Origin: Bacteroidales bacterium
Lineage (GTDB): Bacteria > Bacteroidota > Bacteroidia > Bacteroidales > P3
Assembly (NCBI GenBank): GCA_045639845.1
Contig: JAZUDW010000107.1
Location: 4,106-68,105 of the forward strand
Reading direction: 5' to 3'
DNA length: 64,000 nucleotides
In this document: piece by piece, positions 1 to 64,000 of the stretch
Layout of the letters: every line of letters starts with the position of its first letter
Position numbering within the stretch: the stretch's first letter is position 1
Notes under the pieces: model-generated
Seen by the model: the letters and a program-made list of their open reading frames with translations, nothing else
Database searches by the model: none
Told to the model about the DNA's origin: nothing
Position numbers and translations under genes: made by a program

Positions 1-243
1 CAGCACTTAGCATAGGGTATCAGAGAATCTGTATTCGGTGGTGGCAGGTGGGGATTATCTCGGGATTGTTTTCTGTTGATGCGTTTACACATCCGCCTGC
101 CGGCTGATGCAGCTCCCGGTGGCAGTGAACCCGTGGAGTAGATACAATAAAAGGAAGGCTGATACGTTATAATAAGGTTGGCTGTAAGAGGCTTTACGAC
201 CAACATATCTGTAATTCTGTAACAGCGTTTATTAGTCCCTGAT

Positions 244-1515
244 ATGATCTCCTACCAGAAACACCAGCTACCCAACGGCCTTCAGGTATTGCTACACAAC
301 GACAGCAGCACACCTTTGGTATCGGTAAACCTGCTTTACAACGTGGGCTCGCGCGACGAGGATGCCTCGCGCACTGGCTTCGCCCATCTGTTTGAACACC
401 TCATGTTTGGCGGCACGCCCAACATTCCGGACTACGACATGGTGGTGAACGGCATGGGTGGCGAGAGCAACGCCTTTACCAACAACGACTACACGAACTA
501 CTACCTGACGGTGCCGGCTCAGTTTCTGGAACAGGCGCTGATGCTGGAAGCCGACCGTATGCGACAGCTCGACTTCTCGCAGCACAGCCTAGAGGTGCAG
601 CAGCAGGTGGTGACCGAGGAATACCACCAGCGCTATGAGAACCAGCCCTATGGCGACACGATGATGCTGTTGCGTCCGCTCTGCTACAAGGCCCACCCCT
701 ATAGATGGTGTACCATAGGCAGCACCATAAAGCATGTGCAGGAAGCTACGATAGACGATGTGAAGCATTTCTTCGACACTTTCTACCATCCGGCCAACTG
801 CATACTGGCGATAGGTGGCAATATCGACTACACTGAAGCGATGGCCTTGGTGGACAGACATTTTGGCGACATACCTGCGCACGACACCCGGCTATCTTAC
901 CCCGACAGGCCGATGGCTTTTGCCCGCCAATATCCAGAGGAGGCGGCCCAGACAGAGCAGCGCCGCCTGGAGGTGGTGCGCCACGTGCCCAACGATGCCA
1001 TATACATGGCCTTCCCGATGTGCGACCGAAGCCAGCACGACTTCTTTGTATATGACCTGCTGAGCGATGTGCTGTCGAACGGACGCTCGTCGCGTATGTA
1101 TCAGCACCTGGTAAACGAGCAGGCGATGTTCAGCGAGCTGAACGCCTTCATATCGGGCGAAGCTGGTCCGGGCCTTTTCATGGTGAGCGGCAAGCTGTGC
1201 GACGGCATCACCTTGCCCCAAGCCGAAGAGGCTATATGGAACGAGCTGCGACAACTATGCGACAACCTGGTGGAGGAGCGCGAGCTGCAAAAAGTGATCA
1301 ACAAGTTTGAGAATACTTTCGTGTATTCGCAATACAAGGTGATGGACCGTGCCATGAGCCTGTGCCACTACACCTGGCTGGGCAACACCGACTGGGTGAA
1401 CGAGGAGCCGTTGGCCTACAAAAATATCACGGCCCACGATCTGCAACGTGTGGCCCAGCATTGTTTCCGCGAAGAGAACAGCTGCATTCTTTATTATCAA
1501 GCCGAGAACGAGTAA
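244..1515 (+). CDS. M16 (pitrilysin/insulinase) family zinc peptidase
   Basis: 423-aa ORF with an ATG start. It has the N-terminal inverted zinc motif HxxEH (HLFEH) typical of M16 peptidases, and its length fits the family. Confidence 0.85.
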   Translation: MISYQKHQLPNGLQVLLHNDSSTPLVSVNLLYNVGSRDEDASRTGFAHLFEHLMFGGTPNIPDYDMVVNGMGGESNAFTNNDYTNYYLTVPAQFLEQALMLEADRMRQLDFSQHSLEVQQQVVTEEYHQRYENQPYGDTMMLLRPLCYKAHPYRWCTIGSTIKHVQEATIDDVKHFFDTFYHPANCILAIGGNIDYTEAMALVDRHFGDIPAHDTRLSYPDRPMAFARQYPEEAAQTEQRRLEVVRHVPNDAIYMAFPMCDRSQHDFFVYDLLSDVLSNGRSSRMYQHLVNEQAMFSELNAFISGEAGPGLFMVSGKLCDGITLPQAEEAIWNELRQLCDNLVEERELQKVINKFENTFVYSQYKVMDRAMSLCHYTWLGNTDWVNEEPLAYKNITAHDLQRVAQHCFREENSCILYYQAENE

Positions 1516-1520
1516 CGTTT

Positions 1521-1554
1521 AGTGGTGATAATAAAACAATTTGGGACACAATAG
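1521..1554 (+). repeat. Partial copy (one terminus) of the MITE-like element
   Basis: agtggtgataataaaacaatttgggacacaatag compares with agtgatgatgaaaaaaatgacttgggacataatgg at 60141. It lies directly after the stop of the M16 peptidase gene. Confidence 0.55.
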
Positions 1555-1582
1555 TCCCTTTGACAACATTATACCTGAAAAG

Positions 1583-2899
1583 ATGAGCGAAACAGATATA
1601 CCTACCACACCTGCAGAGAACGAGAACGGGCAGGACCTCCAAAAGAAAAACAAACGGAGTTTCTCTGATCGTATGGCCCAAATGGTGGCTATCGTGATTC
1701 ATTTCTTTATCACTATTCCCTACAAGAAGATAGCCCGAAATATCATCACCCGGCTAGGGTCGATGATGAACTGGCTCACCTTCAAGGTGGTGCTTCCCAA
1801 GAAACTGAGGTCGCTCACCAAACACGACATCTTCACCATCATCTTCAAGAGCGACACGCCTGCAGGCAAGAAATTCGACATCTGGATATTGATCATCATA
1901 GGTCTGAACATACTGGTGATGATGCTGGACAGCTACGAAGGGGTATCGGGCGGATTCAGCATTGCATTGCGCGTGATAGAATGGCTGTTTACTATTCTAT
2001 TCACTTTTGAATACTATCTGCGTATCTATTGCCTGAAGAAACCCCTACGGTATGTGTTCTCGTTTTTCGGCATCATCGACTTCCTCTCTATCTTCCCTGC
2101 CTACCTGAGCCTCTTCTTCCCCACGGCACGCGCTCTGTCGGTGCTGCGTATCCTGAGGGCCCTGCGTATTTTCCGCATCTTGAAGCTGGACCAGTTTCTG
2201 GAAGAGGGTACGCTGCTTATCAACGCCATACGCAAATCGATGAAACGTATCGTGATATTCATGATGCTGGTGTTCTTCCTGGCCATCATCCTGGGTGCTG
2301 TGGTATTCTCGCTGGAGAGCAAGGTGGAGGGCACGCCGTTCACCTCTATCCCCATGGGTATATACTGGGCGGTGGTGACCATCACCACTGTTGGTTATGG
2401 CGACATCACCCCGCAGACGCCTGGCGGACAGATCATCTCGGTGATAGTGATGCTGCTGGGTTACTCTATCATCGCTATTCCTTCGGGTATCGTGGTGGAA
2501 TCGACCATCGAGGCTAAACAGGAAGCCGACGAGGAGAAGAAAAACCGCCGTATGCTGGAGCCTGGTTCATCGCCCTCCCCTACGCCCGACGATGACGACG
2601 ACGATGACGATGAGGCTAACGAGGTGCTTTCCAACATCGATGTGCGAAGACCTTCGCCGAAGGCCTCGGCCGCTACCCTGCAAGAGAATGTCGATACCAA
2701 TCCTTCTATAAACGAAACACAAACCACCTTGATAGAGGATTCGATGGATATCAAAGAAGAACCGGAGCCTGATCCTTTGTTCTGCAAACATTGCGGCTAC
2801 GAGGAGAGCGACACAACAGCTACTTTCTGCAGCCGCTGCGGCACACGCCTCACCAAAAGCGAACAGATGTCGTGGGTAAGGAACTTCTTTAGATCATAA
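1583..2899 (+). CDS. Voltage-gated (6-TM) potassium channel with acidic linker and C-terminal zinc ribbon
   Basis: K+ selectivity filter TVGYGD. S4-like helix with Arg at every third position (RALSVLRILRALRIFRILKL). Poly-Asp run DDDDDDDDE. C-terminal CxxC-x11-CxxC (CKHCG...CSRCG). I moved the start from the TTG at 1541 to ATG 1583 because 1521-1554 is a copy of an intergenic repeat end. Confidence 0.8.
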   Translation: MSETDIPTTPAENENGQDLQKKNKRSFSDRMAQMVAIVIHFFITIPYKKIARNIITRLGSMMNWLTFKVVLPKKLRSLTKHDIFTIIFKSDTPAGKKFDIWILIIIGLNILVMMLDSYEGVSGGFSIALRVIEWLFTILFTFEYYLRIYCLKKPLRYVFSFFGIIDFLSIFPAYLSLFFPTARALSVLRILRALRIFRILKLDQFLEEGTLLINAIRKSMKRIVIFMMLVFFLAIILGAVVFSLESKVEGTPFTSIPMGIYWAVVTITTVGYGDITPQTPGGQIISVIVMLLGYSIIAIPSGIVVESTIEAKQEADEEKKNRRMLEPGSSPSPTPDDDDDDDDEANEVLSNIDVRRPSPKASAATLQENVDTNPSINETQTTLIEDSMDIKEEPEPDPLFCKHCGYEESDTTATFCSRCGTRLTKSEQMSWVRNFFRS

Positions 2900-2978
2900 A
2901 ACTGCTGGTGCGTATCCCACCATGCCACAGTGCAAAATGCCTAGCCTGGGAGGGGCATCATATCTAAGAAAATAATAC

Positions 2979-3039
2979 ATGATTATCCTCCTATAGGTGA
3001 TTGGTTGATTCTGCAAGACACTCTAGCAATTGTGAACAC
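2979..3039 (+). repeat. 60-bp intergenic module M1, copy A
   Basis: atgattatcctcctataggtgattggttgattctgcaagacactctagcaattgtgaacac. It lies between convergent genes. Confidence 0.65.
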
Positions 3040-3144
3040 TATTGAGTGAGATTATTAATGAAAAATTAATGGTGGGTTAATGGTAATTGTCTTTTCCTGA
3101 AATCGCTTTTCACTTTTCCGGTGTATCGGTTCAGTAAAGTATCA

Positions 3145-3510
3145 TCAAGATTGGAGCGAGGCCTGGACTTTCTTTGGCAAAGCGGATATGACGGTTTGAT
3201 AACCTTCGTTGATCAACAATCGGTAATCTGCATCGATAAAGTGTGTACCGAGAGGTACGCTGACCCAGTTCTTTTTGCCCCAATGGGGTGCAGGGATGAT
3301 ATCGGAATGACGTGATCGAAGCTCCTCGCTTCGCTCGGCGGTGGTCTTTAATGTGAAGCGATCGGTATTGTCGAGATCTATTACACAAAAGATCTTGTTT
3401 GCCACACGAAATACCAGGATGCTCTCACCACTGGGCATCTTGGCAAAGGGCATGTCTTCTGTAACATGAGGGAGGGAAAGGCAATAGTAACGGAGTTCTT
3501 CGATATTCAT
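3145..3510 (-). CDS. MmcQ/YjbR family DNA-binding protein
   Basis: 121 aa with an ATG start. It is collinear with E. coli YjbR as I recall it (N-terminal EELxxYC, central HWGKKNW, C-terminal LPKK). Confidence 0.7.
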   Translation of the reverse strand: MNIEELRYYCLSLPHVTEDMPFAKMPSGESILVFRVANKIFCVIDLDNTDRFTLKTTAERSEELRSRHSDIIPAPHWGKKNWVSVPLGTHFIDADYRLLINEGYQTVISALPKKVQASLQS

Positions 3511-3731
3511 AGTCGGTATAATCTAAAAATGATTAAGGCTGAAACATTGAATAATGATTTGTTCAGCCAACGGCACTATACAAAAAAAAACGCTATATTT
3601 TGCTCGGAAGAAATGCCATCATTGTAATGATGGCAGAGAGATGTTTTCGATAAGGATACGGATGTATGGATTGAGGTAGCAGAGAATATACTGGAGACGT
3701 TATTAATACATGGGAAAGAATGTTCGGTAAG

Positions 3732-3764
3732 AAAAAAACGGGAGTGCCAGGAATTAATACTCCC
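3732..3764 (-). terminator. Intrinsic terminator of the por operon
   Basis: On the minus strand, stem gggagt/actccc (13-nt loop) overlaps the last codons and the TAA of the second porN, and is followed by gTTTTTTT. Confidence 0.7.
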
Positions 3765-4629
3765 ACATGTCACTGCCTATCTCGAGCAGCATCTCCTCGA
3801 TTCTATTGGACTCCAGTATGGCATCTAGTCCAGTGAGATAAGATGAGATAGTACGATTGAAGACATTGGATTCACGGGTGATATAACTATCGAACATCCG
3901 GCTGACGAATATTTCGTCCCAAGTGGGTAAGTGTGCTATGTTGTCTGCATAGTAGGCTTCGTGTGTAACGAGGAGCTTGCGAACATTATACGAAGTCATG
4001 GGAATCCAGAACAGTTCAACTGTACCAATGAAATCTCGCTCCATACCTACCTCTTTGAAGAGGTCGCGTGCCAAACAGAAACCTAAAATACGCACATTCT
4101 GACGTGTGGTCTGCTTCTCAACAAACCAGGCTTCTTTCAATCGCACTTGAAGAATGTCTTCTGAGTTAAACTCTTTGGGGACCAATACAGTCTTGTACTC
4201 GTAGTTCTCATCGTCGTCTTCTATCTCCAAGATAAGCGTATCGGCCTTGGTATAACGAAACACAAACTCATCATTGTCGAGGGGTATCTTAAACTCATCG
4301 TCTTCATAGATAGGGATGTCGTTGTTGACCACTGCATCCCATATAGTATAGGCAAAGTTTCGACGGCCTTGCGATCCTTGCTTCTCAAGAGGATAATAGA
4401 AGAACTGATTGAACTTCATACGAAGATCTATAGTACGCCATATAGTGGTACCCCACACTACATCGATCTCGCGAAGATGGGGATAGGGCATCACTTCCTT
4501 CTGATGTACCAAAGCATGCTCATAAAAATGATTGAAGTTGCGCTCCGGCTCATCGACCGTCTGACTATATACTGCCAGACTATACAACAGAAACAGAATA
4601 AGCGATAATATGGATACGACTCGATTCAT
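3754..4629 (-). CDS. Second PorN/GldN-family T9SS periplasmic ring protein (GldO-like tandem paralog)
   Basis: 291 aa with a signal peptide. About half its residues are identical to the adjacent PorN, including FNHFY, LREIDVVW, IWRTID, FNQFFY, RESN.FNR.ISSYLTG.DAILES and the terminal DMWEY. It is the last gene before the operon terminator. Confidence 0.8.
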   Translation of the reverse strand: MNRVVSILSLILFLLYSLAVYSQTVDEPERNFNHFYEHALVHQKEVMPYPHLREIDVVWGTTIWRTIDLRMKFNQFFYYPLEKQGSQGRRNFAYTIWDAVVNNDIPIYEDDEFKIPLDNDEFVFRYTKADTLILEIEDDDENYEYKTVLVPKEFNSEDILQVRLKEAWFVEKQTTRQNVRILGFCLARDLFKEVGMERDFIGTVELFWIPMTSYNVRKLLVTHEAYYADNIAHLPTWDEIFVSRMFDSYITRESNVFNRTISSYLTGLDAILESNRIEEMLLEIGSDMWEY

Positions 4630-4730
4630 GCAAAAGAAAAAAGAGAGTTAAGCATTGAAAGAATACTTAACTCTCTATTGATGTCATACGACAACGTTAT
4701 ACGTTACATAAAAATGATGTACGAAACAGA

Positions 4731-5615
4731 TTAGTATTCCCACATATCCGATTCGATATCGGCAATCTTGTTCTCAATATTCTGAGATTCCAAGATAGCA
4801 TCGGTACCAGTGAGGTAAGAGGAGATACTTCGATTGAAGGTGTTGGACTCACGATATACAAAACTATCGAAGTAACGGCTGATGAAGATGTCATCGTAGG
4901 TACGCTGAACAGCAATATTGTGCTCATCGTAAGCGTTGGCCTTTACAAGGATGTTGCGTACACGCATATCATCCATGGGTACCCAGAACATCTCAACAGG
5001 TTCGCACATACGCTCACCATCACGTTCACGACAATAGTTGTAAACAAGGGTAAGACCAGTGATACGCACTTTCTGACGGGTATCCTGTTTGTCGATATAC
5101 CAGAACTCTTTCAAACGAGCTTGGAACACATCTTCAGGACGGAACTCTTCAGTAAGAATGGTATCGCGACCTTCCAACTCATCACCATACTCATCATATT
5201 CAGGAATATGATAAGCATAAGTACGATTGAGCTGCTGAGCCAAAGTCTCATAATCTTTAGGGATAATAAGATCATCATTTTCATACACCTCGATGTCGCC
5301 GTTTTGCAAGGCATTCATGATGCAATTGGTGAGGTTGATACGATCTTGGGTATTCTTGGTTTGATCCGTGGGAAAATAGAAGAACTGGTTGAACTTCTCG
5401 CGGAAATCAATAGTACGCCAAATGGAAGTTGACCACACCACATCAATCTCGCGAAGGAAAGCATAGGGCATAGCACGCTTTTCTTTAGTGAGCGTCTTTG
5501 CGTAGAAGTGGTTGAAGTTATGCTCATCCTCAGCATCGATGGCGCTTTGGGCACGGAGGCTGCAAAAACCAGCCATAAAGATGAACAATCCTAAACAAAA
5601 CAGTGCCTTTTTCAT
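4731..5615 (-). CDS. porN: T9SS protein PorN/GldN
   Basis: Lies immediately downstream of porM. Signal peptide MKKALFCLGLFIFMAGFCSLRA. GldN-family conserved blocks as listed for the paralog. I moved the start from the upstream TTG at 5642 to ATG 5615. Confidence 0.85.
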   Translation of the reverse strand: MKKALFCLGLFIFMAGFCSLRAQSAIDAEDEHNFNHFYAKTLTKEKRAMPYAFLREIDVVWSTSIWRTIDFREKFNQFFYFPTDQTKNTQDRINLTNCIMNALQNGDIEVYENDDLIIPKDYETLAQQLNRTYAYHIPEYDEYGDELEGRDTILTEEFRPEDVFQARLKEFWYIDKQDTRQKVRITGLTLVYNYCRERDGERMCEPVEMFWVPMDDMRVRNILVKANAYDEHNIAVQRTYDDIFISRYFDSFVYRESNTFNRSISSYLTGTDAILESQNIENKIADIESDMWEY

Positions 5616-5688
5616 ATTAGTGAATTTTAAAGTTTTCGTCAATCTAATTGTTGCTTACTTCAAATGAGATGTAACGTGATTAAAAAAT

Positions 5689-7356
5689 TTACTTCAAGCG
5701 GAAGGTTGCGTCAAGTGTATGGGTAGCACCATCGGGGGTCTTAACAGTTACATCGGTGATGTAAATTTTCTGACCACGACGTGCATTGTTGATACGGCTG
5801 ATCATCTCAGGAGTGAGACGGTTACCATTACCCGTGATATCGAGAGCACCAGAACCTTGAACGTTGAAGGTGAAGGAGGAAATCTTCAGAGCAGGAATCT
5901 GGAAGTCGAAATCTTCCATCACAGCACGAAGAGTACCAGTAGAGGTAAGCTCTGCCTTGGTAACATTGTCACCAGTCTTGAAGTTGCCGACTTTCAATAC
6001 AGGTTTAGGAATCTTCTTCACGCGGAGTTCTTTGGTTCCCATAGGACGCGAAGTCTTACCATCGGTCTTTGCAGAAACCTGAAGCTGAATCTTACCGATC
6101 TTCGAAGCACGAATGATGTAGTCACCATCCTTGCCAGCAGGATCTTTGGAGATGGTAGCACCACCAGCAATGGTAGGAGTAACGTCACGAGACGAAACAC
6201 CGGGAACACCGATGGAGACGGGATTATCAATACCGGCATATACTACATTCATCTTAGTAAGAGAAACAACGGCAACGGGCTCAGCAACGAAATATTCTGC
6301 TTGGAAAGGATATTCACGAGCTTCACTGTTGTCTTTCTTCACATAAATCTTACCATTGAGTTTCTTTGCACCAAGAGCAGTAGCGCCAGCACTATAGTGA
6401 ACAACACTATCACCACTGAGCTCCTGACCATTGACATTTACCTTCAAGCTGGCTTTCGAATCGTAAGCACCAACGAAGATGTCTGCTTCATACTTACCAC
6501 CCTGAATGATATAGGTAGATTTAGGAATAAGGAGAGCCTGTACGTGGTCGAACTTAAAGTCGTCGGCACTGATCTGAGCAAAGAGGCTGTTAACAGCATC
6601 GAACTCAGCATTCATCACTTCGGCTTTGAGACGAGAGAGAACCACGAGGTCGGACACAGCAATAGTACGGTTGAAGTTGAGATACTCCCAATCAACCATC
6701 TGACCAGCATGCTCACTGAACACTTTGTCTTCAACATTCAAACCAATTTGAATATTAGAAGAGTCTGCACCCAGAACACGCTTCAGCTCTTTCTTAAAGT
6801 TGATGATTTTCTCTTTGATTTGAACAGCTTTGCCATCGGGGATATCACCAGTACCGAAGAAATAGTTGGTACCATTATCAGTGTTATCCATTTTTTCGAT
6901 AATAGCAAGACCACCAATATTCAAAGCTTCTTTAATACTATCATAAATAGGAGCTCCCGATCCATCAACCAAGGAAATCTTACGGGTAACAGGCTTAGCA
7001 CCTTCCTCACCGTGGATCTCAACTGTAGCCACAGGCTGCATGATAGAAATAAACTCGTAACGAGCACTATCAATCGTACCTTTAAGATCATCAGCAAGTT
7101 TCTGAACCTGTTGAGCTTTATTCCACTGGTCCTGAACCTTCTCGGGATTATTTACATAAGCAGCCTGGAAACGGCTGTAGGAGTCGTCAAGTTTGGTAGC
7201 AATGTTCTGGTTTGACTTATTCATGGCGTCACCAACGGTAACGAAACCTTGCAAGATCTCGGCCGAAACGTTGAGCGCCAAGAGTGCTGTATAAACCAGG
7301 TACATCATACCGATCATTTTTTGTCGCGGAGTCTCCGGACAGTTAGTAGCACCCAT
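5689..7356 (-). CDS. porM: T9SS motor/periplasmic shaft protein PorM/GldM
   Basis: 555 aa. The N-terminus PRQKMIGMMYLVYTALLALNVS is the hallmark GldM transmembrane start. Its position between porL and porN fits. Confidence 0.9.
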   Translation of the reverse strand: MGATNCPETPRQKMIGMMYLVYTALLALNVSAEILQGFVTVGDAMNKSNQNIATKLDDSYSRFQAAYVNNPEKVQDQWNKAQQVQKLADDLKGTIDSARYEFISIMQPVATVEIHGEEGAKPVTRKISLVDGSGAPIYDSIKEALNIGGLAIIEKMDNTDNGTNYFFGTGDIPDGKAVQIKEKIINFKKELKRVLGADSSNIQIGLNVEDKVFSEHAGQMVDWEYLNFNRTIAVSDLVVLSRLKAEVMNAEFDAVNSLFAQISADDFKFDHVQALLIPKSTYIIQGGKYEADIFVGAYDSKASLKVNVNGQELSGDSVVHYSAGATALGAKKLNGKIYVKKDNSEAREYPFQAEYFVAEPVAVVSLTKMNVVYAGIDNPVSIGVPGVSSRDVTPTIAGGATISKDPAGKDGDYIIRASKIGKIQLQVSAKTDGKTSRPMGTKELRVKKIPKPVLKVGNFKTGDNVTKAELTSTGTLRAVMEDFDFQIPALKISSFTFNVQGSGALDITGNGNRLTPEMISRINNARRGQKIYITDVTVKTPDGATHTLDATFRLK

Positions 7357-7420
7357 ATTCTATCTCTTTTATTTCGTTCTTAAATCAGTGTATTTATTCT
7401 AAACGTTACTGTATGCAAAA

Positions 7421-8359
7421 TTAAACTCTGGTATGCATAGCAGCAAGCATGTTGCCATAAACATTGTTGAGCTCAGAAACCTTGCGGGTGAGTGCATCAA
7501 CCTGCTCTTTGTATTTCAACACGCCTTCGGCAGAATCAGCGAAGTTAACAACCATGTTCTGGATACGCTCCTGAACTTCTTTGGTAGCTTCAATCTGAGA
7601 GGTAGAATTCTGAATTTGGATCTCATACATTGCATTGATAGAAGAGAGGCTGGTAGCCATCTTCTTGAGCTCGTCGAGATAAGAAGCATCACCTTTCTGG
7701 AGAGTCTGAGCGGTCTCTTTATAAATATTAGAAAGAGTAGAAACAGCAGCGGTAGCCTCTTTAAGACTCTCACTGTATCCAGCAGAAAGATTGATATCGC
7801 CATTCATAGACTCAGTAGTACGCTTGTAAGCTTTGGAAAGCTCGTCGGCAGCCTGAGCAGCATTGTCCATACCCGAAACGAATTTGTCGGTAGCAGCAAC
7901 AGCAGTGGACATATTATTCAAAGAAGAAGCAGAATCGGCAAGGTTCTGCATACCTTTACCAAGACGCTCAATGAGTTCAGGACCGATATGAGCCTCGTCG
8001 AGCATCTTATCTAGTTGCTGACTAACAGGATCGCCAGCCACAACAGATACAGCACCCTGCTGTCCACGAGCGCCACCAGCAACGTGTGCGGGTTTATTTT
8101 CATCATCTTCGCCATGCATACCAGCCAACTCGGGGAAGATAAGACTCCAATCATACTCTACGTGGAGAGGCTCAAAAGCAGAGAGGAAGAAAATAATAGC
8201 CTCAATACCCATACCAATGATGAGCATGAGCACAGCACCAGGCCAGTGGTTAATTTTGAAAAGAGCACCAACGATAACAACAGAAGCACCCCATCCATAA
8301 AGTTTGGACATGAAATTCTTATAGCGCTTGCTTCGAACTAAATTGTCAATAAAACTCAT
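7421..8359 (-). CDS. porL: T9SS motor protein PorL/GldL
   Basis: 312 aa. Two N-terminal TM helices with YGWGASVVIVGALFKINHWPG (GldL signature), followed by a long coiled-coil-like cytoplasmic tail. Confidence 0.9.
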   Translation of the reverse strand: MSFIDNLVRSKRYKNFMSKLYGWGASVVIVGALFKINHWPGAVLMLIIGMGIEAIIFFLSAFEPLHVEYDWSLIFPELAGMHGEDDENKPAHVAGGARGQQGAVSVVAGDPVSQQLDKMLDEAHIGPELIERLGKGMQNLADSASSLNNMSTAVAATDKFVSGMDNAAQAADELSKAYKRTTESMNGDINLSAGYSESLKEATAAVSTLSNIYKETAQTLQKGDASYLDELKKMATSLSSINAMYEIQIQNSTSQIEATKEVQERIQNMVVNFADSAEGVLKYKEQVDALTRKVSELNNVYGNMLAAMHTRV

Positions 8360-8851
8360 AATGTTTTTTCTTTTTAAAGTTACTTACTTATTAATTATTT
8401 TTCAAATGTTTTTCTTTTCAGAAAGGTTTGCAATAATCGATAGGATAAAATCAAGACTGAAAAATACCATTATAGTTATTACAACCCAAGTGGCACCGAC
8501 GATATGATAATGGAGGAAACCGAATCAGCTACAACAAGAACCGCACACATGGCATAGATTGCATTCAAAAGAATACAAGACCTGCTGTTCTCAAGTATTT
8601 CGTCCATTACATTCATAATTCATACTTATGTGCCTACTAAATTTTTGTAGTTTTATAATGAGGAGACAAATATACTCCCTAATCATTATTTATTGACCGA
8701 TTCACTCTTTGTTTATGATGGCAGCCTTGGACTTTATATCCCAAGGCCACCACCATGATCACAATATTTCAAATTCTATCACTAATTATCGTACAAATAT
8801 TACTATCTCCTTGACTTTGCTAAAACTACAAACAAAGTCTATTCGTAAATA

Positions 8852-10213
8852 TTAGCGAGCCACGTTAGAAGCGGTTTTAAGGTTATCACCTTTTACACGA
8901 CCAAGGTAAGGCTGAACGCAACGGAAACCGATATAGCATTTAGCAGTATCTTGATACTCATAAGAACGGGTCTGAACCTGGATGAAATACTTCTGGTCTT
9001 TCCAAGAACCGCCACGTACCACTTTAAGTTTCATAGCGGGAGCATCATCGTCTGCTGCATTATACTCATAAACGGGCTGCATTGCATTGGCCACGATGTA
9101 TGTAGCATCGCTATAGCTATCAAGACACCACTCAGAGACATTACCTGCCATGTCATACAAACCATAATCGTTGGGTGCATAGTGGCCAACCATAAGTGTC
9201 TTCACACCACCGTCGTCGTCGTATGCACCACGGAGAGGTTCGTAGTTAGCCAAGAAGCAACCATTAGGATTGCGAACATAGGGACCGCCCCAAGGATAGC
9301 TTTCACCCTGCATACCACCACGAGCAGCAAACTCCCATTCAGCTTCGGTAGGAAGACGGAAATCGTTCATCTGAACATAGTCGATGCTCTCCAAGTATTG
9401 GTTGAGATAGTTGGAACGCCATACGCAGAAAGCCTTGGCTTGAACCCAACTTATACCAACAACAGGATAGTTATCATAAGCAGGAGAGGTGAAATACATG
9501 CGAGTGAAGTCCTCATTCATGCTATAGGTGTAGTCATGAACCCAGCACAAAGTATCAGGATACACATTAACGACCTCTTTCTTGATCATGCTAGAACGAT
9601 TATTCAAACCTTTAGGACGGTTTGCAAACATCGTACCTTTGTGTTCTTCTCTTACAGTGGTGGCACCTTCTTTCATAGACGACTCACGGTAATCGATCCA
9701 ATAATACTCATAGTTGAGCTTAGCAGGGTCGATAACGCGGCGACGATAGTAACGATCACGTTCTGCAAGATAAAGATCTTCGAGAGCTTCACGGTATTCT
9801 TGCTCATCCCAACGTATTTTCTCTTTCTTGTTGAGGATGGGAGGATCGATAGGCTCACCATATTCGTCTTCTTCGATCAAGAAACCATCGATACCAGCTT
9901 CGCCAAGCATGCGACGAGCAATCGAGTCAATAACGAAATTCACAAACTGACGATATTCGTTGTTGGTGATTTCGGTCTCGTCCATAAAATACGAGCTGAC
10001 CTGCATGGTACGAGGTTGGACAGGCTGTCCATAGGTAGCATTCTGAGCACCTGCACCCATGTGGAAGTTTCCCTGATCCACAAACACCATACCCTTAAGA
10101 TCGATGTCTTCGAAATAAGGACGCCCCTGAACGCCGACAAGTTCACCTTTGTCAGCACTACCGCAGCTCCAAAGCATCACTACGGTTGCGAGTAATAAAA
10201 AGACCTTTTTCAT
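8852..10213 (-). CDS. porK: T9SS outer-membrane ring lipoprotein PorK/GldK (FGE-sulfatase/SUMF1 fold)
   Basis: 453 aa. Lipoprotein signal ending LWSCGS. Formylglycine-enzyme-like blocks (LPTEAEWEFAARGG, RGGSWKD). Gene order is porP-porK-porL-porM-porN. Confidence 0.9.
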   Translation of the reverse strand: MKKVFLLLATVVMLWSCGSADKGELVGVQGRPYFEDIDLKGMVFVDQGNFHMGAGAQNATYGQPVQPRTMQVSSYFMDETEITNNEYRQFVNFVIDSIARRMLGEAGIDGFLIEEDEYGEPIDPPILNKKEKIRWDEQEYREALEDLYLAERDRYYRRRVIDPAKLNYEYYWIDYRESSMKEGATTVREEHKGTMFANRPKGLNNRSSMIKKEVVNVYPDTLCWVHDYTYSMNEDFTRMYFTSPAYDNYPVVGISWVQAKAFCVWRSNYLNQYLESIDYVQMNDFRLPTEAEWEFAARGGMQGESYPWGGPYVRNPNGCFLANYEPLRGAYDDDGGVKTLMVGHYAPNDYGLYDMAGNVSEWCLDSYSDATYIVANAMQPVYEYNAADDDAPAMKLKVVRGGSWKDQKYFIQVQTRSYEYQDTAKCYIGFRCVQPYLGRVKGDNLKTASNVAR

Positions 10214-10326
10214 ATAGTTATTTTTTTTCGTTTCTATATTAAATATGTATTAATAATTGGCCAGACAATAAGTAACCATCAATTATTATTTCCTTATTGT
10301 ACGCATAATCTCGAAAAAAGTTCCAA

Positions 10327-11346
10327 TTACCAATCAACAAATCGAGTATTTGCGCCAACAGTAGGCATTTTTGGAGGTATGACAACTTTGAAACAATAGC
10401 GCAGGTAAACCTCCAACGAACCATTACTCAAGCCTTCTTTATAACCACCAAGCTGAGAAGTAGTCATATCGTAGGAGATGCCAAGATTCAGATTCTGCCA
10501 GTTCACACCAGCCATGAAAGCAATAGCATCCTGAAAACGATAGGACACGCCACCCCATACCAGATTCTCGTAGGCGAGCAAGCACGAAAGATCGATCTGC
10601 ATGGTTTTCAGACTTGCCATCTTAAAAAGAGCAGAAGGACGAAGCTGGAACGAAGGATTGGCAGGAAGGTAATAAGAATAGCCGCCACCCAGCATAAGCA
10701 ATCGAGCATTCTGTCGATGCAGCACCTTACTCTTCGAGGCCAGTAAATTCTTTACAGAAGCGCTGAGCCAATAAGAGCCAGGCACTTGGTAGTATAAACC
10801 AGTAGAAGCATCAATCAAATAATCGGAAGCTGCAGCGCCTGATAGCATAGGGTCACCAGCCGACTGAACAGGATCTAGATAATTGCCAGTGAAATCATCG
10901 GAACCGACAAGGTTTTGATATTGAAGTGTGCTATTGAAGAAATTAACTTCGGCACCAGCAGCCAAGTTACCAGGGCCCCAAAAAATGCGGAAAGCATAAT
11001 CCAACGAAGCATAGAGAGCATCATTGTAGCCGAGTTTGTCATTAAACACGGTGAAGCCAAGACCACCATGGAGTGCTTTCACGGGTGAGTCAAAGGTAAA
11101 CAAATAGTCGGTAGGAGTGCTTCCGGCATCGATACCTGGTGCTGGCGAGTCTAAATTCAACCCCAACCATTGGTTGCGATACATCACCGAAGCGCAAATA
11201 GAGCCCGAGCTACCAGCGTAACCAGGGTTGAAGGAAAGGCGGTTAAACATATACTGAGTAAACTGCGTTTCCATCTGCGCCATGCCAGCACATGAAAATC
11301 CCATTATCATAAGAAATGATATGATTTTATTTAGTCTGATTTTCAT
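10327..11346 (-). CDS. porP: T9SS membrane protein PorP/SprF family
   Basis: 339 aa with a signal peptide, followed by QFTQYMFNRLSFNPGYAG, the PorP/SprF N-terminal signature. The remainder is beta-barrel-like. It is the first gene of the por operon. Confidence 0.85.
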   Translation of the reverse strand: MKIRLNKIISFLMIMGFSCAGMAQMETQFTQYMFNRLSFNPGYAGSSGSICASVMYRNQWLGLNLDSPAPGIDAGSTPTDYLFTFDSPVKALHGGLGFTVFNDKLGYNDALYASLDYAFRIFWGPGNLAAGAEVNFFNSTLQYQNLVGSDDFTGNYLDPVQSAGDPMLSGAAASDYLIDASTGLYYQVPGSYWLSASVKNLLASKSKVLHRQNARLLMLGGGYSYYLPANPSFQLRPSALFKMASLKTMQIDLSCLLAYENLVWGGVSYRFQDAIAFMAGVNWQNLNLGISYDMTTSQLGGYKEGLSNGSLEVYLRYCFKVVIPPKMPTVGANTRFVDW

Positions 11347-11448
11347 GTTTCAGTATTATATTAATATTAATAACAAATTTATTTTCAACTACAAAAACTC
11401 TAAACCCACTCGACATTTATGGAAAATGACAAAGTGTGTTTAGACTTG

Positions 11449-11456
11449 CAAAGATA
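11449..11456 (-). promoter_or_regulatory. Bacteroidota -7 promoter box (TAtcTTTG) for the porP-porN operon
   Basis: Exact TAnnTTTG on the coding strand, about 100 nt upstream of the porP ATG. Confidence 0.6.
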
Positions 11457-11582
11457 GCAAGAAATCTTTATGTAGTCCTTTTTTTTTGCGACTTTTTTGA
11501 AAAAAAGTTTTCAATAGATTGATATTCATCAAAATGAAGTCCAAAGAACTCCAAACCGCTATTTAATGTTAAAAAGCATTGA

Positions 11583-12527
11583 TTATTTAGCCTCAATCAA
11601 CGTACTTTGGGGGCACACAGACAGCAATGACTGTTGAACCAAAACAGCTCTCTTTTCCCTCATCGAAAGCGGTAGGCGAACTCTCACTTTGGTTGTTCCC
11701 GGATTCATCTCAATCTCGGCAATATCATGATACTGGAGGGGCAATTTTGATATTACTTTCTGTGCATCGCTACGCGTATTAGCCTCGCAAAGAATCAGGT
11801 CGTAAAGCGGTGGCATATTGGCCGAGGAAGATGTTTGAGTAGGAGCAGTTTGTGCATCAGCATTTCCAGTGCTATTACTCGACGAACTCGAATTTTTAGG
11901 AGCAGAGCCCCCACTCTTTTCAGGCTGCGTTTTTTCATTCAAAACGCCACTTGATCGATCGGGATTTTTGGCGTGGCGAGCATCATCACCACCAGCATCG
12001 GATTGGGCTAACGGTAGAGGCGGTGTCAGTAAAGAAGAGTTATAGGCACTATTTGTTACAGAACGCGTTACCGGGAGCGTCCCTACAAAGGCAAGAAAAT
12101 CTCCATTTTCCATCAACGACTTCAACTCATCTTGTCGTTCCCAAAAAGAACTATAACGCTGAGGAAGAACCTGAACGGTAACAACATGTGAAGTGATTCC
12201 GATATTCTTGGCTGCTTTACGTGTCATATCCAAGACACCAGCTTTCGGGCATCGGTCATTCACTTTCACAATAACTTGCTTACCGTTGGTAGGGTTGGTT
12301 ACAAGAAGAAGAGTGCCTAATTTCAATGATTTGTGAGCGGCAGTGTAAAGATTCTGGTTAAACACTTCACCACTCGATGTCTTTCGGCCCACAAACCTAT
12401 CGCTGTAGAATGTTGCCTTCATCTTATGGGGAGTAAGCGTATCACTCGAAGAGATACCTTGAGCCCATACAGACAACGAACTCAACAGCAACACAGCTAT
12501 CATAATGAGTCGATTTTTCATAGGCAT
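11583..12527 (-). CDS. rlpA: RlpA-like septal lytic transglycosylase (DPBB domain, Ser-rich linker, SPOR-like C-terminus)
   Basis: 314 aa with a signal peptide. Double-psi beta-barrel block ATFYSDRFVGRKTSSGEVF...LLLVTNPTNGKQVIVKVNDRCP. Low-complexity linker (NSSSSSNSTGNADAQTAPTQTSSS). C-terminal region of about 80 aa is SPOR-like. Confidence 0.7.
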   Translation of the reverse strand: MPMKNRLIMIAVLLLSSLSVWAQGISSSDTLTPHKMKATFYSDRFVGRKTSSGEVFNQNLYTAAHKSLKLGTLLLVTNPTNGKQVIVKVNDRCPKAGVLDMTRKAAKNIGITSHVVTVQVLPQRYSSFWERQDELKSLMENGDFLAFVGTLPVTRSVTNSAYNSSLLTPPLPLAQSDAGGDDARHAKNPDRSSGVLNEKTQPEKSGGSAPKNSSSSSNSTGNADAQTAPTQTSSSANMPPLYDLILCEANTRSDAQKVISKLPLQYHDIAEIEMNPGTTKVRVRLPLSMREKRAVLVQQSLLSVCPQSTLIEAK

Positions 12528-12616
12528 TGATATTAGTTAAACATAATGGCAGGCACCACAATAAGAAAACGACACCCACCGTGAATTATTCAATAATTAA
12601 CGGGCACGCTGTTCCT

Positions 12617-13135
12617 TTACCAGTTGACCGCATCAGGCGCGAACCACTTACCATGTAGTCTCAACACCTGCTCTATGATATCTCTCACACAGCCACGCCC
12701 ACCCGGATACAAAGAGACGTAATCAGCCACCTGCTTCACCTCTTCTACCGCATCAGCTGGGCAAGTGGCCACTCCGCAATTTTGCAACATCTCATAATCT
12801 GGGATATCATCGCCCATCACAACCACCTGACACTGTAACAGATTATTATCTTCAAGAAATTTATTGTACGTATCAATCTTACGGGAGCATCCCATGTAAC
12901 ATTGGGAAACACCCAGCGCCGACATCCGATTGGCTATACTCTGCGAAGTGGCACCCGAGATACAGGCCACAATATACCCCTTCTTTACAGCATATTGTAT
13001 AGCGTAACCGTCTTTCACATTACCACTGCGAATCGTCTCACCATTATAGAGAGTCCAAACACTTCCATCAGTCATTACGCCGTCGAAGTCAAACACAAAA
13101 GCCTTAATTTCGTTCAATTTTGCCTTATAGTTCAT
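12617..13135 (-). CDS. kdsC: 3-deoxy-D-manno-octulosonate 8-phosphate phosphatase (HAD superfamily, KdsC)
   Basis: 172 aa. HAD motif I FVFDFDGVMTDG, plus GDDIPD; size and layout are typical of KdsC. Confidence 0.8.
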   Translation of the reverse strand: MNYKAKLNEIKAFVFDFDGVMTDGSVWTLYNGETIRSGNVKDGYAIQYAVKKGYIVACISGATSQSIANRMSALGVSQCYMGCSRKIDTYNKFLEDNNLLQCQVVVMGDDIPDYEMLQNCGVATCPADAVEEVKQVADYVSLYPGGRGCVRDIIEQVLRLHGKWFAPDAVNW

Positions 13136-13145
13136 AATACCTTAA

Positions 13146-14111
13146 TTATAAAAAACGATGAGGAACCAAGTAATTTTGAACATAGTCAAACACACCTTCA
13201 CGCAACGAGTAGAAAGGAGCCTCATACCCCACCCTACGAAGTTTCGTCATATCAGCCTGGGTATAGTATTGATACTTGTCTCTGATATCCATAGGCATAT
13301 CCACGAAATTGATTTTCCTTTCTTTACCCAAGGCATCAAAAGTTGCGTATGCCAATTCTAAGAAAGGCATTGCCTTACCAGTACCCAAATTATACAAACC
13401 ACACTCCGGACGGTGTTCCAATAGAAACATTACCACCTTCACAATATCTTTCACATACACAAAGTCCCTAAGCTGCATACCATCTTCAAAGTCAGGCCTG
13501 TGCGAACGGAACAAATTCATCATCCCATTTTCATTAACCTGTTCAAAAGTATGAAGCACCACAGATGCCATACGTCCTTTATGATATTCATTAGGGCCAT
13601 ACACATTGAAGAACTTCAATCCTGCCCAGAACGGAGGCTGTTCCACTTGAGAAAGAGCCCACTTGTCAAAATCATTCTTCGAGCGGCCATAGAGATTGAG
13701 CGGTCTTAAACGATCCACGACCTCGTGACTGTCACAATATCCCAATTCACCTGCGCCATAGGTGGCAGCACTAGAAGCATAGATCATAGGTATCTGTAAA
13801 CGGCAACAATGCTGCCACACCATTTGCGAACAGCCAAGATTCAACTCAAGAAACACATTCCAATCCGGCTCGGTCGTATCGCTCCTGGCGCCCATATGCA
13901 CTATAGCCTCAACTTCGGATCCATGTTGCAACAACCAAGAGTCCAGATCCTTACGATCCACTAGCTGTGCATATTTCTTATGCTTCCAATTATCAACCTT
14001 GGTTGGTCGATCAAAATCATCAACCAACACCAGATTTTCAACACCATTCTGATTCATCCCGCCAGCTATAGCGCTAGCAATAAAACCAGCAGCACCTGTA
14101 ATAACTATCAT
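13146..14111 (-). CDS. hldD: ADP-L-glycero-D-manno-heptose 6-epimerase-like NAD-dependent epimerase
   Basis: 321 aa. Rossmann motif ITGAAGFIAS. Collinear with E. coli HldD/RfaD as I recall it (YASSAATYG, LNLYGRSK, FNVYGPNEYHKGRMASV, RDFVYV, YQYYTQAD). Its ATG overlaps the stop of the upstream gene (ATGA). Confidence 0.75.
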   Translation of the reverse strand: MIVITGAAGFIASAIAGGMNQNGVENLVLVDDFDRPTKVDNWKHKKYAQLVDRKDLDSWLLQHGSEVEAIVHMGARSDTTEPDWNVFLELNLGCSQMVWQHCCRLQIPMIYASSAATYGAGELGYCDSHEVVDRLRPLNLYGRSKNDFDKWALSQVEQPPFWAGLKFFNVYGPNEYHKGRMASVVLHTFEQVNENGMMNLFRSHRPDFEDGMQLRDFVYVKDIVKVVMFLLEHRPECGLYNLGTGKAMPFLELAYATFDALGKERKINFVDMPMDIRDKYQYYTQADMTKLRRVGYEAPFYSLREGVFDYVQNYLVPHRFL

Positions 14112-15445
14112 GACTCTATAGAATTCATTTTAAGTTTCTCACCATAATCAAGCATCTGTTCATACACCTCACGCCAACCTTCCCAACCAAAGCATTCACT
14201 AAGATTCTCATTATGCCAGATACAACTAAACACACCTTTCACCCTATACACTTCATCCATCAGTTGCTGATACACAGGCCACGCATCATGAGGCGACATG
14301 CCCTTATATCGCTTCAAGGTAGCCTCCATGATAGCAAAAGGATGGATAGTAAGAAGCATTTCGCTATCTGTATTTAGATTAAAGAAAGGATACGGCGTAC
14401 TGATACCCGACCTAAAGCCTGGCTCATCAGCGAAGCCCATCGTATAATCGTGTTCTATACCTACACGCATCAACGAACGGTAGGACAAAGGCAATCGCAA
14501 CCGAAGGAAATGCCCCCTGTTGCGAACAATGTTTCTATTCACAATCTTCTGCAATCGATCCACCTCCGTATCAAGCTTATGCACATCCTCAAAAGCACCA
14601 TAACTGGAATGAATCCCCAGCTTGGCATAGTCACCCAAATGTTTCAAAAGCTGCTGAAATTCCTCTACGTGATAGGAAATATTTTTATCATACCTTCCGT
14701 AGTCAGCCAACAATACAAAAAATATCATTGGGATGCCACGGTGCTTCATCTTTAAATCGATAATATAATCGAAGGTGTCAAAAGGATCTTGCTCCTTGCG
14801 AAGTAGCACCTTGAGACGGTGCTTCACCTCATCCATATTATGGCTCTTCGCCACATCCTTGCCCATGCCGATAATCGTACGGGCCACACCCTTGTGTTTA
14901 TAACAATATGCAGCGTCAATATCAACCGTATTGACCATCTCGAAATTACGGAGAGGTAGAACAAAGTCCGAATATCTGGCGACCAGTTTGTCGGCCAACA
15001 TCATTGCCCAACGCTCCACCACAGCTGTATGCAAAAAGCCATGCTGATAAGCAACACTCTCTTTTGCCATAAACCTATTATGCGCATCCTGCCGATGTGG
15101 TAGATACTCCTCGTAACGCGAAAGCATGAAGAACGAAGCCGCCAAGAGGTCGAAATCAAAATCCAGATCCCTACCATAAACAGGATACAAAGCCGCAGTG
15201 TCGCCAATCCAAAAAGTATGAGGTTCTTGTTCAATGACATTAGTCTGAAGAAGCAAATCGGTAGATTTTATCCACACGCTATCACATATACGCTGACTGC
15301 CATAGCAAAGGCGAGGGCCCTCGTATTTCTCAAACATGGCTATGCTAGTAGTAATCTCAAAGTCCACACGCAACACCGTACGGAACAACACCTTTAAAGT
15401 GTATCCTATACGATTAGTCAGCTTCGGAACAAATATCAATAGCAT
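14108..15445 (-). CDS. Conserved hypothetical protein, possibly polysaccharide-deacetylase-like
   Basis: 445-aa ORF translationally coupled to the epimerase gene and preceded by a TAnnTTTG box. The coding call is solid. The deacetylase-like function is only a weak impression from the C-terminal half (HSSYGAFE, NRGHFLRL, DYTMGFADEPGFRSG). Confidence 0.45.
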   Translation of the reverse strand: MLLIFVPKLTNRIGYTLKVLFRTVLRVDFEITTSIAMFEKYEGPRLCYGSQRICDSVWIKSTDLLLQTNVIEQEPHTFWIGDTAALYPVYGRDLDFDFDLLAASFFMLSRYEEYLPHRQDAHNRFMAKESVAYQHGFLHTAVVERWAMMLADKLVARYSDFVLPLRNFEMVNTVDIDAAYCYKHKGVARTIIGMGKDVAKSHNMDEVKHRLKVLLRKEQDPFDTFDYIIDLKMKHRGIPMIFFVLLADYGRYDKNISYHVEEFQQLLKHLGDYAKLGIHSSYGAFEDVHKLDTEVDRLQKIVNRNIVRNRGHFLRLRLPLSYRSLMRVGIEHDYTMGFADEPGFRSGISTPYPFFNLNTDSEMLLTIHPFAIMEATLKRYKGMSPHDAWPVYQQLMDEVYRVKGVFSCIWHNENLSECFGWEGWREVYEQMLDYGEKLKMNSIES

Positions 15446-15514
15446 AAGTGCACTACTTTATTTTTATCTTTGGGAATCTTACACAAGAGCCCTTCGACAA
15501 CATTTTTGGCGATG

Positions 15515-15522
15515 CAAAGATA
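15515..15522 (-). promoter_or_regulatory. -7 promoter box (TAtcTTTG) for the 14108-15445/hldD/kdsC gene string
   Basis: Exact motif 70 nt upstream of the ATG at 15445. Confidence 0.55.
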
Positions 15523-15886
15523 CATCTTTTTTTTCAATTACGTTAAATAAAACATGCAACGCACTGATAACAAACATACATAAAGCAAATTTTTTACTTA
15601 ATATTTCATCAATACAACAGCACATAATACAATTTTCACACCTCTTCCCATTGCACATTTATCAACTATACCATGTACCAAAGGTAGGTTGACGAACCGA
15701 ACAATAGTCCTATGAAAGGTATCATACAGCCCTGCCACATACGCTATAGTATAGTAAGGGTTATCACTATAGTACTGCAATGGGCATCACTATAGTACTG
15801 TGTGAATCGCACATCAATACACCTCGACAATCAGGGATAATATACCCCCAGCAAAAGACTATTGTCTTTGTTTCCGAGACACTATA

Positions 15887-15924
15887 TAAAATAAGAAAAG
15901 GTGCTGCGTACAACATGCAGCACC
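15887..15924 (-). terminator. Intrinsic terminator after 15950-16498
   Basis: 8-bp stem ggtgctgc/gcagcacc followed on the minus strand by TTTTCTTATTTT. Confidence 0.65.
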
Positions 15925-15949
15925 AGCGTTTTATAAAACTGAAAAATCC

Positions 15950-16498
15950 TTATACAAACATCTTCTCCATGTGATATCCCATGCGATACAATTGTACAGC
16001 AGCACCCATGATATACAATTGGTGCAGACAATCCACATAAGCATCGAAAGCCTCTTTGGTTGCCGACTGGATTCCTTCACGACGAAGAGCAGCATAGGTA
16101 CGTTCGGCACATTCCTGAACCAGTTTCTCCGTATCGTCGAAAGCCGGCTGGCCCAATCCCAACACAGCGCTACGGATATATTCATCCATCACATCATAGC
16201 CACCTTTGTCTCGCAGATATACATACAGGTCGTCCATCTTGCCATAGATTTCCCAAGCATCATCCCAATATTTGGCCACCGCCATGCCAAGATACATCAT
16301 CCATCCCAAACTCACCGTCGGGTAGTTGGCAAACTCCCTGATACCGTCGGGCAGATACGACTCAGCAATCTTAGGCCATCGTTCTTCTATATCACTAGCA
16401 TCGGGGAATCGCTCGTCGATTTCCTTTACCGAGAGCAAATAGGTACGCAAATCCAAAAAGAGTCTTTCCTCAAAGGTTTTAATATTTTTCTCATCCAT
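15950..16498 (-). CDS. Hypothetical cytoplasmic protein
   Basis: 182-aa ORF with an ATG start, balanced composition and no signal peptide. It is followed by a hairpin plus T-tract terminator. I did not recognise a family. Confidence 0.5.
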   Translation of the reverse strand: MDEKNIKTFEERLFLDLRTYLLSVKEIDERFPDASDIEERWPKIAESYLPDGIREFANYPTVSLGWMMYLGMAVAKYWDDAWEIYGKMDDLYVYLRDKGGYDVMDEYIRSAVLGLGQPAFDDTEKLVQECAERTYAALRREGIQSATKEAFDAYVDCLHQLYIMGAAVQLYRMGYHMEKMFV

Positions 16499-16512
16499 CG
16501 TCTGTCAACTAG

Positions 16513-17253
16513 TTATTTTTTAGACCACGTAGGTATCTTGATCGTCAGACCCACCATCAGATCAGCCATCTCAACCATACGTTCATTGTTACTGAAATTA
16601 TGTCCGCCACTCACATGAATCATCCACCACTGGCCACCTATACCCAATTGGACCATCGGTGTTGTTATCCAATGCCATCCCGAATCCGTCCATTCTTTAT
16701 CCACACACCATTCCCCTTGTTCTCCCGAATAGTCGTACAATTGTGCATGATAGTGAGTAAAGAGGCATCCTGTGCGCAACCCCACGCCAGCCATCAGCGA
16801 CAGACGAGGGCACCAGCCAGGGTGGTAGGCAGGAATACCCATATCGACTTGCAAGAAAGGATGATGGCCCAATCCACTATAAAACTCATTGTTATAGCCG
16901 AAGATACTTCCGCCACGCGCCTGATAACATTGCCGAACAGCATAGCCGCCGAAGACCTCGGTGGTGATATTCGGAGTCAGGGGGGCATAGTAGCCAAGCA
17001 TCAGTTGTTGATGCGGTTGTTCAAAATTAGAAGAATAGAAAGCAGCGCCCCAATGGTCAGTGATCGCATACGAGGCATCAAGTTGATAATAGAACCCCTG
17101 GCCCAACGCCACCACGGGCGTCATACCCGCCGTCACCTGCAGATCACCCCTCTCTTGCAACAAGGGCATCTTGGCCACTTGCGGCTGATAGTAAGCACAG
17201 CCACCAATCCCCCCCACAGTCAGCATCAACAAAAGAAGCAATTTGTTTCTCAT
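16513..17253 (-). CDS. Hypothetical exported protein, probable lipoprotein or small outer-membrane beta-barrel
   Basis: 246 aa. Signal peptide with Cys (LLMLTVGGIGGCAYY). Gly/aromatic-rich alternating pattern consistent with beta strands. Confidence 0.5.
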   Translation of the reverse strand: MRNKLLLLLMLTVGGIGGCAYYQPQVAKMPLLQERGDLQVTAGMTPVVALGQGFYYQLDASYAITDHWGAAFYSSNFEQPHQQLMLGYYAPLTPNITTEVFGGYAVRQCYQARGGSIFGYNNEFYSGLGHHPFLQVDMGIPAYHPGWCPRLSLMAGVGLRTGCLFTHYHAQLYDYSGEQGEWCVDKEWTDSGWHWITTPMVQLGIGGQWWMIHVSGGHNFSNNERMVEMADLMVGLTIKIPTWSKK

Positions 17254-17262
17254 CGCCAGCTA

Positions 17263-18591
17263 TTATTCCGCACCCAAACGAGCCTTCCACTTCTCCTGCT
17301 CTGCCTTCAAGTCTATCAACGACTTCACCGGAGCTATACCCGCACTGGAATTCTTCTCTATAGCCTTCAGCACAGCGCCGCCGCCGGTAAAGATGTAGTA
17401 ATCTTTGCTATCCAAAGCCATAATATAGAGGCCCGGCAGCAATCGCTTCAGTTCCTGCATCGTATCGCCGCCACCATACAGTTTCACAGCATGAGGATTG
17501 CGGTCTATGATAGTATCCAGACCGATAGTACCCTCATTGAAATGGGGCACATAGCCCATCACGGCATTCACAAAGATCGTCTTAGCCGAAAGGAACACAT
17601 CCTGTATCTCCTGCACCTCATACGAACGAGGATCCACATCAAGCACATAATTCAGCTGTGCTCCCTTCTCCAGGGTGCGTACATCATGTACGCGATACTT
17701 ACCCTCAATCTTCTCGCCAAAAACATCACTCTCGCAGATAAACGGCAGCTCAACTATCTTCTTTGGGAATTGCGAAGCATACTCCACAAACTTTGAAGCC
17801 TGCTCCACGTCACCCTCCGTGACACCTTTAATATTGATACCGTATTTGGCACATAGATACGCATTGTAAATCACACCGCCCAGCACCAGATAGTCGGCTT
17901 TCTGAAGCAGAGAATAGAGCGACTCGATCTTGGTATCGAACTTACTACCCGCCACCACAGCCACAAAAGGCTGTTTGGCCCTAAACACACGCTCCAGATT
18001 CTCGATCTCCTTCTGCATCAAAAAGCCAGCATAGCTGGGCAAGTATTTGGTGATGCCCACCGTCGAGGCATGTGCCTGCCAAGAACCGAAAGCATCATTC
18101 ACATATATATCAGCCAAACCCGCTAGTTGGTTCGAGAAGCGTTCATAGTTGGCATCAGTAGCCTCCTCGCCCTTAAACCAACGAGTATTGGGCAGATAAA
18201 TCATATCGATCTCATGATTACGCAAACGACGGATCGAATGATTGATATTGCTCTCAATCGAAAGATAGCCCTCCGAACCATGAGTATAGAAATCAGGCAC
18301 CTCGATCGAGAGATGAAGCTTATTCTCCAGATATTCCACAATAGGGCGTACCGACGTATCGTCGCTCTGGTTGATCGATCCATCTTTCTTATTGCGAGGA
18401 CGACCCACGTGCGTCATCAAGATGATCTTACCACCTTTCGAAAGAATATAAAACAATGTACCAAAGGTAGCATCGATACGGTAAGGGTCGTGGATAACAC
18501 CCGACTTCACAACATTATGATCCACACGAACCAGCACCACCTTATCTTTAAGGTCGGCTTCTTGAATCAATGGTAGGTCTCTCAATGGCAT
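17263..18591 (-). CDS. pgk: Phosphoglycerate kinase family protein (divergent)
   Basis: 442 aa. PGK blocks are present but altered: RVDHNVV (canonical RVDFNVP), HVGRP, YVNDAFGSWQAHAS, GGGDT. Confidence 0.7.
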   Translation of the reverse strand: MPLRDLPLIQEADLKDKVVLVRVDHNVVKSGVIHDPYRIDATFGTLFYILSKGGKIILMTHVGRPRNKKDGSINQSDDTSVRPIVEYLENKLHLSIEVPDFYTHGSEGYLSIESNINHSIRRLRNHEIDMIYLPNTRWFKGEEATDANYERFSNQLAGLADIYVNDAFGSWQAHASTVGITKYLPSYAGFLMQKEIENLERVFRAKQPFVAVVAGSKFDTKIESLYSLLQKADYLVLGGVIYNAYLCAKYGINIKGVTEGDVEQASKFVEYASQFPKKIVELPFICESDVFGEKIEGKYRVHDVRTLEKGAQLNYVLDVDPRSYEVQEIQDVFLSAKTIFVNAVMGYVPHFNEGTIGLDTIIDRNPHAVKLYGGGDTMQELKRLLPGLYIMALDSKDYYIFTGGGAVLKAIEKNSSAGIAPVKSLIDLKAEQEKWKARLGAE

Positions 18592-18753
18592 AACAACAAG
18601 CTTCTTTTTTTCGGCACCCGCAATAATGCCGCAGCAACATCACGACAGCACCTTTTATTCAACAAAAACGCACCTGTTTTTTATAGCATAATAATTTAAT
18701 GCTTAGGATGTTTCGGACGTGCGCTATCAAAAAACATCACACATTAACTTTTG

Positions 18754-18761
18754 CAAAGATA
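18754..18761 (-). promoter_or_regulatory. -7 promoter box (TAtcTTTG) upstream of the pgk-like gene
   Basis: Exact motif about 165 nt upstream of the ATG at 18591. Confidence 0.45.
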
Positions 18762-18851
18762 CACAAGCCAAACGAAACGAGCAAGAAGAAAGGAGAAATT
18801 TTATCTTTCGGAAAGCCTGTTAGCACAGAAAAAAAACACCATCTCTCCGGA

Positions 18852-21800
18852 TCAAGGTGCTATCGTGCACGATTCCCCGATAGTCACCTGGGTATTTCCT
18901 CCGACCACGCCACCGTTGCCGCCGCCATACACATTCTTCTCCACTTCGGTGTTGCCGTAAATGTTTACCGTAGTGGAGCCATCGGTTTGGGCAGTATTAC
19001 CCAGTCCGCCACCAAACACGTGGTTTTTGATCAGTACCTTTTTCGTGTCGCCATCCATGCCACGGGTGGTCACCACAGGGTCTCCTACTACAGAAGCCGC
19101 ACTGCCACCACCATACACAGAGCCATTGATGGTCACCTGATGGTTATATGAATGCTCACCATCTGGACAATCGGTGTCTATGTTCACCTGAGGGTTGCCC
19201 GTCACTATGGCCGTGCCACCCAGTCCGCCACCGAACACATCGCCTGTGATCGTGGCATTTCTCACATACACCACCGGGTTGCGAGGTGTTTCGTTTGTCC
19301 CATAGGGTGCCAGATGGCCGCCACCATATACATTACCCAAAGCGTTGGAACCACAAGTGTTGTTCCAATCCACATTGACAGTGATATTGCCATTGATAGC
19401 ACCGCTATTGTTGTTGCCGCCAAACACGTTGCCGATATTTCCACCCGTGATATTTAGGTTGATATCGCCCGTGACATCGGCCTTGTTGGCTCCGCCATAC
19501 ACATTGGCTATCGAACCCTCACCAGTACAGCCGATGGTGATACGGCCGGCATTGGATGCCGCCATGTTGCCTCCACCATAGAGGTCGGTCACAGCGATAG
19601 GGCACAGATTGTTTTCTCCGAAAGCCTCTGCCTCGACATCCACTATGATAGTACCACCGATAGTTCCTTGACTGTTGCTGCCGCCATACACCTCGTTGAT
19701 CGTGCCGCCGTGAAGGATAAGATGCGTATTGTTCGTCACATCGGCAGGAGACGAGGCTCCATTGCCGCCGGCAAACACACGGTTTATCAAACCACCCCAT
19801 ATCGTCACCTCGGTATTCGGCACCGTGGCCGCATTGCCACCGCCGAAAACATCCTCTATGCTGTTGTCGCAATTCTCAACAAGCACCTCGGTATAATCGT
19901 TGGCATTGGTAGGAACATAAGCCGCCAGATTACCGCCGCCATACACAGCAGCCACATGGTATGGATGTTCTTGCGACTCTGTGCCCTTGGATGTAGTAGT
20001 CTTAATATCTACAAATACATGACCCTGAGGTGTTCCGTTGAGGTTGTTGCAGCCGAATATCTCACCCAGCACCACACTGCCGTTGAGGACAACAGTAGTA
20101 TTGCCCGTAACATGAGCTTCCACGTTGGTCGTGGCTCCATTGATGCCCACCTTTGAACCAAGGCCGCCACCATAGGTGCTGTGGAGTTTGCCCCCATTGA
20201 GGTTCACCGATGTGTTGCCCACAATATCGGCAAGGGAACCACCACCATACACATCACCGCGCACGGGGCCAGAGTTGATATCCACTCGTGTATCGCCAAC
20301 CACCTGGGCTAACTCACCACCGCCATAGACGTCGCCCATGACCTCGTCGTTGGCATCAGCCTCAATATTCACATACGTCGTTCCTGTCACCTTGGCCTTG
20401 TCGGGATGGCCCGATTCACCCTTGCCTCCACCGAAAACGTTGCCGTTAACCACATTGCCATCGACCACCTGGCCCAACACACCGCCGTTGATAGTAATGT
20501 TGGTAGTACCATCTACAGCACCCATCTCGCCACCGCCATATACATTGCCGAGGAAGGGATGGCTCGCCGGCAGGTCGATGGTGATATTGATAGTCGAGGC
20601 GTATAGTTCACCAAGGTCAATATCACCAGTAGTAGCAATACGGAGATATTCCTGAGTTGATGTTGAGGCAATACCGGCACCACCACCATATATGTTGCCA
20701 CCGATGGTAGGCCAAAGTTCGTCTGTACCTGTAACGTTGAGATTCACCGAGCCGTTCATCTCTGCTATGTGGTTGATGGTTTGTCCGTAGTTGTTAGTAC
20801 TTCCATAGTAATCTTTTGCTCCCTGACTACCGCCATAGACAGAGCCAACTATCATTCCGCCTGATACATTTACATTCGATGTACCAAAGACAGAACCCAC
20901 GCCTTGCATTGTCACACCAGATGGCATACCATTGACAAATCCGCAACCACCACCGTAAATGCTGCCATTGATAGTGCCGCCAGAGAGGTTCAGTGTAGTA
21001 GATGACAGTTCGAGGCTCAACGGAGCGGGAGTGTATCCACCATTGCCATCGGAATTATGTAAGGTGACACTTGCCAAGGGTGAACCTGCAGGCATACTGC
21101 CCCAAGTGCCATACTGCACACCGTTCATAATAGCATCTGTAGCATTGTTGGCATCGGTTGTCGCATATGGAACATGCATATCCCACGGGTTAAGTCCGAT
21201 GACACCACCGGCACCACCTCCATAGATATTGCCTGTCACAATACCGCTCTTCATGTTGATCTCAGTCTGGCCATACATGTACATATCAACAACGGTAGCA
21301 TCTTTACCATCTTGCACATCACGTCCAAGGCCGCCTGCATAGAGGTTTCCGATAGTGATGTCTTTAAGATCAGCATTCTGCTCTACGTTGATTATTGAAC
21401 GTCCAAAGAATGAAGCGTTAGGCCATTGCCCCCAGTTTCCAGATTTTCCACCAGGTTGGACGAACGTTTTCGAACCGTTTGCAGCCGGATTTCCTTGATT
21501 ACCACCGACAATATATTCCACCTTGCCACCATGTACATTGATCTCATAGTCACCATACATTGAGCCATCCGTCAGTCCGGCAACAATACAATTGATGTCG
21601 CAGGTAAAGGCATCTGTCTTCACCCCTTGATTAGAACCCTGTTCACGTTTGACTGTACCCTCGTTTGGGTTATCCTTATCAATATCAATATTAATGACCG
21701 CCCACACTGGATGTGCTGCAGAACCGAGGATTGTATGGCTTGTATTTCCGCCATTATTAAAGAAAGCTTGAGTGAAACGTCCTGCCATAATACGGCCATA

Positions 21801-24800
21801 GTGGCCCGATTCGATGGTCAAAGTCTGCGGTTTGGACCTAATGGTGTAGGTACTAATGTCTTCCTCATTAAGATTGGAAGCTGTCAGCAGAACCGTGAAC
21901 TCTGGAATATTCTGATCTGCATTAATATTACCATGCCCCTGGCTTAAATTACGGAAATTAGTCATCACCAACCCCTTGCCAAACCACACACTATTTCCAT
22001 GGCAATCAAAGAAGTTGTTGTCATCTGTGTTTTTATTGGCTCTAAAAGTAAGATACTCGAATTTGGTATCACCCTTTACATAGTTGTGGAAACCATTTGT
22101 AGTTGATGTATTATTCACACCCGTCTCGCCTGTCTTTACAATTTTGATCACGCCGTTGTAATCCACGCCACCCCATTTCCCGGTGAGTGCAGCAGGATTT
22201 GTACCTTTACTACGGAAGGCTACATCGGTGCCAGGGTTCAGTATGCCTATTACCACCACATAGTTCTTATCCCAAGTGCCACCATCTGCCACTGGTTTCA
22301 GCAGCAGGTTGGCGTTGTCGATGGTCTTAACTGCAGTCTCGGGGGTCCAGCCGCGGAGGGTAGATCCCACGGCGTTATCGACACCTCTTGTGCCATCCAC
22401 AAAGACCACGATGGCGTTGGTGCCGTAGAGCCAGCAACTGATAGGGTCATGGCCATCTACGGTGAGTGTCACTAGGCAATATACGCCATTGCCAGCAGCC
22501 ATAATCTGGTCGTTGGTCAGGCTGATTGATGCGTTGCTTCCGACAAGGGGCGTGGTTTTGTCGGATTCGTACCATTGGTAGCTGATGCTGATACCGGGAT
22601 CGGTAGGAACAGGAATATCACCTGGATTGACAGTAAATGTATAACCGGAGGCATCATCGCCCGTACGTTCCATCACAGGAACAAAACTGATACCTTCCTC
22701 CACAAACATCTCGGCCAACTCTTCGTCTTCCATATAGGTGCCGGCATTGACTCCTTGCATATAGTACATATAATAAGGAGCGTATGTGGCATCATTGGTA
22801 GTGAATTGCGGATAGATGCCTGTCTTGGTGTTCGAGTTGTTGAGGGTGTAGCCAAGGATGGTTTTCGACTGTTTCTTGATAACATCAATCTCGTTCTGGA
22901 TGGTAAAGGTACTGTCATCCACAGTCAGATAGCTGATACCATCAATTACCTCAGGTGTCTTTGTGTAGTTGCGAGTGCGAGCTGTTTGGTTCAATAACGC
23001 AGGCAGCAGACCTATCTTGTAGTCGCTGTAGTACCACGTCTTGCGCTTTGTCCAATCTTCCGTAATAGTAACATTCTCGCCAGAATAGTCATCATAGACG
23101 TATGTTGTGCCATTGGCCTTGAAAAATATACCGACAATAGGGCCTACGGCAGCATAAGGTGCGTATATCTTACCCGAGTAAAGCACATGCTCTGGCAGGG
23201 AGGAAGGAGCCTCAATACGTCCCAAAATACCACCGATGACGAAACCGTTGTTGTACATATTGTAGTTGCTGCCGCTCTTAGTGGCAAGAGTGATACTGCT
23301 AAAGTCGAAATCAACCTTGGAGATACACTGGTTGACCTCAGATTTGTTGGCTGCTGTCTGCTTGGTATAGCCGAGGATACCACCAAAGGCATAAGTCATA
23401 TTGTGTACGAACGTGTGGGTGCCTGTTGAGTGCATCTTACCACTGACAGCACAGTGTTCTATCTTGTTGGGCGTAGTGGCGATGGGCACGAGTTGACCAG
23501 CAATGCCGCCTACATAGACTGCATTGGTGAGGTCGCAGTTGAAGTTTATGTCAAGGTCTGGCAGATCGATGTTAGAGATAACAGACGGATAGTTGGCTGC
23601 ACCTGTGACATTGCCAAATGCACCACCAATGTATGAAGCCGCGGTGATGTTACCATTGAAGGTAAGATTGGAACCGGTAGTTACTTTCCAATCACGAACC
23701 GTAGTTTTATCCACGACACCCGCAAGACCACCGAGATAGCTGCCCGTAGTGATTTGTCCGCCAATGGTCACGCTGGCAGTGCCGATAGAAATGTCACTGC
23801 TCTGGATAGCATTTTCTGTCTGACTTCTACCCAAAAGATAACCTGCAAAACCACCAATCTGGCTACCTGATGCCACGTTACCACTTATGGCAACCGATGT
23901 TGTACCGGTGATTTCCGTATTGGTGATGTTGATGTAGTTGTTGGTTGCATTGGCTGGCGCTATCTGGCCAGCAAAGCCGCCGAGAGGACTTGCTATGGAT
24001 ACATTGCCCGTTACACTTGATGCGGTATTGCCTGTGATGGTGATATGATTAATACTCAGCGGAGCACCGGCAGCACTTGCGGCATTGCCCACAAAGCCAC
24101 CCACCTGACTGCCCGTAGTGACAAGATTGCCATTGACAGTGACGATGCTGCTGGTCACGCTCCAAGTGTCAATAGTGACATTGGTGGAAGCCTGACCCAT
24201 GAGGCCTATCTTGGAGCCGACTACATTATTGGAGGTAGTGGTACCCGTGGTGATGCTGGCTGTACCTATGGTGAAGTTAGTGGCCGAAGATGGATAGGAG
24301 GCTGCGGCAGTGATGCTACCGATGGCACTGCCGAGATAAGATCCAGCAGTAATATTTCCAGAATGGGTGATGGTAGCGCTGGTGATGCTCCAGCGATCGA
24401 GGTTGCACCCCTGAGCTACAAGTCCTACGAGACCGGCATAGTAACTACCTACAGAGGTATTACCGGAAAGGGTAATATTGGTTGTGCCAAGTGAAACATT
24501 CTTGGCGGTAATAAGAGCACCTGTTTGGCTTCTGCCTACGAAATAGCCCGAGAAACCACCTATATGGCTGGCAGCGGTGATGTCGCCACCCACAGAGACG
24601 ATGGTAGTACCAGCTATGCTTACGCCCTCATTGGTAGCATCATTTCCTCCAATGGTAATCGTCGCGTTGGCACTGTTGGCATTGGCAAACTGTCCGGCGA
24701 AACCGGCAAGTTGGCTTCCGATAGTTATGCCACCAGTGACAGTCACAGCACTGTTGCCCGTGATTTTAATTTTCTTGACTATCAGAGGTGCGTTGTTGGC

Positions 24801-26006
24801 ACTGGCCAGGTAACCCACGAAACCGCCTAACTGACTGGCTGTTGTTGTAAGGCTGCCTTTCACTTGCACTGAGGTATTGGCTATTGTCCAGTTCTCAAGA
24901 CGCACGTTGGTAGTACATTGACCGATGAAACCTGCTTTGATGGCTTGCATCTCTGCTGTTGACTTGTTGGCCTCTGTGCCTATAATCACCTGTGCCGTAC
25001 CGGTGGATGTGACACCTGTGACAGCAGTCTCTTGTGCAGCCACACCAAAAATGCCGCCGACGAACGAGCCGAGATTGAGAGCCACATTCGGATTATCCGC
25101 ATTGTTGTAGGTGAGCGAAGGTGCCGTAACATTCACATTGTCAACCGTACTATAGGTATTGATCTGACCGATGACGCCACCGATGAACGAATTCGCAACT
25201 GTCACTTTGTTAATCGTCACAGACGGATTGCTGACAGTGAGACCGCTGATAGTAGATACACCTTCAGCAGAGGTTCCTGCAAACTTACCGATAGCGGCAC
25301 CAATGAAAGAAGCACCAGCATTGGTTACAGAGACAGTCACAGAAGGGCTAGTCACAGAACAGTTCGTGATGGTAGAGTTCTTTTGAACCGTTGCGGCCAA
25401 AGCTCCAATATAGTTCGTACCCGTGAGATTGGTGTAGCTGACGGTAACGCTGTTGACGTGAACACCCGTAATAGTTGCATACTGCGCCATGTTGCCCACA
25501 AAGGCACTGGTGTATGTTGTCGATCCAAGGTCAACCGCATCGGGTTGGGTGATGGTAACATGGCTGATGGTAAGGTTTTTCACCTCGGCACGATTATCTG
25601 CAGAACCCTGAATAGTACCAAAGAGGGCATTACACTTGTTCGACACTGGCGTGATGGTATAGTTGCTGACAGTCTTGTTGTTACCATCAAGGTGGCCCTT
25701 GAAGGTTTTGGGGGCAGCACCAGCATAGGGCCAATCGTGGCCTCCGAGATCGATGTCGGCATTCAATTTCCAATAGGCAGTGCTATTGTGGGCCAATGCG
25801 CCGAAAGCCACAAACTTGTTGGGATCGTCGATAATATAGGGATCTGATTCCACACCGGTGCCAGTGATACCAGCAGCAACAAGGGTGGTATATTGAGTGG
25901 TTCCATCCCATACGATAGGGCTTTGTGCCCATGCAATGCCTGTTCCTAATAAAAAGACAACAAGGAGCACCACCAGGTGCATTTTATAAATATAATATTT
26001 ATTCAT
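18852..26006 (-). CDS. Giant exported repeat protein: signal peptide, GLUG-like array (about aa 60-940), Ig-like linker, YGGG beta-solenoid (about aa 1197-2384); no T9SS CTD recognised
   Basis: Uninterrupted 7155-nt ORF with an ATG start. Signal peptide MNKYYIYKMHLVVLLVVFLLGTGIAWA. Repeats are described in the findings. A TAtaTTTG promoter box lies 133 nt upstream. Confidence 0.85.
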   Translation of the reverse strand: MNKYYIYKMHLVVLLVVFLLGTGIAWAQSPIVWDGTTQYTTLVAAGITGTGVESDPYIIDDPNKFVAFGALAHNSTAYWKLNADIDLGGHDWPYAGAAPKTFKGHLDGNNKTVSNYTITPVSNKCNALFGTIQGSADNRAEVKNLTISHVTITQPDAVDLGSTTYTSAFVGNMAQYATITGVHVNSVTVSYTNLTGTNYIGALAATVQKNSTITNCSVTSPSVTVSVTNAGASFIGAAIGKFAGTSAEGVSTISGLTVSNPSVTINKVTVANSFIGGVIGQINTYSTVDNVNVTAPSLTYNNADNPNVALNLGSFVGGIFGVAAQETAVTGVTSTGTAQVIIGTEANKSTAEMQAIKAGFIGQCTTNVRLENWTIANTSVQVKGSLTTTASQLGGFVGYLASANNAPLIVKKIKITGNSAVTVTGGITIGSQLAGFAGQFANANSANATITIGGNDATNEGVSIAGTTIVSVGGDITAASHIGGFSGYFVGRSQTGALITAKNVSLGTTNITLSGNTSVGSYYAGLVGLVAQGCNLDRWSITSATITHSGNITAGSYLGSAIGSITAAASYPSSATNFTIGTASITTGTTTSNNVVGSKIGLMGQASTNVTIDTWSVTSSIVTVNGNLVTTGSQVGGFVGNAASAAGAPLSINHITITGNTASSVTGNVSIASPLGGFAGQIAPANATNNYINITNTEITGTTSVAISGNVASGSQIGGFAGYLLGRSQTENAIQSSDISIGTASVTIGGQITTGSYLGGLAGVVDKTTVRDWKVTTGSNLTFNGNITAASYIGGAFGNVTGAANYPSVISNIDLPDLDINFNCDLTNAVYVGGIAGQLVPIATTPNKIEHCAVSGKMHSTGTHTFVHNMTYAFGGILGYTKQTAANKSEVNQCISKVDFDFSSITLATKSGSNYNMYNNGFVIGGILGRIEAPSSLPEHVLYSGKIYAPYAAVGPIVGIFFKANGTTYVYDDYSGENVTITEDWTKRKTWYYSDYKIGLLPALLNQTARTRNYTKTPEVIDGISYLTVDDSTFTIQNEIDVIKKQSKTILGYTLNNSNTKTGIYPQFTTNDATYAPYYMYYMQGVNAGTYMEDEELAEMFVEEGISFVPVMERTGDDASGYTFTVNPGDIPVPTDPGISISYQWYESDKTTPLVGSNASISLTNDQIMAAGNGVYCLVTLTVDGHDPISCWLYGTNAIVVFVDGTRGVDNAVGSTLRGWTPETAVKTIDNANLLLKPVADGGTWDKNYVVVIGILNPGTDVAFRSKGTNPAALTGKWGGVDYNGVIKIVKTGETGVNNTSTTNGFHNYVKGDTKFEYLTFRANKNTDDNNFFDCHGNSVWFGKGLVMTNFRNLSQGHGNINADQNIPEFTVLLTASNLNEEDISTYTIRSKPQTLTIESGHYGRIMAGRFTQAFFNNGGNTSHTILGSAAHPVWAVINIDIDKDNPNEGTVKREQGSNQGVKTDAFTCDINCIVAGLTDGSMYGDYEINVHGGKVEYIVGGNQGNPAANGSKTFVQPGGKSGNWGQWPNASFFGRSIINVEQNADLKDITIGNLYAGGLGRDVQDGKDATVVDMYMYGQTEINMKSGIVTGNIYGGGAGGVIGLNPWDMHVPYATTDANNATDAIMNGVQYGTWGSMPAGSPLASVTLHNSDGNGGYTPAPLSLELSSTTLNLSGGTINGSIYGGGCGFVNGMPSGVTMQGVGSVFGTSNVNVSGGMIVGSVYGGSQGAKDYYGSTNNYGQTINHIAEMNGSVNLNVTGTDELWPTIGGNIYGGGAGIASTSTQEYLRIATTGDIDLGELYASTINITIDLPASHPFLGNVYGGGEMGAVDGTTNITINGGVLGQVVDGNVVNGNVFGGGKGESGHPDKAKVTGTTYVNIEADANDEVMGDVYGGGELAQVVGDTRVDINSGPVRGDVYGGGSLADIVGNTSVNLNGGKLHSTYGGGLGSKVGINGATTNVEAHVTGNTTVVLNGSVVLGEIFGCNNLNGTPQGHVFVDIKTTTSKGTESQEHPYHVAAVYGGGNLAAYVPTNANDYTEVLVENCDNSIEDVFGGGNAATVPNTEVTIWGGLINRVFAGGNGASSPADVTNNTHLILHGGTINEVYGGSNSQGTIGGTIIVDVEAEAFGENNLCPIAVTDLYGGGNMAASNAGRITIGCTGEGSIANVYGGANKADVTGDINLNITGGNIGNVFGGNNNSGAINGNITVNVDWNNTCGSNALGNVYGGGHLAPYGTNETPRNPVVYVRNATITGDVFGGGLGGTAIVTGNPQVNIDTDCPDGEHSYNHQVTINGSVYGGGSAASVVGDPVVTTRGMDGDTKKVLIKNHVFGGGLGNTAQTDGSTTVNIYGNTEVEKNVYGGGNGGVVGGNTQVTIGESCTIAP

Positions 26007-26138
26007 ATCACTTTCTTTTCATCAAAAAGGCCATCTAAATATCTTTGCCAACAACCTATCTCACATCCATTATATCACTATAAATCACGTCAAAAAAAAA
26101 CGCAATTCACATGAATCAATTCAATATTTTTTCAAATG

Positions 26139-26146
26139 CAAATATA
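26139..26146 (-). promoter_or_regulatory. -7 promoter box (TAtaTTTG) of the giant gene
   Basis: Exact motif 133 nt upstream of ATG 26006. The surrounding sequence ttttttgtatatttgcatttg is homologous to the promoter context of the 675-aa gene. Confidence 0.55.
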
Positions 26147-26255
26147 CAAAAAAAATACCATTCACCAATCTTTTTTGAGTAATATGATGACGACAAATTG
26201 TGTCAAAAAAAAAACGAAAAAAAAGTAGAAGTTGTGAATATAAGATACCGTCAAA

Positions 26256-26316
26256 GGATTATCTGCATGTAGGTGATTACTTGATTTTGCCACACCCACC
26301 ATGGCTATTTGAACAA
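26256..26316 (+). repeat. Module M1, copy B (upstream of the giant gene)
   Basis: ggattatctgcatgtaggtgattacttgattttgccacacccaccatggctatttgaaca. Confidence 0.65.
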
Positions 26317-26503
26317 TAATCTAACGACTATAAGACATATTGGTTCAACCATACAGATGGAAAACGCGAAGGGGATAGACCCATAGTAGAAATGGGGATA
26401 GTGCGGGATGCCAGCACCGCTTTGCGGATAATCATTGTATTTCATCATAAATCAATCAAATAATCATTTTTCTTTCACTTTTTCCTTTCTATCCTCATTG
26501 ATG

Positions 26504-26633
26504 GACAGTGCCACAAGTGACACTCTTTTTAAAAATAATACGCGAGGGTATTTATTGACCACATCGACGAACTATTCAATAAACAAACCCGCGCGTATAG
26601 TTTATGTTTTAGACCGTCACTTGTGGCACTGTC
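26504..26633. repeat. Perfect 18-bp inverted repeat with a 94-bp spacer
   Basis: gacagtgccacaagtgac at 26504-26521 and gtcacttgtggcactgtc at 26616-26633. The spacer itself is partly self-complementary (acgcgaggg / cccgcgcgt). Confidence 0.8.
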
Positions 26634-26792
26634 TCCACTGTCGGATGCCGTTCCGATAATACAGAATTATGCCACTTGTATTGGACATACTGTTAGCCAC
26701 AATAAAAGCGAGGGGGTAACGTTATTTAACAAATACCAACCAAGAGGGCATCCTCCCTTGGAGGCAATCTTCAACCACCCATGTAGGATAGC

Positions 26793-26845
26793 TCTGCCCT
26801 CGGAGTGCCTTCGGAGTGCCTTCGGAGTGGTCTCGTCCCAGACAC
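26793..26845 (+). repeat. Module M2 (triple 10-nt GTGCCTTCGG repeat plus hairpin), giant-gene locus
   Basis: tctgccctcggagtgccttcggagtgccttcggagtggtctcgtcccagacac. Confidence 0.65.
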
Positions 26846-27075
26846 CTCACGGCCACGAGGCCACCAGCAACGCATATTGCGAGGAGGCATTGAGCACTTG
26901 GAATCGGGAAAGAACGAGATCTGGCAGTCTCTTTTCCCCCATTATTAATCTGACGAATGGGCATGTAGGGTAGTATTGTTTGATTTCGAGATCAGAAGAA
27001 AATCACTAAAAAACAACATTTGTCCGATCGCCGTTCAACGGTCGCCCCAAATATTCACATAACGCCAACAACATT

Positions 27076-28455
27076 ATGCAAATCTACTGGATCGTAATAG
27101 CAGTATTGACAATAGCAAGCATGGTCGCGATTCTTTTGTTAAGAAAGATTCATCAGGAACGGATCTCTGCAGTGGTCCAAAGGATGCATGCCGAGTCTAT
27201 GACCGAAAAATCACAATTGGAGACCGAGCGGGCTTTTCTGCTGCAACAGACAGACAGTCTCAATCACCAACTGAGGATGCAGGCCGACCAACACAAGGAA
27301 GAACTGCAACAACGGCTTGCCGACCAGCAGGCCTCTTTCGAAAGCCACCTACAGCAACAACTGATGCTCAAGGACCAGACCTACAGCGACGCACTCCGCA
27401 CACAGCAGGCCCAGTTTCAGGCAACAATAGACAAAGTTTCGGAACAGCTGAAAAATGCGACCCACGAGATGCTCAAAGAACGCCAAAAGGAGTTTTCAGA
27501 AACGAGCAGAGAGAGCATAGACCAAGTGCTGCAGCCCTTGCGCAACAGTCTGACGATGATGCACGAGACCCTAGAGCGCAACACGCAACAGCATAGCGAC
27601 CTAAGAGGAGAGCTTCGCACCAGCATAACCCACCTACTGCAACAGACGATGGCAACCAAAGAGAGTGCCGACCATCTAGCCCATGTGTTTGACCACGGCA
27701 ACCAGGCTCAAGGGGTATGGGGCGAGACGATACTCGATGAGTTGCTTTCTTCGCAAGGTCTGAGCGCCAACATACACTATCACCTCCAATCCACGCTCTC
27801 CCACCCCGATGGTTCCTCGATAGGTGGAACGCGGATTCGCCCCGATGTGGTGCTGCACCTGGACCACCAGCGGGAGGTAATCATCGATGCCAAAGTGTCG
27901 ATGACTGACTATGTGGAATACCTCAACGCCACCACGACAGAGCAGCGTGAGCAGCACCTGAAAGCCCATATTGCCAGTTTGAGGAAACATGTCGAAGAGC
28001 TTTCACGCAAAGACTATACAGCGTACATTGCTCCGCCAAAGGTAAGGATGGACTATGTGATCATGTTCGTGCCCAACAGCGGTGCCCTCTGGACAGTACT
28101 CCACGCACAGCCGGACCTATGGCGCAAGGCCATGGAGAAAAACGTATATATTGCCGACGAGCAGTCGCTCTGTGCGGCACTCCGCATTGTGGAGATGACG
28201 TGGAGGCAGATAGCACAGGTACGGAATCATGAGGAGGTGTATCGCATAGCCGAAGAAATGGTGCACCGTGTGGGGCATTTCGTCGAATGGTACAACAACA
28301 TAGGCGAAGCCCTCGAAAAAGCCCACCATGCTTACGAGGAGGGACAGAAGAAGCTGTCGGACAACGGACAGAGCATCGTCCAGTCGGCCAACAAACTGAT
28401 TCGTCTAGGTGTGCCCAACAGCAAGAAGCATCCGCTGCCTCCACCCAAAGAATAG
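27076..28455 (+). CDS. rmuC: DNA recombination protein RmuC
   Basis: 459 aa. N-terminal TM helix, a long Gln/Glu-rich coiled coil, then the RmuC nuclease-like C-terminal domain (PDVVLHLDHQREVIIDAKVS, DYVIMFVPN). Confidence 0.85.
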   Translation: MQIYWIVIAVLTIASMVAILLLRKIHQERISAVVQRMHAESMTEKSQLETERAFLLQQTDSLNHQLRMQADQHKEELQQRLADQQASFESHLQQQLMLKDQTYSDALRTQQAQFQATIDKVSEQLKNATHEMLKERQKEFSETSRESIDQVLQPLRNSLTMMHETLERNTQQHSDLRGELRTSITHLLQQTMATKESADHLAHVFDHGNQAQGVWGETILDELLSSQGLSANIHYHLQSTLSHPDGSSIGGTRIRPDVVLHLDHQREVIIDAKVSMTDYVEYLNATTTEQREQHLKAHIASLRKHVEELSRKDYTAYIAPPKVRMDYVIMFVPNSGALWTVLHAQPDLWRKAMEKNVYIADEQSLCAALRIVEMTWRQIAQVRNHEEVYRIAEEMVHRVGHFVEWYNNIGEALEKAHHAYEEGQKKLSDNGQSIVQSANKLIRLGVPNSKKHPLPPPKE

Positions 28456-28460
28456 CCATT

Positions 28461-28670
28461 AGTGATGATAAAAAATAAATTGGTACGATTTTGCTTTAGA
28501 TTGTTGAGATATTTTGGAGTTGAGACGAGAGAGCATAGCGGGCTATGAGAAGAAGTCCGGTGGACTTCGATAGTATTTCTGTAAGGATTGCGCAGCGGAG
28601 CAAGCAAAACGGAGAAAATCGTATCAAGTTGTGACGCCATTGTGTCCCAAGTTATTTTTTCATCATCACT
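28461..28670 (+). repeat. MITE-like intergenic element, copy 1 (about 210 bp, terminal inverted repeats AGTGATGATaAAAAA)
   Basis: Begins agtgatgataaaaaataaattggtacgattttgctttagattgttgagatattttgg and ends attgtgtcccaagttattttttcatcatcact. The ends are inverted repeats of each other. Homologous to 60141-60323 in the opposite orientation. Confidence 0.75.
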
Positions 28671-28845
28671 TAATGGCGATAGCATTGGAATTAATTTGCG
28701 ATGATAAAAAAAACAAACGGGTGCACTCATGGATTGCCACTTTTTTACCAATACACAGCTAAACAATTATGAATAAACAAATTAAGAAATTATAATATAC
28801 ATCCTGTTGAATCGTCGCTTGATATCTTTTTGCGCTAAAAATGCT

Positions 28846-28973
28846 TTGGGTGCTCCATTTCCTATTATATATTTATGGAAAAAGATTTATTATTAAAAAA
28901 AGATAGTTCTGTTTTAATAATAAATAAATTCATATAACTATTATATAGAAAATGGAGCACCCTGAGCACCCAA
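28846..28973. repeat. Large AT-centred palindrome P1
   Basis: Left arm ttgggtgctccatttcctattatata. Right arm tatatagaaaatggagcaccctgagcacccaa, in which the GGGTGCTC word is duplicated. The centre is about 70 bp and A/T-only. Confidence 0.7.
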
Positions 28974-29044
28974 GTATCCTTGGCTGCATAAATATGATAG
29001 GGAAAGTTGAGACGATATTTTGAGTGTTTGTCCTCTGAATTTTG

Positions 29045-29080
29045 CCCCCTGTTATATATATAAATATATATAACAGGGGG
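29045..29080. repeat. 36-bp near-perfect palindrome P2
   Basis: ccccctgttatatatat-aa-atatatataacaggggg: 17-bp arms with a 2-nt centre. Confidence 0.85.
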
Positions 29081-29262
29081 TACAAGTCTCGGCGTTTTGT
29101 AAAATAATGTCCGTCGCCATCTTCTCGTCAAAAAGGCCCTCTCAAAATATAAGCATTTGTAAATCAACTATAAATTTCCCAATACACGCTTGCGTCAAAG
29201 AGCAGACAGACAACCGAAGTCTTCTTGTTTATCTTCTATGCCCCCCTCAAAAAAAACGCGTA

Positions 29263-29397
29263 GGGTGTCAAGGGTGTAACTATATATATATACTTTTCGC
29301 GAAAAATTAATTAATTAAAAAGTTTCAACTTTTTTTAATTAATTATTTTTTCACACATATTATATAAGAAAGGTTACACCCTCTTACACCCTGACAC
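29263..29397. repeat. Large nested palindrome P3
   Basis: Outer arms gggtgtcaagggtgtaac(tatatatatata) and (tatataagaaag)gttacaccctcttacaccctgacac. An inner, imperfect A/T-only palindrome lies at 29302-29350 (aaaaattaattaattaaaaagtt / aactttttttaattaattattttt). Confidence 0.7.
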
Positions 29398-29576
29398 ATA
29401 TAGACACATATAGACAGATACTCTTGTGTGCCTGAAATGTCGAAAATGAAGAGCTCTGATTTTGAAAAGAAGAGCTTCTTCTTCGATTCATGCAGAACGC
29501 TGCTTAGCACATCGAAGACACTCTTCTTTAAAGAAGAAGAGACTTGCAGACTTCTGGACAGGTAACAAAAATAATT

Positions 29577-29633
29577 ATGATTTTCCGCATGTAGCTGATT
29601 GATTCCACCACACACTCTAGCAATTTATAACAC
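29577..29633 (+). repeat. Module M1, copy C
   Basis: atgattttccgcatgtagctgattgattccaccacacactctagcaatttataacac. Confidence 0.65.
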
Positions 29634-29964
29634 GAATTGAAAAAGATCCCGAATTGGTAAATTAGTGAATTTTCTTTTCGGCACTCCACTTGTTTGAGTT
29701 GATGAATTAATGCGAAAATCTTTGATGGTGCATACATCATCGGTCTCTAATTCAAAACACAAAAAAAAATGGGATAGGTGGAAGGTTGCTCTGGCGGAGG
29801 AGTCTTATGATTCTTACTGTTGGGCGAACGCGGTTTAACGACAAAGCATCCTTCTTTGAGGGATGAAAACAAACGAAAACATCCCTCATTGAAGGATTTG
29901 AAGTATCGTACGGTGAATTGACCGTAAATTTTATTATCCACACAAACCTGCTTGCTTTTTTTCG

Positions 29965-29972
29965 TATCTTTG
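29965..29972 (+). promoter_or_regulatory. -7 promoter box (TAtcTTTG) of the MATE gene
   Basis: Exact motif 39 nt upstream of ATG 30011. Confidence 0.6.
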
Positions 29973-30010
29973 CACACGAAACTGTTACTAGGGAAAGACC
30001 ATATACAACT

Positions 30011-31360
30011 ATGAACCACGACAATAGAGACAATATTGACTTCGGCAACGGTGACGTAAAAAGGCTTTTTGGCACCATATTCGTACCCACGCTGCTGGGT
30101 ATGCTGTTCAACATGGCGTTTATACTTACCGACGGCATCTTTGTGGGGCACGGTATCGGTGCCAACGGGTTGGCATCGATCAACCTGATAGCCCCAATCA
30201 TGATGCTGGTGAACGGAGCTGGCGCTATGATGGGCATAGGTGCCAGCGTGGTGGCCGCCATCCACCTAAGCAAAGAGAACACGAAGGCAGCCCGCATCAA
30301 CGTCACCCAGGCATTCATAGCTTCGTGCGTGGTAGGCCTCTTGATGGGGCTCGTACTCTATACCTTCCCCAACTCGGTTCTCCATATATTGGGCGTGAGC
30401 AACACGCTTCACGAAAGCACAAAAGAATACTATCTGTGGTTTATTCCTACGTGCTTGCTATTCTTGATAGAGACGCTCGGCATGTTTGTGATCCGACTCG
30501 ATGGGTCGCCGCGCTACGCTATGATGGCCAACATCATACCTGCAGTGGTGAACATAGTCCTCGACTTCACCTTTATCTTCCCATGCCACATGGGGCTGCG
30601 GGGTGCTGCCTTGGCCACAGATTTCGGCGGCCTCGTAGGTGTGGCGATGGTAGCCTATTACATGCTGTTCAGAGTGAATACTTTAAAGCTCTACGGTCTC
30701 AAATTTAGTAAAACCAGCCTTACACTGAGCTTGCGCAACGTAGGCTACATGGTGAAGGTGGGGTTTTCGGGCCTGGTGGGCGAAGTGGCCGTGAGCATCA
30801 TGATGCTTATGGGCAACATCATGTTTGCACACGCCGTAGGAGACCAGGGGGTGGCGGCATGGAGCGTGGCCTGCTACATATTCCCGCTTATATATATGGT
30901 GTATCTGGCCATCTCGCAGTCGGCACAGCCTATCATCAGTTTCAACTACGGCATCGGTCAACAAGAACGTGTGACGAAGACGTTTCGTCACAGCCTGGTG
31001 ATTGCTTTTGCAAGCGGACTGCTTTTCACAATATTCATGGTGTCGGCACCCAGGGTGGTGATCGGCGCCTTTCTGGACTACAGCGCCGAGGCTTTCCCGA
31101 TAGCCGTCCACGGCATCAGTCTCTTTGCTCTGGGCTTTGTGTTTACGGGTATCAACATCGGCTGCATCGGCTACCTGCAGAGCGTGGAGCGATCCAATAG
31201 TGCCACCTTGTTTATGATTATTCGAGGCATAGTACTGCCTGTGCTGCTCTTCGTGGCACTGCCAAACATCTGGGGCGTTGACGGGCTGTGGCTATCGATA
31301 CCGATTGCAGAAGTGATCACCATGATAGTTATTGCCTCATTATTATTGTTGAATCGTTGA
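30011..31360 (+). CDS. MATE family efflux transporter
   Basis: Twelve-TM-like hydrophobic profile. N-terminus LFGTIFVPTLLGMLFNMAFILTDGIFVGHGIG is typical of MATE/NorM pumps. I moved the start to ATG 30011, 39 nt after the TAtcTTTG box at 29965-29972. Confidence 0.85.
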   Translation: MNHDNRDNIDFGNGDVKRLFGTIFVPTLLGMLFNMAFILTDGIFVGHGIGANGLASINLIAPIMMLVNGAGAMMGIGASVVAAIHLSKENTKAARINVTQAFIASCVVGLLMGLVLYTFPNSVLHILGVSNTLHESTKEYYLWFIPTCLLFLIETLGMFVIRLDGSPRYAMMANIIPAVVNIVLDFTFIFPCHMGLRGAALATDFGGLVGVAMVAYYMLFRVNTLKLYGLKFSKTSLTLSLRNVGYMVKVGFSGLVGEVAVSIMMLMGNIMFAHAVGDQGVAAWSVACYIFPLIYMVYLAISQSAQPIISFNYGIGQQERVTKTFRHSLVIAFASGLLFTIFMVSAPRVVIGAFLDYSAEAFPIAVHGISLFALGFVFTGINIGCIGYLQSVERSNSATLFMIIRGIVLPVLLFVALPNIWGVDGLWLSIPIAEVITMIVIASLLLLNR

Positions 31361-31377
31361 TTTGTTGATTTGAATAA

Positions 31378-31473
31378 AGTGATGAGTGATCAGTGAACAG
31401 ACGTTACCACCAGCAGACTCATTTGTCGGATCACTGATCACTTAAAGCAAACATTCGTCCGATCACTGATCTC
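31378..31473 (+). repeat. GATCACTGATC-type intergenic element F, left copy
   Basis: agtgatgagtgatcagtgaacagacgttaccaccagcagactcatttgtcggatcactgatcacttaaagcaaacattcgtccgatcactgatctc. Confidence 0.75.
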
Positions 31474-31493
31474 TAATAAAAAAAGATCCATCC

Positions 31494-32747
31494 ATGATGC
31501 GCAAAGAGTTATACGAAAGAATATACCAATCGGTGATGATGATACCCCGCGGGCGTGTTGCCACCTACGGCGATATTGCCTGGCTCAGCGGCAACGCCCA
31601 TATGGCCAGGCTGGTAGGCAACGCGCTGCACGCAAACCCTTATCCCGGACAGGTTCCCTGCCACCGCGTGGTCAACAGCCAAGGTCGCCTGGCCGACGCT
31701 TTCGCCTTTGGCGGCAGCAATCGACAACGAGAGATGCTCTTGGAGGAGGGGGTGACCTTCGTAGGCGACAAGGTGGATATGGCGCACTGCCGCTGGAACG
31801 TGAGAGCCAACGACTATCAACCTGCCACCTTGGTTCCACCCTTGCTACACAAAGGCGACAAAGTAGCTTTGGCGGCCACCGCCCGCAAGGTATCACCTTC
31901 AGAGATGGAAGCTGCCATACAGATGATACGCTCTTGGGGACTGGATGTGGTGGTACCCGAGGGTCTCTACAACGAGCAAAATCAGCTGGCCGGCACCGAC
32001 GAGCATCGTGCCCGCCTGTTTCAAAGTCTGCTCGACGACACCTCGATTCGTGCCATCTTCTGTGCCCGCGGTGGCTATGGCACCGTTCGTATGGCCGACG
32101 CGCTGAATTGGGACACATTTAAGCTCCATCCCAAGTGGATAGTGGGGTACAGCGATGTTACTGTGTTGCACTCGCTGATACATCAGCAACTCCACACGGC
32201 GACGCTTCACGCTATCATGCCTATCAACATCCATAAGACGATGATCAAAGAACCCTCGCCTGCCACCGGCTCGCTACATCGCTACCTCTTCGACGGCATG
32301 ATAGACTACCCTCACCTTAACCTTCCCTCGCCTCATTTCCGCAGCGGACAAGCCCGCGGCATAGTGGTGGGTGGCAACCTGTCCATGCTCTACAGCCAGC
32401 TGGCTTCATCGTCGGATATCGACACTGCCGACAAGATACTCTTTATCGAAGACCTCGACGAATATCTATACCATATAGACCGTATGATGATGGCACTACT
32501 TCGCAGCGGCAAACTGACGAATCTCCGTGGCCTGATTGTGGGTGCCATGAGTTCAATGCACGACAACACCATCCCTTTTGGCGAGTCTGCCGAAGAGATA
32601 ATCATGCGCATCGTGGCTCCTTTCAACTACCCTGTGGCCACCCGAGTTCAGATAGGCCACATAGAAGAGCAAAATCTGGCCTTGCCTTTGGGCATAGAGA
32701 TGGAACTAACCGTAGATGATCAAGGAAACGCTTGTTTACATTGTTGA
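31494..32747 (+). CDS. Fusion protein: MGMT-type DNA-binding/alkyltransferase domain (PCHRV) plus LD-carboxypeptidase (peptidase S66, LdcA-like)
   Basis: Residues 1-100 carry ATYGDIA...ARLVGNAL...PCHRVV (O6-alkylguanine transferase C-terminal domain signature with the Cys retained). Residues from about 115 to 417 carry LdcA blocks (GDKVALAATA, CARGGYG, VGYSDVTVLH, GGNLSML). Confidence 0.75.
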   Translation: MMRKELYERIYQSVMMIPRGRVATYGDIAWLSGNAHMARLVGNALHANPYPGQVPCHRVVNSQGRLADAFAFGGSNRQREMLLEEGVTFVGDKVDMAHCRWNVRANDYQPATLVPPLLHKGDKVALAATARKVSPSEMEAAIQMIRSWGLDVVVPEGLYNEQNQLAGTDEHRARLFQSLLDDTSIRAIFCARGGYGTVRMADALNWDTFKLHPKWIVGYSDVTVLHSLIHQQLHTATLHAIMPINIHKTMIKEPSPATGSLHRYLFDGMIDYPHLNLPSPHFRSGQARGIVVGGNLSMLYSQLASSSDIDTADKILFIEDLDEYLYHIDRMMMALLRSGKLTNLRGLIVGAMSSMHDNTIPFGESAEEIIMRIVAPFNYPVATRVQIGHIEEQNLALPLGIEMELTVDDQGNACLHC

Positions 32748-32767
32748 ACTAAAGATTTATTTATATG

Positions 32768-32889
32768 AAGTGATCAGTGATCCGACAAATGTATTTTTAG
32801 TGATCAGTGATCGGTAATCTGACAAATGTGTTTGCTGTGTGGTATTGTCTGTTCACTGATCACTAAATAATCACTCTTCACTAATCACT
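32768..32889 (-). repeat. GATCACTGATC-type intergenic element F, right copy (inverted)
   Basis: Its reverse complement aligns with the left copy at roughly 80 percent identity by eye, for example tagtgatcagtgaacagacaataccacacagcaaacacatttgtc...gatcactgatcac...catttgtcggatcactgatcac. Confidence 0.75.
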
Positions 32890-33051
32890 ACCTCATCACA
32901 AATCGACTGAACTATGGTCAGCAACTGAAGTGGAGCTTACAAACAGGTCAACACATCAACAACAATTGAATTATTTATATGATGTATCAAGGGAAACGCC
33001 GTTACCCCCATCGACCCATCGATATACCCAGGAATCAAATGAATAGTTGTA

Positions 33052-33609
33052 TCAATAGCTGTCGGGTTCGGCATCCATATCGGACGGTTTAAGTTCAGAG
33101 CGGGATATACGGGTGACAAACGACTTGCCCACAGCCTCTATTGTAATACTAAAATTGCCATCTTTGCAAGCTTTGACTAGCCGTCCCGTCATGCCTTTGA
33201 ACTCACCGGAAAGAATGGTAGCAGCGGCACCTTTCACTAGTTTGGAGGATTCATGAAGGTAGAACTTTCGGTGGGTGGCTTCAAAGGAGCGTATGGCATT
33301 CATCTCATCGTCGGACACTTCAGCAAGCTCACGGAAACCTGTCTCGAAATTGGGTTTGGACAATAGTTTGATCACTCCTTTGGTTGTACGAGCATCGTAG
33401 ATACGATACTGATTGATCTTAAGGAAAAGATAGCAGGGGAACATAGGTTCGTCTTCCACCTCAGAGGTATATCTGCCCCCTTCGAAACGCTTGATGAGAG
33501 GCAGGTAGCATTCGATAGGAGGCTGGTGCTGTGCATAACGCTGCTGCACCCTCTTCTCGTCGCCCGGGTAGGTAAAAGCCACTACCCAATGTTGTTCGTT
33601 TCCTTTCAT
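33052..33609 (-). CDS. UpxY-like NusG-family transcription antiterminator
   Basis: 185 aa. NGN-like N-terminus (HWVVAFTYPGDEKRV...IECYLPL...PMFPCYLFLKI) and a KOW-like segment (GAAATILSGEFKGMTGRLVK). It starts 66 nt after the sprA stop on the same strand. Confidence 0.65.
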   Translation of the reverse strand: MKGNEQHWVVAFTYPGDEKRVQQRYAQHQPPIECYLPLIKRFEGGRYTSEVEDEPMFPCYLFLKINQYRIYDARTTKGVIKLLSKPNFETGFRELAEVSDDEMNAIRSFEATHRKFYLHESSKLVKGAAATILSGEFKGMTGRLVKACKDGNFSITIEAVGKSFVTRISRSELKPSDMDAEPDSY

Positions 33610-33674
33610 AATGAGTGGTTATCGGTTGGTATATCGGTGATGGAATCTTATTATGCTACAACGGCATACCGCTG

Positions 33675-36600
33675 TTAGAAACTAAACCTTAACGAGAGGC
33701 CGCCCTTAGTGGTAGCCGTAAGGAAGGAGAGATAGGGATTGTTGATATTGGTCTGAACAAAGAAACGAAGGGTCAGGTCGGCAGAGACGGCATAGTCAGC
33801 ACTAAATTCGGCCATCCAAACTTTGCTACCACTGCTGGCCTGGCTGGTCAGCTGATTGATCTTCCGTATCATCGTCTTGTTGTCGTTGTAGGTGATATTG
33901 AGATTGAGCACGAGGTCGCTCTTGAGGTCGTGCTGCTTGTCGCCGGCTTTGATATGGACTTCGACATCCTTGAAACGATAGCCCATGCCGAGAGTAAAAC
34001 CATCGCGAGTGGTCTCTGTGAGCTGATTGTTGGCAAAGCTGAGATTGAGTGACCTATTCTTCTGAATGCTGAGATTCATTTGGAAATTATTGACCATATT
34101 GACGCTCATCTTCAGCAAGGGGTTGAACTGCTCGGTGAGGCTCACACCCTCCATGGTGACGGGAGCAATATAGTCGCCACCACCGTTGAGGACAGACTCG
34201 AAGCCATAGTCGTACTGGTCTATCACAGCTCCGATGGCAGCATCAGTATAGTAGTTGCCAATGGTATAGGTAGAAGTGTAACGATGGCTGATGGTGATAT
34301 TGGTAAACCATTTTTGAAGAGCCGGAATCTTGGAGAGACCATTGTAGTTGAGACTCCAGTTGGGCAATGGCATTTTGAGGAAGGGTGAGAATGATCGCGT
34401 AGCAGGATCGTCGCCCAGATAGGTAGCCAAGAAGGCGGTGAGAAGTACCGTTTGCTGATTGGGGCTATAGCCTGCAGGGAAATACATACGTGTCATAGTG
34501 TCATACACCATCTGGTGCGCATAGTCGTCGGGATTGGTGGACGACAATCGTTCGGCCACTACAATACGGTTGTCGAGGAACTGCTGATACAACTGGTCGG
34601 GATCGCGGAAAGCGGTACGGAAACTCCAGGTGGTAGAGGTGTAAGAACCCGTAAGACGATAAGACAAGGGCCCCTCTACCCTACCCGACTGCGAAAGATA
34701 CTTATAATAGTACTCTTCGCGCGACGAAGTGTTCTGTGCCATGGTGACATCGATCTTCATATCGCGAATAGGTTCGAGCGTTGCCTGTAGGGAGAACACT
34801 TGGTTGGAAGTAGCAAACGACGGATCATTCATCAGAGAGTCGCGACTAAAGAGGTCGCGATCGCGAAGATAGTCGGCAATATCGACATTGGCACCAAAGA
34901 CGAAAGGTAGGCCTGGCGTCCAGACCGCCATGGGATCCATACCCAATATGGTGGCTTCGCCCATATAACCGGCGATACTCTGTGACGAAGACTGGTTGAA
35001 GGAGGTGTTGAGATTTTTGACACCAGCCACCATACGGAGACCCAAATAGCCGAGTTCGCGAAGCGTCTCTTTGAGATGCTCACGGCGGAGTGAGTCGGCC
35101 ACACGGGCATCTTCGGCAGTCTTGGCTTGATCTGTCTTCAAACCGCGTTTCTCGTCGATCTTATTGCGTTCTTTATCTTTGAGCTTACTATCGTTGGTTT
35201 TCTGCCCAAGACGTTGCGTTGGACGTTTGGCAAGAGCCTTCTTCAAGATCGGCACCTTGTTGTAGAGTTTGTTGAAATCGCCGCCAAGGGTGGCAGTAAG
35301 CTGAGATGTGTTTTGAATATGGCTACCTTGGGCAGCAAGGGCCTGTGTGGTACCCATATAAGTGTAACTAGAACGGTAGCTTACGGGCATACGCAAGAAG
35401 TCGAGATAGGGCAACTTGGAGATAGGCACATCCCAACTGAGGTTGAGCGACTGCTGATAGTTTTCCATGGTACCGCCGCCGAGGATCGAGCTCCAGATAG
35501 AGTCGGCCGCAGTGCGCTCCTCGACGAGTCCGGGAGGTTCATCGATACGAGCATTGGCACCCGCATCGAACTGGAGTCGCAGACTACGAGAGATATCGTA
35601 GGCAAAGCTATAGTCTCTACGCCATGTAAACTGCTTGAAGTAGGCAGGCCTGATGATAACGAGGGCAGCACTCTTGTTGCGCAAAAGCGTGGATTCGATG
35701 TCGCGATACACCTCCGTAGAGAAGGAGATATTCTTGGGCTGAGTATAGAGATTGAAATCTTTGATGATTTTGAGATTCTTGTTTTGGAACGCTTTCTTCT
35801 TCTCAAACGGTTTAAGCTGTTTAGGCTGGGTGAACGCAAACGAATAGGTGAAACCACCACGATGCTGATCTTTGTTGTAATATTCCAGATCGTCGTCGCT
35901 GGTACGCTCACCACTATAGGCATAGCTGAAAGCGAAATTCTCAAAGTCGTAGAAATGCGGTTTCAGAGCATTCTTGCCCACACGCTCCTTGCGAATATTA
36001 GTGAGTGTGATATTGGTGGTGGTCTTACGTTCCTGCGTCATTCGTTTCACGCTGTCGCGTTCGGCCATCGTCTGATAGGTAGCCAGGTCATCCAAAAGCA
36101 CCACATCGGGATCCAAAGGATTGTATTCGGGACTGCCTATCGTCTTGTTGCGGTCTATATAGAAAGGAATATGCATACCCCAGTTTTCGGGGAAGAATTT
36201 TCCAAGTTCCAGTTGCATGGTAGTCTGCAGATTGAACTGATTGATAAGTTCAAGAGTAGTAAGCCGGTCTTCCAGATTACCGAAGCCCGACGAGGTGTAG
36301 GATGAGTAGATAGAGAGAGTACCCAAATCGGCCAGATTGGTACGGCCCAAGGCCATAGCAGACCATCCGCCTCGCTGAGTGTAGTCGGAAAGACGCAGCT
36401 CATTGATCCAAACGATAGCACTCTTAGGCATCATATCATTGCCATCGTCGAGACTTTCTTTCTTGGGGTTACGCACTCCGACCATGATCACCTTCACCTT
36501 GCCCAAATTAGGAGAGCCCAACACCGTATATCGGTGTCCATCGGGTGAGAACTCGCTATAGAGCATGGTAGAACTGTATTCGAGGTTGCCTTCGCGGATA

Positions 36601-39600
36601 AGGCGGTTTCGGTTGGTCTTGATGGCGGTGAGATGCTGAAGATCAATTTCCACATTATTTTCGGCAGGCCATACGCCCAAACGATCGTCGCGAGATACAC
36701 CCCAAGGTGTAAGCTTGAGCGGCACCTCGTATTCGTAATAGTTGGAAGTGTAGTCGCTACCCAAACGCACAAAGAGAACAAGGTCGTCATCGTCGAGATT
36801 GTCGAGCTCATGTTTCTGCTCAGCATGAACAAACATCTTGAGTTTGCCATAATAGCGCATATCGTACTGGGAGTTGCGATACACGGCACGCGCATCGCCA
36901 CTGGCCAAGTTGGTAATATCTAGAGAAAGAGCCTGCTCGTTGAGACGGGTGTAGTTGCTGCTGGTGCTATACCACTGTTCGCGTTCAATTCCCGGAGGCA
37001 GACAATATGGCACAGGCTCTCGGCTACCGTTTTCCTGAATATTGACAGTGCTCAGAGTAAACGAAGTGTTGGCATCGGTACCCGTGACATAGTCGCCCGG
37101 CTGATGAAGATCTTCACTATATTTACGCCAAGTGCCGTACACCAGTTCGAGAGTAGCAAAACGAAGAATAACAGGATCCTGAAACTCACGAAGAAACATA
37201 CGGATGAAACGGATGCTTTGGAATCCGTTGATGGAGCCCACCTTACGGTCGGGTTCACGAATGGGGATGCTAAACTGATACCATCGGGCAATGGGGGCTA
37301 TTGTGCCGTCGGGCAGAGGCACATCGTTGGCTTCCTGAATATCTACAATGTGGTTCTGCCCCACCACCATCTGATCGGGGCGAAGGTCGATCACATATTC
37401 ATAATAAGCCTCACCTTCACTCAGCGTATTATCCTTATTGATATCCTCTACATTAGGGAACGAGGATCCAGATGTGGGATAGCTCTCTGGATTATCGACA
37501 GTAGCACGGTTGTTGCCCTCGGGATGGTTGTAGTATTTATAACGATCCACTATCTTGAGGTCGGCATTGTCGTAGTCGCTTCCCAAATAATGATGGTAAT
37601 TGTCGCTACTGGGGTCTTCTATGGCATTGAGGTAGGCCATACTGGCAGGGCCAAACTGATTGGACAGACTTTGAAGATAGCCGTTGAAGAAACTCTGCTC
37701 GTCTTGCACATAGGTGCTACCCAAACCATCGTAACCCACATCCTGATACTTGCGGGTAGATTCATCGAGAGAGAAAGCATTGACGATGGACTGGGTCTTG
37801 GGTACTCGGCCCCAGATTGTGGTATCGACAGGCAAATCATTGAAAGCATCCGCATCGGAGCCGCCAGGGAGACCTTGTTCGAAACTCTTACGACCATCGC
37901 GAAGGATATCTTCACTGATATCGCCCAAATTGATATAGAACTTACCACCGGGCAGAGCATCGTTGTGCTCACCCGTTTCGGGATCAAGGAAGGGATCGAG
38001 CACCCAGAATTCGATAGTCTCGATATTCTGTGTCTCAAAATCTGTATAGTCGAGATGGCGCATAATACCGCCCCAACGAGTTGCAGGGTCATTGAGTCGG
38101 CCGTCGGCATCAACACCTCTACTATATTGGGTAGGCGCCACATCGTAGTTATAGGGGCCACGTTCAGAAGGATAGTAAGCGAGGTTGAGTTCGGCGATAC
38201 GGTCTTCCGAACCCAAAGCCATATCCTTATTGGGGAACACCTCAGTAGAAGAGATACGACGGGCATAAGGCTTGCTACGGTCGGCCACCGTAATATTGTC
38301 GGGGCACTGAGCCGAGTTGGCATCGCCATTGCTGCGCCCATAGAAGACGTTGTGGATGGTGTACCATGAAAGCAAAGCTCGGTTCATACCATATTCCAAC
38401 CCAGTGCCACTGGCCGTCTCGGGGAAGAGGGGCATAGGTGTAGCACAATCCTGAGGGGTACTGGCGAGATGCCACGAAGTAGGCGACTTCAAGTCGATAG
38501 AGCTTTCTGCACCCTCGAAATCGTCGATGTAGGAAGCCGAGCCGTCTTTGCTACCTGTGCGAGCCATACCTGGTATAAACTGAGCGAACTCAGCCTGCAA
38601 GGTGAGTGCCGAGGGTTCCTTGGTAGAGATAAAGGGGAGCTTATCTACAATCTTGGTGATAAGAGGAACATCGTGCTTATAGTTAAGGTCGAGGCCCCAG
38701 ATGCTGTTGCTGGTAGGCTCGTCGCCGAAGTTATTCTTCACCGTCATGGGTTTCTCTCGAAGATTCATAAAAGTACCACCCAGATGGAAATCAGGGTTAA
38801 ACTCATAGTCGAGATGAAGACCCAGCATACGTTTGGTAGTCATAGAGAAGGTATTGTTCTCGCTACTCACACTGATAGGTGTGTTGCTGCTAAGAAGACT
38901 CTCGTTGATGATGCGCACCGTACCCATCGTATAATCGACGGTATAGTCCACATTCTCGATCAGCGGCATACCACCCGCCGTCACTCTCACAGATCCCGGA
39001 GAGACGCTGTATCCAAGACTGATCTCGCCACTCACACTGCTGGTATAGTAGCCCTCAAGGAAGAACTTATTCTTGTCGGCATACTGCTGGGCCAGTGTCT
39101 GAGTCATCGTATAGAGAGAGTCGAAGCAGTAATCGTCGGCATACTCGGGACCCAGTTTCTCACGTAGGTCCCTACCAAAAGGTTCCACATAGGGGAAGAA
39201 GATTCGACCCGTGGAAGCCTGAATGGTACCACCCTTGTAGGCAGCGCTATCCATCCAGTCAAACACACCGTCGGGCATATAATAGCTCTGCGAAGCATCC
39301 ATGCGGTCGAGTCCAAGCAACTCTACCAAAGGCACACCCTCGTAGGGGCCTTCGGTAAGATAGCCTATACCCACGCCGCCGTCGGGACTCTCATAGAGCA
39401 CATTGAGACGGAAATTTTCGCGGCTCAGCTGAGTACTCTTCAAGAAATAGACGTTCTTCATCATCAACTTCCACAATGAGTTGCGGGGATTCACCTTGGA
39501 GCTTTTGAGCAGTTTTACCACCAGCGTATTGGGGTCGTTCACACCATCGGTGGTGAGCTCTCCCACTTGATATACAGTGGTATCGCCTACCACTTGATAC

Positions 39601-40991
39601 TGGAATGCGACAGCCAAAATCTGGTCGTTGCTCAAAGGCTGCGAGAGGGTGATGAAACCCAAACGACTGTTGTAGGTATATTCACTCGGGTTGAGCAGTC
39701 GGGCGCTCTCCACCTTCTCATAGTCGGTGCCGCTGGTAAAACCGATAGTGGTCATATAGTTGGTCACGGCATCGATGCTGCGGATAGTTGAAAGATTGAC
39801 GACTGGGGAACCAGCAGGGCCAGCCATCAAGAGATTGTTAACATTGTTGGCGGGGCGAACTGTGGTAACATCACCCTGCCCTATTCCATTCACGTAGCGA
39901 GACTGAGGATTGGCCTCACCCAGATCGGTAAGCGCCACTATGTTTCTGTTGTTAGTGACAGCAGCACCCACGTTGGTACGCCACACCTCCATGCGGATAA
40001 TCTTGATATTGGAGTTGACCAACGGAAGAGCCGACATGGCCTTATTGTAATTATCGTGAAAATATTGGGCAATGAAATAGTGGCGATTCTCTTCGTATTC
40101 GTCGGCACGGATCTCGAACTCCTGTGCACTAGCACCACCTTGTACCTGCATATTCTCGGTGCTAGTCTCTTTTTGACTTAACACAGCATCGACCATCAAG
40201 TTTCCGAACTTCAACTTGGTATGGAAACCCCAGAGTTGCTGACTACCCTTGATGAGCGTAGTATTGAGTGGGAAAGAGACATCGCCTGCATCGAAGAGCT
40301 GGAGTATATCATCCTCCTTGCCCTCGTATTTCAATTTGATCTGATTCTCGAAATCGAAGGTAGCCTTGGTGTTGTAGTTGACATCAAAATCGAAGAGGTC
40401 TCCAATCTTTGCGTTGATACCCACCTGAATATTTTCGTCAAACTTGGGAGTGATACGACTGCGTTGCGAGGGATCAGCATTGGGGTCGGCGGTATAGTTG
40501 TGCACCAACTCAAAACTTAGGTCAGCACTACCCGTCTTGCTTATCTCTATCTCCGGACGCGTCGTTGTCAGAGCCTCAAGCTTTCGACTAATCTCATTGT
40601 AACCAGGGATCTGACTCAAGAGACCGCCTTCAGGATTGGCATTATTGGTGGTATTGGTAACCTTATCGTTCCAATATTTCTCCATCAGTTGTTCCATACG
40701 GTAGTCTTGGTACTCTTGGAAAGTCATATACTGACGGTTGACCACGATATCGCCCACTTTGGTTATCTTCACATAGCTATTGTCGCGGGCATCGTATTCC
40801 ACAGTGGTCGTCACATTGGAAGGTGTCCAGTCGGGATTTTGCGCTTTGAGCGACAGACAGGGTAGAAAGAAGAACAACAATAGTACCAAGCACCAATAGC
40901 GCACAGGCCCACTATATGAGCCACTACGAGGGGTATTTATATTGTTATTCTTATTCACAACGATACTATTACAATCGACTACTGCACCCAA
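33675..40991 (-). CDS. sprA: T9SS outer-membrane translocon SprA/Sov
   Basis: 2438-aa ORF. Its size, N-terminal signal-like segment (WCLVLLLFFFLPCLSLKAQ), giant beta-barrel composition and C-terminal aromatic residue (RFSF) fit SprA. The open frame begins with TTG 4 nt after the ruvA stop and has no early ATG; a GTG at 40958 is an alternative start. Confidence 0.9.
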   Translation of the reverse strand: MGAVVDCNSIVVNKNNNINTPRSGSYSGPVRYWCLVLLLFFFLPCLSLKAQNPDWTPSNVTTTVEYDARDNSYVKITKVGDIVVNRQYMTFQEYQDYRMEQLMEKYWNDKVTNTTNNANPEGGLLSQIPGYNEISRKLEALTTTRPEIEISKTGSADLSFELVHNYTADPNADPSQRSRITPKFDENIQVGINAKIGDLFDFDVNYNTKATFDFENQIKLKYEGKEDDILQLFDAGDVSFPLNTTLIKGSQQLWGFHTKLKFGNLMVDAVLSQKETSTENMQVQGGASAQEFEIRADEYEENRHYFIAQYFHDNYNKAMSALPLVNSNIKIIRMEVWRTNVGAAVTNNRNIVALTDLGEANPQSRYVNGIGQGDVTTVRPANNVNNLLMAGPAGSPVVNLSTIRSIDAVTNYMTTIGFTSGTDYEKVESARLLNPSEYTYNSRLGFITLSQPLSNDQILAVAFQYQVVGDTTVYQVGELTTDGVNDPNTLVVKLLKSSKVNPRNSLWKLMMKNVYFLKSTQLSRENFRLNVLYESPDGGVGIGYLTEGPYEGVPLVELLGLDRMDASQSYYMPDGVFDWMDSAAYKGGTIQASTGRIFFPYVEPFGRDLREKLGPEYADDYCFDSLYTMTQTLAQQYADKNKFFLEGYYTSSVSGEISLGYSVSPGSVRVTAGGMPLIENVDYTVDYTMGTVRIINESLLSSNTPISVSSENNTFSMTTKRMLGLHLDYEFNPDFHLGGTFMNLREKPMTVKNNFGDEPTSNSIWGLDLNYKHDVPLITKIVDKLPFISTKEPSALTLQAEFAQFIPGMARTGSKDGSASYIDDFEGAESSIDLKSPTSWHLASTPQDCATPMPLFPETASGTGLEYGMNRALLSWYTIHNVFYGRSNGDANSAQCPDNITVADRSKPYARRISSTEVFPNKDMALGSEDRIAELNLAYYPSERGPYNYDVAPTQYSRGVDADGRLNDPATRWGGIMRHLDYTDFETQNIETIEFWVLDPFLDPETGEHNDALPGGKFYINLGDISEDILRDGRKSFEQGLPGGSDADAFNDLPVDTTIWGRVPKTQSIVNAFSLDESTRKYQDVGYDGLGSTYVQDEQSFFNGYLQSLSNQFGPASMAYLNAIEDPSSDNYHHYLGSDYDNADLKIVDRYKYYNHPEGNNRATVDNPESYPTSGSSFPNVEDINKDNTLSEGEAYYEYVIDLRPDQMVVGQNHIVDIQEANDVPLPDGTIAPIARWYQFSIPIREPDRKVGSINGFQSIRFIRMFLREFQDPVILRFATLELVYGTWRKYSEDLHQPGDYVTGTDANTSFTLSTVNIQENGSREPVPYCLPPGIEREQWYSTSSNYTRLNEQALSLDITNLASGDARAVYRNSQYDMRYYGKLKMFVHAEQKHELDNLDDDDLVLFVRLGSDYTSNYYEYEVPLKLTPWGVSRDDRLGVWPAENNVEIDLQHLTAIKTNRNRLIREGNLEYSSTMLYSEFSPDGHRYTVLGSPNLGKVKVIMVGVRNPKKESLDDGNDMMPKSAIVWINELRLSDYTQRGGWSAMALGRTNLADLGTLSIYSSYTSSGFGNLEDRLTTLELINQFNLQTTMQLELGKFFPENWGMHIPFYIDRNKTIGSPEYNPLDPDVVLLDDLATYQTMAERDSVKRMTQERKTTTNITLTNIRKERVGKNALKPHFYDFENFAFSYAYSGERTSDDDLEYYNKDQHRGGFTYSFAFTQPKQLKPFEKKKAFQNKNLKIIKDFNLYTQPKNISFSTEVYRDIESTLLRNKSAALVIIRPAYFKQFTWRRDYSFAYDISRSLRLQFDAGANARIDEPPGLVEERTAADSIWSSILGGGTMENYQQSLNLSWDVPISKLPYLDFLRMPVSYRSSYTYMGTTQALAAQGSHIQNTSQLTATLGGDFNKLYNKVPILKKALAKRPTQRLGQKTNDSKLKDKERNKIDEKRGLKTDQAKTAEDARVADSLRREHLKETLRELGYLGLRMVAGVKNLNTSFNQSSSQSIAGYMGEATILGMDPMAVWTPGLPFVFGANVDIADYLRDRDLFSRDSLMNDPSFATSNQVFSLQATLEPIRDMKIDVTMAQNTSSREEYYYKYLSQSGRVEGPLSYRLTGSYTSTTWSFRTAFRDPDQLYQQFLDNRIVVAERLSSTNPDDYAHQMVYDTMTRMYFPAGYSPNQQTVLLTAFLATYLGDDPATRSFSPFLKMPLPNWSLNYNGLSKIPALQKWFTNITISHRYTSTYTIGNYYTDAAIGAVIDQYDYGFESVLNGGGDYIAPVTMEGVSLTEQFNPLLKMSVNMVNNFQMNLSIQKNRSLNLSFANNQLTETTRDGFTLGMGYRFKDVEVHIKAGDKQHDLKSDLVLNLNITYNDNKTMIRKINQLTSQASSGSKVWMAEFSADYAVSADLTLRFFVQTNINNPYLSFLTATTKGGLSLRFSF

Positions 40992-40994
40992 AGG

Positions 40995-41576
40995 CTATAG
41001 TTTCCCTAAAGCCAGCTTGATCAGCTCTTCTACCGAGGCATCGGCATGGTCTTTGGCAAGAGCCTGAAGCACCTTGTCGGCAGCAGCCTTGGGGAAGCCC
41101 AACATAGTCAATGCAGATAACGCTTCTTCGACGTTTTTATTACTTACAACAAAAGCATTTAACATATTGCCGTCCATTTTCCCTATCTTATCCTGCAATT
41201 CGAGGATAATACGCTGAGCACCCTTGGCACCTATGCCCTTTACTGACTGCACTTTTTTTACATTCTGGGTAGCCACAGCCTCTTTGAGTTCGGACACAGT
41301 GAGCGACGAGAGCATCATACGCGCCGTACCCGCACCCACACCGCTTATAGCGATAAGCAGACGGAACATCTCGCGTTCTTCGGCCTCGTAGAAGCCAAAA
41401 AGCAGATGAGCATCTTCCCGTACCACATAATGAACAAAAAGCTTCACCTGCTTCAAGTCTTTGATTTGAGCATAGGTATTGACCGATATCTCTATCATGT
41501 ACCCCACACCGCAACAATCCACTACAGCATAACTGGGGGTAACATCAGCCAATTCTCCTTTGATATATTCGTACAT
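40995..41576 (-). CDS. ruvA: Holliday junction branch migration complex subunit RuvA
   Basis: 193 aa. The N-terminus MYEYIKGELADVTPSYAVVDCCGVGYMIEIS and the helix-hairpin-helix region (ISGVGAGTARMMLS...VKGIGAKGAQRIILEL) are classic RuvA. Confidence 0.9.
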   Translation of the reverse strand: MYEYIKGELADVTPSYAVVDCCGVGYMIEISVNTYAQIKDLKQVKLFVHYVVREDAHLLFGFYEAEEREMFRLLIAISGVGAGTARMMLSSLTVSELKEAVATQNVKKVQSVKGIGAKGAQRIILELQDKIGKMDGNMLNAFVVSNKNVEEALSALTMLGFPKAAADKVLQALAKDHADASVEELIKLALGKL

Positions 41577-41638
41577 TCTTTTTTAATTATTTTCAAATGA
41601 TGTGCACTATTTGTACTCATAATAAATTGGACACAGCC

Positions 41639-43252
41639 CTATGGCAATCGAGCAGCCGACACCCTTACAGGCACCTTCCCTCGGGGTAGCTGATACAGCA
41701 ACTTGTATCCACCACGAGGCGCTTTCTCCACCATGGGTACAATCTTGCGGTCGGGGACCGCTGTGGTATCTTGCCACTCGTAGCAACCAATGGCAGGAGG
41801 GTTCAACCGAGGTTGGTCAAGCAGATCATGGGGAATCGTCACATAAGCCATATCACCCGCACCCAAAGCAGGCGAATCGCTCTGCAGACGATAGTCGCGA
41901 CCTCTGTCGTCGAGAAAACGAGGCACCGAGTCGGTCATTGTATTGTTGAGTTCTGCGTGTTCGGCAGCTATCGGTGAAAGGATCAAGCAATTGTCGAAAC
42001 GCACATTGTGCTGAGCACCCTCTTTGAAATCGAATTTAATCTCGCCAGAGATATGAGACGAAGCATAATTGCCATAGATGATACAGTTGCGGAACCAGCA
42101 TTCCTGCAAGTCTCGGCACACCTCTATTCCATCCATCGACTCATACCAATTGTTGAGCACCACGCTGGCCGTAGCCCTATTGTTGCCTCTGTAGCCCCAA
42201 TAGTCGGCAAAGGTAGAGTTGCTCATCAAATAACGGCCACCCAGCGACAGCGAGAGTGTTGACACACCACAGTTATCTACCAAGAGATTATCGGCCACAA
42301 TATAGGCACCTTGTCCTACGATGCCCGCCAAAGCGAAATTCTCTATCCTCGAATTGGTGATACGCAGCGTGGGGTTGTTATTCACATTCGTATCTACCAC
42401 CAAACCAGCATAGCCGTTCTCTATCACGGCCCAATCTATCTCATTGTCTCTGCTACCCTGCGAGAGCCAGATATAGCCCCACTGACCAGCCAAATAATCG
42501 TAATAGCCATCATGACGCACAGAGCTGAAACGCACAGGATTCTCGGCCGAACCTTGAGCCTTGAGCGTAGCCCCATCATAGACCCACAAATAACCATTGT
42601 CGGCAAAATATACTTCGTCACCAGCCTGGAGGCTGAGCGTACTACCGGCATACACTAGACCGAAGCCATAGATGATATGGGGGCGCTGATGGTCCCACGA
42701 GTCGCAGTCTATCACACTATACGGATAGGCTCTTCCCATATTGTCGAACACCACATCGGTAGGCAGATGATACACTGCATTGCGGCCAAAGGCCGTCAGT
42801 ACCAACTGCTGACTACCCGTACCCCAATCAAACACAATAGCATCCTCCACCAGGAAGGGCTCGGTGGCGGCATTGGGATTGATCACTACATGCACGAAGA
42901 TAAAGATACTATCGTGGGCGGCTATCTCCACATTGCGTGCCACCATAGAAGTATCGCCATCCACATTGATACGAAATCGGCTTGCTCGCCCTTCTTTGAG
43001 CGTTACCGATTTGAGCAACAACGGTTCATCGTAGTTGTTATACACCTTCACCTGGCGAGTAGCCGTACCCATAGTCACAAACACAGTGTCGAAAGTCAAC
43101 GTATCGGTCGAGAAGGTCAGCACCACTCCGTCGGTTTTATATCCACCAGTATCATCACACGACACCAAACACCATGGCATCAGTGCCACCAGCAACAGCA
43201 TCATGGCCAAAGCCACCATTCTTTTTCTTATTATGTTATTCATATATTGCAT
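41639..43252 (-). CDS. Hypothetical lipoprotein, parallel beta-helix-like
   Basis: Start chosen at MQYMNNIIRKRMVALAMMLLLVALMPWCLVSCDD (lipobox-like VSC), by analogy with the neighbouring gene that shares this leader. The C-terminal two thirds have short N/G-rich turns (NSRIENF, VDNCG, NCIIYGN) suggestive of a right-handed beta helix. The function call is weak. Confidence 0.5.
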   Translation of the reverse strand: MQYMNNIIRKRMVALAMMLLLVALMPWCLVSCDDTGGYKTDGVVLTFSTDTLTFDTVFVTMGTATRQVKVYNNYDEPLLLKSVTLKEGRASRFRINVDGDTSMVARNVEIAAHDSIFIFVHVVINPNAATEPFLVEDAIVFDWGTGSQQLVLTAFGRNAVYHLPTDVVFDNMGRAYPYSVIDCDSWDHQRPHIIYGFGLVYAGSTLSLQAGDEVYFADNGYLWVYDGATLKAQGSAENPVRFSSVRHDGYYDYLAGQWGYIWLSQGSRDNEIDWAVIENGYAGLVVDTNVNNNPTLRITNSRIENFALAGIVGQGAYIVADNLLVDNCGVSTLSLSLGGRYLMSNSTFADYWGYRGNNRATASVVLNNWYESMDGIEVCRDLQECWFRNCIIYGNYASSHISGEIKFDFKEGAQHNVRFDNCLILSPIAAEHAELNNTMTDSVPRFLDDRGRDYRLQSDSPALGAGDMAYVTIPHDLLDQPRLNPPAIGCYEWQDTTAVPDRKIVPMVEKAPRGGYKLLYQLPRGKVPVRVSAARLP

Positions 43253-43263
43253 ACGTTTGGTGA
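43206..43263 (-). repeat. Duplicated 58-bp 5-prime end (leader, ATG and first 15 codons or so), copy 1
   Basis: gccaaagccaccattctttttcttattatgttattcatatattgcatacgtttggtgat. About 5 mismatches to the copy at 44798-44856. Confidence 0.8.
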
Positions 43264-43371
43264 TCAAGTAGTGCTTGCAATGTTCGAGCGTGTTGGGAAT
43301 GCACGACAATCATTTCAACAAATCAACAAATAAACAGAGCTAGTTCTTGCGACCCCACTTCGCCGATTTCG

Positions 43372-44844
43372 CTACTTCAAATTAAACTTCAGCGATTTCT
43401 CACCTTTCACGGTGCGGATATAAAGCGTATATTTAGCCTTCGGCATCTTGCTGATGGTGATACGAGCGCCATTCTTGTAGGCGGGGATGGTACGGATGCT
43501 GTTGCCATCTTGATCCACAAACTCCACCTCTGCCACAGGGCTCTCCATAGTGATGGTGATATAGCCCTCGGCCAAGAAAGGATTGACCATCACCTTTTCC
43601 GACGAGTTACCCGAGGCCACCATACCCGACGAGATGACGAAATCTTTGTTGAACGTGAACGAAGTGATATTGGTCAGATCGGCTTGTTCGGGCACAAAGG
43701 TGAAGCCCTCCAACTGCGGACGCAACACACCGCCGCTACCCGTAGCCACTTCGAGATAGTAGATACCGTTTTCGTCGGTCACCGTACTCTTGTCGCCACA
43801 CGACACCGTGACACCGGCACGTGCCACACCTTTCTCGTCGGCTATCCTGCCTTGGATACCTTGACCTGTGAAACGGACCAAGCCATGAAAGTCGGTACCA
43901 AACCACTTAATACCCTGACCGTCGATAGCGATATTCTGCACCACCTTGCCTGGCAAGGGGCTGTTTTTGGGGGTGAACACACGCCAGTTTTTCTGACAGT
44001 CGAACACAGCCACACCTTCGTCGGTAGCTATCCACAGCATACCTGCGGCATCAAAGCAAAGATCATTGATCTGATTGCTGGGCAGCGGGCTGTTGAGCTT
44101 GTTGTAGATAGACCATTTATCACCATCGAAACGACACAGACCACTCAACGTACCAATCCACTTCACATTATTCTTATCCACCACTACAGAAGGCACTATA
44201 TTGTGGGGCAGTCCCGAATTCTTGGTCGTGTAGGAGGTCCAGTTATTGTTGTCGAACACACAGAGGCCATCGTTGGTGCCTATCCATTTGTTGTTACGCT
44301 GGTCTATGGTCACACAAAGAATGAAATCGGACAGCAGTCCCGAGTTGGACGCCGTATATTTGGTCCAATTGGTACCATCGTATTTCACCAAACCGCCCAA
44401 TGTGACACCGATCCACTTCACATCATTTCGGTCGATGGTGATCTCGCGGATAAACTTCATGTTCATCTGCTTAGTCTGCTGAGTATATTCGGTCCACTTG
44501 CTACCATTGAACTCTATCACACCGTAGTCGTCGGTACCAATCCACAGTGTACCCTTGCTATCCACAGTGAGACAGTTCACAAACTGATCCTTCAGCTTCT
44601 CGTTAAACATAGAGTAATCCATCCAAGTCTTACCGCTATAGCGGCACAATCCCAGATTGGTACCCACCCACTTATTATTCTTCTTATCAGTAGTCAGTGC
44701 CAAAATGGTATTGCCGCCTATCTCGGAATTTTTCACATTGAAAGTGAGCCAAGTCTGTCCAAAGGCACCCACACCGGCACCTAAAGCCATAAGCAGCGCC
44801 AAAGCCACCATACATTTTCTCATTATGTTATTCATATATTGCAT
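43372..44844 (-). CDS. T9SS cargo: beta-propeller (two-component-regulator propeller-type repeats), CarboxypepD_reg-like domain and C-terminal sorting domain
   Basis: 490 aa with a signal peptide. At least 7 repeats of the W[IV]GT..GL..[FY]DG..W..Y type. Contains IQGRIADEKGVARAGVTVSCGD...ENGIYYLEV. The last 70 aa or so (VNPFLAEGYITI...YTLYIRTVKGEKSLKFNLK) resemble a type A T9SS CTD. Confidence 0.7.
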   Translation of the reverse strand: MQYMNNIMRKCMVALALLMALGAGVGAFGQTWLTFNVKNSEIGGNTILALTTDKKNNKWVGTNLGLCRYSGKTWMDYSMFNEKLKDQFVNCLTVDSKGTLWIGTDDYGVIEFNGSKWTEYTQQTKQMNMKFIREITIDRNDVKWIGVTLGGLVKYDGTNWTKYTASNSGLLSDFILCVTIDQRNNKWIGTNDGLCVFDNNNWTSYTTKNSGLPHNIVPSVVVDKNNVKWIGTLSGLCRFDGDKWSIYNKLNSPLPSNQINDLCFDAAGMLWIATDEGVAVFDCQKNWRVFTPKNSPLPGKVVQNIAIDGQGIKWFGTDFHGLVRFTGQGIQGRIADEKGVARAGVTVSCGDKSTVTDENGIYYLEVATGSGGVLRPQLEGFTFVPEQADLTNITSFTFNKDFVISSGMVASGNSSEKVMVNPFLAEGYITITMESPVAEVEFVDQDGNSIRTIPAYKNGARITISKMPKAKYTLYIRTVKGEKSLKFNLK

Positions 44845-44856
44845 TCTTTTGGTGAT
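44798..44856 (-). repeat. Duplicated 5-prime end, copy 2
   Basis: gccaaagccaccatacattttctcattatgttattcatatattgcattcttttggtgat. Confidence 0.8.
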
Positions 44857-45050
44857 GTGCTATTCTTTTTTTTCTAGTGATCAGTGATCTATTTTTATGT
44901 GGGTGATCAGTATTGAGAACTGATGATCTGTTGATAAACCAAACTGCCTACCCGGCGGTCACTGTTCCTTGATTGATCTGAGGTTAAGCGTTCTATTTGA
45001 TGCCGATCATCGTCAAATCAACAGATCAACAGCGCTAGCCTCAAAGAGCA

Positions 45051-46364
45051 TCATGTTTTATGTTTTTCCTTTTTGGCTGCCGGGAAAAGAATATTGTTCA
45101 ATATAAGCCGATAGCCAGGAGAGTTGGGATAGAGAGACAGATCGGTCTTGGGGTCACCAACGAAATGGCTGTAGTCCTCCGGATCGTGCCCACCAAGAAA
45201 AGTCCAAGTGCCTTTGCCATATTCTCCGTGCAAGTAGCGCACCTCGTCGAGTTCTTTGTTTTCGCCCAAAATCACACAGCTAGTCTTCACATAACGTTTG
45301 CGGAAGGCCGTAGTCTGCCCCATAAAGCCATGGATAATGTGAGTGTGATTCTGCGTGAGCATAGTAGGAATCCAGTCCCATTTAGCACTGAAATCAAAAA
45401 GGGTGAAGAAATCCGTCTTCTCGTTCACCACCCGCTGACGCTGACGCTGATCAATGTCGATACTCGAGATCTCGTATTCAGCCGGATTGGTAGTGATGGT
45501 AAAATCTTTGAAAGCAAAAGTCTTGCTGTAGTCGAGCATCTGCTGAGCATTGGGAGTCATGGGGTCGCCGTCGAACATCACGTCGCATATATCAACCCCT
45601 TCGGCAGCAAGAGCCACATCGTAGCTGTCGGGAGCCGAACACATAGCGAAGAGGAAACCGCCGCCCATCACAAAGTCGCGAATCTTGTGCACCACAGCCA
45701 GCTTGAGCAACGACACCTTGCTGTAGCCCAACTTGTGAGCCATAGCCTCCTGGGCTCGCACGTCCTCAATATACCATTGCTGGGTACGGTAGTTGGCCCA
45801 AAACTTGCCATACTGACCCGTGAAATCCTCATGATGCAGATGGAGCCAGTCGTAGGTAGGCAGCACGCCCGACAGCACCTCCTCGTCATAGACCACATCG
45901 TAGGGTATCTCGGCATAGGTGAGCACCAGCGTCACTGCATCGTCCCAGGGCAGCTTGTTTTTTGGCGAATACACAGCAATCCGGGGAGCTTTCTGCAGCC
46001 GCACAGCATCCATGTTCACCGAAGGGTCGGCTATCTCACTAAGTATGGCACTCGACTGGCCGTCGGCCAACGTCTCGCTCGAGACACCCCGCAGCCTGCA
46101 CTCTTTGTCCAACGCATCGGCATACTTCATCAAGAAGGCGCCGCCCCTATAGTTGAGCAGCCAAGTCACCTCCACATCGCGCTCCAGAGCCCAATAAGCA
46201 ACACCATAGGCCTTAAGATGATTGCGTTGCACCTCGTCCATCGGTATCAGCAGATAAGAAGCACGCACATATCCTACGGCACAAAGCCACAAAGCCATAA
46301 AAAAGACCCCTATCCACCTATAAGAAAGACGGCGATGTATGTCTAATATATTATCATTATTCAT
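45051..46364 (-). CDS. Conserved hypothetical membrane-anchored protein
   Basis: 437 aa with one N-terminal TM segment (WIGVFFMALWLCAVGY), then a globular domain of balanced composition. I cannot assign a function. The mirror ORF on the + strand is rejected. Confidence 0.5.
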   Translation of the reverse strand: MNNDNILDIHRRLSYRWIGVFFMALWLCAVGYVRASYLLIPMDEVQRNHLKAYGVAYWALERDVEVTWLLNYRGGAFLMKYADALDKECRLRGVSSETLADGQSSAILSEIADPSVNMDAVRLQKAPRIAVYSPKNKLPWDDAVTLVLTYAEIPYDVVYDEEVLSGVLPTYDWLHLHHEDFTGQYGKFWANYRTQQWYIEDVRAQEAMAHKLGYSKVSLLKLAVVHKIRDFVMGGGFLFAMCSAPDSYDVALAAEGVDICDVMFDGDPMTPNAQQMLDYSKTFAFKDFTITTNPAEYEISSIDIDQRQRQRVVNEKTDFFTLFDFSAKWDWIPTMLTQNHTHIIHGFMGQTTAFRKRYVKTSCVILGENKELDEVRYLHGEYGKGTWTFLGGHDPEDYSHFVGDPKTDLSLYPNSPGYRLILNNILFPAAKKEKHKT

Positions 46365-46469
46365 TAGGTTAAAAAAAATTTACTATCATTAGGTAGTACG
46401 CTTAATGATTAATAACTAAAAAATACCTATTTTATTGTATGGTGCCTCTGGCCCTTATTCCCTTCGCCA

Positions 46470-46507
46470 CAAAGGAAACGCCTCTGCTGTCGCGATGACA
46501 GCAGAGG
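46470..46507 (-). terminator. Hairpin terminator after the 1015-aa gene
   Basis: Perfect 11-bp stem cctctgctgtc/gacagcagagg with a 5-nt loop, 33 nt after the stop. The T-rich tail is only moderate (cgtttcctttg). Confidence 0.55.
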
Positions 46508-46539
46508 AATGGCTCATAATTATTGAAAATCAACAAGCC

Positions 46540-49500
46540 TTAGTGCGAAGCACAATTCTCGCCAATAGTCACATTCGTATCGCCCTGGACCACACCTCCG
46601 TTACCACCACCATACACATTCTGCTCTATTTCGGTGTTACCATAGATATTAACCCGAGTGCTACCCGTCACAATGGCCGTGCTACCCAGACCGCCGCCAA
46701 ACACGTGGTTTCTGATCAATACCTTCTTATCATCGCCATCCATGCCACGGGTTGTCACCGTGGGGTTTCCTACCACGGGAGCGGCGCTGCCGCCGCCATA
46801 TACCGAACCATTCACCACTGCCTTGTGGCTGTAGCTGTGTTCGCCGTTCGCACAGTCGGTATTCACATTCACCTGCGGGTTGCCCGTCACCGTAGCCGAC
46901 TCACCCAGGCCGCCGCCGAACACATCGCCCTCTATAGTAGCATTGCGGATATTCACCACAGGGCCACGCGGCGTCCCCGCAGAGCCATAGGCAGCCTGGT
47001 TGCCGCCGCCATACACGTTGGTGAGCGAGTTGGAGCCGCACAATCCGTCCCAATCCACATTCACGGTGATGCCACCATTGATGCTACCACCCGAATTGTT
47101 GCCGCCAAACACATTGCCGATATTACCGCCATTGATATTCAAAACTATATCGCCGTCCACATCGGCATTGTTGGCACCGCCGTACACATTGTCGATAGTA
47201 CCATCGCCCGTACAAGCAATGGTGATTGTTCCTGCTTTTCCGTCGGCCTCATTGCCGCCACCATAAAGATTGGTTATTGCGATATCGCAGGCTTCTGGAT
47301 CCTTATCCACTGTAACACTCACACTGCCTCGGATATTGCCTAAAGTATTGCTGCCACCATAGGTATTGGTGATGGAGCCGCCTTTGATAGTCAGACTCAC
47401 ATTGCCCGTACCCAAGGTATATTCTGTGGTACCATTGGCTTCATAACCCACATGGGCAGCAACCGACTCTCCATTGCCGCCGCCGAAGGCATCGGTGATA
47501 CGACCACCCCAGATGGTGACATTCGTTGACGGCACTGAAGCCGCATCGCCTCCACCGAACACACGATCCACTACAGTCTCACAACCACGAACAACGACCG
47601 ATGGAATGCCATAGGTGGCAGCGTGCTTGCCTCCACCAAACACATCGTTGAGGTCGAGAGGTGTAACCTCCTTCTCTGCAAGATTGGCCGGACCATCCAC
47701 CAGCACCGTGATATTACCCTTGGGCGACCCGTTGGTATTGTTGCCGCCATATACATTGCCGCCCACCTCGGCACCCTTGTTGATAATCACGCTCACGTTG
47801 CCGTTCACATCGGCCTCGTAGGCGGGTATTGCAGGAACGGCATCATTATCGGCCTTCTGACCGAAACCGCCGCCGAAGACATCTCTTCCCACATGGGCAT
47901 CGTTGTTGATGATTACCGTGGTAGTGTTTTCCGTATCGGTGTTCACCGTGCCGAAGCCGCTGCCGCCATATACATCTTCCGTCACTGTGCCACCCGAAAC
48001 CGTTACGGCCACATTGCCCGACACGTTGGTGGCATTACCCAAGCCACCGCCATAGATATTGTTGGCCGAGCCCGACGTCATACTTACGGCGGTGCTGCCC
48101 ACCACGCTGGCAGCCGAGCCGCCGCCATATACATTGCCGCTCACAGCACCTCCGCTGATGGTGACCGCCGGATTGCTGGTAACCACAGCCGATGCACCCA
48201 AGCCGCCGCCGAACACATCGTGGGTCACCGTACCCTTCAGAATGTTGACTGCAGGATAAGCACCGGGAGTGGTAGGTGTATATGCAGCCAGGTTGCCGGC
48301 ACCATAAACGTAGCCGAGACTCAGGTCGCAATCATCGCTCTTATTTACATTCACGGTGATAGCACCGCTGATATTTCCACGGGTATTGTTACCACCGAAC
48401 ACATTGCCGATATTACCGCCATTGATATTCAAAACAATATCACCTTCTACATTGGCCTCGTTGGCCCCACCATACACATTGTCGATCGTTCCCTCTCCGG
48501 TACACCATATGGTGATATGGCCGGCATTGGATGCCGCCATATTGCCTCCACCATACACGTTGACGATATCCATGTGGCAAGCCTCGCTTTCAGCTTCGGC
48601 TTGTGCCGAGATAGAGACATTGGGCACACCGCCAATAATACCCCGACTATTGGAACCGCCAAACACATTGCCAATCTCGCCACCGTAAATCGTCACGTTG
48701 GTATTGCCACCGATATTGGCAGCCTGAACCTGCCCATTACCGCCACCGAACACATCTCCGATACGATTGCCACCATAGATGACCACATCCGTATGGCCAT
48801 TGGTGGAATGAGTCAGGTGAGCAGCGTTGCCACCACCATACACATATTTAATACTATTGTCGCAGTTATGCACCGTCACATGCGGTGTACCCGATGAATA
48901 ATCGGCCTGGTTGCCACCGCCATAGACCGAGAATACTGCATAGCTATCATCATCGTAGTCGTCTGTGCCGTTGTCATCGTGCGAGTTGGTACCATAGATA
49001 TCTACGTGCACCGAGTCTTTGGGCTCACCATTAAGATTGTTGCAACCAAACACACCGCCAGATCCGTTGGCACCTGTACCATCGGTAGCAAATACATTTC
49101 CACCATAGACGTTTACCTGTACAGGCCCATAGACATTGGCAGCAATAGCAGGGTCGGTTTGGCCTAGGGCTCCACCATATATAGAACCATAGACAACACC
49201 GGCATTCAAGGAGACAGATGTTGACTTATCGGCAGTAGCAGTATGAGGTTCCGCCGTAGTGCAATTCACATTACCCAAAGCAGAACCGCCATACACATCA
49301 CCTTTGATGGTAGCAGCTGCTGCATCGCGAGCCGACCCTATCTTACCAATAAGTACCTCCACATTGCCAGTCACCACGGTAGTCTGGCCGAGACCACCGC
49401 CAAAGACACCACCATTATACAGACTCGGATCTCCAATGGTTCCAGAATAGACTTCCACTTTGGTATCTCCATCCACCAAAGCAATCTCCCCACCACCGTA

Positions 49501-49587
49501 AATCTTACCATTGATAGTCTGTGAATGCAACGGAGTAAAGATTCCCAGCAGGACTATAATATTAATAAGACACCACTTTCTTTTCAT
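46540..49587 (-). CDS. Exported YGGG beta-solenoid protein (C-terminal half of the split paralog of the giant gene)
   Basis: 1015 aa counted from ATG 49587; the ORF track starts one codon earlier at a GTG. Signal peptide MKRKWCLINIIVLLGIFTPLHS. [VI][YF]GGG repeats run throughout. The last 190 aa or so are nearly identical to the giant protein C-terminus. A hairpin terminator follows. Confidence 0.8.
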   Translation of the reverse strand: MKRKWCLINIIVLLGIFTPLHSQTINGKIYGGGEIALVDGDTKVEVYSGTIGDPSLYNGGVFGGGLGQTTVVTGNVEVLIGKIGSARDAAAATIKGDVYGGSALGNVNCTTAEPHTATADKSTSVSLNAGVVYGSIYGGALGQTDPAIAANVYGPVQVNVYGGNVFATDGTGANGSGGVFGCNNLNGEPKDSVHVDIYGTNSHDDNGTDDYDDDSYAVFSVYGGGNQADYSSGTPHVTVHNCDNSIKYVYGGGNAAHLTHSTNGHTDVVIYGGNRIGDVFGGGNGQVQAANIGGNTNVTIYGGEIGNVFGGSNSRGIIGGVPNVSISAQAEAESEACHMDIVNVYGGGNMAASNAGHITIWCTGEGTIDNVYGGANEANVEGDIVLNINGGNIGNVFGGNNTRGNISGAITVNVNKSDDCDLSLGYVYGAGNLAAYTPTTPGAYPAVNILKGTVTHDVFGGGLGASAVVTSNPAVTISGGAVSGNVYGGGSAASVVGSTAVSMTSGSANNIYGGGLGNATNVSGNVAVTVSGGTVTEDVYGGSGFGTVNTDTENTTTVIINNDAHVGRDVFGGGFGQKADNDAVPAIPAYEADVNGNVSVIINKGAEVGGNVYGGNNTNGSPKGNITVLVDGPANLAEKEVTPLDLNDVFGGGKHAATYGIPSVVVRGCETVVDRVFGGGDAASVPSTNVTIWGGRITDAFGGGNGESVAAHVGYEANGTTEYTLGTGNVSLTIKGGSITNTYGGSNTLGNIRGSVSVTVDKDPEACDIAITNLYGGGNEADGKAGTITIACTGDGTIDNVYGGANNADVDGDIVLNINGGNIGNVFGGNNSGGSINGGITVNVDWDGLCGSNSLTNVYGGGNQAAYGSAGTPRGPVVNIRNATIEGDVFGGGLGESATVTGNPQVNVNTDCANGEHSYSHKAVVNGSVYGGGSAAPVVGNPTVTTRGMDGDDKKVLIRNHVFGGGLGSTAIVTGSTRVNIYGNTEIEQNVYGGGNGGVVQGDTNVTIGENCASH

Positions 49588-49596
49588 CACTATTGT

Positions 49597-51624
49597 TTAT
49601 TCTGTCCAGTTTTCATCTACAATCACATTCGTGCTTCCCGACACCTTGGCTTTATTGGGATGCCCCTCTTCGCCCTTACCAGCACCAAACACGTTTCCAT
49701 TGATAATACCACCTTTGATGACCACTCTGGTATCGCCATCAACAGCACCCAGAGCTCCGCCACCATAGATATTGTGGCCGAATGTCCACGAAGGATCAAT
49801 TGGATCAACCACAACCGTGGTTGTTCCATACACATGGGCTATGTCTAAATATTCGTTTTGATCAGTAGCAATACCAGAGCCCCCTCCGTATATATCACCT
49901 TCGATATTGCCTCCACGTATATTCACGTGCGTGTTGCCATAAACCTGGGCCACGGAAAGGAAGCCTGATTTATGAGGATTGGATTGATTATAATACTCTT
50001 TAGTACCAAGGCCACCCCCATACACACCCCCACGAATAGTACCACCATAGATATTAACATAGGTATCACCATAGTGGGTACCGGCTCCATCTGGGGCATA
50101 CGATACTGTGACTTGAGGCTCATATCCCCTACTACCACCACAGATACCTCCCTCTATCAAACCTCCATATACATTGAAGGTAAGCCTAGTCTCAGCCAGG
50201 TCAAGATAATCCTGTCCTTCCACATATCCCTCATCGCCATTGTGATAGGTAGATTTGAGGGTCATCATCGTACCCGATTCGCTGTAAGAACCAAAAGATA
50301 GTTCATTGCTATTATTCACATAAGGTATAGCATAGTCGGGGGTATGAATATTGTGATCATTCTCATAACGCAGCCCACTGAAGGCTGTTGCCGAAGCAAA
50401 CACACCCGCCATAATAGTTCCACTGTACATATTGAACTCCGACTGCCCGTAGAAATACGATGAGCCTGCATTGGTTTGACTACTGGATGTCTGAGTTCGG
50501 CCCTGGGTGCCGCCATAGAACGTCTGTATCGTCACATCGCTACTACCACCATCTTCGTTTCCTACATTCACAACCGTTCGGCCTGCAAAGGTAGCCGCAG
50601 GAATTTGACTAATAACGCATTGATTAATATTATTACCCTGCGTACCAGCCACCATGGTGCCTATGCTTCCGTGCTTGATATCAAACTGCACATCAGCACA
50701 TACTAAACCTTGCGATGACCCACCCAACAAGATACCGATATCATCGGCATAATTACCCGTATTGTCGTTACCAGGCTGAATATCCACGATGACATTTGCC
50801 ATAATAGGATGTTCGGGAGTACCTTGTATGTAACAGGAGGGGACAGAGGTTGCATTTGTGCCCTGAGTACGGGACAGTGCCACACGACCATAGCGTCCCG
50901 ATTTGAATGTAACTGTCATTCTTTTATCGTCGGGCATTCGGTATTTCACATCATTGGTATCTCGGGCAATTTTAGAATCGTAATGGTCAAACGACATCTG
51001 GATATGAAAAGCAGGAGCATCACGGTCACTAATCATACCATATTGAGTACCAAGTGAAGCAAACCCCATCATTATGAGTCCTTCATCAAAACAGGTGGAA
51101 TGTAAACGGAGACACAATCTATCTTGGAGTCCTCCATCTCCTTGTATTCTCGCATTCTTGAAACGCGCATCCGCACCTATATTGTTGGTAGTACCGGAGA
51201 TCTTAATTTGACCACCCTTAATTATTGAATCCGTTGTAGCTTTACCATCTTGATCCCAAGGCCATACTCCTGTAATTGTGGCAGGTGTACCTGGGGTATT
51301 CGAGACATCTTTCGTATCGTTTTCTTTGAAATTCAGTTGCATCTCGTCCACAACTACAATCACGTTGTGTTCCCAATCGTATTCTCGATTGCCAGTATTC
51401 ACAAGTTTTTTGTATGCATTGGGCCAAGAACCGACAGGACTACTGGAGCTTGATCCATCGCCATTTCCACCAGAGCGTAGATACACCACATTATACGTCA
51501 CCTCATGATACGTCTCTGTATGCGGAGCTTGCTGAGCCCACAATCTACCCATTCCAACAATGGATAAGAAAAAAACAAGTAGTTTTACATATGTTTTCAT
51601 ACGTATCATACGCGTTGTCTGCAT
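49597..51624 (-). CDS. Exported beta-solenoid protein (N-terminal half of the split paralog of the giant gene)
   Basis: 675 aa. Signal peptide (MKTYVKLLVFFLSIVGMGRLWA) lies within the first 31 residues. Collinear with giant-protein residues of about 1197-1880. A TAttTTTG box lies 82 nt upstream. Alternative starts are at codons 6 and 9. Confidence 0.8.
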   Translation of the reverse strand: MQTTRMIRMKTYVKLLVFFLSIVGMGRLWAQQAPHTETYHEVTYNVVYLRSGGNGDGSSSSSPVGSWPNAYKKLVNTGNREYDWEHNVIVVVDEMQLNFKENDTKDVSNTPGTPATITGVWPWDQDGKATTDSIIKGGQIKISGTTNNIGADARFKNARIQGDGGLQDRLCLRLHSTCFDEGLIMMGFASLGTQYGMISDRDAPAFHIQMSFDHYDSKIARDTNDVKYRMPDDKRMTVTFKSGRYGRVALSRTQGTNATSVPSCYIQGTPEHPIMANVIVDIQPGNDNTGNYADDIGILLGGSSQGLVCADVQFDIKHGSIGTMVAGTQGNNINQCVISQIPAATFAGRTVVNVGNEDGGSSDVTIQTFYGGTQGRTQTSSSQTNAGSSYFYGQSEFNMYSGTIMAGVFASATAFSGLRYENDHNIHTPDYAIPYVNNSNELSFGSYSESGTMMTLKSTYHNGDEGYVEGQDYLDLAETRLTFNVYGGLIEGGICGGSRGYEPQVTVSYAPDGAGTHYGDTYVNIYGGTIRGGVYGGGLGTKEYYNQSNPHKSGFLSVAQVYGNTHVNIRGGNIEGDIYGGGSGIATDQNEYLDIAHVYGTTTVVVDPIDPSWTFGHNIYGGGALGAVDGDTRVVIKGGIINGNVFGAGKGEEGHPNKAKVSGSTNVIVDENWTE

Positions 51625-51705
51625 CCGTTATACAATTACATATCGCGCTGAATCATAAACACAAAGTGAGATTCAACAGCAACATTCATACTTTCAATAC
51701 AATTG

Positions 51706-51713
51706 CAAAAATA
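51706..51713 (-). promoter_or_regulatory. -7 promoter box (TAttTTTG) of the 675-aa/1015-aa gene pair
   Basis: Exact motif 82 nt upstream of ATG 51624. The context ttttttgtatttttgcaattg parallels the giant-gene promoter. Confidence 0.55.
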
Positions 51714-52019
51714 CAAAAAACAATTGATTCTCCATATTTTTTTTCAAAAGATTAATGCTGAATTCAAGTTGCAAAAGCGGCTTTGTTCACCACACTTATC
51801 ATTTATATTCGGAAGTAAAAACACAAAAAAATCTTGAATGGCAGGGGGGGGGAAACGGAATCTCGTAAGCGAATAGCACACCCACTCTAACTGTTGCACA
51901 AAGTCCATCTTTGTTTAGGTCCACAGACATTAGGGGGGGCTATTCGACAGTGAATCGTTTTCCTGCAACAACACGGTCGTTCTTTCGCCATACCTCTATA
52001 GTGAATGCGGCCTTTCTTC

Positions 52020-52072
52020 GTCCCCGGGACGACAGCACCCCGAAGGCACCCCGAAAGCACCCCGAAGGCAGA
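52020..52072 (-). repeat. Module M2, 675-aa gene locus, opposite orientation
   Basis: The reverse complement reads tctgccttcggggtgctttcggggtgccttcggggtgctgtcgtcccggggac. Confidence 0.65.
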
Positions 52073-52122
52073 CCCTTTTCAATGACGAAATGATGGGGGG
52101 GAGGCGGAATCTTTCTAGATTC

Positions 52123-52182
52123 GTGTTCAAATGGCTAGAGTGTCTGGCGGAATCAAGCAATCACCCACATACGGATAATCAT
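52123..52182 (-). repeat. Module M1, copy D (upstream of the 675-aa gene, opposite orientation to A-C)
   Basis: The reverse complement reads atgattatccgtatgtgggtgattgcttgattccgccagacactctagccatttgaacac. Confidence 0.65.
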
Positions 52183-52606
52183 AAGAATCCTTGTTAACCA
52201 TACGGCTCTTTCTGTTCGTCCAAAGGTGAATATTGTTGTTTAGATTTCCCAGTGATCCCTAGACCGATGGCCAATCTGGCAGGAAACAGATAGTTTTGGC
52301 ACAATAATTCCAGAAAAGGAGAACGGAATATGTTAAATCGTCACAGAAGGACATTATTTGACAGTACAATATAAGACATTTTGTCACACATATGAATTCG
52401 GCACAGAATTGGATAATAGGGAAGTGTTGTTCGACAGTGCTGGTCGAAAAAGAAAAAAAACGAAACAGCCAACGTCGCTCAGCCAGCCATAACCGAAAAA
52501 TGACCATCAACCAAGAAAAGGAAAACGACAAACCATAACCAGATAAATATTGAAGACTAAATATCCAAACCAAAACTACAAACCATTTTAAATAGGAGAT
52601 AAAACT

Positions 52607-53044
52607 ATGTTAGTGAACAACAACCTTACTGTACCCTCGCTTTTCAACGAACTGCTCAACTGGAACAATTGGATGAGTCCTTCTTGGACCCCCGAAACCG
52701 CAGCAGCACCCAAGATGAATGTGATAGAAAGCAGCACCGCCTACCAGCTGGAACTGATGGTGCCCGGGCTGAAGAAGGAAGACCTCAACTTATGGGTCAA
52801 TGCCGACGGCATGCTGGTGATAGAGATGGCGCATCAGGAACAGTACGAGCAGAAGACCGAAGGATGCAAATATCTGCGTCGCGAGTTCGGGTCCATCCAA
52901 TTCAAGAAGACCATAGCGCTACCCAACCACGTGAAACGCGAACAGATTAGCGCCAAAGTGGAAGACGGCATCTTGAGAGTGACACTACCCAAGGTCACCG
53001 AAGAGGAGAAACGCCAACTTCAACAAACCATCATGATCGAATAA
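52607..53044 (+). CDS. Hsp20/alpha-crystallin family small heat-shock protein
   Basis: 145 aa. Alpha-crystallin domain pattern (PKMNVIESSTAYQLELMVPGLKKEDLNLWV...ISAKVEDGILRVTLPK). Followed by a strong intrinsic terminator. Confidence 0.9.
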   Translation: MLVNNNLTVPSLFNELLNWNNWMSPSWTPETAAAPKMNVIESSTAYQLELMVPGLKKEDLNLWVNADGMLVIEMAHQEQYEQKTEGCKYLRREFGSIQFKKTIALPNHVKREQISAKVEDGILRVTLPKVTEEEKRQLQQTIMIE

Positions 53045-53088
53045 CCCATTTTTTTCATAAGTGTATAAGTTTAATTGGTTAATCATGG

Positions 53089-53128
53089 AAGCTCTCACCT
53101 GTGATAGGCGAGAGCTTTGTTTTTTTTC
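53089..53128 (+). terminator. Intrinsic terminator of hsp20
   Basis: Stem aagctctc/gagagctt followed by tgTTTTTTTT. Confidence 0.75.
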
Positions 53129-53445
53129 GCCCTTGATTACTCAACACCTTTGTCGTGCCCACCAAAATCCATACAGTCAATTACTATTCACCCACTTGCC
53201 ACACCCGATACAACATTTGTAAAAAGCGCAAGCATCGATGACCGAATTTCTTGTTTTGAACACATCAAAAAGGCGCCAGAGATTGCTTTGAGGGAACCGA
53301 CAGCCAGGTTTTGAGATTAAAAAAAATGTCTTCAATCCCTCGATGGGTCAATGCAACTGGCTGACTGAACGTTTGATTCGATTTCACCGAATGCGGCATT
53401 CGGAAATTTCAAATACCAAAAAGAGGCCAAAATGGAAAGGGTTGG

Positions 53446-53453
53446 TATTTTTG
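53446..53453 (+). promoter_or_regulatory. -7 promoter box (TAttTTTG)
   Basis: Exact motif upstream of the candidate 66-aa membrane protein. Confidence 0.4.
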
Positions 53454-53507
53454 CAGCCGAAAACGGAATCAAAAAAAACAATTCAAACAAAAAAAACAAC
53501 ATCAACA

Positions 53508-53708
53508 ATGAAAATGATTGCCCTCACTCTCTTGGCTGCATCGCAACCCGTCATGGTATGGTCTATGATCGTTCTCTTTCTGGTAGCCGCTTTCGTGTTT
53601 CGCGTAGTTGACGATCTGGCCACTGTGAAAAAAATCGACAAAGCGTTGAAGACAAAGGCTACGATGAAAACCATGGAACCAAAAAATGATAATCAGCAGA
53701 TAGCCTAA
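53508..53708 (+). CDS. Candidate small membrane protein (66 aa)
   Basis: ATG lies 55 nt after the TAttTTTG box at 53446-53453. One clear TM helix (VMVWSMIVLFLVAAFVFRVV). I have no homology knowledge. The longer 121-aa version in the ORF track would start upstream of the promoter box. Confidence 0.35.
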   Translation: MKMIALTLLAASQPVMVWSMIVLFLVAAFVFRVVDDLATVKKIDKALKTKATMKTMEPKNDNQQIA

Positions 53709-53911
53709 ACAGCGGGAATCAGCACGCTGATTTTAGCAAATCACTCATGTTTTTTTTGGGGAGAGGGTCCAGCCATTTTCCTCTCCCTTTCTCGCCGAGG
53801 GGTGGGAATGTACTTCCTAAGGGTCATTTACGGCTCGTCCCAAACAACTAAGCTACAATCATACAATAGTGTACAGCCCACCCTACTGGCAACAACACAA
53901 GACAAACATAT

Positions 53912-55561
53912 ATGGAATGGTTCACAAACTTATACACCAACCCCACCGTTGGCTCGGCCATACTCTTTCTCTCGATTACCATAGCCATGGGATTATGGTT
54001 GGGTAGGATCAAGATCGGAGGCATCTCGCTGGGCATCACCTGGATTCTATTTGTAGGCATCCTGCTCGGGCACTGGGGAGTAAAGATAGAAAGCAACACG
54101 TTGCACTTTGCAAAAGAGTTCGGATTGATACTCTTTGTTTATGCTATAGGGCTTCAAGTGGGACCCGGATTCTTTGAATCACTAAAACGAGGCGGATTGC
54201 GGCTCAACATACTGGCACTGGCGATAGTGCTGCTTGGCGTAGCCGTGACCTTCGGCCTTTCTTTGCTTACCGGCACAGACCTATCGACTATGACCGGAAT
54301 CTATACCGGTGCCATCACCAATACACCCGGGCTGGGTGCTGCCCAGCAGACCTATACCGACATCCACGGCACTTCCAACGACCAGCTGGCCATGGGATAT
54401 GCCGCCGCCTATCCTTTGGGTGTGGTTGGCATCATATTCAGCACATTGCTGATACGATGGGTTTTCAAAATAAAACTCGACAAAGAAATGTCGGACAAAG
54501 AGAACAACGACGACACTGCCGAGCAGATGGTGGTACGTGTATGCCGACCAGAGATAATAGGTCTCTCCGTAGAGAAAGCTTGTGCACTGATAGGCAGACC
54601 TATTGTGATTGCCCAAGTGAAGCATAGTTCTGGAGATATAGAGGTGGCCAATGCCGAAACCATACTGCGCGATAATGATATCGTGTTTGCCGAAGTATGC
54701 CACAACTGTAAGGATAGGATAGCTGCCATTCTGGGAGAAGAATGTACCGATGAGGTCTTTAGTTCGCACAACAACAGTCCCATAGTATCGCGACGTATTG
54801 CTGTGAGCAACGCCAAGATGAACGGCATGAAGCTAGGTCGGCTCCATATTCGGACCCTCTACAACGTAAACATTACCCGTATCTGCCGTTCGGGCATTGA
54901 GCTAGTAGCTACCGAAGATCTGCAACTGCAGATGGGCGACAGAGTCTCTGTGGTGGGTGCCGAAGCCGACGTAGAACAAGCAGCCGAACTGATGGGCAAC
55001 CAAATGAAACGACTGGACCAGCCCAACATCATCCCCATATTCATCGGCATCTTCCTCGGCATCATTCTGGGCAGCATACCCATCAAGTGCCCAGGCCTTC
55101 CTATGCCTGTGAAACTAGGATTGGCCGGCGGCCCTCTCGTGGTAGCAATACTGATAGGTCGGTTCGGCCCATTCTACAAAATGGTTACTTACACTACCAC
55201 GAGTGCCAACCTGATGCTTCGCGAAGTGGGTATCTGCTTATTTCTTGCTGCCGTGGGCCTCGGTGCCGGAGAACACTTTGTAGAAACCATAGTAAACGGA
55301 GGTTACATGTGGGTAGCCTACGGACTGGCTATAACATTGATACCATTGATAGTGATAGGATTCATAGCTCGAGGACTGCTACACCTCGACTACTTCTCTA
55401 TCATGGGACTCATAGCAGGCAGCACTACCGACCCTCCTGCTTTGGCCTACGCCAACAGCGTATGGGACAATAGCCTGGCCGCCGTAGCCTACGCCACAGT
55501 ATATCCACTCACGATGTTTCTACGCATACTCACCTCACAACTACTAATAATTCTTTCTTAA
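53912..55561 (+). CDS. YidE/YbjL family transporter (duplicated AspT/YidE/YbjL membrane domain with central TrkA-C-like domains)
   Basis: 549 aa. The N-terminus SAILFLSITIAMGLWLGRIKIGGISLGITWILFVGILLGHWG is typical of the family. A soluble central region is flanked by two hydrophobic halves. Confidence 0.8.
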   Translation: MEWFTNLYTNPTVGSAILFLSITIAMGLWLGRIKIGGISLGITWILFVGILLGHWGVKIESNTLHFAKEFGLILFVYAIGLQVGPGFFESLKRGGLRLNILALAIVLLGVAVTFGLSLLTGTDLSTMTGIYTGAITNTPGLGAAQQTYTDIHGTSNDQLAMGYAAAYPLGVVGIIFSTLLIRWVFKIKLDKEMSDKENNDDTAEQMVVRVCRPEIIGLSVEKACALIGRPIVIAQVKHSSGDIEVANAETILRDNDIVFAEVCHNCKDRIAAILGEECTDEVFSSHNNSPIVSRRIAVSNAKMNGMKLGRLHIRTLYNVNITRICRSGIELVATEDLQLQMGDRVSVVGAEADVEQAAELMGNQMKRLDQPNIIPIFIGIFLGIILGSIPIKCPGLPMPVKLGLAGGPLVVAILIGRFGPFYKMVTYTTTSANLMLREVGICLFLAAVGLGAGEHFVETIVNGGYMWVAYGLAITLIPLIVIGFIARGLLHLDYFSIMGLIAGSTTDPPALAYANSVWDNSLAAVAYATVYPLTMFLRILTSQLLIILS

Positions 55562-55594
55562 ACTCATTTTTTCTGCCAAAACAAAAATTATGAC

Positions 55595-55602
55595 TATCTT
55601 TG
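55595..55602 (+). promoter_or_regulatory. -7 promoter box (TAtcTTTG) of the LysR gene
   Basis: Exact motif 12 nt before ATG 55614, implying a short leader. Confidence 0.5.
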
Positions 55603-55613
55603 CACTTCAAAAC

Positions 55614-56522
55614 ATGAAGAATATGGAGCTACGACAACTTAGAGCTTTTGCCTTGGCAGCACAAACCATGAACTTCAGCGAGGCTGCAGAGAAGATGTGT
55701 ATCACACAAAGCACCTTCTCACAGACTATCAAATCGTTGGAAGTAGAACTGAAAGTGGAACTTTTTCACAGAAACAGCCATGAAGTGATGCTAACAGAAG
55801 CAGGTCGTGAGATACTTCCTTTTGCTCAAAACACACTACAACAAGCTAAATATTGCGAAGACAGAGTGCTGGATTTGATGAGTTTGCGATGTGGCACACT
55901 CAACCTAGGTATCACTCACTCTTTTAAGATGGTGGCATCGGAGACCATCATGCTATTTATCCGAACCTACCCGAATATCAAACTGATGGTCTTTTACAAG
56001 ACTATGCACGAATTGCTGGAGATGTTGTCGAATGGCGAAGTTGACTGCGTGCTTTCCTACAAGCCTTGCACGCTACCCGACGACATTGAGTCGCACACCC
56101 TCTTCGACGACCGACTATCGGCCATCGTAAGGAGCGAACACCCGCTCTCTGCATTGCCCCAAGTAACTCTCGAAGAACTACACAGACACTCTCTGGCGCT
56201 ACCCGCCCGAGGCATGCAGGCTCGCAACATTCTGAACAATATATGCAAACAGCATAGCATAGAACTCTCTCCGCGATTAGAGATCAACGAGGTGACTCCT
56301 CTTTTGCAACTGGTAGAAAGCAGCAACATGGTTACAGTACTGAGTCAATCTTCTATTGAGAACAACCACAACCTTAGATCGATACCCATCGTGGGAGCCG
56401 AAGGACTAATGACGGGATCTTACCACGTGCTGAGAGATTCCTACAAGAAACAATCGATGAAGACTTTCGTTGATATGCTCTGCCGGGCTTCTTTTATCCA
56501 CAACCGGATGAAGCTTCAATAG
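55614..56522 (+). CDS. LysR family transcriptional regulator
   Basis: Helix-turn-helix start MELRQLRAFALAAQTMNFSEAAEKMCITQSTFSQTIKSLE, followed by a LysR substrate-binding domain. The ATG at 55590 overlaps the TAtcTTTG promoter box, so a downstream ATG (55614 or 55623) is preferred. Confidence 0.85.
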   Translation: MKNMELRQLRAFALAAQTMNFSEAAEKMCITQSTFSQTIKSLEVELKVELFHRNSHEVMLTEAGREILPFAQNTLQQAKYCEDRVLDLMSLRCGTLNLGITHSFKMVASETIMLFIRTYPNIKLMVFYKTMHELLEMLSNGEVDCVLSYKPCTLPDDIESHTLFDDRLSAIVRSEHPLSALPQVTLEELHRHSLALPARGMQARNILNNICKQHSIELSPRLEINEVTPLLQLVESSNMVTVLSQSSIENNHNLRSIPIVGAEGLMTGSYHVLRDSYKKQSMKTFVDMLCRASFIHNRMKLQ

Positions 56523-56538
56523 CTCAATTGTTGGATTA

Positions 56539-56593
56539 TTGTTGAATTGTTGATTGAGCACTATACAGTTTTATCAAATCAACAATTCAACAA
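56539..56593 (+). terminator. Perfect 17-bp inverted repeat hairpin after the LysR gene (TTGTTGA-word family)
   Basis: Arms ttgttgaattgttgatt and aatcaacaattcaacaa with a 21-nt loop. No clear T tract, so terminator function is presumed rather than shown. Confidence 0.45.
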
Positions 56594-56690
56594 ACAAATA
56601 GCATTTTCTTGTATCTTTACCGACCAGGGGAGGCGAAGACACCTGCATTCGGGAATGCAAAATAATTTTTGCCATTCTTCTCTCTTTTTG

Positions 56691-56698
56691 TATCTTTG
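56691..56698 (+). promoter_or_regulatory. -7 promoter box (TAtcTTTG) of the T9SS cargo gene
   Basis: Exact motif 45 nt upstream of ATG 56743. Confidence 0.6.
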
Positions 56699-56742
56699 CA
56701 TTTTTAAAACTAAGGAACAATAATTATTAAAAGATTCGGAGA

Positions 56743-58614
56743 ATGAAAAGAATAGCACTGATTGTCATTGCGTTTTGTGTAGCCATTGCAGCACAGAGTC
56801 AGACTCTTTTATACGAGGATTTCTCAAATGGATTCCCCGAAGGGTGGTCTATGTTTAACGACGACAACCTCCCCTACAATGCCGCCTACGATGAAGCATG
56901 GGTACTGAACACCCAGTATGGCAACGAGGCCCCCTGTGCTGCCAGCACCTCATGGTTCTCTACACCCGCCCAGGCCGACCGATGGCTTATTACTCCGTCG
57001 ATATCCATTCCCGGATCGGGCTACTACCTCTGGTTCGACGCAAGAGCTTTGGAGAACGCATACCCCGACGGCTTCGACATCAGGGTATCCACCCAAGGAC
57101 CCACCGACCGACTACTCTTTCACGAGGAGGTGCTGCTACATGTGGATCGCTGTTCCTCCAACTGGACCGAATACATGGTAGATCTCTCGCAGTATGCGGG
57201 CCAAAACGTATGGTTGGCTTTTGTGCAGAACTCCTTAGACATGAACCTGCTGATGATAGACAACGTGACGGTAGGCGTGCCTCCGCAGCATGCCATTGCT
57301 CTCCGCCAACTCTATCTGCCCATCAGCGCCACTATCGATACCCATGTACCCATACGCGGTATGGTGGTAAACAGAGGTATGGCTCCGCTCACAAGCTTCG
57401 ACGTGAGCTATAGTGTAAACGGATCGGAACGCAACACTACCCATTTCTCCAGCTTGAACCTAGAGCATGGTACCGCCTTCACTTTCACCTGCGACCTCGA
57501 CTTTATCACACCTCTCTTGGGCACCTACAATATCAGCGTCACCGTGAGCAACCCCAACGGCATGACCGACGACCCGATAGACAACACCTTGGATGCCGAC
57601 ATCATCATATTTGACAGCAACTTGATCATGCCTCGTCTCAACGTAGCAGAGATGATGATGCTCACAAGCAACGCCTTGTCGCCCCAAGCATGGCAAGAGG
57701 TAGAGATGGCCAGCGAGATGGTCGATCCATCGGTGGTAATGCTGGCCCACCATGCCGGCAATGGCACTGACGCTCTCACGTGCGAAGGAAGTATCGCCAA
57801 CGAACGTTTCTACAACGGGCAGACTCCCTTTGTGCCTGCCATCATGTACAACCGCACACGTCTGTCGAGCCACTATCGTGGCCCTTTGATGGGCGTGAGC
57901 GCTATGGTACGCGAGGTCGGCGACATGATTGAGAGAGCCAACGCGTTGCCCAGCTATGTGCGTATGGCTTGGAGCAATGTGACCTTCGACGAAGACAGCC
58001 GTGAGGTTCACGCCACCGTATCGGGACGTTTCGCCTACCGCGATGGCACTGAGACTCCGCGCATCACTATCTATATGGTGGAAGACAGCGTTTATATGGG
58101 ACAACGGACGGAACGCGGATGGCAGTTCGGCTACCGTCACATGAACGTGGTACGCGACGAGGTGGCCACCATCGACTGCAACGACATCAGCTACGATGGT
58201 AACTACAGCTACAACATCAGCTACACGTTGCCCGACAATATGCGTGCTTGGCGTTGCCGTATGGTAGCACTCATAGCCAACCACGACAACACCAACATCA
58301 ACAACAACCGAGTGATGAATGCAGCCGTCACGGCCCCCTTTGAAGCCCCCTTCGTTGACATTGCCCCCATAGCACAGGGTGCCGCCATAGAGATCTGCCC
58401 CAATCCTGCCATCAGTACCACCACCATCAAATCCGAGAGCGCCATACGTCGCATAGAAGTCTTCAACATGATGGGCATGCAAGTATATAGTACCAGCCAC
58501 ATCAACGACAATAGTGTCTCTATCTCGGTAAGCCATCTGCCCGAAGGCATCTATCTGGTACGCGTAGAGACCGACCGAGGTGGTTCGATGAGCAAGCTAT
58601 CGGTGGTTAGATAA
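56743..58614 (+). CDS. T9SS cargo protein with choice-of-anchor-J-like N-terminal domain and type A C-terminal sorting domain
   Basis: 623 aa with a signal peptide. N-terminal LLYEDFSNGFPEGWSMFNDDN block. The last 75 aa or so (IEICPNPAISTTTIKSES...GIYLVRVETDRGGSMSKLSVVR) match the T9SS CTD pattern. A TAtcTTTG box lies 45 nt upstream. Confidence 0.75.
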   Translation: MKRIALIVIAFCVAIAAQSQTLLYEDFSNGFPEGWSMFNDDNLPYNAAYDEAWVLNTQYGNEAPCAASTSWFSTPAQADRWLITPSISIPGSGYYLWFDARALENAYPDGFDIRVSTQGPTDRLLFHEEVLLHVDRCSSNWTEYMVDLSQYAGQNVWLAFVQNSLDMNLLMIDNVTVGVPPQHAIALRQLYLPISATIDTHVPIRGMVVNRGMAPLTSFDVSYSVNGSERNTTHFSSLNLEHGTAFTFTCDLDFITPLLGTYNISVTVSNPNGMTDDPIDNTLDADIIIFDSNLIMPRLNVAEMMMLTSNALSPQAWQEVEMASEMVDPSVVMLAHHAGNGTDALTCEGSIANERFYNGQTPFVPAIMYNRTRLSSHYRGPLMGVSAMVREVGDMIERANALPSYVRMAWSNVTFDEDSREVHATVSGRFAYRDGTETPRITIYMVEDSVYMGQRTERGWQFGYRHMNVVRDEVATIDCNDISYDGNYSYNISYTLPDNMRAWRCRMVALIANHDNTNINNNRVMNAAVTAPFEAPFVDIAPIAQGAAIEICPNPAISTTTIKSESAIRRIEVFNMMGMQVYSTSHINDNSVSISVSHLPEGIYLVRVETDRGGSMSKLSVVR

Positions 58615-58753
58615 GTGAAGATTCCCTAAAGGTTGCCCGAACACGAAAGTAAAGGAGATCAACAATAATCCTTTATCGACTGCTCTCCGACCATCCTCAA
58701 CAATAAAACAAGAAGATGAACGTTATTCAAAAAATAATATAATCACAAGAACA

Positions 58754-59350
58754 ATGAAGAGACTCGTGCTAATACTGGCCTTGTTGGCCACTGTCGTGAT
58801 GGGAAACGCCCAGCAGGTAAGCTCACGTGCCAAAGCCATGCGTATGATGAGCTATGCCCGACCTGAATACATGGTGAAAGATGTGAAAGTCTATACCGAC
58901 ACCATGACCATCTACACCCTCTCTCAACAGGTGATCTACCCTATCGGTCGATGGGAGTCGGTAGAACAATACATTACCGCCTCGCAGCTGCAATGGTACC
59001 GTGAAGTAGGCTACAAACGCTATTTCGACTCTATGGAAGTATCTGTCAACACCATTCGTCGCCTCGACGACAGTTATATCAACATGTACCGCTCTATCTT
59101 CACCGGCCGCATTGAGATGCTCGACGGCAAAATCACCGACCCCGAGGTGGTATTGGCCAACGGCCTTCATGCTGGTATAAGCAAAGAAGCTGTATTTGCT
59201 GTATTCTTCAAGAAGTTCCCCAAATCGTATATTGAAGATATCTCGGTACTCAAAGTGATAAGCGGAGCTGGCGAAGTAGGTCAAGTTTACACCTTCAAAG
59301 GCACCAAGTTACGTCACATCGGCATCATCTCGAAGTATAAATATTATTGA
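58754..59350 (+). CDS. Hypothetical exported protein
   Basis: 198 aa with signal peptide MKRLVLILALLATVVMGNAQ. I did not recognise a family. Confidence 0.5.
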   Translation: MKRLVLILALLATVVMGNAQQVSSRAKAMRMMSYARPEYMVKDVKVYTDTMTIYTLSQQVIYPIGRWESVEQYITASQLQWYREVGYKRYFDSMEVSVNTIRRLDDSYINMYRSIFTGRIEMLDGKITDPEVVLANGLHAGISKEAVFAVFFKKFPKSYIEDISVLKVISGAGEVGQVYTFKGTKLRHIGIISKYKYY

Positions 59351-59470
59351 TATTGTTGAGTCGTTGAACTGTTTATTTGTTGACATGAAACTATTGTTGA
59401 ATCGTTGATTTGTTGATTTAACAATTTGATATTATTGTTGATTCAACGATTCAGCAAACATCGATTCACG
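59351..59470. repeat. TTGTTGA-word intergenic hairpin element
   Basis: Runs of 8-nt words (attgttga gtcgttga ... attgttga atcgttga tttgttga) with an 11-bp stem tgaatcgttga (59398-59408) / tcaacgattca (59443-59453). Related word strings occur at 31345-31375, 43305-43335, 44990-45035, 56525-56600 and 63805-63870. Confidence 0.6.
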
Positions 59471-59566
59471 CTCACACTTGCATCAAATCAACTGCAGGAA
59501 TGCGACTGCTGTGAGGCCAACAAAATAGATAAACAAACCAACATAACAAAGTCACCCACTCTTCCT

Positions 59567-60145
59567 ATGTCGAAGAACATCGGACTATACTTCGGCTCTT
59601 TCAACCCCATCCACATAGGCCACCTTATTATCGCCAACGCTATGTTGGAGCATAGCGACTTGGATGAGGTGTGGTTCGTGGTATCACCACAAAACCCACT
59701 CAAAGAACGCCAATCTTTATTGCCCGACTATCATCGCATGGCTATGGTTCGCAGAGCCATTGAGGACAACTACTGCCTGAAAGCCTGCGACGTGGAGATG
59801 CACCTACCCACACCTTCCTACACAGTAGTCACGTTGGCCGCCCTCAAAGAGAAATATCCAACGCATCAATTCTGCCTCATTATGGGCAGCGACAACCTAG
59901 ACCATTTCGACCGTTGGCGCAACTACGAATATATCCTCGACCACTACAAGATAATGGTATATCCCCGCCCCGGCCATTTGGACAGTCCATTCCTTCATCA
60001 TCCCTGCATAACACTCGTAGAGTGCCCTCTGATGGAGATCTCATCCTCCTATATACGTCAACAGATAGCCGAAGGACACTCCGTACAGTACCTCTTGAGC
60101 GAGCCCGTGTGGAAATATCTCACCGAGATGCACTTTTATAAGTGA
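59567..60145 (+). CDS. nadD: Nicotinate-nucleotide adenylyltransferase NadD
   Basis: The nucleotidyltransferase motif GLYFGSFNPIHIGHL lies right after the chosen ATG, and ISSSYIR lies near the C-terminus. The upstream part of the 239-aa track ORF lies in repeat DNA. Confidence 0.85.
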   Translation: MSKNIGLYFGSFNPIHIGHLIIANAMLEHSDLDEVWFVVSPQNPLKERQSLLPDYHRMAMVRRAIEDNYCLKACDVEMHLPTPSYTVVTLAALKEKYPTHQFCLIMGSDNLDHFDRWRNYEYILDHYKIMVYPRPGHLDSPFLHHPCITLVECPLMEISSSYIRQQIAEGHSVQYLLSEPVWKYLTEMHFYK

Positions 60146-60323
60146 TGATGAAAAAAATGACTTGGGACATAATGGTATAACAACTTGATTCGCTTTTACT
60201 TTACCTTATTGGCTATTTTGAAGATGGACCTCAGTCACATAGACCACTATATTCCCTCGCCTCAACGCCAAAATATCTCAACAATCTAAAGCAAAATCGT
60301 ACCAATTTATTTTTATCATCACT
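60141..60323 (-). repeat. MITE-like intergenic element, copy 2
   Basis: Its reverse complement matches copy 1 almost exactly over the first 55 nt or so and the last 45 nt or so, while the middle has diverged or is shorter. The nadD stop codon TGA lies inside the terminal repeat. Confidence 0.75.
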
Positions 60324-60513
60324 AAATAGAAATGGTTTGGTGATCCGTGAAGAGTGATCTATGATCCAACGAGTGTATCTGATGGATAGTATTGTCCGAT
60401 CACTGATCACTCTGATATCTATCATCACTCTGCTTTTACACAAAACAACGTTGTCCATTCATGCCTTTTATAGCATTCATTATCTTTTTTTCTCCCATAT
60501 GAAAAAAAATCCC

Positions 60514-60521
60514 TACTTTTG
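60514..60521 (+). promoter_or_regulatory. -7 promoter box (TActTTTG) of the acyl-CoA ligase gene
   Basis: Exact motif 28 nt upstream of ATG 60549. Confidence 0.55.
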
Positions 60522-60548
60522 CAAATTGTATATAAAGCTGAAAAGACA

Positions 60549-62414
60549 ATGGAAATCGAAATCAAGAGAACATTCGATTTGCTTGATCATCTTGTTGTTA
60601 ACTTTCCAAAAGACGACATTTTGGCAGGCAAAGTCAATGGAGAATGGGTTAAATATAGCTCCCATGATTACTATAAATTTGCTCATTTCTTAGCCTACGG
60701 CTTCCTGGAAATGGGTTTGAAAGCCGGCGACAAAGTGGTTACTATCAGCCACAACTGCCCCGAATGGAACTTCGTAGATATGGCACTGGCCATGAGCGGC
60801 ATAGTCCACGTGCCCGTCTATCCCACCCTCTCTACAGAAAACTACCTCCACATATTCAACCACTGCGAAGCCAAGATGGTGCTCGTGAGCAGCAAGAAAC
60901 TGCTGGGCCACATACGCCCGGCTCTCGAACAGATGCAACAGAAGCCACAGGTGTTCACCATGGTGCCTGTCGATGGCGAACGTCGCATACTGGAGATACT
61001 CAAGTTGGGTATTGCCAATCGCGATAAGCACATGGCCACCATCGAGGAAAACAAGCGCACCATCAGTCCCGACGACTGGGTGACACTGATCTATACCAGC
61101 GGCACCACCGGCGACCCCAAAGGCGTGATGCTCTCGCACCGCAACCTCTGCAGCAACTTCATTGCCCACAGCAAAGTGAATATCGTAGATAGCACCAGTC
61201 GTGCTATCAGCTTCCTCCCCCTCAACCACGTTTATGAGCGCAGCCTCAACTACCACTTCCAGCTCCTCGGCGTCAGCATCTACTATGCCGAAAACATGGG
61301 TACCATTGCCCGCGACATCAACGAGATCCACGCCGACCTCTTCTGTGCAGTACCCCGCGTGCTCGAGATGATCTACGACAAACTCTATGCAGCTGGCAAA
61401 GACCTCCAGGGTTTCAAGAAGAAAGTCTATGACCGCGCTATGAAGTTTGGCGAAAAATACGACTTCACCAAGCCCCACTACTCGCCTTGGACCCGACTCC
61501 AGCACCATTTCTACGACAAGCATGTATATAGCAAATGGCGTGAGAAATTCGGCAACAGCGAACGCTTCACCATCATCACCGGCAGCAGCGCCATACAGCT
61601 GCGTATGCTCAAACTCTTCGGTGCCGCCAACTTCTGCATCTACGAAGGTTACGGCCTCAGCGAGACCTCGCCCGTTATCGCTGTCAACAACCCCCACGAC
61701 GGATATGTAAAACTGGGTACCGTGGGTCCCATCCTAGAAGGTGTCGAAGTGAAGTTCGACGACGATGGCGAGATCCTCACCCGCGGACCTCATGTGATGC
61801 TCGGATACTACAAGGACCCCGAATACACGGCCAAGGTGCTCGACAGCGACGGATGGTTCCACACTGGCGACGTTGGCAAGATTGTAGGCGGACGCTACCT
61901 CAAGATCACCGACCGCAAGAAAGATATCTTCAAACTGTCGGCTGGCAAATACGTAGCACCTCAAGTGATCGAAAGCAAACTGCGCGAGAGCGACTTTATC
62001 GACCAAGTGATGGTAGTAGGCGAAAACGAAAAGTTTGCAGCCGCCATCATCTCGCCCAACTTCAACACCCTCCACTATTGGGCACTGAAACACAACCTTC
62101 ACTACCGCAGCAATGTAGAGCTCATAGAGATGCCCGAGGTTGCCAAGAAGATGAAAGAGGTAGTCGAAGAGTACAACAAAGGCTTCGCACCACACGAACA
62201 GATCAAGAGTATCAAGCTCGTGAGCGAAGAATGGACCGCCGACAATGGTATGCTCTCCCCCACCCTAAAAGTACGACGCAACATATTGTTAGCCAAATAC
62301 AAAAACCTTATTTCCGAGATATACAACAAGCCCGAGGAGAACAAAGGTGGCCTATTTTCTGCTTTCCGCTCCATAGAACTGCCCACCATCAAGCTTCCTG
62401 GACACAAAGAATAA
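60549..62414 (+). CDS. Long-chain fatty acid-CoA ligase (AMP-dependent synthetase)
   Basis: AMP-binding motif LIYTSGTTGDPKGVMLSHRN, plus GYGLSETSP and TGDVG...DRKKD. The start is at ATG 60549, 28 nt after the TActTTTG box. Confidence 0.85.
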   Translation: MEIEIKRTFDLLDHLVVNFPKDDILAGKVNGEWVKYSSHDYYKFAHFLAYGFLEMGLKAGDKVVTISHNCPEWNFVDMALAMSGIVHVPVYPTLSTENYLHIFNHCEAKMVLVSSKKLLGHIRPALEQMQQKPQVFTMVPVDGERRILEILKLGIANRDKHMATIEENKRTISPDDWVTLIYTSGTTGDPKGVMLSHRNLCSNFIAHSKVNIVDSTSRAISFLPLNHVYERSLNYHFQLLGVSIYYAENMGTIARDINEIHADLFCAVPRVLEMIYDKLYAAGKDLQGFKKKVYDRAMKFGEKYDFTKPHYSPWTRLQHHFYDKHVYSKWREKFGNSERFTIITGSSAIQLRMLKLFGAANFCIYEGYGLSETSPVIAVNNPHDGYVKLGTVGPILEGVEVKFDDDGEILTRGPHVMLGYYKDPEYTAKVLDSDGWFHTGDVGKIVGGRYLKITDRKKDIFKLSAGKYVAPQVIESKLRESDFIDQVMVVGENEKFAAAIISPNFNTLHYWALKHNLHYRSNVELIEMPEVAKKMKEVVEEYNKGFAPHEQIKSIKLVSEEWTADNGMLSPTLKVRRNILLAKYKNLISEIYNKPEENKGGLFSAFRSIELPTIKLPGHKE

Positions 62415-62511
62415 AAAAAATTAAAACAACGATCAGCATGACAATCATTGCATTATACACCATCCGAGGCAAAAATCATCACAAAAACTTTGCCCATTAG
62501 GAAAAACTTTG

Positions 62512-62519
62512 TATCTTTG
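62512..62519 (+). promoter_or_regulatory. -7 promoter box (TAtcTTTG) of tRNA-Gln
   Basis: Exact motif 24 nt upstream of tRNA position 1. Confidence 0.6.
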
Positions 62520-62542
62520 CAATCGTTTTGATCGGAACGGCT

Positions 62543-62613
62543 TGTCCAATGGTGTAATGGTAGCACTCCAGATTTTGGTTCTGTCAGTCTAGGTTCGAAT
62601 CCTGGTTGGACAA
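62543..62613 (+). tRNA. tRNA-Gln (anticodon UUG)
   Basis: Hand-folded cloverleaf. 7-bp acceptor stem tgtccaa/ttggaca. D arm gtgt-aatggta-gcac. Anticodon loop ttTTGgt. T arm ctagg-ttcgaat-cctgg. Discriminator A; no encoded CCA. A TAtcTTTG box lies 24 nt upstream and a terminator follows directly. Confidence 0.85.
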
Positions 62614-62620
62614 CAAAAAA

Positions 62621-62653
62621 GAACTCTCAACAACGTTTGGGAGTTCTTTTTTT
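62621..62653 (+). terminator. Intrinsic terminator of tRNA-Gln
   Basis: 10-bp stem gaactctcaa/ttgggagttc (one G-U pair), 6-nt loop, then TTTTTTT. Confidence 0.75.
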
Positions 62654-63009
62654 ATTCTTATTTTCCCCAGTTATTCACCTCACAATAGACAGTGCCGACC
62701 ACAAGTGCAAATGCGTCAATGAGGCTGACTAAGCGATCATGAACACAAAGAAAGGTAATTACGCAACACAAAATGAGATTGCGACGACGCAGAAAAGGAA
62801 TACCCAATGTGTGTTCAGACTGGAAAGAGGTTGAATTTCGTCATCAGTCCCTTCGAGTTGTTCCTACTTAAAAAACTGAAAAGTGGACGAAAACCAACCA
62901 AGATAGACAATGGTGACTTATTACCATTGCAAACATCAGATATATCAACAATACCCCATGATTTATATCAATGAAGTGAATGTAATTTATACAGCGGGCT
63001 GCATGGGTC

Positions 63010-63141
63010 AATGCAGAACTCTGCATGAACCGATGAAGAGCTCTGCATAGGTCGATGAAGAGCTCTGCGTGAGCCGATGAAGAGCTCTGCGTAGGTCGAT
63101 GAAGAGCTCTGCGTGAGCCTGTGCAGAACTCTGCGTAAAGA
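63010..63141 (+). repeat. Tandem array of six 22-bp units, each with an internal dyad
   Basis: The six units are aatgcagaactctgcatgaacc, gatgaagagctctgcataggtc, gatgaagagctctgcgtgagcc, gatgaagagctctgcgtaggtc, gatgaagagctctgcgtgagcc and tgtgcagaactctgcgtaaaga. Units 3 and 5 are identical, giving a 44-bp super-period. Confidence 0.85.
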
Positions 63142-63149
63142 GGGGTCGA

Positions 63150-63199
63150 TTCAAGAAAACACAAAGAGGTCCAACAGCTATTGCCATTGAACCTCTTTG
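63150..63199 (-). terminator. Hairpin terminator after the small lipoprotein gene
   Basis: Stem caaagaggt/acctctttg followed on the minus strand by tgTTTTCTTG. Confidence 0.5.
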
Positions 63200-63220
63200 T
63201 ATAGGTAGAGTCTGATGAAA

Positions 63221-63652
63221 CTACTTGTTCTTACAGCAGTCGTGATGGCACTCTTCGTTGGTAAAGAGGACAATCCAAGCATTGTTTTTCTCACCGCGGT
63301 TCATACGGTCGATAGAAGAAGTCTGGATGGTCTTCACATGTTTGTACTCTTTAGCGAGGGAATCGGCCACAGCGGTGGGTTCGGCTTCACCATAAACCAC
63401 GACAGCTTGTTTGTTCTCCAGCACAGGCATCTCTTCGCCATTGGCGGTAGCTTTGACGAGCTGGTCTTCTACCACACAGAACTCAACGGGCATCTCCTCA
63501 CCGTGGGGGTAGCCGAGATATTTCACCGTGTCGGGCTCAGCCACATTTTCGAGGGTGTCAATATCGGCCGTCTGAGGTTCGTTGGTATTGTTGCAAGATG
63601 CCATCATGAGGGCACCTGCCAGCATTGCAGTAGCAAAAATCACTTTCTTCAT
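63221..63652 (-). CDS. Hypothetical small lipoprotein
   Basis: 143 aa. Lipoprotein signal MKKVIFATAMLAGALMMASCNN. Has a promoter box upstream and a hairpin terminator downstream. Confidence 0.55.
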   Translation of the reverse strand: MKKVIFATAMLAGALMMASCNNTNEPQTADIDTLENVAEPDTVKYLGYPHGEEMPVEFCVVEDQLVKATANGEEMPVLENKQAVVVYGEAEPTAVADSLAKEYKHVKTIQTSSIDRMNRGEKNNAWIVLFTNEECHHDCCKNK

Positions 63653-63749
63653 TTCGTTTCTTATTACATTGCGAGACCCTTGTTATTATATTATCTGTCA
63701 GATGGATAGAGTCTCAAAAACCATACATCAGATAATTGATTTTGTTTTG

Positions 63750-63757
63750 CAAAGATA
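63750..63757 (-). promoter_or_regulatory. -7 promoter box (TAtcTTTG) of the small lipoprotein gene
   Basis: Exact motif about 100 nt upstream of ATG 63652. Confidence 0.5.
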
Positions 63758-64000
63758 TGAATAAGAGAGGTCCGACAGCCGTTTTTTTTCCTAAATAATA
63801 TTAAGATAATTGTCGAATCGTTGATTTGATTATTCATCGGATTAGTGATATTATTGATCTGAAGGTACGTTGATTTGAAAGTTGCTGTCATTCTCTGTTC
63901 AACCGCAAGCCGGCGACTGAGAAGTGAAGTTTGATGAAGATAACAGCTCAACAACATCCGAAATAGAATGAAAGCAGCGCGTTCCCATCAATACAATAAA

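Follow-up and report, generated by a model that had tools for sequence, protein, structure and literature searches.

Large surface proteins of Bacteroidota usually carry a C-terminal domain (CTD) that serves as sorting signal of the T9SS, and SprB and RemA of Flavobacterium johnsoniae are giant adhesins that are cargo of this system. In Apilactobacillus kunkeei, tandem genes (Giant1-5) encode exported proteins of 3000-8000 aa with a beta-solenoid (PMC12863079). The signals recognized so far for the T9SS take the form of folded domains carrying motifs B, D, and E (PMC11969387, PMC10202324), and the T9SS moves folded proteins (PMC9251779). The gene described here, for a protein of 2384 aa, lies in a 64,000-nt stretch of a Bacteroidales contig (the window). 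Its product resembles the T9SS cargo adhesins in being giant, repetitive, and Sec-exported, and the gene shares its genome with a full T9SS core; the window contains PorP, PorK, PorL, PorM, two PorN copies, SprA, a PorZ-like protein, and one bona fide type A cargo. As a further likeness, relatives of the gene in other genomes adjoin giant family members with a type A CTD. However, the protein has no CTD of type A, B, or C and thus lacks the defining feature of T9SS cargo; its use of the T9SS, if any, would therefore be indirect or via an unknown signal.

The gene encodes a Sec-exported, rod-like protein of two beta-solenoids, a GLUG “head” (residues 28-940) and a “stalk” (residues 1197-2384), with the following features.

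18852-26006, minus strand: complete open reading frame with an ATG start (2384 aa, uninterrupted 7155 nt, stop codon at 18852-18854 included)
25926-26006, minus strand: signal peptide, residues 1-27, signal peptidase I type, cleaved between AWA and Q (direct sequence reading)
23187-25925, minus strand: GLUG-type beta-helix array, residues 28-940 (motif count, sub-threshold Pfam matches, model, and match to 3n6z)
24222-25001, minus strand: super-repeat copy 1, residues 336-595 (42% identity to copy 2, E 4e-70)
23517-24266, minus strand: super-repeat copy 2, residues 581-830 (alignment to copy 1)
22419-23186, minus strand: non-repeat middle region, residues 941-1196, mixed alpha/beta (secondary structure of the model)
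21360-22418, minus strand: first part of the second beta-solenoid, residues 1197-1549, without YGGG motif (model pLDDT 83.5)
18855-21359, minus strand: YGGG beta-solenoid, residues 1550-2384, 22 rungs with [VIL][YF]GGG (motif count and model)

An initial annotation of the window had reported a single 7155-nt reading frame with a signal peptide, which we confirm; the strand, left unstated there, is the minus strand. The protein on record (P0001) is 100% identical and starts at Met9. The Sec signal peptide, read directly from the sequence, is MNKYYIYKMHLVVLLVVFLLGTGIAWA, cleaved before Q, and the ...AWAQ pattern is common to homologs. Because the signal peptide lacks a lipobox Cys, the protein is not a lipoprotein. 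An Rfam scan of the 1-kb spacer upstream of the gene gave spurious hairpin matches only.

The protein ends in ...NVYGGGNGGVVGGNTQVTIGESCTIAP, a few residues past a full rung, and neither a capping nor a sorting domain follows; its C terminus is a bare solenoid rung, and the earlier observation that the protein stops inside the C-terminal repeat is correct. Searches with the whole protein and with its last 100, 120, and 200 residues found no type A CTD (TIGR04183/PF18962) at E≤1 to 10, and no NCBIfam family, type B (TIGR04131) and type C (NF033708) CTDs included, matched at E≤1, while the positive control, the protein at 56743-58614, matched TIGR04183 with an E of 9e-11. The tail is also devoid of the GxY-I and terminal K/R motifs given in PMC11969387. 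Stop codons crowd all three frames 3' of the reading frame, and therefore no hidden CTD is encoded there. The absence of a T9SS CTD had likewise been noted in the initial annotation, which had moreover assigned type A endings to two other window proteins; this assignment is confirmed for the protein at 56743-58614, and that at 43372-44844 is PorZ-like and gave no TIGR04183 match. A five-sequence HMM from CTD-like tails of relatives missed even the window's known CTD and was dropped as too weak.

Since a CTD is the rule on large Bacteroidota surface proteins and the source is a metagenome-type contig, the gene might be taken for a decayed or mis-assembled T9SS cargo gene whose CTD was lost by truncation or frameshift. 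This reading, which we regard as very improbable, is already contradicted by the evidence: the reading frame is intact over 7155 nt, none of the downstream frames holds a CTD-coding remnant, and the same ending is found in a paralog at 46540-49590, in P0002, P0003, and P0022, and in the second gene of locus L005. In 123 of the 149 best representatives of the family, the last YGGG motif likewise lies no more than 45 residues from the stop codon. Judging from these sequences, the stop inside the repeat is a family-wide trait and not peculiar to the giant gene.

The N-terminal array begins with a cap, DPYII...DIDL...F.G.LDGNNKTV, and contains 12 copies of the motif S-[YQHFL]-[ILVY]-[GA]-[GASL]-[FLVAI] between residues 233 and 791, spaced by 35-49 residues or twice that, versus 0.11 on average and at most 2 in shuffled sequences; the S-[YQH]-[ILV]-G units described earlier are thereby corroborated. 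The super-repeat of the array exists as well, with an offset of about 242 aa rather than the 215 aa first estimated. Pfam scores for Glug (PF07581; 14.5 bits) and Peptidase_M26_N (18.1 bits) are below the gathering cut-offs of 20.5 and 27.7 bits, respectively, and PF07581 is precomputed in three homologs. With the AlphaFold model of residues 28-1196 (pLDDT 88.7) as query, Foldseek returned as best match, and as sole solved structure at E≤0.001, the beta-helix of a putative IgA1 protease of Bacteroides ovatus (BACOVA_03286, 3n6z; E 4.9e-4, probability 1.0, target TM-score 0.49). The Streptococcus pneumoniae IgA1 protease (7uvl, 6xja) ranks after it, and 6xjb is, like these two, a weak match. 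On the strength of the model, residues 28-940 form a GLUG-type beta-helix, in agreement with the GLUG-like character proposed before.

The likeness to the N-terminal beta-helix of GLUG proteins and IgA1 proteases (PF07581, PF05342; 3n6z; 7uvl/6xja) thus covers the N-terminal 900 residues, which are modelled alike, and includes the cap motif and the S-x-[ILV]-G-G-[FLV]-x-G units. The giant protein differs from these systems in its Pfam scores below the gathering thresholds, in having no M26 peptidase domain after the helix, and in an array that is far longer and carries the 242-aa super-repeat. The middle region that follows probably ends in an Ig/FN3-like beta-sandwich, as suggested by Foldseek matches of the model to Ig/FN3 domains (probability >0.9, about 95 columns), which would lie at about residues 1108-1196.

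For the second solenoid, the initial annotation had let a YGGG repeat extend over residues 1197-2384. The repeat itself is confirmed, but its motif starts only at about residue 1555: [VIL][YF][GA][GAC][GSANC] occurs in 22 copies confined to residues 1555 to 2359 (mean 0.34 and maximum 4 in shuffled sequences), whereas residues 1197-1549 are modelled as a solenoid without the motif, in which LTDGSMYGD and VGGNQGN are conserved as invariant columns of alignment A1. Structure prediction of residues 1197-2384, which had been proposed as a check, gave a confident AlphaFold model of a beta-solenoid through to the C terminus. The repeat fits no described family, as had been surmised. It has no match in Pfam at E≤10 or in NCBIfam, Pmp and autotransporter repeat models included, at E≤1, and Pfam and NCBIfam searches with the whole protein, three regions, and the last 100-200 residues returned nothing for the C-terminal half. 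No match was obtained by PDB sequence searches with the single protein or a 28-sequence profile, nor by Foldseek of the C-terminal model against the PDB at E≤0.001; against the PDB and the viral library, Foldseek gave generic long solenoids and no usable relative.

Several known solenoid systems nevertheless invite comparison. Chlamydial Pmp repeats (PF02415, TIGR01376) are likewise short motifs that give a large surface protein its predicted beta-helix, and Pmp-type repeats occur in Bacteroidota too. However, neither PF02415 nor TIGR01376 matches the giant protein even at permissive thresholds, and the Pmp motif is GGAI/FxxN as against [VIL][YF]GGG...G[ND]T.V.I; together with the lack of matches to the autotransporter repeat models, this upholds the statement that the repeat is neither Pmp nor PATR. 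Ca2+-bound Gly-rich solenoids (RTX blocks, CyaA 7usl; MpAFP region IV, 3p4g) share glycine-rich rungs with conserved N/D. Chain 7usl_C is the top Foldseek match of the C-terminal model (E 0.035, not significant), and the highest target-normalised TM-score, 0.43-0.45, belongs to 3p4g, whose E is not significant either. Unlike these solenoids, the giant protein has a period of about 25-50 residues, not 9 or 19, a Sec signal peptide, and no RTX match in Pfam.

Type V solenoid adhesins (Fap2, EtpA, Ag43, pertactin, Hap, and EspP) are likewise long, unbranched beta-solenoid rods and probably adhesive, as the giant protein would be, but they show no sequence relation to it and belong to another host phylum and machinery. 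The weak Foldseek neighbours (RTX, Fap2, EspP, EtpA, Hap, VacA, Ag43, and pertactin) could suggest a type V (autotransporter or two-partner) or type I (RTX-like) secreted adhesin. Their common trait is the long beta-solenoid only, and all these matches have E>0.03 and TM-scores of at most 0.26, save a small antifreeze protein. Furthermore, Pfam and NCBIfam reveal no C-terminal barrel, TPS domain, autotransporter repeat, or RTX nonapeptide, a cleavable Sec signal peptide speaks against type I secretion, and no transporter gene adjoins. A type V or type I adhesin is therefore extremely improbable.

The architecture of the stalk is clarified by relatives, which encode the giant protein as two or three adjoining genes, and by a second locus in the window. 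The features concerned are as follows.

49597-51624, minus strand: 675-aa “gene 1”-type paralog with a signal peptide and without the GLUG array (aligns to residues 1245-1886)
46540-49590, minus strand: 1016-aa “gene 2”-type paralog with a signal peptide and 27 YGGG motifs (alignment)
20307-20393, minus strand: fusion junction in the giant protein, residues 1872-1900, KAKVTGTTYVNIE-ADANDEVM-GDVYGGGELAQVVG (junction alignment)
18867-19592, minus strand: C-terminal module of the giant protein, residues 2139-2380 (68-80% identity to the C terminus of the 1016-aa paralog)

In loci L002, L004, L005, and L009, gene 1 ends in ...GHPNKAKVTGNTNVIVD..WTEP, and gene 2, with a separate signal peptide and a mature protein starting TIKGNIYGGG, begins 6-81 nt farther on. 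The window pair is organized likewise: the 675-aa paralog ends in ...GHPNKAKVSGSTNVIVDENWTE, and the start of the 1016-aa gene is 6 nt past its stop codon. The 1016-aa paralog has a rung directly after the signal peptide (HSQ, then TINGKIYGGGE) and ends in ...NVYGGGNGGVVQGDTNVTIGENCASH. In the giant protein, the C terminus of gene 1 (left side of the junction) and the mature N terminus of gene 2 (right side) are joined via an 8-residue link, and AlphaFold models the junction as a continuous solenoid with a pLDDT of 92-94 (model blocks 681-700). On sequence grounds, the giant protein thus represents two genes, separate in relatives, that are joined exactly rung to rung. Such a fusion implies that the two parts work together; it does not follow that the split parts stack non-covalently. 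Fused and split loci occur in one genome, within the window. Pfam did not recognize a 437-aa gene beside the split pair.

The giant protein and the 1016-aa paralog are 68-80% identical over the last 245 or so residues, versus 40-48% further upstream, an excess that is absent in comparisons with homologs from other genomes. Identical codons make up 0.5-0.6 of the similar C termini versus 0.38. Recent gene conversion was rejected as the cause because this codon excess is just modest; older gene conversion or a shared constraint is possible.

The YGGG family is large and uncurated, and most of its members come from Bacteroidales of the gut and rumen. Among clusters at 50% identity, 1465 representatives match at E≤1e-3, and 772 still do so at E≤1e-30; the longest protein reaches 7891 aa, and 115 homologs of the giant protein are close or medium. 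The stalk's similarity to the 1465 representatives and its 22 rungs place the giant protein in this family. In 97 of 263 members, the signal peptide and a further 0-15 residues are followed by V.V.G.V[YF]GGGN, and the terminal rung and abrupt stop are kept in very distant members. Some members end in a Q/P-rich linker with a conserved tail, NAATESQQTR....R[LQ], that reaches the stop codon. Fn3_assoc/CHB_HEX_C domains are present in relatives of the giant protein. YGGG regions also occur in Bacilli MAG proteins that bear an N-terminal membrane anchor, in keeping with a role outside the cytoplasm. Literature searches on CTD-less T9SS passengers, giant Bacteroidota solenoids, and Bacteroidales GLUG proteins retrieved no description of the YGGG family and no report of the T9SS carrying a CTD-less passenger.

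Gene neighbourhoods bear on the question of export, which the initial annotation had left unexplained. The giant gene is flanked by pgk downstream and a divergent rmuC upstream, with no partner gene adjoining; its closest fused homolog, P0002, stands alone too, and no CTD-bearing family member adjoins the split pair at 46540-51624. In other genomes, by contrast, CTD-less YGGG members adjoin giant members with predicted type A CTDs. The giant neighbour passes the curated TIGR04183 cut-off in L019 (36.2 bits), L020 (29.4 bits), and L023 (26.9 bits), and in L020 this neighbour overlaps the CTD-less gene by 4 nt. TIGR04183 is the best but a sub-threshold match in L013, L025, L012, L021, and L015, so several of the neighbouring CTDs are sub-threshold matches only. 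In 13 of 15 GTDB loci, all but L014 and the fragment L017, the next gene after gene 1 carries a signal peptide and opens with a rung. Of the two or three genes of such a split set, one or more usually encode a T9SS signal. The protein's own CTD is indeed absent, as claimed, yet more can be said on its export route than was first stated, given the CTD-bearing neighbours in other genomes.

We tentatively favour a reading in which the giant protein is the subunit of a modular surface fibre and gets to the surface by docking end to end with a partner that bears a CTD. After removal of the signal peptide, it would fold in the periplasm, and its last rung, left exposed, would stack onto the likewise exposed first rung of a partner, a family member with a type A CTD. 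The partner would take the assembly through the SprA translocon and tether it to the cell surface, leaving the GLUG head at the distal tip, where it would probably act in adhesion. The present genome would need to encode such a partner elsewhere than in the window. The surface location is probable, and the docking is our inference. Speaking for this reading are the bare ends of most members, the split and fused forms, the CTD-bearing neighbours in other genomes, the T9SS genes of the window, and the passage of folded proteins through the T9SS; speaking against it are the lack of an adjoining partner for the giant gene, P0002, and the split pair, the sub-threshold scores of several neighbouring CTDs, and the absence of CTD-less passengers from the literature searched.

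Two other routes have to be weighed against docking. (i) The giant protein may cross the outer membrane alone, without a partner, by the T9SS or another route and by an unrecognized signal, for example, the conserved last rung (...GNVYGGGNxxxVxGNTxVxIG plus 0-8 residues). This would account for the giant gene and P0002 standing alone and for the retention of the terminal rung and abrupt stop in very distant members; the similarity of the last 245 residues between the paralogs fits a shared C-terminal constraint, and the NAATESQQTR tail of the family subset resembles a short terminal signal. However, nothing similar to the folded T9SS signals with motifs B, D, and E is present, and with 22 copies inside the giant protein the rung motif makes a poor address label. 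The “end” motif is also found mid-protein in fused proteins, and the excess C-terminal conservation is not seen against other genomes' homologs. We consider an autonomous signal unlikely. (ii) The protein may stay in the periplasm or envelope, or leave only by vesicles or lysis, and have a structural or storage role. A Sec signal peptide combined with no outer-membrane crossing signal, no lipobox, and no adjoining partner gene agrees with this reading. Against it, GLUG-type helices and the Fn3_assoc/CHB_HEX_C domains of relatives are typical of secreted or surface proteins, relatives from monoderm Bacilli have their anchorage on the outer side of the membrane, and an extracellular fibre is indicated by members that reach 7891 aa and have CTD-bearing neighbours. 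A rigid rod that is tens of nanometres long, as estimated from rung counts, also suits the periplasm poorly. Retention inside the envelope therefore appears quite unlikely.

If docking on a CTD-bearing partner is right, a bolder proposal would be that YGGG proteins constitute an undescribed kind of modular surface fibre of T9SS-bearing Bacteroidales, in which head, stalk, and anchor are exported separately and joined non-covalently, rung on rung, by their uncapped ends. The anchor alone would have a CTD, and the T9SS would carry CTD-less passengers (“hitch-hiking”). We regard this wider proposal as rather unlikely. As a purely functional analogy, the type V pili of Bacteroidales use consecutive genes for tip, shaft, and anchor subunits, much as the YGGG clusters do for head-bearing, all-stalk, and anchor-signal subunits, and in relatives conserved lipoprotein genes, one with a weak Mfa_like_1 match and otherwise not recognized by Pfam, lie upstream of the YGGG cluster. 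YGGG subunits, however, are giant beta-solenoids and not pilin folds; strand exchange is unsupported, and the assembly is hypothetical. The A. kunkeei giants resemble the YGGG clusters in their tandem genes for giant exported beta-solenoid proteins, but they belong to a different fold family, an SRRP-like solenoid with an alpha-helical rod, and have a monoderm host and an SH3b-like anchor.

The YGGG family comprises over a thousand protein clusters, some of which are among the largest proteins of gut and rumen Prevotella-like bacteria. Because T9SS cargo catalogues are built by CTD search, the family would be invisible in them, and annotation pipelines label its members “hypothetical” or give them the name of some minor accessory domain; the YGGG repeat merits a curated family model. 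The window offers a natural construct pair, one fused and one split locus, and relatives supply partner genes with clear CTDs. If the CTD-less giants reach the surface, then either the T9SS carries passengers that have no CTD of their own or Bacteroidales possess another route for very large proteins.

Rather than being unique, the 2384-residue exported protein encoded here (the giant) belongs, in fused form, to a widespread family missed by curated libraries. It joins an N-terminal GLUG-type head to a C-terminal stalk of beta-solenoid rungs bearing [VIL][YF]GGG, after which we name the uncurated family YGGG. As first described, its gene is a single uninterrupted frame:

18852..26006, minus strand, giant ORF, ATG start, 2384 aa

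A database protein from a 69-kb NCBI contig is identical but starts at Met9. The signal peptide proposed in the initial annotation is of the classical cleavable type (MNKYYIYKMHLVVLLVVFLLGTGIAWA, followed by Q) and lacks a lipobox cysteine. The N-terminal repeat array was likewise recovered, with 12 copies of S-[YQHFL]-[ILVY]-[GA]-[GASL]-[FLVAI] at residues 233-791, spaced 35-49 residues or twice that apart (shuffle control: mean, 0.11 copies; maximum, 2). A super-repeat does exist (residues 336-595 versus 581-830; 42% identity; E, 4e-70), with a measured offset of ~242 rather than ~215 residues. The C-terminal repeat is also real (22 copies of [VIL][YF][GA][GAC][GSANC] versus 0.34 expected), but not from residue 1197 as thought: the motif is confined to residues 1555-2359, with none in residues 1197-1549. 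The protein stops inside this repeat (...NVYGGGNGGVVGGNTQVTIGESCTIAP), in agreement with the initial annotation, and because stop codons occur in every frame of the 260 nt preceding pgk, the giant has no hidden tail.

No known family or sorting domain was found for the stalk. Pfam (E up to 10, isolated regions) gave no match for residues 1197-2384, the last 100, or the last 200 residues, and NCBIfam (E≤1), which includes type A, B, and C T9SS C-terminal sorting domains (CTDs) as well as Pmp repeat and autotransporter repeat models, gave none for the C-terminal half. PDB sequence searches by single protein and by profile were negative, as was Foldseek against PDB at E≤0.001. As a positive control, the 56743-58614 protein matched TIGR04183, the type A CTD model (E, 9e-11). 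Thus, the earlier claims that the giant lacks a T9SS CTD and that its stalk repeat lies outside described families, including the Pmp and autotransporter repeats, are borne out. A type A end had also been assigned to two window proteins; it holds for the control protein, and the 43372-44844 protein gave no TIGR04183 match. The T9SS core in the window comprises PorP, PorK, PorL, PorM, SprA, and the following:

3754-4629 and 4731-5642, minus strand, adjacent PorN/GldN paralogs after porP-porK-porL-porM, both above the TIGR03523 cut-off
43372-44844, minus strand, PorZ-like protein, 490 aa, with Reg_prop repeats; partial PorZ model match (108.8 bits; cut-off, 260; 757-position profile partly covered)

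Prevotella type A CTDs come in short and long forms, and motifs B, D, and E are common to all of them (PMC11969387); none of these motifs is present in the giant's tail, and export by a cryptic terminal signal is unlikely.

Both halves of the giant were modeled confidently with AlphaFold and homolog alignments. Residues 28-1196 (pLDDT, 88.7; pTM, 0.84) form a beta-helix up to ~930, followed by a mixed region finishing as a beta-sandwich. The sole solved structure matching at E≤0.001 is 3n6z, from Bacteroides ovatus and annotated as a “putative IgA1 protease” (probability, 1.0; E, 4.9e-4), and the next match is the pneumococcal IgA1 protease. Pfam Glug and Peptidase_M26_N match this part below threshold, and three homologs carry PF07581 matches; the “GLUG-like” designation is therefore supported by fold, though not by Pfam threshold. 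Residues 1197-2384 are modeled as nearly all beta (pLDDT, 83.5; pTM, 0.82), with no PDB match at E≤0.001 and nothing specific in a viral structure library. Weak Foldseek neighbors are other long solenoids (RTX, Fap2, EspP, EtpA, Hap, VacA, Ag43, and pertactin) and a Ca2+-bound antifreeze protein. That the giant is a type V or type I secretion substrate is the least probable reading. Judged by its signal peptide and these models, the giant is an exported two-solenoid rod.

The giant, which carries no known sorting domain, belongs to a large uncurated family. A word-indexed search yielded 115 homologs, nearly all unnamed proteins from Bacteroidales metagenome-assembled genomes (MAGs), many from herbivore guts. 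About 45 share the full architecture, and the remainder share the stalk alone, with other N-terminal parts (e.g., Fn3_assoc/CHB_HEX_C and M26_N). With residues 1886-2384 as the query, exhaustive HMMER searching recovered 1465 cluster representatives at E≤1e-3 (772 at E≤1e-30; longest, 7891 aa), one cluster including a Prevotella sp. protein. Of 15 loci in a GTDB species scan, 14 are in Bacteroidales genomes; the other, on a 1.4-kb contig binned as Lachnospiraceae (JAZLHG010000074.1, 1439 bp; 60% identity to the stalk region), is probably a binning error. Among the best representatives, 123/149 stop ≤45 residues past the last YGGG motif, typically with ...GNVYGGGNxAxVTGNTNVxIGK.., and in 97/263 family proteins V.V.G.V[YF]GGGN follows the signal peptide within 0-15 residues. 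Ending and starting inside the repeat is therefore the normal state for the family; that the giant is a decayed gene is highly improbable. In distant Bacilli MAG relatives, the YGGG region is preceded by a membrane anchor at the N-terminus and followed by an Ig-like domain at the C-terminus, an arrangement compatible with an extracytoplasmic role.

In a subset of YGGG giants, the last rung is followed by a Q/P-rich linker and then by a conserved peptide at the terminus, NAATESQQTR(T/S)xxxxR(L/Q), which may be a short C-terminal signal (P0120, P0124, P0128, P0132, P0136, P0140, P0207, P0211, P0220, P0227, P0258, and the L024 upstream gene).

The giant is a rung-to-rung fusion of two neighboring genes. 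In four loci of other genomes (L002, L004, L005, and L009), the counterpart of residues 1-1885 is a separate gene ending ...GKGEEGHPNKAKVTGNTNVIVD..WTEP, and a second, all-stalk gene begins 28-81 nt on, its mature start TIKGNIYGGG preceded by a separate signal peptide. The giant reads ...GKGESGHPDKAKVTGTTYVNIE-ADANDEVM-GDVYGGGELAQVVG... across this junction, with eight linking residues and no trace of a signal peptide remnant in the sequence, and the junction is modeled as an unbroken solenoid (pLDDT, 92-94). Residues 1245-2384 have a split equivalent elsewhere in the window (46540-51624), at a distance of 1.7 kb from the gene for the PorZ-like protein and 5.5 kb from sprA:

49597-51624, minus strand, paralog, 675 aa, aligning to giant residues 1245-1886; ends ...GHPNKAKVSGSTNVIVDENWTE
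46540-49590, minus strand, paralog, 1016 aa, 6 nt after the 675-aa gene; signal peptide, then TINGKIYGGGE; ends ...NVYGGGNGGVVQGDTNVTIGENCASH

Over their last 245 residues, the giant and the 1016-aa protein share 68-80% identity, versus 40-48% further upstream, with only a modest excess of identical codons; this rise was not found against homologs from other genomes. In both proteins, a cysteine lies 5-6 residues before the C-terminal end (IGESC, residues 2379-2380, and IGENC); it is missing in homologs of other genomes, which end in ...IGQ or ...IGE.

Boundaries between the genes of YGGG clusters seem to accept or attract insertions: the same unrelated ~520-aa gene separates the two split genes in two different genomes (L006, 13510-15075; L011, 2373-3929), and RhuM-like genes lie between the CTD-bearing and CTD-less giants of L023. 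Within the 1070-nt spacer 5' of the giant gene, a 23-nt inverted repeat (26504-26526/26611-26633; 91% complementary; 84 nt between arms), ~500-630 nt from the gene, is a candidate hairpin, small mobile element, or invertible switch; an Rfam scan gave only spurious sub-threshold miRNA-precursor matches. The spacer also contains an 11-nt tandem repeat, TGCCTTCGGAG (26795-26829; 3.2 copies; 95% matches).

Other genomes co-encode CTD-less and CTD-bearing YGGG members. In close relatives, a third gene follows (2800-4100 aa), with a signal peptide, rungs at its start, and a CTD-like tail (e.g., L012, ...IYSTSGQYLRSVHVEPGVNRFNGFTRGIYVVGNTKVAM) for which TIGR04183 is the best match, yet below its cut-off. 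At more distant loci, a giant gene directly adjoining the CTD-less member carries a type A CTD that exceeds the curated cut-off, and the fused homologs P0012 and P0031 likewise adjoin such giants. TIGR04183 scores of neighboring giants are as follows:

L019, 36.2 bits, above cut-off
L020, 29.4 bits, above cut-off; 4-nt overlap with the CTD-less gene
L023, 26.9 bits, above cut-off
L025, 17.2 bits, sub-threshold

No CTD-bearing family neighbor lies beside the window's giant (located between pgk and rmuC), its split pair, or the homolog P0002 (nrdD next). A giant without surface display is a doubtful reading, somewhat more so than a cryptic signal.

A DUF5106 gene (~240-255 aa) lies directly 3' of the CTD-less giant in L019 (19109-19876; 4-nt overlap) and L020 (18835-19554). 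In close relatives (L004, 857-4993; L012, 177-4249; L013, 1391-5575; L008, 1253-5384; and others), two to four conserved lipoprotein genes, missing from the window, directly precede the fiber genes. The lipoproteins share C-terminal motifs, e.g., ...NPDYLYVLSEHDN.HITI and ...PW.YGG...E.KNW; for one of them, in L002, there is a weak precomputed match to Mfa_like_1, and Pfam gave no match for the L004 copies.

T9SS is known to transport proteins in the folded state (PMC9251779). We tentatively propose, as a single reading with a little under an even chance, that uncapped solenoid ends would let subunits stack end to end, that a CTD-bearing subunit would transport and anchor the assembly via T9SS, and that the GLUG head would form its distal tip. 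The literature searched contained no account of CTD-less T9SS passengers and no description of the YGGG family. The observation in the initial annotation is real, and its interpretation stands. Giant solenoid surface proteins are a known kind, and the export route of the giant is a testable question.

Follow-up and report, generated by a model that had tools for sequence, protein, structure and literature searches.

In the 64,000-nt stretch of Bacteroidales DNA analyzed here (referred to as the window), two long open reading frames lie one behind the other on the minus strand, in one reading frame and separated by a single TAA codon, which raises the question of whether they represent a freshly split gene, a decaying gene, a site of stop-codon recoding, or two genuine genes. 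An earlier note on this DNA had described the pair as a split paralog of a giant gene of the same window and preferred a gene fission, adding in an aside that the event might be read the other way, as a fusion. The minus-strand junction reads ...GTG ATT GTA GAT GAA AAC TGG ACA GAA TAA ACA ATA GTG ATG AAA AGA AAG TGG; the order of codons was as given before, except that the first of them had been misread (GTG ATT, not GTA ATT). Translation of positions 46540-51624 yielded a single internal stop, confirming that the upstream gene (A), the TAA, the spacer, and the downstream gene (B) share one frame (cf. Table 1). Since a spacer of 9 nt leaves no room for a terminator or a promoter, A and B are probably co-transcribed and translationally coupled. 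No inverted repeats resembling an invertible promoter were found upstream of A (51600-52650).

Table 1. Features of the A/B locus and of the giant gene G in the window.
Feature	Position	Strand	Basis
Gene A, 675-aa exported beta-solenoid subunit ("A module")	49597..51624	-	ORF, homologues, AF2 model
Predicted signal peptide of A, MQTTRMIRMKTYVKLLVFFLSIVGMGRLWA↓QQ	51535..51624	-	translation; cleavage site inferred
Conserved end motif of A, GEEGHPNKAKVSGSTNVIVDENWTE	49600..49674	-	homologue C-termini
TAA stop of A	49597..49599	-	junction identical in independent assembly L026
A-B spacer of 9 nt, ACAATAGTG	49588..49596	-	read directly from sequence
Gene B, exported beta-solenoid subunit of 1015 aa with YGGG repeats	46540..49587	-	ORF; 1016 aa from GTG at 49590
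Predicted signal peptide of B, MKRKWCLINIIVLLGIFTPLHS↓Q	49522..49587	-	sequence features; equivalents in relatives
Mature N-terminus of B, QTINGKIYGGG, resumes solenoid repeat register	49489..49521	-	split vs fused junction alignment
C-terminal ~220-aa module of B, ending ...GDTNVTIGENCASH	46543..47202	-	74% aa identity to giant
Giant G, 2384 aa, A'-type + B-type fusion, one N-terminal signal peptide	18852..26006	-	ORF, alignment
Fusion junction in G, GHPDKAKVTGTTYVNIEADANDEVMGDVYGGG, without stop or signal peptide	20316..20411	-	junction alignment

A search of genome contigs with A alone returned no relatives, which were obtained only when an alignment served as the query; metagenome contigs searched with the alignment gave no match. 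All 49 full-length homologues of A (54-100% identity, 618-693 aa) stopped at a common GHPxKAKVTGxTNV motif and aligned up to their last residues, and in the loci that were fetched, the end motif was followed by a stop within 8 to 23 codons in 24 of 24 A or A' genes. The same boundary was found in the full-length homologues of the A' part of G (n = 14, 1268-1659 aa), 13 of which ended right after the motif, the remaining one (P0068) carrying an extension of about 106 aa past it. B, for its part, has a C-terminal ending of the GxTxVxIG type, which recurs in B-type homologues. The relatives came from MAGs of horse or herbivore gut Bacteroidales, and the family occurs in Bacteroidales of the horse gut, the rumen, and other gut sources.

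The proposal that B carries a signal peptide of its own was supported: MKRKWCLINIIVLLGIFTPLHS precedes QTINGK, with three K/R residues in the n-region, a 12-residue segment with a hydropathy of 2.9, and Gln at position +1. Homologues of B numbered 1301 at E ≤ 1e-20, and the best 120 of them were 569-1775 aa long. Among the best 118, a hydrophobic N-terminus was found in 68 (followed by [AGST]Q in 59 of the 68), while an internal A-end motif was present in only one. In relatives, the next solenoid gene always restarts with a signal peptide of its own and continues with A↓QTI[NKRY]G[NK][IV]YGGG (arrow, cleavage). Comparison of related loci, as suggested in the earlier note, showed that both the stop position, in all close homologues of A, and the signal peptide on the downstream genes were conserved. 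The C-terminus of B, described previously as nearly identical to that of the giant, is less similar than this wording implied, with 74% amino acid identity over the last ~220 residues and 71% nucleotide identity over the 3' 727 nt. At this nucleotide identity, a recent gene conversion between the 3' ends of B and G was rejected. The ORF at 45051-46364 downstream of B was rejected as a C-type partner, having neither C-type similarity nor a Pfam match.

The collinearity of A with the giant held on realignment, residues 84-672 of A matching residues 1245-1886 of G with 29.6% identity (E 1e-59). When A and B were concatenated and aligned with residues 1245-2356 of G, one HSP ran across the junction, in keeping with the claim that B continues where A ends. 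Between the shared motif and the YGGG that follows it, the split locus has 41 positions versus 14 in G; the ~27 extra positions, close to the 30 or so residues reported before, comprise the tail of A, the stop, the spacer, and the signal peptide of B. A single-sequence AF2 prediction for residues 1601-2151 of G, which span the fusion junction, had a pLDDT of 44.6, too low for the model to be of use.

Several other fused forms were identified. The linker of P0104, GHPDKAKLTGETYVHVAMSDSDEILGNVYGGG, is homologous to the 14-residue linker of G, which suggests one common fusion event for the two. L007 is a 2023-aa A-B fusion with the junction equivalent ...TVNIEDGTINQHVYGGG, and P0083, P0097, P0099, and P0103 are also fused; the linkers of these proteins and of L007 are unrelated to that of G and P0104. 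Since fused lineages carry different linkers, fusion appears to be recurrent and derived. In a neighbor-joining tree of the module, a rapid distance-based reconstruction that carries no support values, G and P0104 were sister to a split clade in a mostly split tree. Thus, G and P0104 nest among split relatives, contrary to the picture of a split paralog arising by fission in this lineage, and the fusion mentioned in the earlier aside is the version that the tree and the differing linkers support. Split genes are the rule within the A/A' clade, and the giant appears to be the derived state, a rarer form in which the modules are fused.

Had fission occurred in this lineage, a giant-like single gene would have been cut in two on acquiring a stop codon, a start codon, and a signal peptide. 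Such a course is compatible with the finding that, among distant relatives (33-40% identity), many are fused giants of 2000-6300 aa with an internal A module, and with the cut lying in the repeat register, although a change in either direction would yield the latter. However, all close homologues of A, and nearly all of those of the A' part of G, are split at one motif, whereas the fused forms are scattered, have unlike linkers, and nest in split clades. If the fused state were ancestral, fission would have had to strike one and the same residue independently many times and bring in a signal peptide on every occasion, while fusion requires just an in-frame deletion. Furthermore, the 71% nucleotide identity between B and G applies to their best-conserved end, so that A and B do not derive recently from G. 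For these reasons, we regard a lineage-specific fission as unlikely. Because fused giants are frequent at deep divergence, fission could conceivably have taken place much earlier, at the base of the A/A' clade or of the whole family.

A lone in-frame TAA between two open frames might equally be taken for a recent nonsense mutation, or for decay that turned a once-continuous gene into a pseudogene. Yet the 49 close homologues and the 24 A/A' genes all stop at the motif, the stop position is kept down to 54% identity, no stop interrupts either ORF (2.0 and 3.0 kb in length), and the ~27 extra junction positions include a conserved signal peptide. We therefore consider decay or a recent nonsense mutation, which the earlier note had retained as an alternative, highly improbable; the conserved stop position in A homologues and the conserved B-type signal peptides instead uphold its view of two separately exported polypeptides. 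Programmed stop-codon readthrough, or another form of recoding that yields an A-B fusion protein, had likewise been retained, and it gains some appeal from A and B being in frame and just three sense codons apart, as well as from natural fused homologues, which show that a fused protein is viable. The frame relation, however, is not conserved: among 14 independent adjacent junctions of the relatives and the window, the same frame was found in three (window/L026, L003, and L030), the others having another frame or an ATGA overlap (L009, L013/L016, L018, L020, L021, L028, L029, L031, L033, L006A', and L017A'; ATGA overlaps between neighboring solenoid genes in L009, L013, and L016). Since a shared frame has a prior of one-third, the arrangement carries no signal, and the shared frame of A and B is best regarded as a coincidence. 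Moreover, TAA is a standard stop and the commonest one in the window (20/34 large ORFs), and a readthrough product would hold an internal hydrophobic signal peptide, which natural fusions have deleted; readthrough is thus very unlikely. Although the window probably derives from a metagenome-assembled contig of 69 kb, nothing specific speaks for a junction, or a stop, produced by faulty sequencing or assembly. The probability of such an artefact is close to nil, as the junction nucleotides are identical in L026, an independent Logan assembly from another sample whose A protein is 86% identical, and dozens of assemblies show the same architecture.

The AF2 model of A was mostly beta (pLDDT 85.9, pTM 0.88), its N-terminal helix being of low confidence. 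A Foldseek search of this model against the PDB gave no match with E < 0.1, and the fold can be described only generically; the weak matches were nearly all beta-helix proteins. Signal peptides were judged heuristically, from simple features and conservation. By this test A, B, and G match the Sec/SPI Q-rule pattern, in which an n/h/c signal peptide is cleaved behind a small residue and Gln follows at +1 (...RLWA↓QQ, ...PLHS↓QT, and ...IAWA↓QS, respectively), and the signal peptide with Gln at +1 was conserved in their relatives. According to the Bacteroidetes Q-rule, Gln occupies position +1 after signal-peptide cleavage (PMC5837995; also PMC10653852), and the Gln at +1 in A fits this rule (PMC5837995).

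Neither Pfam (E ≤ 0.01) nor NCBIfam gave a match for A, B, or G. A C-terminal domain (CTD) of the type IX secretion system (T9SS; Por_Secre_tail, TIGR04183/PF18962, and type B) was detected in none of the three, either in the whole proteins or in their last 150 aa (E ≤ 1), while the positive control, encoded at 56743-58611 of the window, scored 41.6 bits (E 9e-11). The CTD-like tails of the giant distant relatives gave no Pfam match and one sub-threshold TIGR04183 match. The predicted cleavage sites of A, B, and G had no lipobox Cys, Pfam and NCBIfam found no autotransporter barrel or two-partner-secretion (TPS) domain in these proteins, the neighboring genes being unrelated, and Chlam_PMP (GGA[ILV]/FxxN) repeats were absent at Pfam E ≤ 0.01. 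With no T9SS CTD, lipobox, or autotransporter barrel, these proteins might remain periplasmic; A and B could thus be either exposed at the surface or periplasmic.

Nothing describing the A/B solenoid family was found in the literature, and the locus was compared with known systems. In relatives, the A/B/C genes follow, in one direction, genes for DUF3575, DUF5119-like (a weak match), and Mfa_like_1 lipoproteins, resembling type V pilus (Fim/Mfa) operons; this context was present in L014, L028, L029, and L032. Unlike pilus components, A and B have signal-peptidase-I-type signals, no fimbrillin fold (the model of A is beta-solenoid-like), and no Mfa/Fim Pfam match, and there are no pilus genes beside A in the window, where the 2.3 kb upstream of A contain no DUF3575 or fimbrillin-like gene. 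Accessory genes lie downstream in type V pilus operons as well, but Mfa5, one of their products, contains a vWA domain together with a T9SS CTD. The window itself encodes SprA, PorP/SprF, and a CTD-bearing cargo protein, but A, B, and G do not share the CTD. Beta-helical adhesins and passengers (such as Hap, IgA1 protease, and the HxuA TPS domains), which supplied most of the weak Foldseek matches, are, like A and B, large, exported, and repetitive, and A is likewise predicted to be mostly beta, repeat-built, and elongated; A and B differ from them in having no Foldseek match at E < 0.1 and no barrel or TPS domain, and in belonging to Bacteroidales, not Proteobacteria. Rosetta-stone fusions are a classic signature of functionally linked partners, and A and B resemble such pairs in being separate genes in most genomes and one collinear ORF without a stop in some lineages. 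They depart from them in that A and B are consecutive parts of one solenoid, cut in register, and in that the downstream B requires its own signal peptide, which fusions delete precisely.

These findings led us to propose, with a probability of roughly 0.8, that A and B represent the normal two-gene layout, conserved widely among gut Bacteroidales, of an exported beta-solenoid family, in which the boundary is old, the subunits cooperate, and the fusions are derived. A and B would be genuine adjacent genes of one operon, read from a single transcript, each product having its own Sec/signal-peptidase-I signal and probably beginning, once exported, with a cyclised Gln as the Q-rule would imply. 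The gene boundary would be an old, conserved module boundary of this uncharacterised Bacteroidales protein family, A/A' genes ending just past G-E-[ED]-G-H-P-x-K-A-K-V-T-G-x-T-N-V and the next solenoid gene supplying a signal peptide and then directly the rung Q-T-I-x-G-x-[IV]-Y-G-G-G, so that the cut would lie in register with the solenoid repeat. Several lineages, including G/P0104, L007, P0083, P0097, P0099, and P0103, would have fused the modules independently by loss of the stop and the signal peptide. By Rosetta-stone logic, such recurrent fusions suggest joint action of A and B outside the cytoplasm, where both would most likely belong to a single elongated adhesin or a fibre-like solenoid assembly; from the fusions and the repeat register, we infer that they associate physically. 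The exact repeat register from A to B and what looks from the sequence like a bare-rung N-terminus of mature B would even permit end-to-end stacking, and a rather speculative extension, which we consider possible but doubtful, is that A and B (with C-type partners elsewhere) form a non-covalent "split solenoid" stacked into a continuous fibre. If true, the adhesin would be modular and composed of subunits, its export would involve no recognisable T9SS, lipoprotein, or autotransporter signal, it would be ancestrally linked to type V pilus-like operons, and the recurrent fusions would hard-wire an interface normally formed after export.

The present analysis corrects an attractive but misleading reading of this locus, which appears to reflect neither recent fission nor recoding. 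The A/B layout is standard in a large, unannotated family that numbers over 1300 B-type proteins and is covered by no model in Pfam or NCBIfam, and for annotation this means that adjacent in-frame A and B ORFs should be neither merged nor called pseudogenes. A testable prediction from the recurrent fusions is that the two proteins function as a single assembly, and the position of the cut, in register with the repeat, points to a way in which long solenoid adhesins may be put together from, or divided into, pieces that are exported separately.

On the minus strand, the TAA of ORF A is followed by ACA ATA GTG and then by the ATG of ORF B, all in one common frame, and the N-terminus of B (MKRKWCLINIIVLLGIFTPLHS|QTINGKIYGGG) carries a signal peptide of its own, which confirms the arrangement described in the earlier note. 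In BLASTP comparisons with G, the "giant" in which an A'-type and a B-type solenoid are fused, residues 84-672 of A matched G 1245-1886 (29.6% identity, E 1e-59) and residues 457-1012 of B matched G 1856-2380 (51% identity). The A+B concatenate gave one HSP to G 1245-2356 that runs across the junction, and the collinearity of A, then B, with G was thereby confirmed as well. Between the end motif shared with G and the next YGGG repeat signature, about 27 positions are present in the split locus that G lacks. The C-termini of B and G had been called nearly identical, which was an overstatement, as they share 74% of amino acids over about 220 residues and 71% of nucleotides over 727 nt. Long antisense ORFs of up to 424 aa inside B and G are most likely by-products of the codon composition of Gly-rich repeats and not genes.

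Coordinates of features in the window and in the loci of relatives
Contig	Feature	Position	Strand	Remarks
Window	ORF A	49597-51624	minus	675 aa; TAA at 49597-49599
Window	ORF B	46540-49587	minus	1015 aa; starts at ATG
Window	G	18852-26006	minus	2384 aa
Window	SprA, T9SS translocon	33675-40991		TIGR04189, 2329 bits
Window	PorP/SprF, T9SS part	10327-11346
Window	T9SS cargo	56743-58614		clear Por_Secre_tail CTD; TIGR04183, E 9e-11
Window	Hsp20 gene	52607-53044	plus
Window	ORF downstream of B	45051-46364
Window	Antisense ORFs in B and G	46435-47343, 47623-48897, 19668-20156, 25032-25847	plus
L003	C-type solenoid gene	8996-16378		C-type: >2400 aa where complete
L013	C-type solenoid gene	9118-16539
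L005	C-type solenoid gene	14494-16176
L007	C-type solenoid gene	13076-16516
L001	Boundary insert	2326-3882		~520 aa, homologous to L010 insert; no Pfam match
L010	Boundary insert	9288-10859		~520 aa, homologous to L001 insert; no Pfam match
L005	Boundary insert	9317-10117		PRTase-like, 266 aa
L027	Boundary insert	3573-5328		NOV_C + PDDEXK_3 genes
L034	Boundary insert	6053-6877		274 aa
L014	~450-490-aa protein	9256-10620
L020	~450-490-aa protein	2202-3680
L019	~450-490-aa protein	14-1300

The stop codon of A marks a gene boundary that is old. Searching with A retrieved 49 full-length proteins (54-100% identity, each 618-693 aa), all of which terminate a few residues past G-E-[ED]-G-H-P-x-K-A-K-V-T-G-x-T-N-V-x-[IV]-G-E, and in the fetched loci the stop lies 8-23 codons after this motif in 24/24 genes for A or for A', a longer A-type protein. 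In the closest relative (L026, an independent Logan assembly) the A protein is 86% identical and the junction nucleotides are the same as in the window. The recent nonsense mutation that the earlier note had kept as an alternative is excluded by this conserved stop and identical junction, and a sequencing error is ruled out likewise. Stop-codon readthrough, the other alternative raised there, would be favored by the shared frame, which recurs at L003 (+3 nt) and L030 (+6 nt) besides the window and L026 (+9 nt). However, these are 3/14 junctions, which is in line with chance: ATGA overlaps in a different frame occur in L009 and L013/L016, and the frame also differs in L018, L020, L021, L028, L029, L031 and L033, as well as where A' meets B in L006 and L017. 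Since TAA is moreover the commonest stop in the window (20/34 large ORFs), a conserved readthrough mechanism is not supported. In the A'-type proteins P0089, P0091 and P0093, the terminal unit of about 150 aa is duplicated in tandem, with a degenerate first motif (GYGE..DKAMVxG); the proteins end right after the second copy, which indicates that the gene end is marked by the motif and not by protein length.

ORFs were mapped in 25 genome loci, all from Bacteroidales MAGs (from horse faeces where the source was stated), and nine further contigs; a genome-contig scan with A alone found no relatives, and a metagenome-contig scan with the alignment gave no matches. The recurrent order is lipoprotein-like genes (among them DUF3575, a weakly matched DUF5119 and Mfa_like_1), A, sometimes A', which in L006 and L017 has another N-terminal part and shares the module and end motif with A, and then at least one further solenoid gene of B-type or C-type, the latter being a third kind. 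Downstream solenoid genes with a clear start all begin with a signal peptide directly followed by a repeat rung, typically ...A|QTI[NKRY]G[NK][IV]YGGG[EQ]. In five loci unrelated genes sit exactly where A gives way to the following solenoid gene, which marks a true intergenic site; it has the look of a position at which accessory genes, possibly of mobile or defence type, are inserted. Several loci are also adjoined by a protein of about 450-490 aa (MDEQ[IY]YH[IL]P[IL]GT.I[LI]RNGI[AT]LTLTE[ED]GWRAELQHSMMRRC...), which may be encoded by a mobile-element gene. In the window, the ~2.3 kb upstream of A (51625-53911) contain no long minus-strand ORF, only the Hsp20 gene, and have none of the DUF3575, DUF5119 and Mfa-like genes located ahead of A in relatives; no inverted repeats were found at 51600-52650.

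For B, 1301 homologues were retrieved at E<=1e-20, the best 120 of which measure 569-1775 aa. Among the best 118, a hydrophobic signal-like N-terminus was present in 68, followed by [AGST]Q in 59 of these, and the A-end motif was internal in only one, so that B-type proteins are normally exported on their own. C-type genes lie after B or directly after A; a further example is a gene of 3409 aa behind A in L028, on a contig of 97 kb. In L003 and L013 the B-type gene is missing, and the gene that follows A shares 76-77% identity with the C gene of L005; the operon is thus modular, with A, optional A', optional B and then C. No C-type gene follows B in the window, and the ORF downstream of B was rejected as a C-type partner, being unrelated to these proteins.

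The earlier note had read the locus as a fission (or, taken the other way, a fusion) involving two separately exported polypeptides, not decay. A functional two-gene locus was borne out, whereas fission of a giant-like gene was not, the split state being the family norm and G the fused exception. A search with G residues ~910-1890 gave 14 full-coverage homologues (55-66% identity, 1268-1659 aa), 13 of which end directly after the motif (e.g. ...KAKVTGNTNVIVDSEWTEP), P0068 having a short extension. A hand count of representatives at 50% identity, taking those with a match over the whole module, gave 15 that stop no more than 5 residues past it, another 3 that stop at a duplicated motif copy and about 19 that continue. 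Full-module proteins number about 140 in all. In a quick neighbor-joining distance tree of the module, computed without support values, G groups with P0104 (1797 aa, 76% identical to G in the module), and the pair is sister to a split clade within a mostly split tree. The linkers of G (...TYVNIEADANDEVMGDVYGGGELAQVVG) and P0104 (...TYVHVAMSDSDEILGNVYGGGELAQVVG) are homologous, which argues for one inherited fusion; those of the other fused proteins (L007, P0083, P0097, P0099, P0103) are unrelated, and in the L007 fusion the mature B start is still visible (...TVNIED-GTINQHVYGGG), both the stop and the signal peptide having been lost. As fusion needs only an in-frame deletion, while each fission would have to bring in new stop and start codons together with a signal peptide at the same residue, recurrent fusion explains the A/A' clade most parsimoniously, with G as the fused, derived form. 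Both states occur at deeper divergence among the 186 matches (E<=1e-3) of a library-wide HMMER search with A, and the wider family may go back to an ancient fission at its root. For the junction in G, an AF2 model built from one sequence was too poor for use. Residues 1-~900 of G and the A' N-termini form a separate repeat region (...GS.[LI]GGF.G... units), unrelated to the YGGG solenoid and without a Pfam match.

No Pfam or NCBIfam model matched A, B or G. The AF2 model of A (22 sequences) was confident and mostly beta (pLDDT 85.9, pTM 0.88); Foldseek found nothing in the PDB at E<0.1, and its weak hits were almost wholly beta-helices (PL6 lyases, Hap, IgA1 protease, antifreeze proteins, tailspikes). 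Predicted cleavage (A WA|QQ, B HS|QT, G WA|QS) would expose Gln in all three, which fits the Bacteroidetes Q-rule (PMC5837995, PMC10653852). The predicted mature chains comprise residues 31-675 of A and 23-1015 of B, and processed B would begin with pGlu-TINGK. A lipobox, a barrel domain and a T9SS CTD are all absent from A, B and G, while the cargo gene in the same window scores for the CTD. The SprA gene, very long like G, is unrelated to the A/B split. In eight distant giants (P0086, P0087, P0101, P0110, P0116, P0123, P0125, P0166; 4686-6303 aa) the A module is internal, and their ...G[IV]Y[IV][VI]..[KQ]K[VLY].[VIA]-type tails resemble T9SS type A CTDs; a CTD search of these tails gave only a sub-threshold TIGR04183 match for P0123 (E 0.007).

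The arrangement is that of two functional genes and reflects neither decay nor recoding: their boundary and signal peptides are conserved, the cut lies in repeat register, and natural fusions of them exist. Given the spacer of only 9 nt and the ATGA overlaps in relatives, A and B would be co-transcribed and translationally coupled. Each protein would leave the cytoplasm on its own through Sec and be cleaved by signal peptidase I. By Rosetta-stone logic, the two would cooperate in function, and probably in physical contact, within a single elongated assembly resembling an adhesin. Since the last strand of A (...TNVIVDE) and the first rung of B read as one unbroken repeat, as in the fused proteins, end-to-end stacking is conceivable. 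We regard the locus as a case of modular genes for repeat adhesins that vary by fusion and fission, here from a family that lacks annotation, in which the export route of A, B and G and a possible split-solenoid assembly are the points of greater interest.
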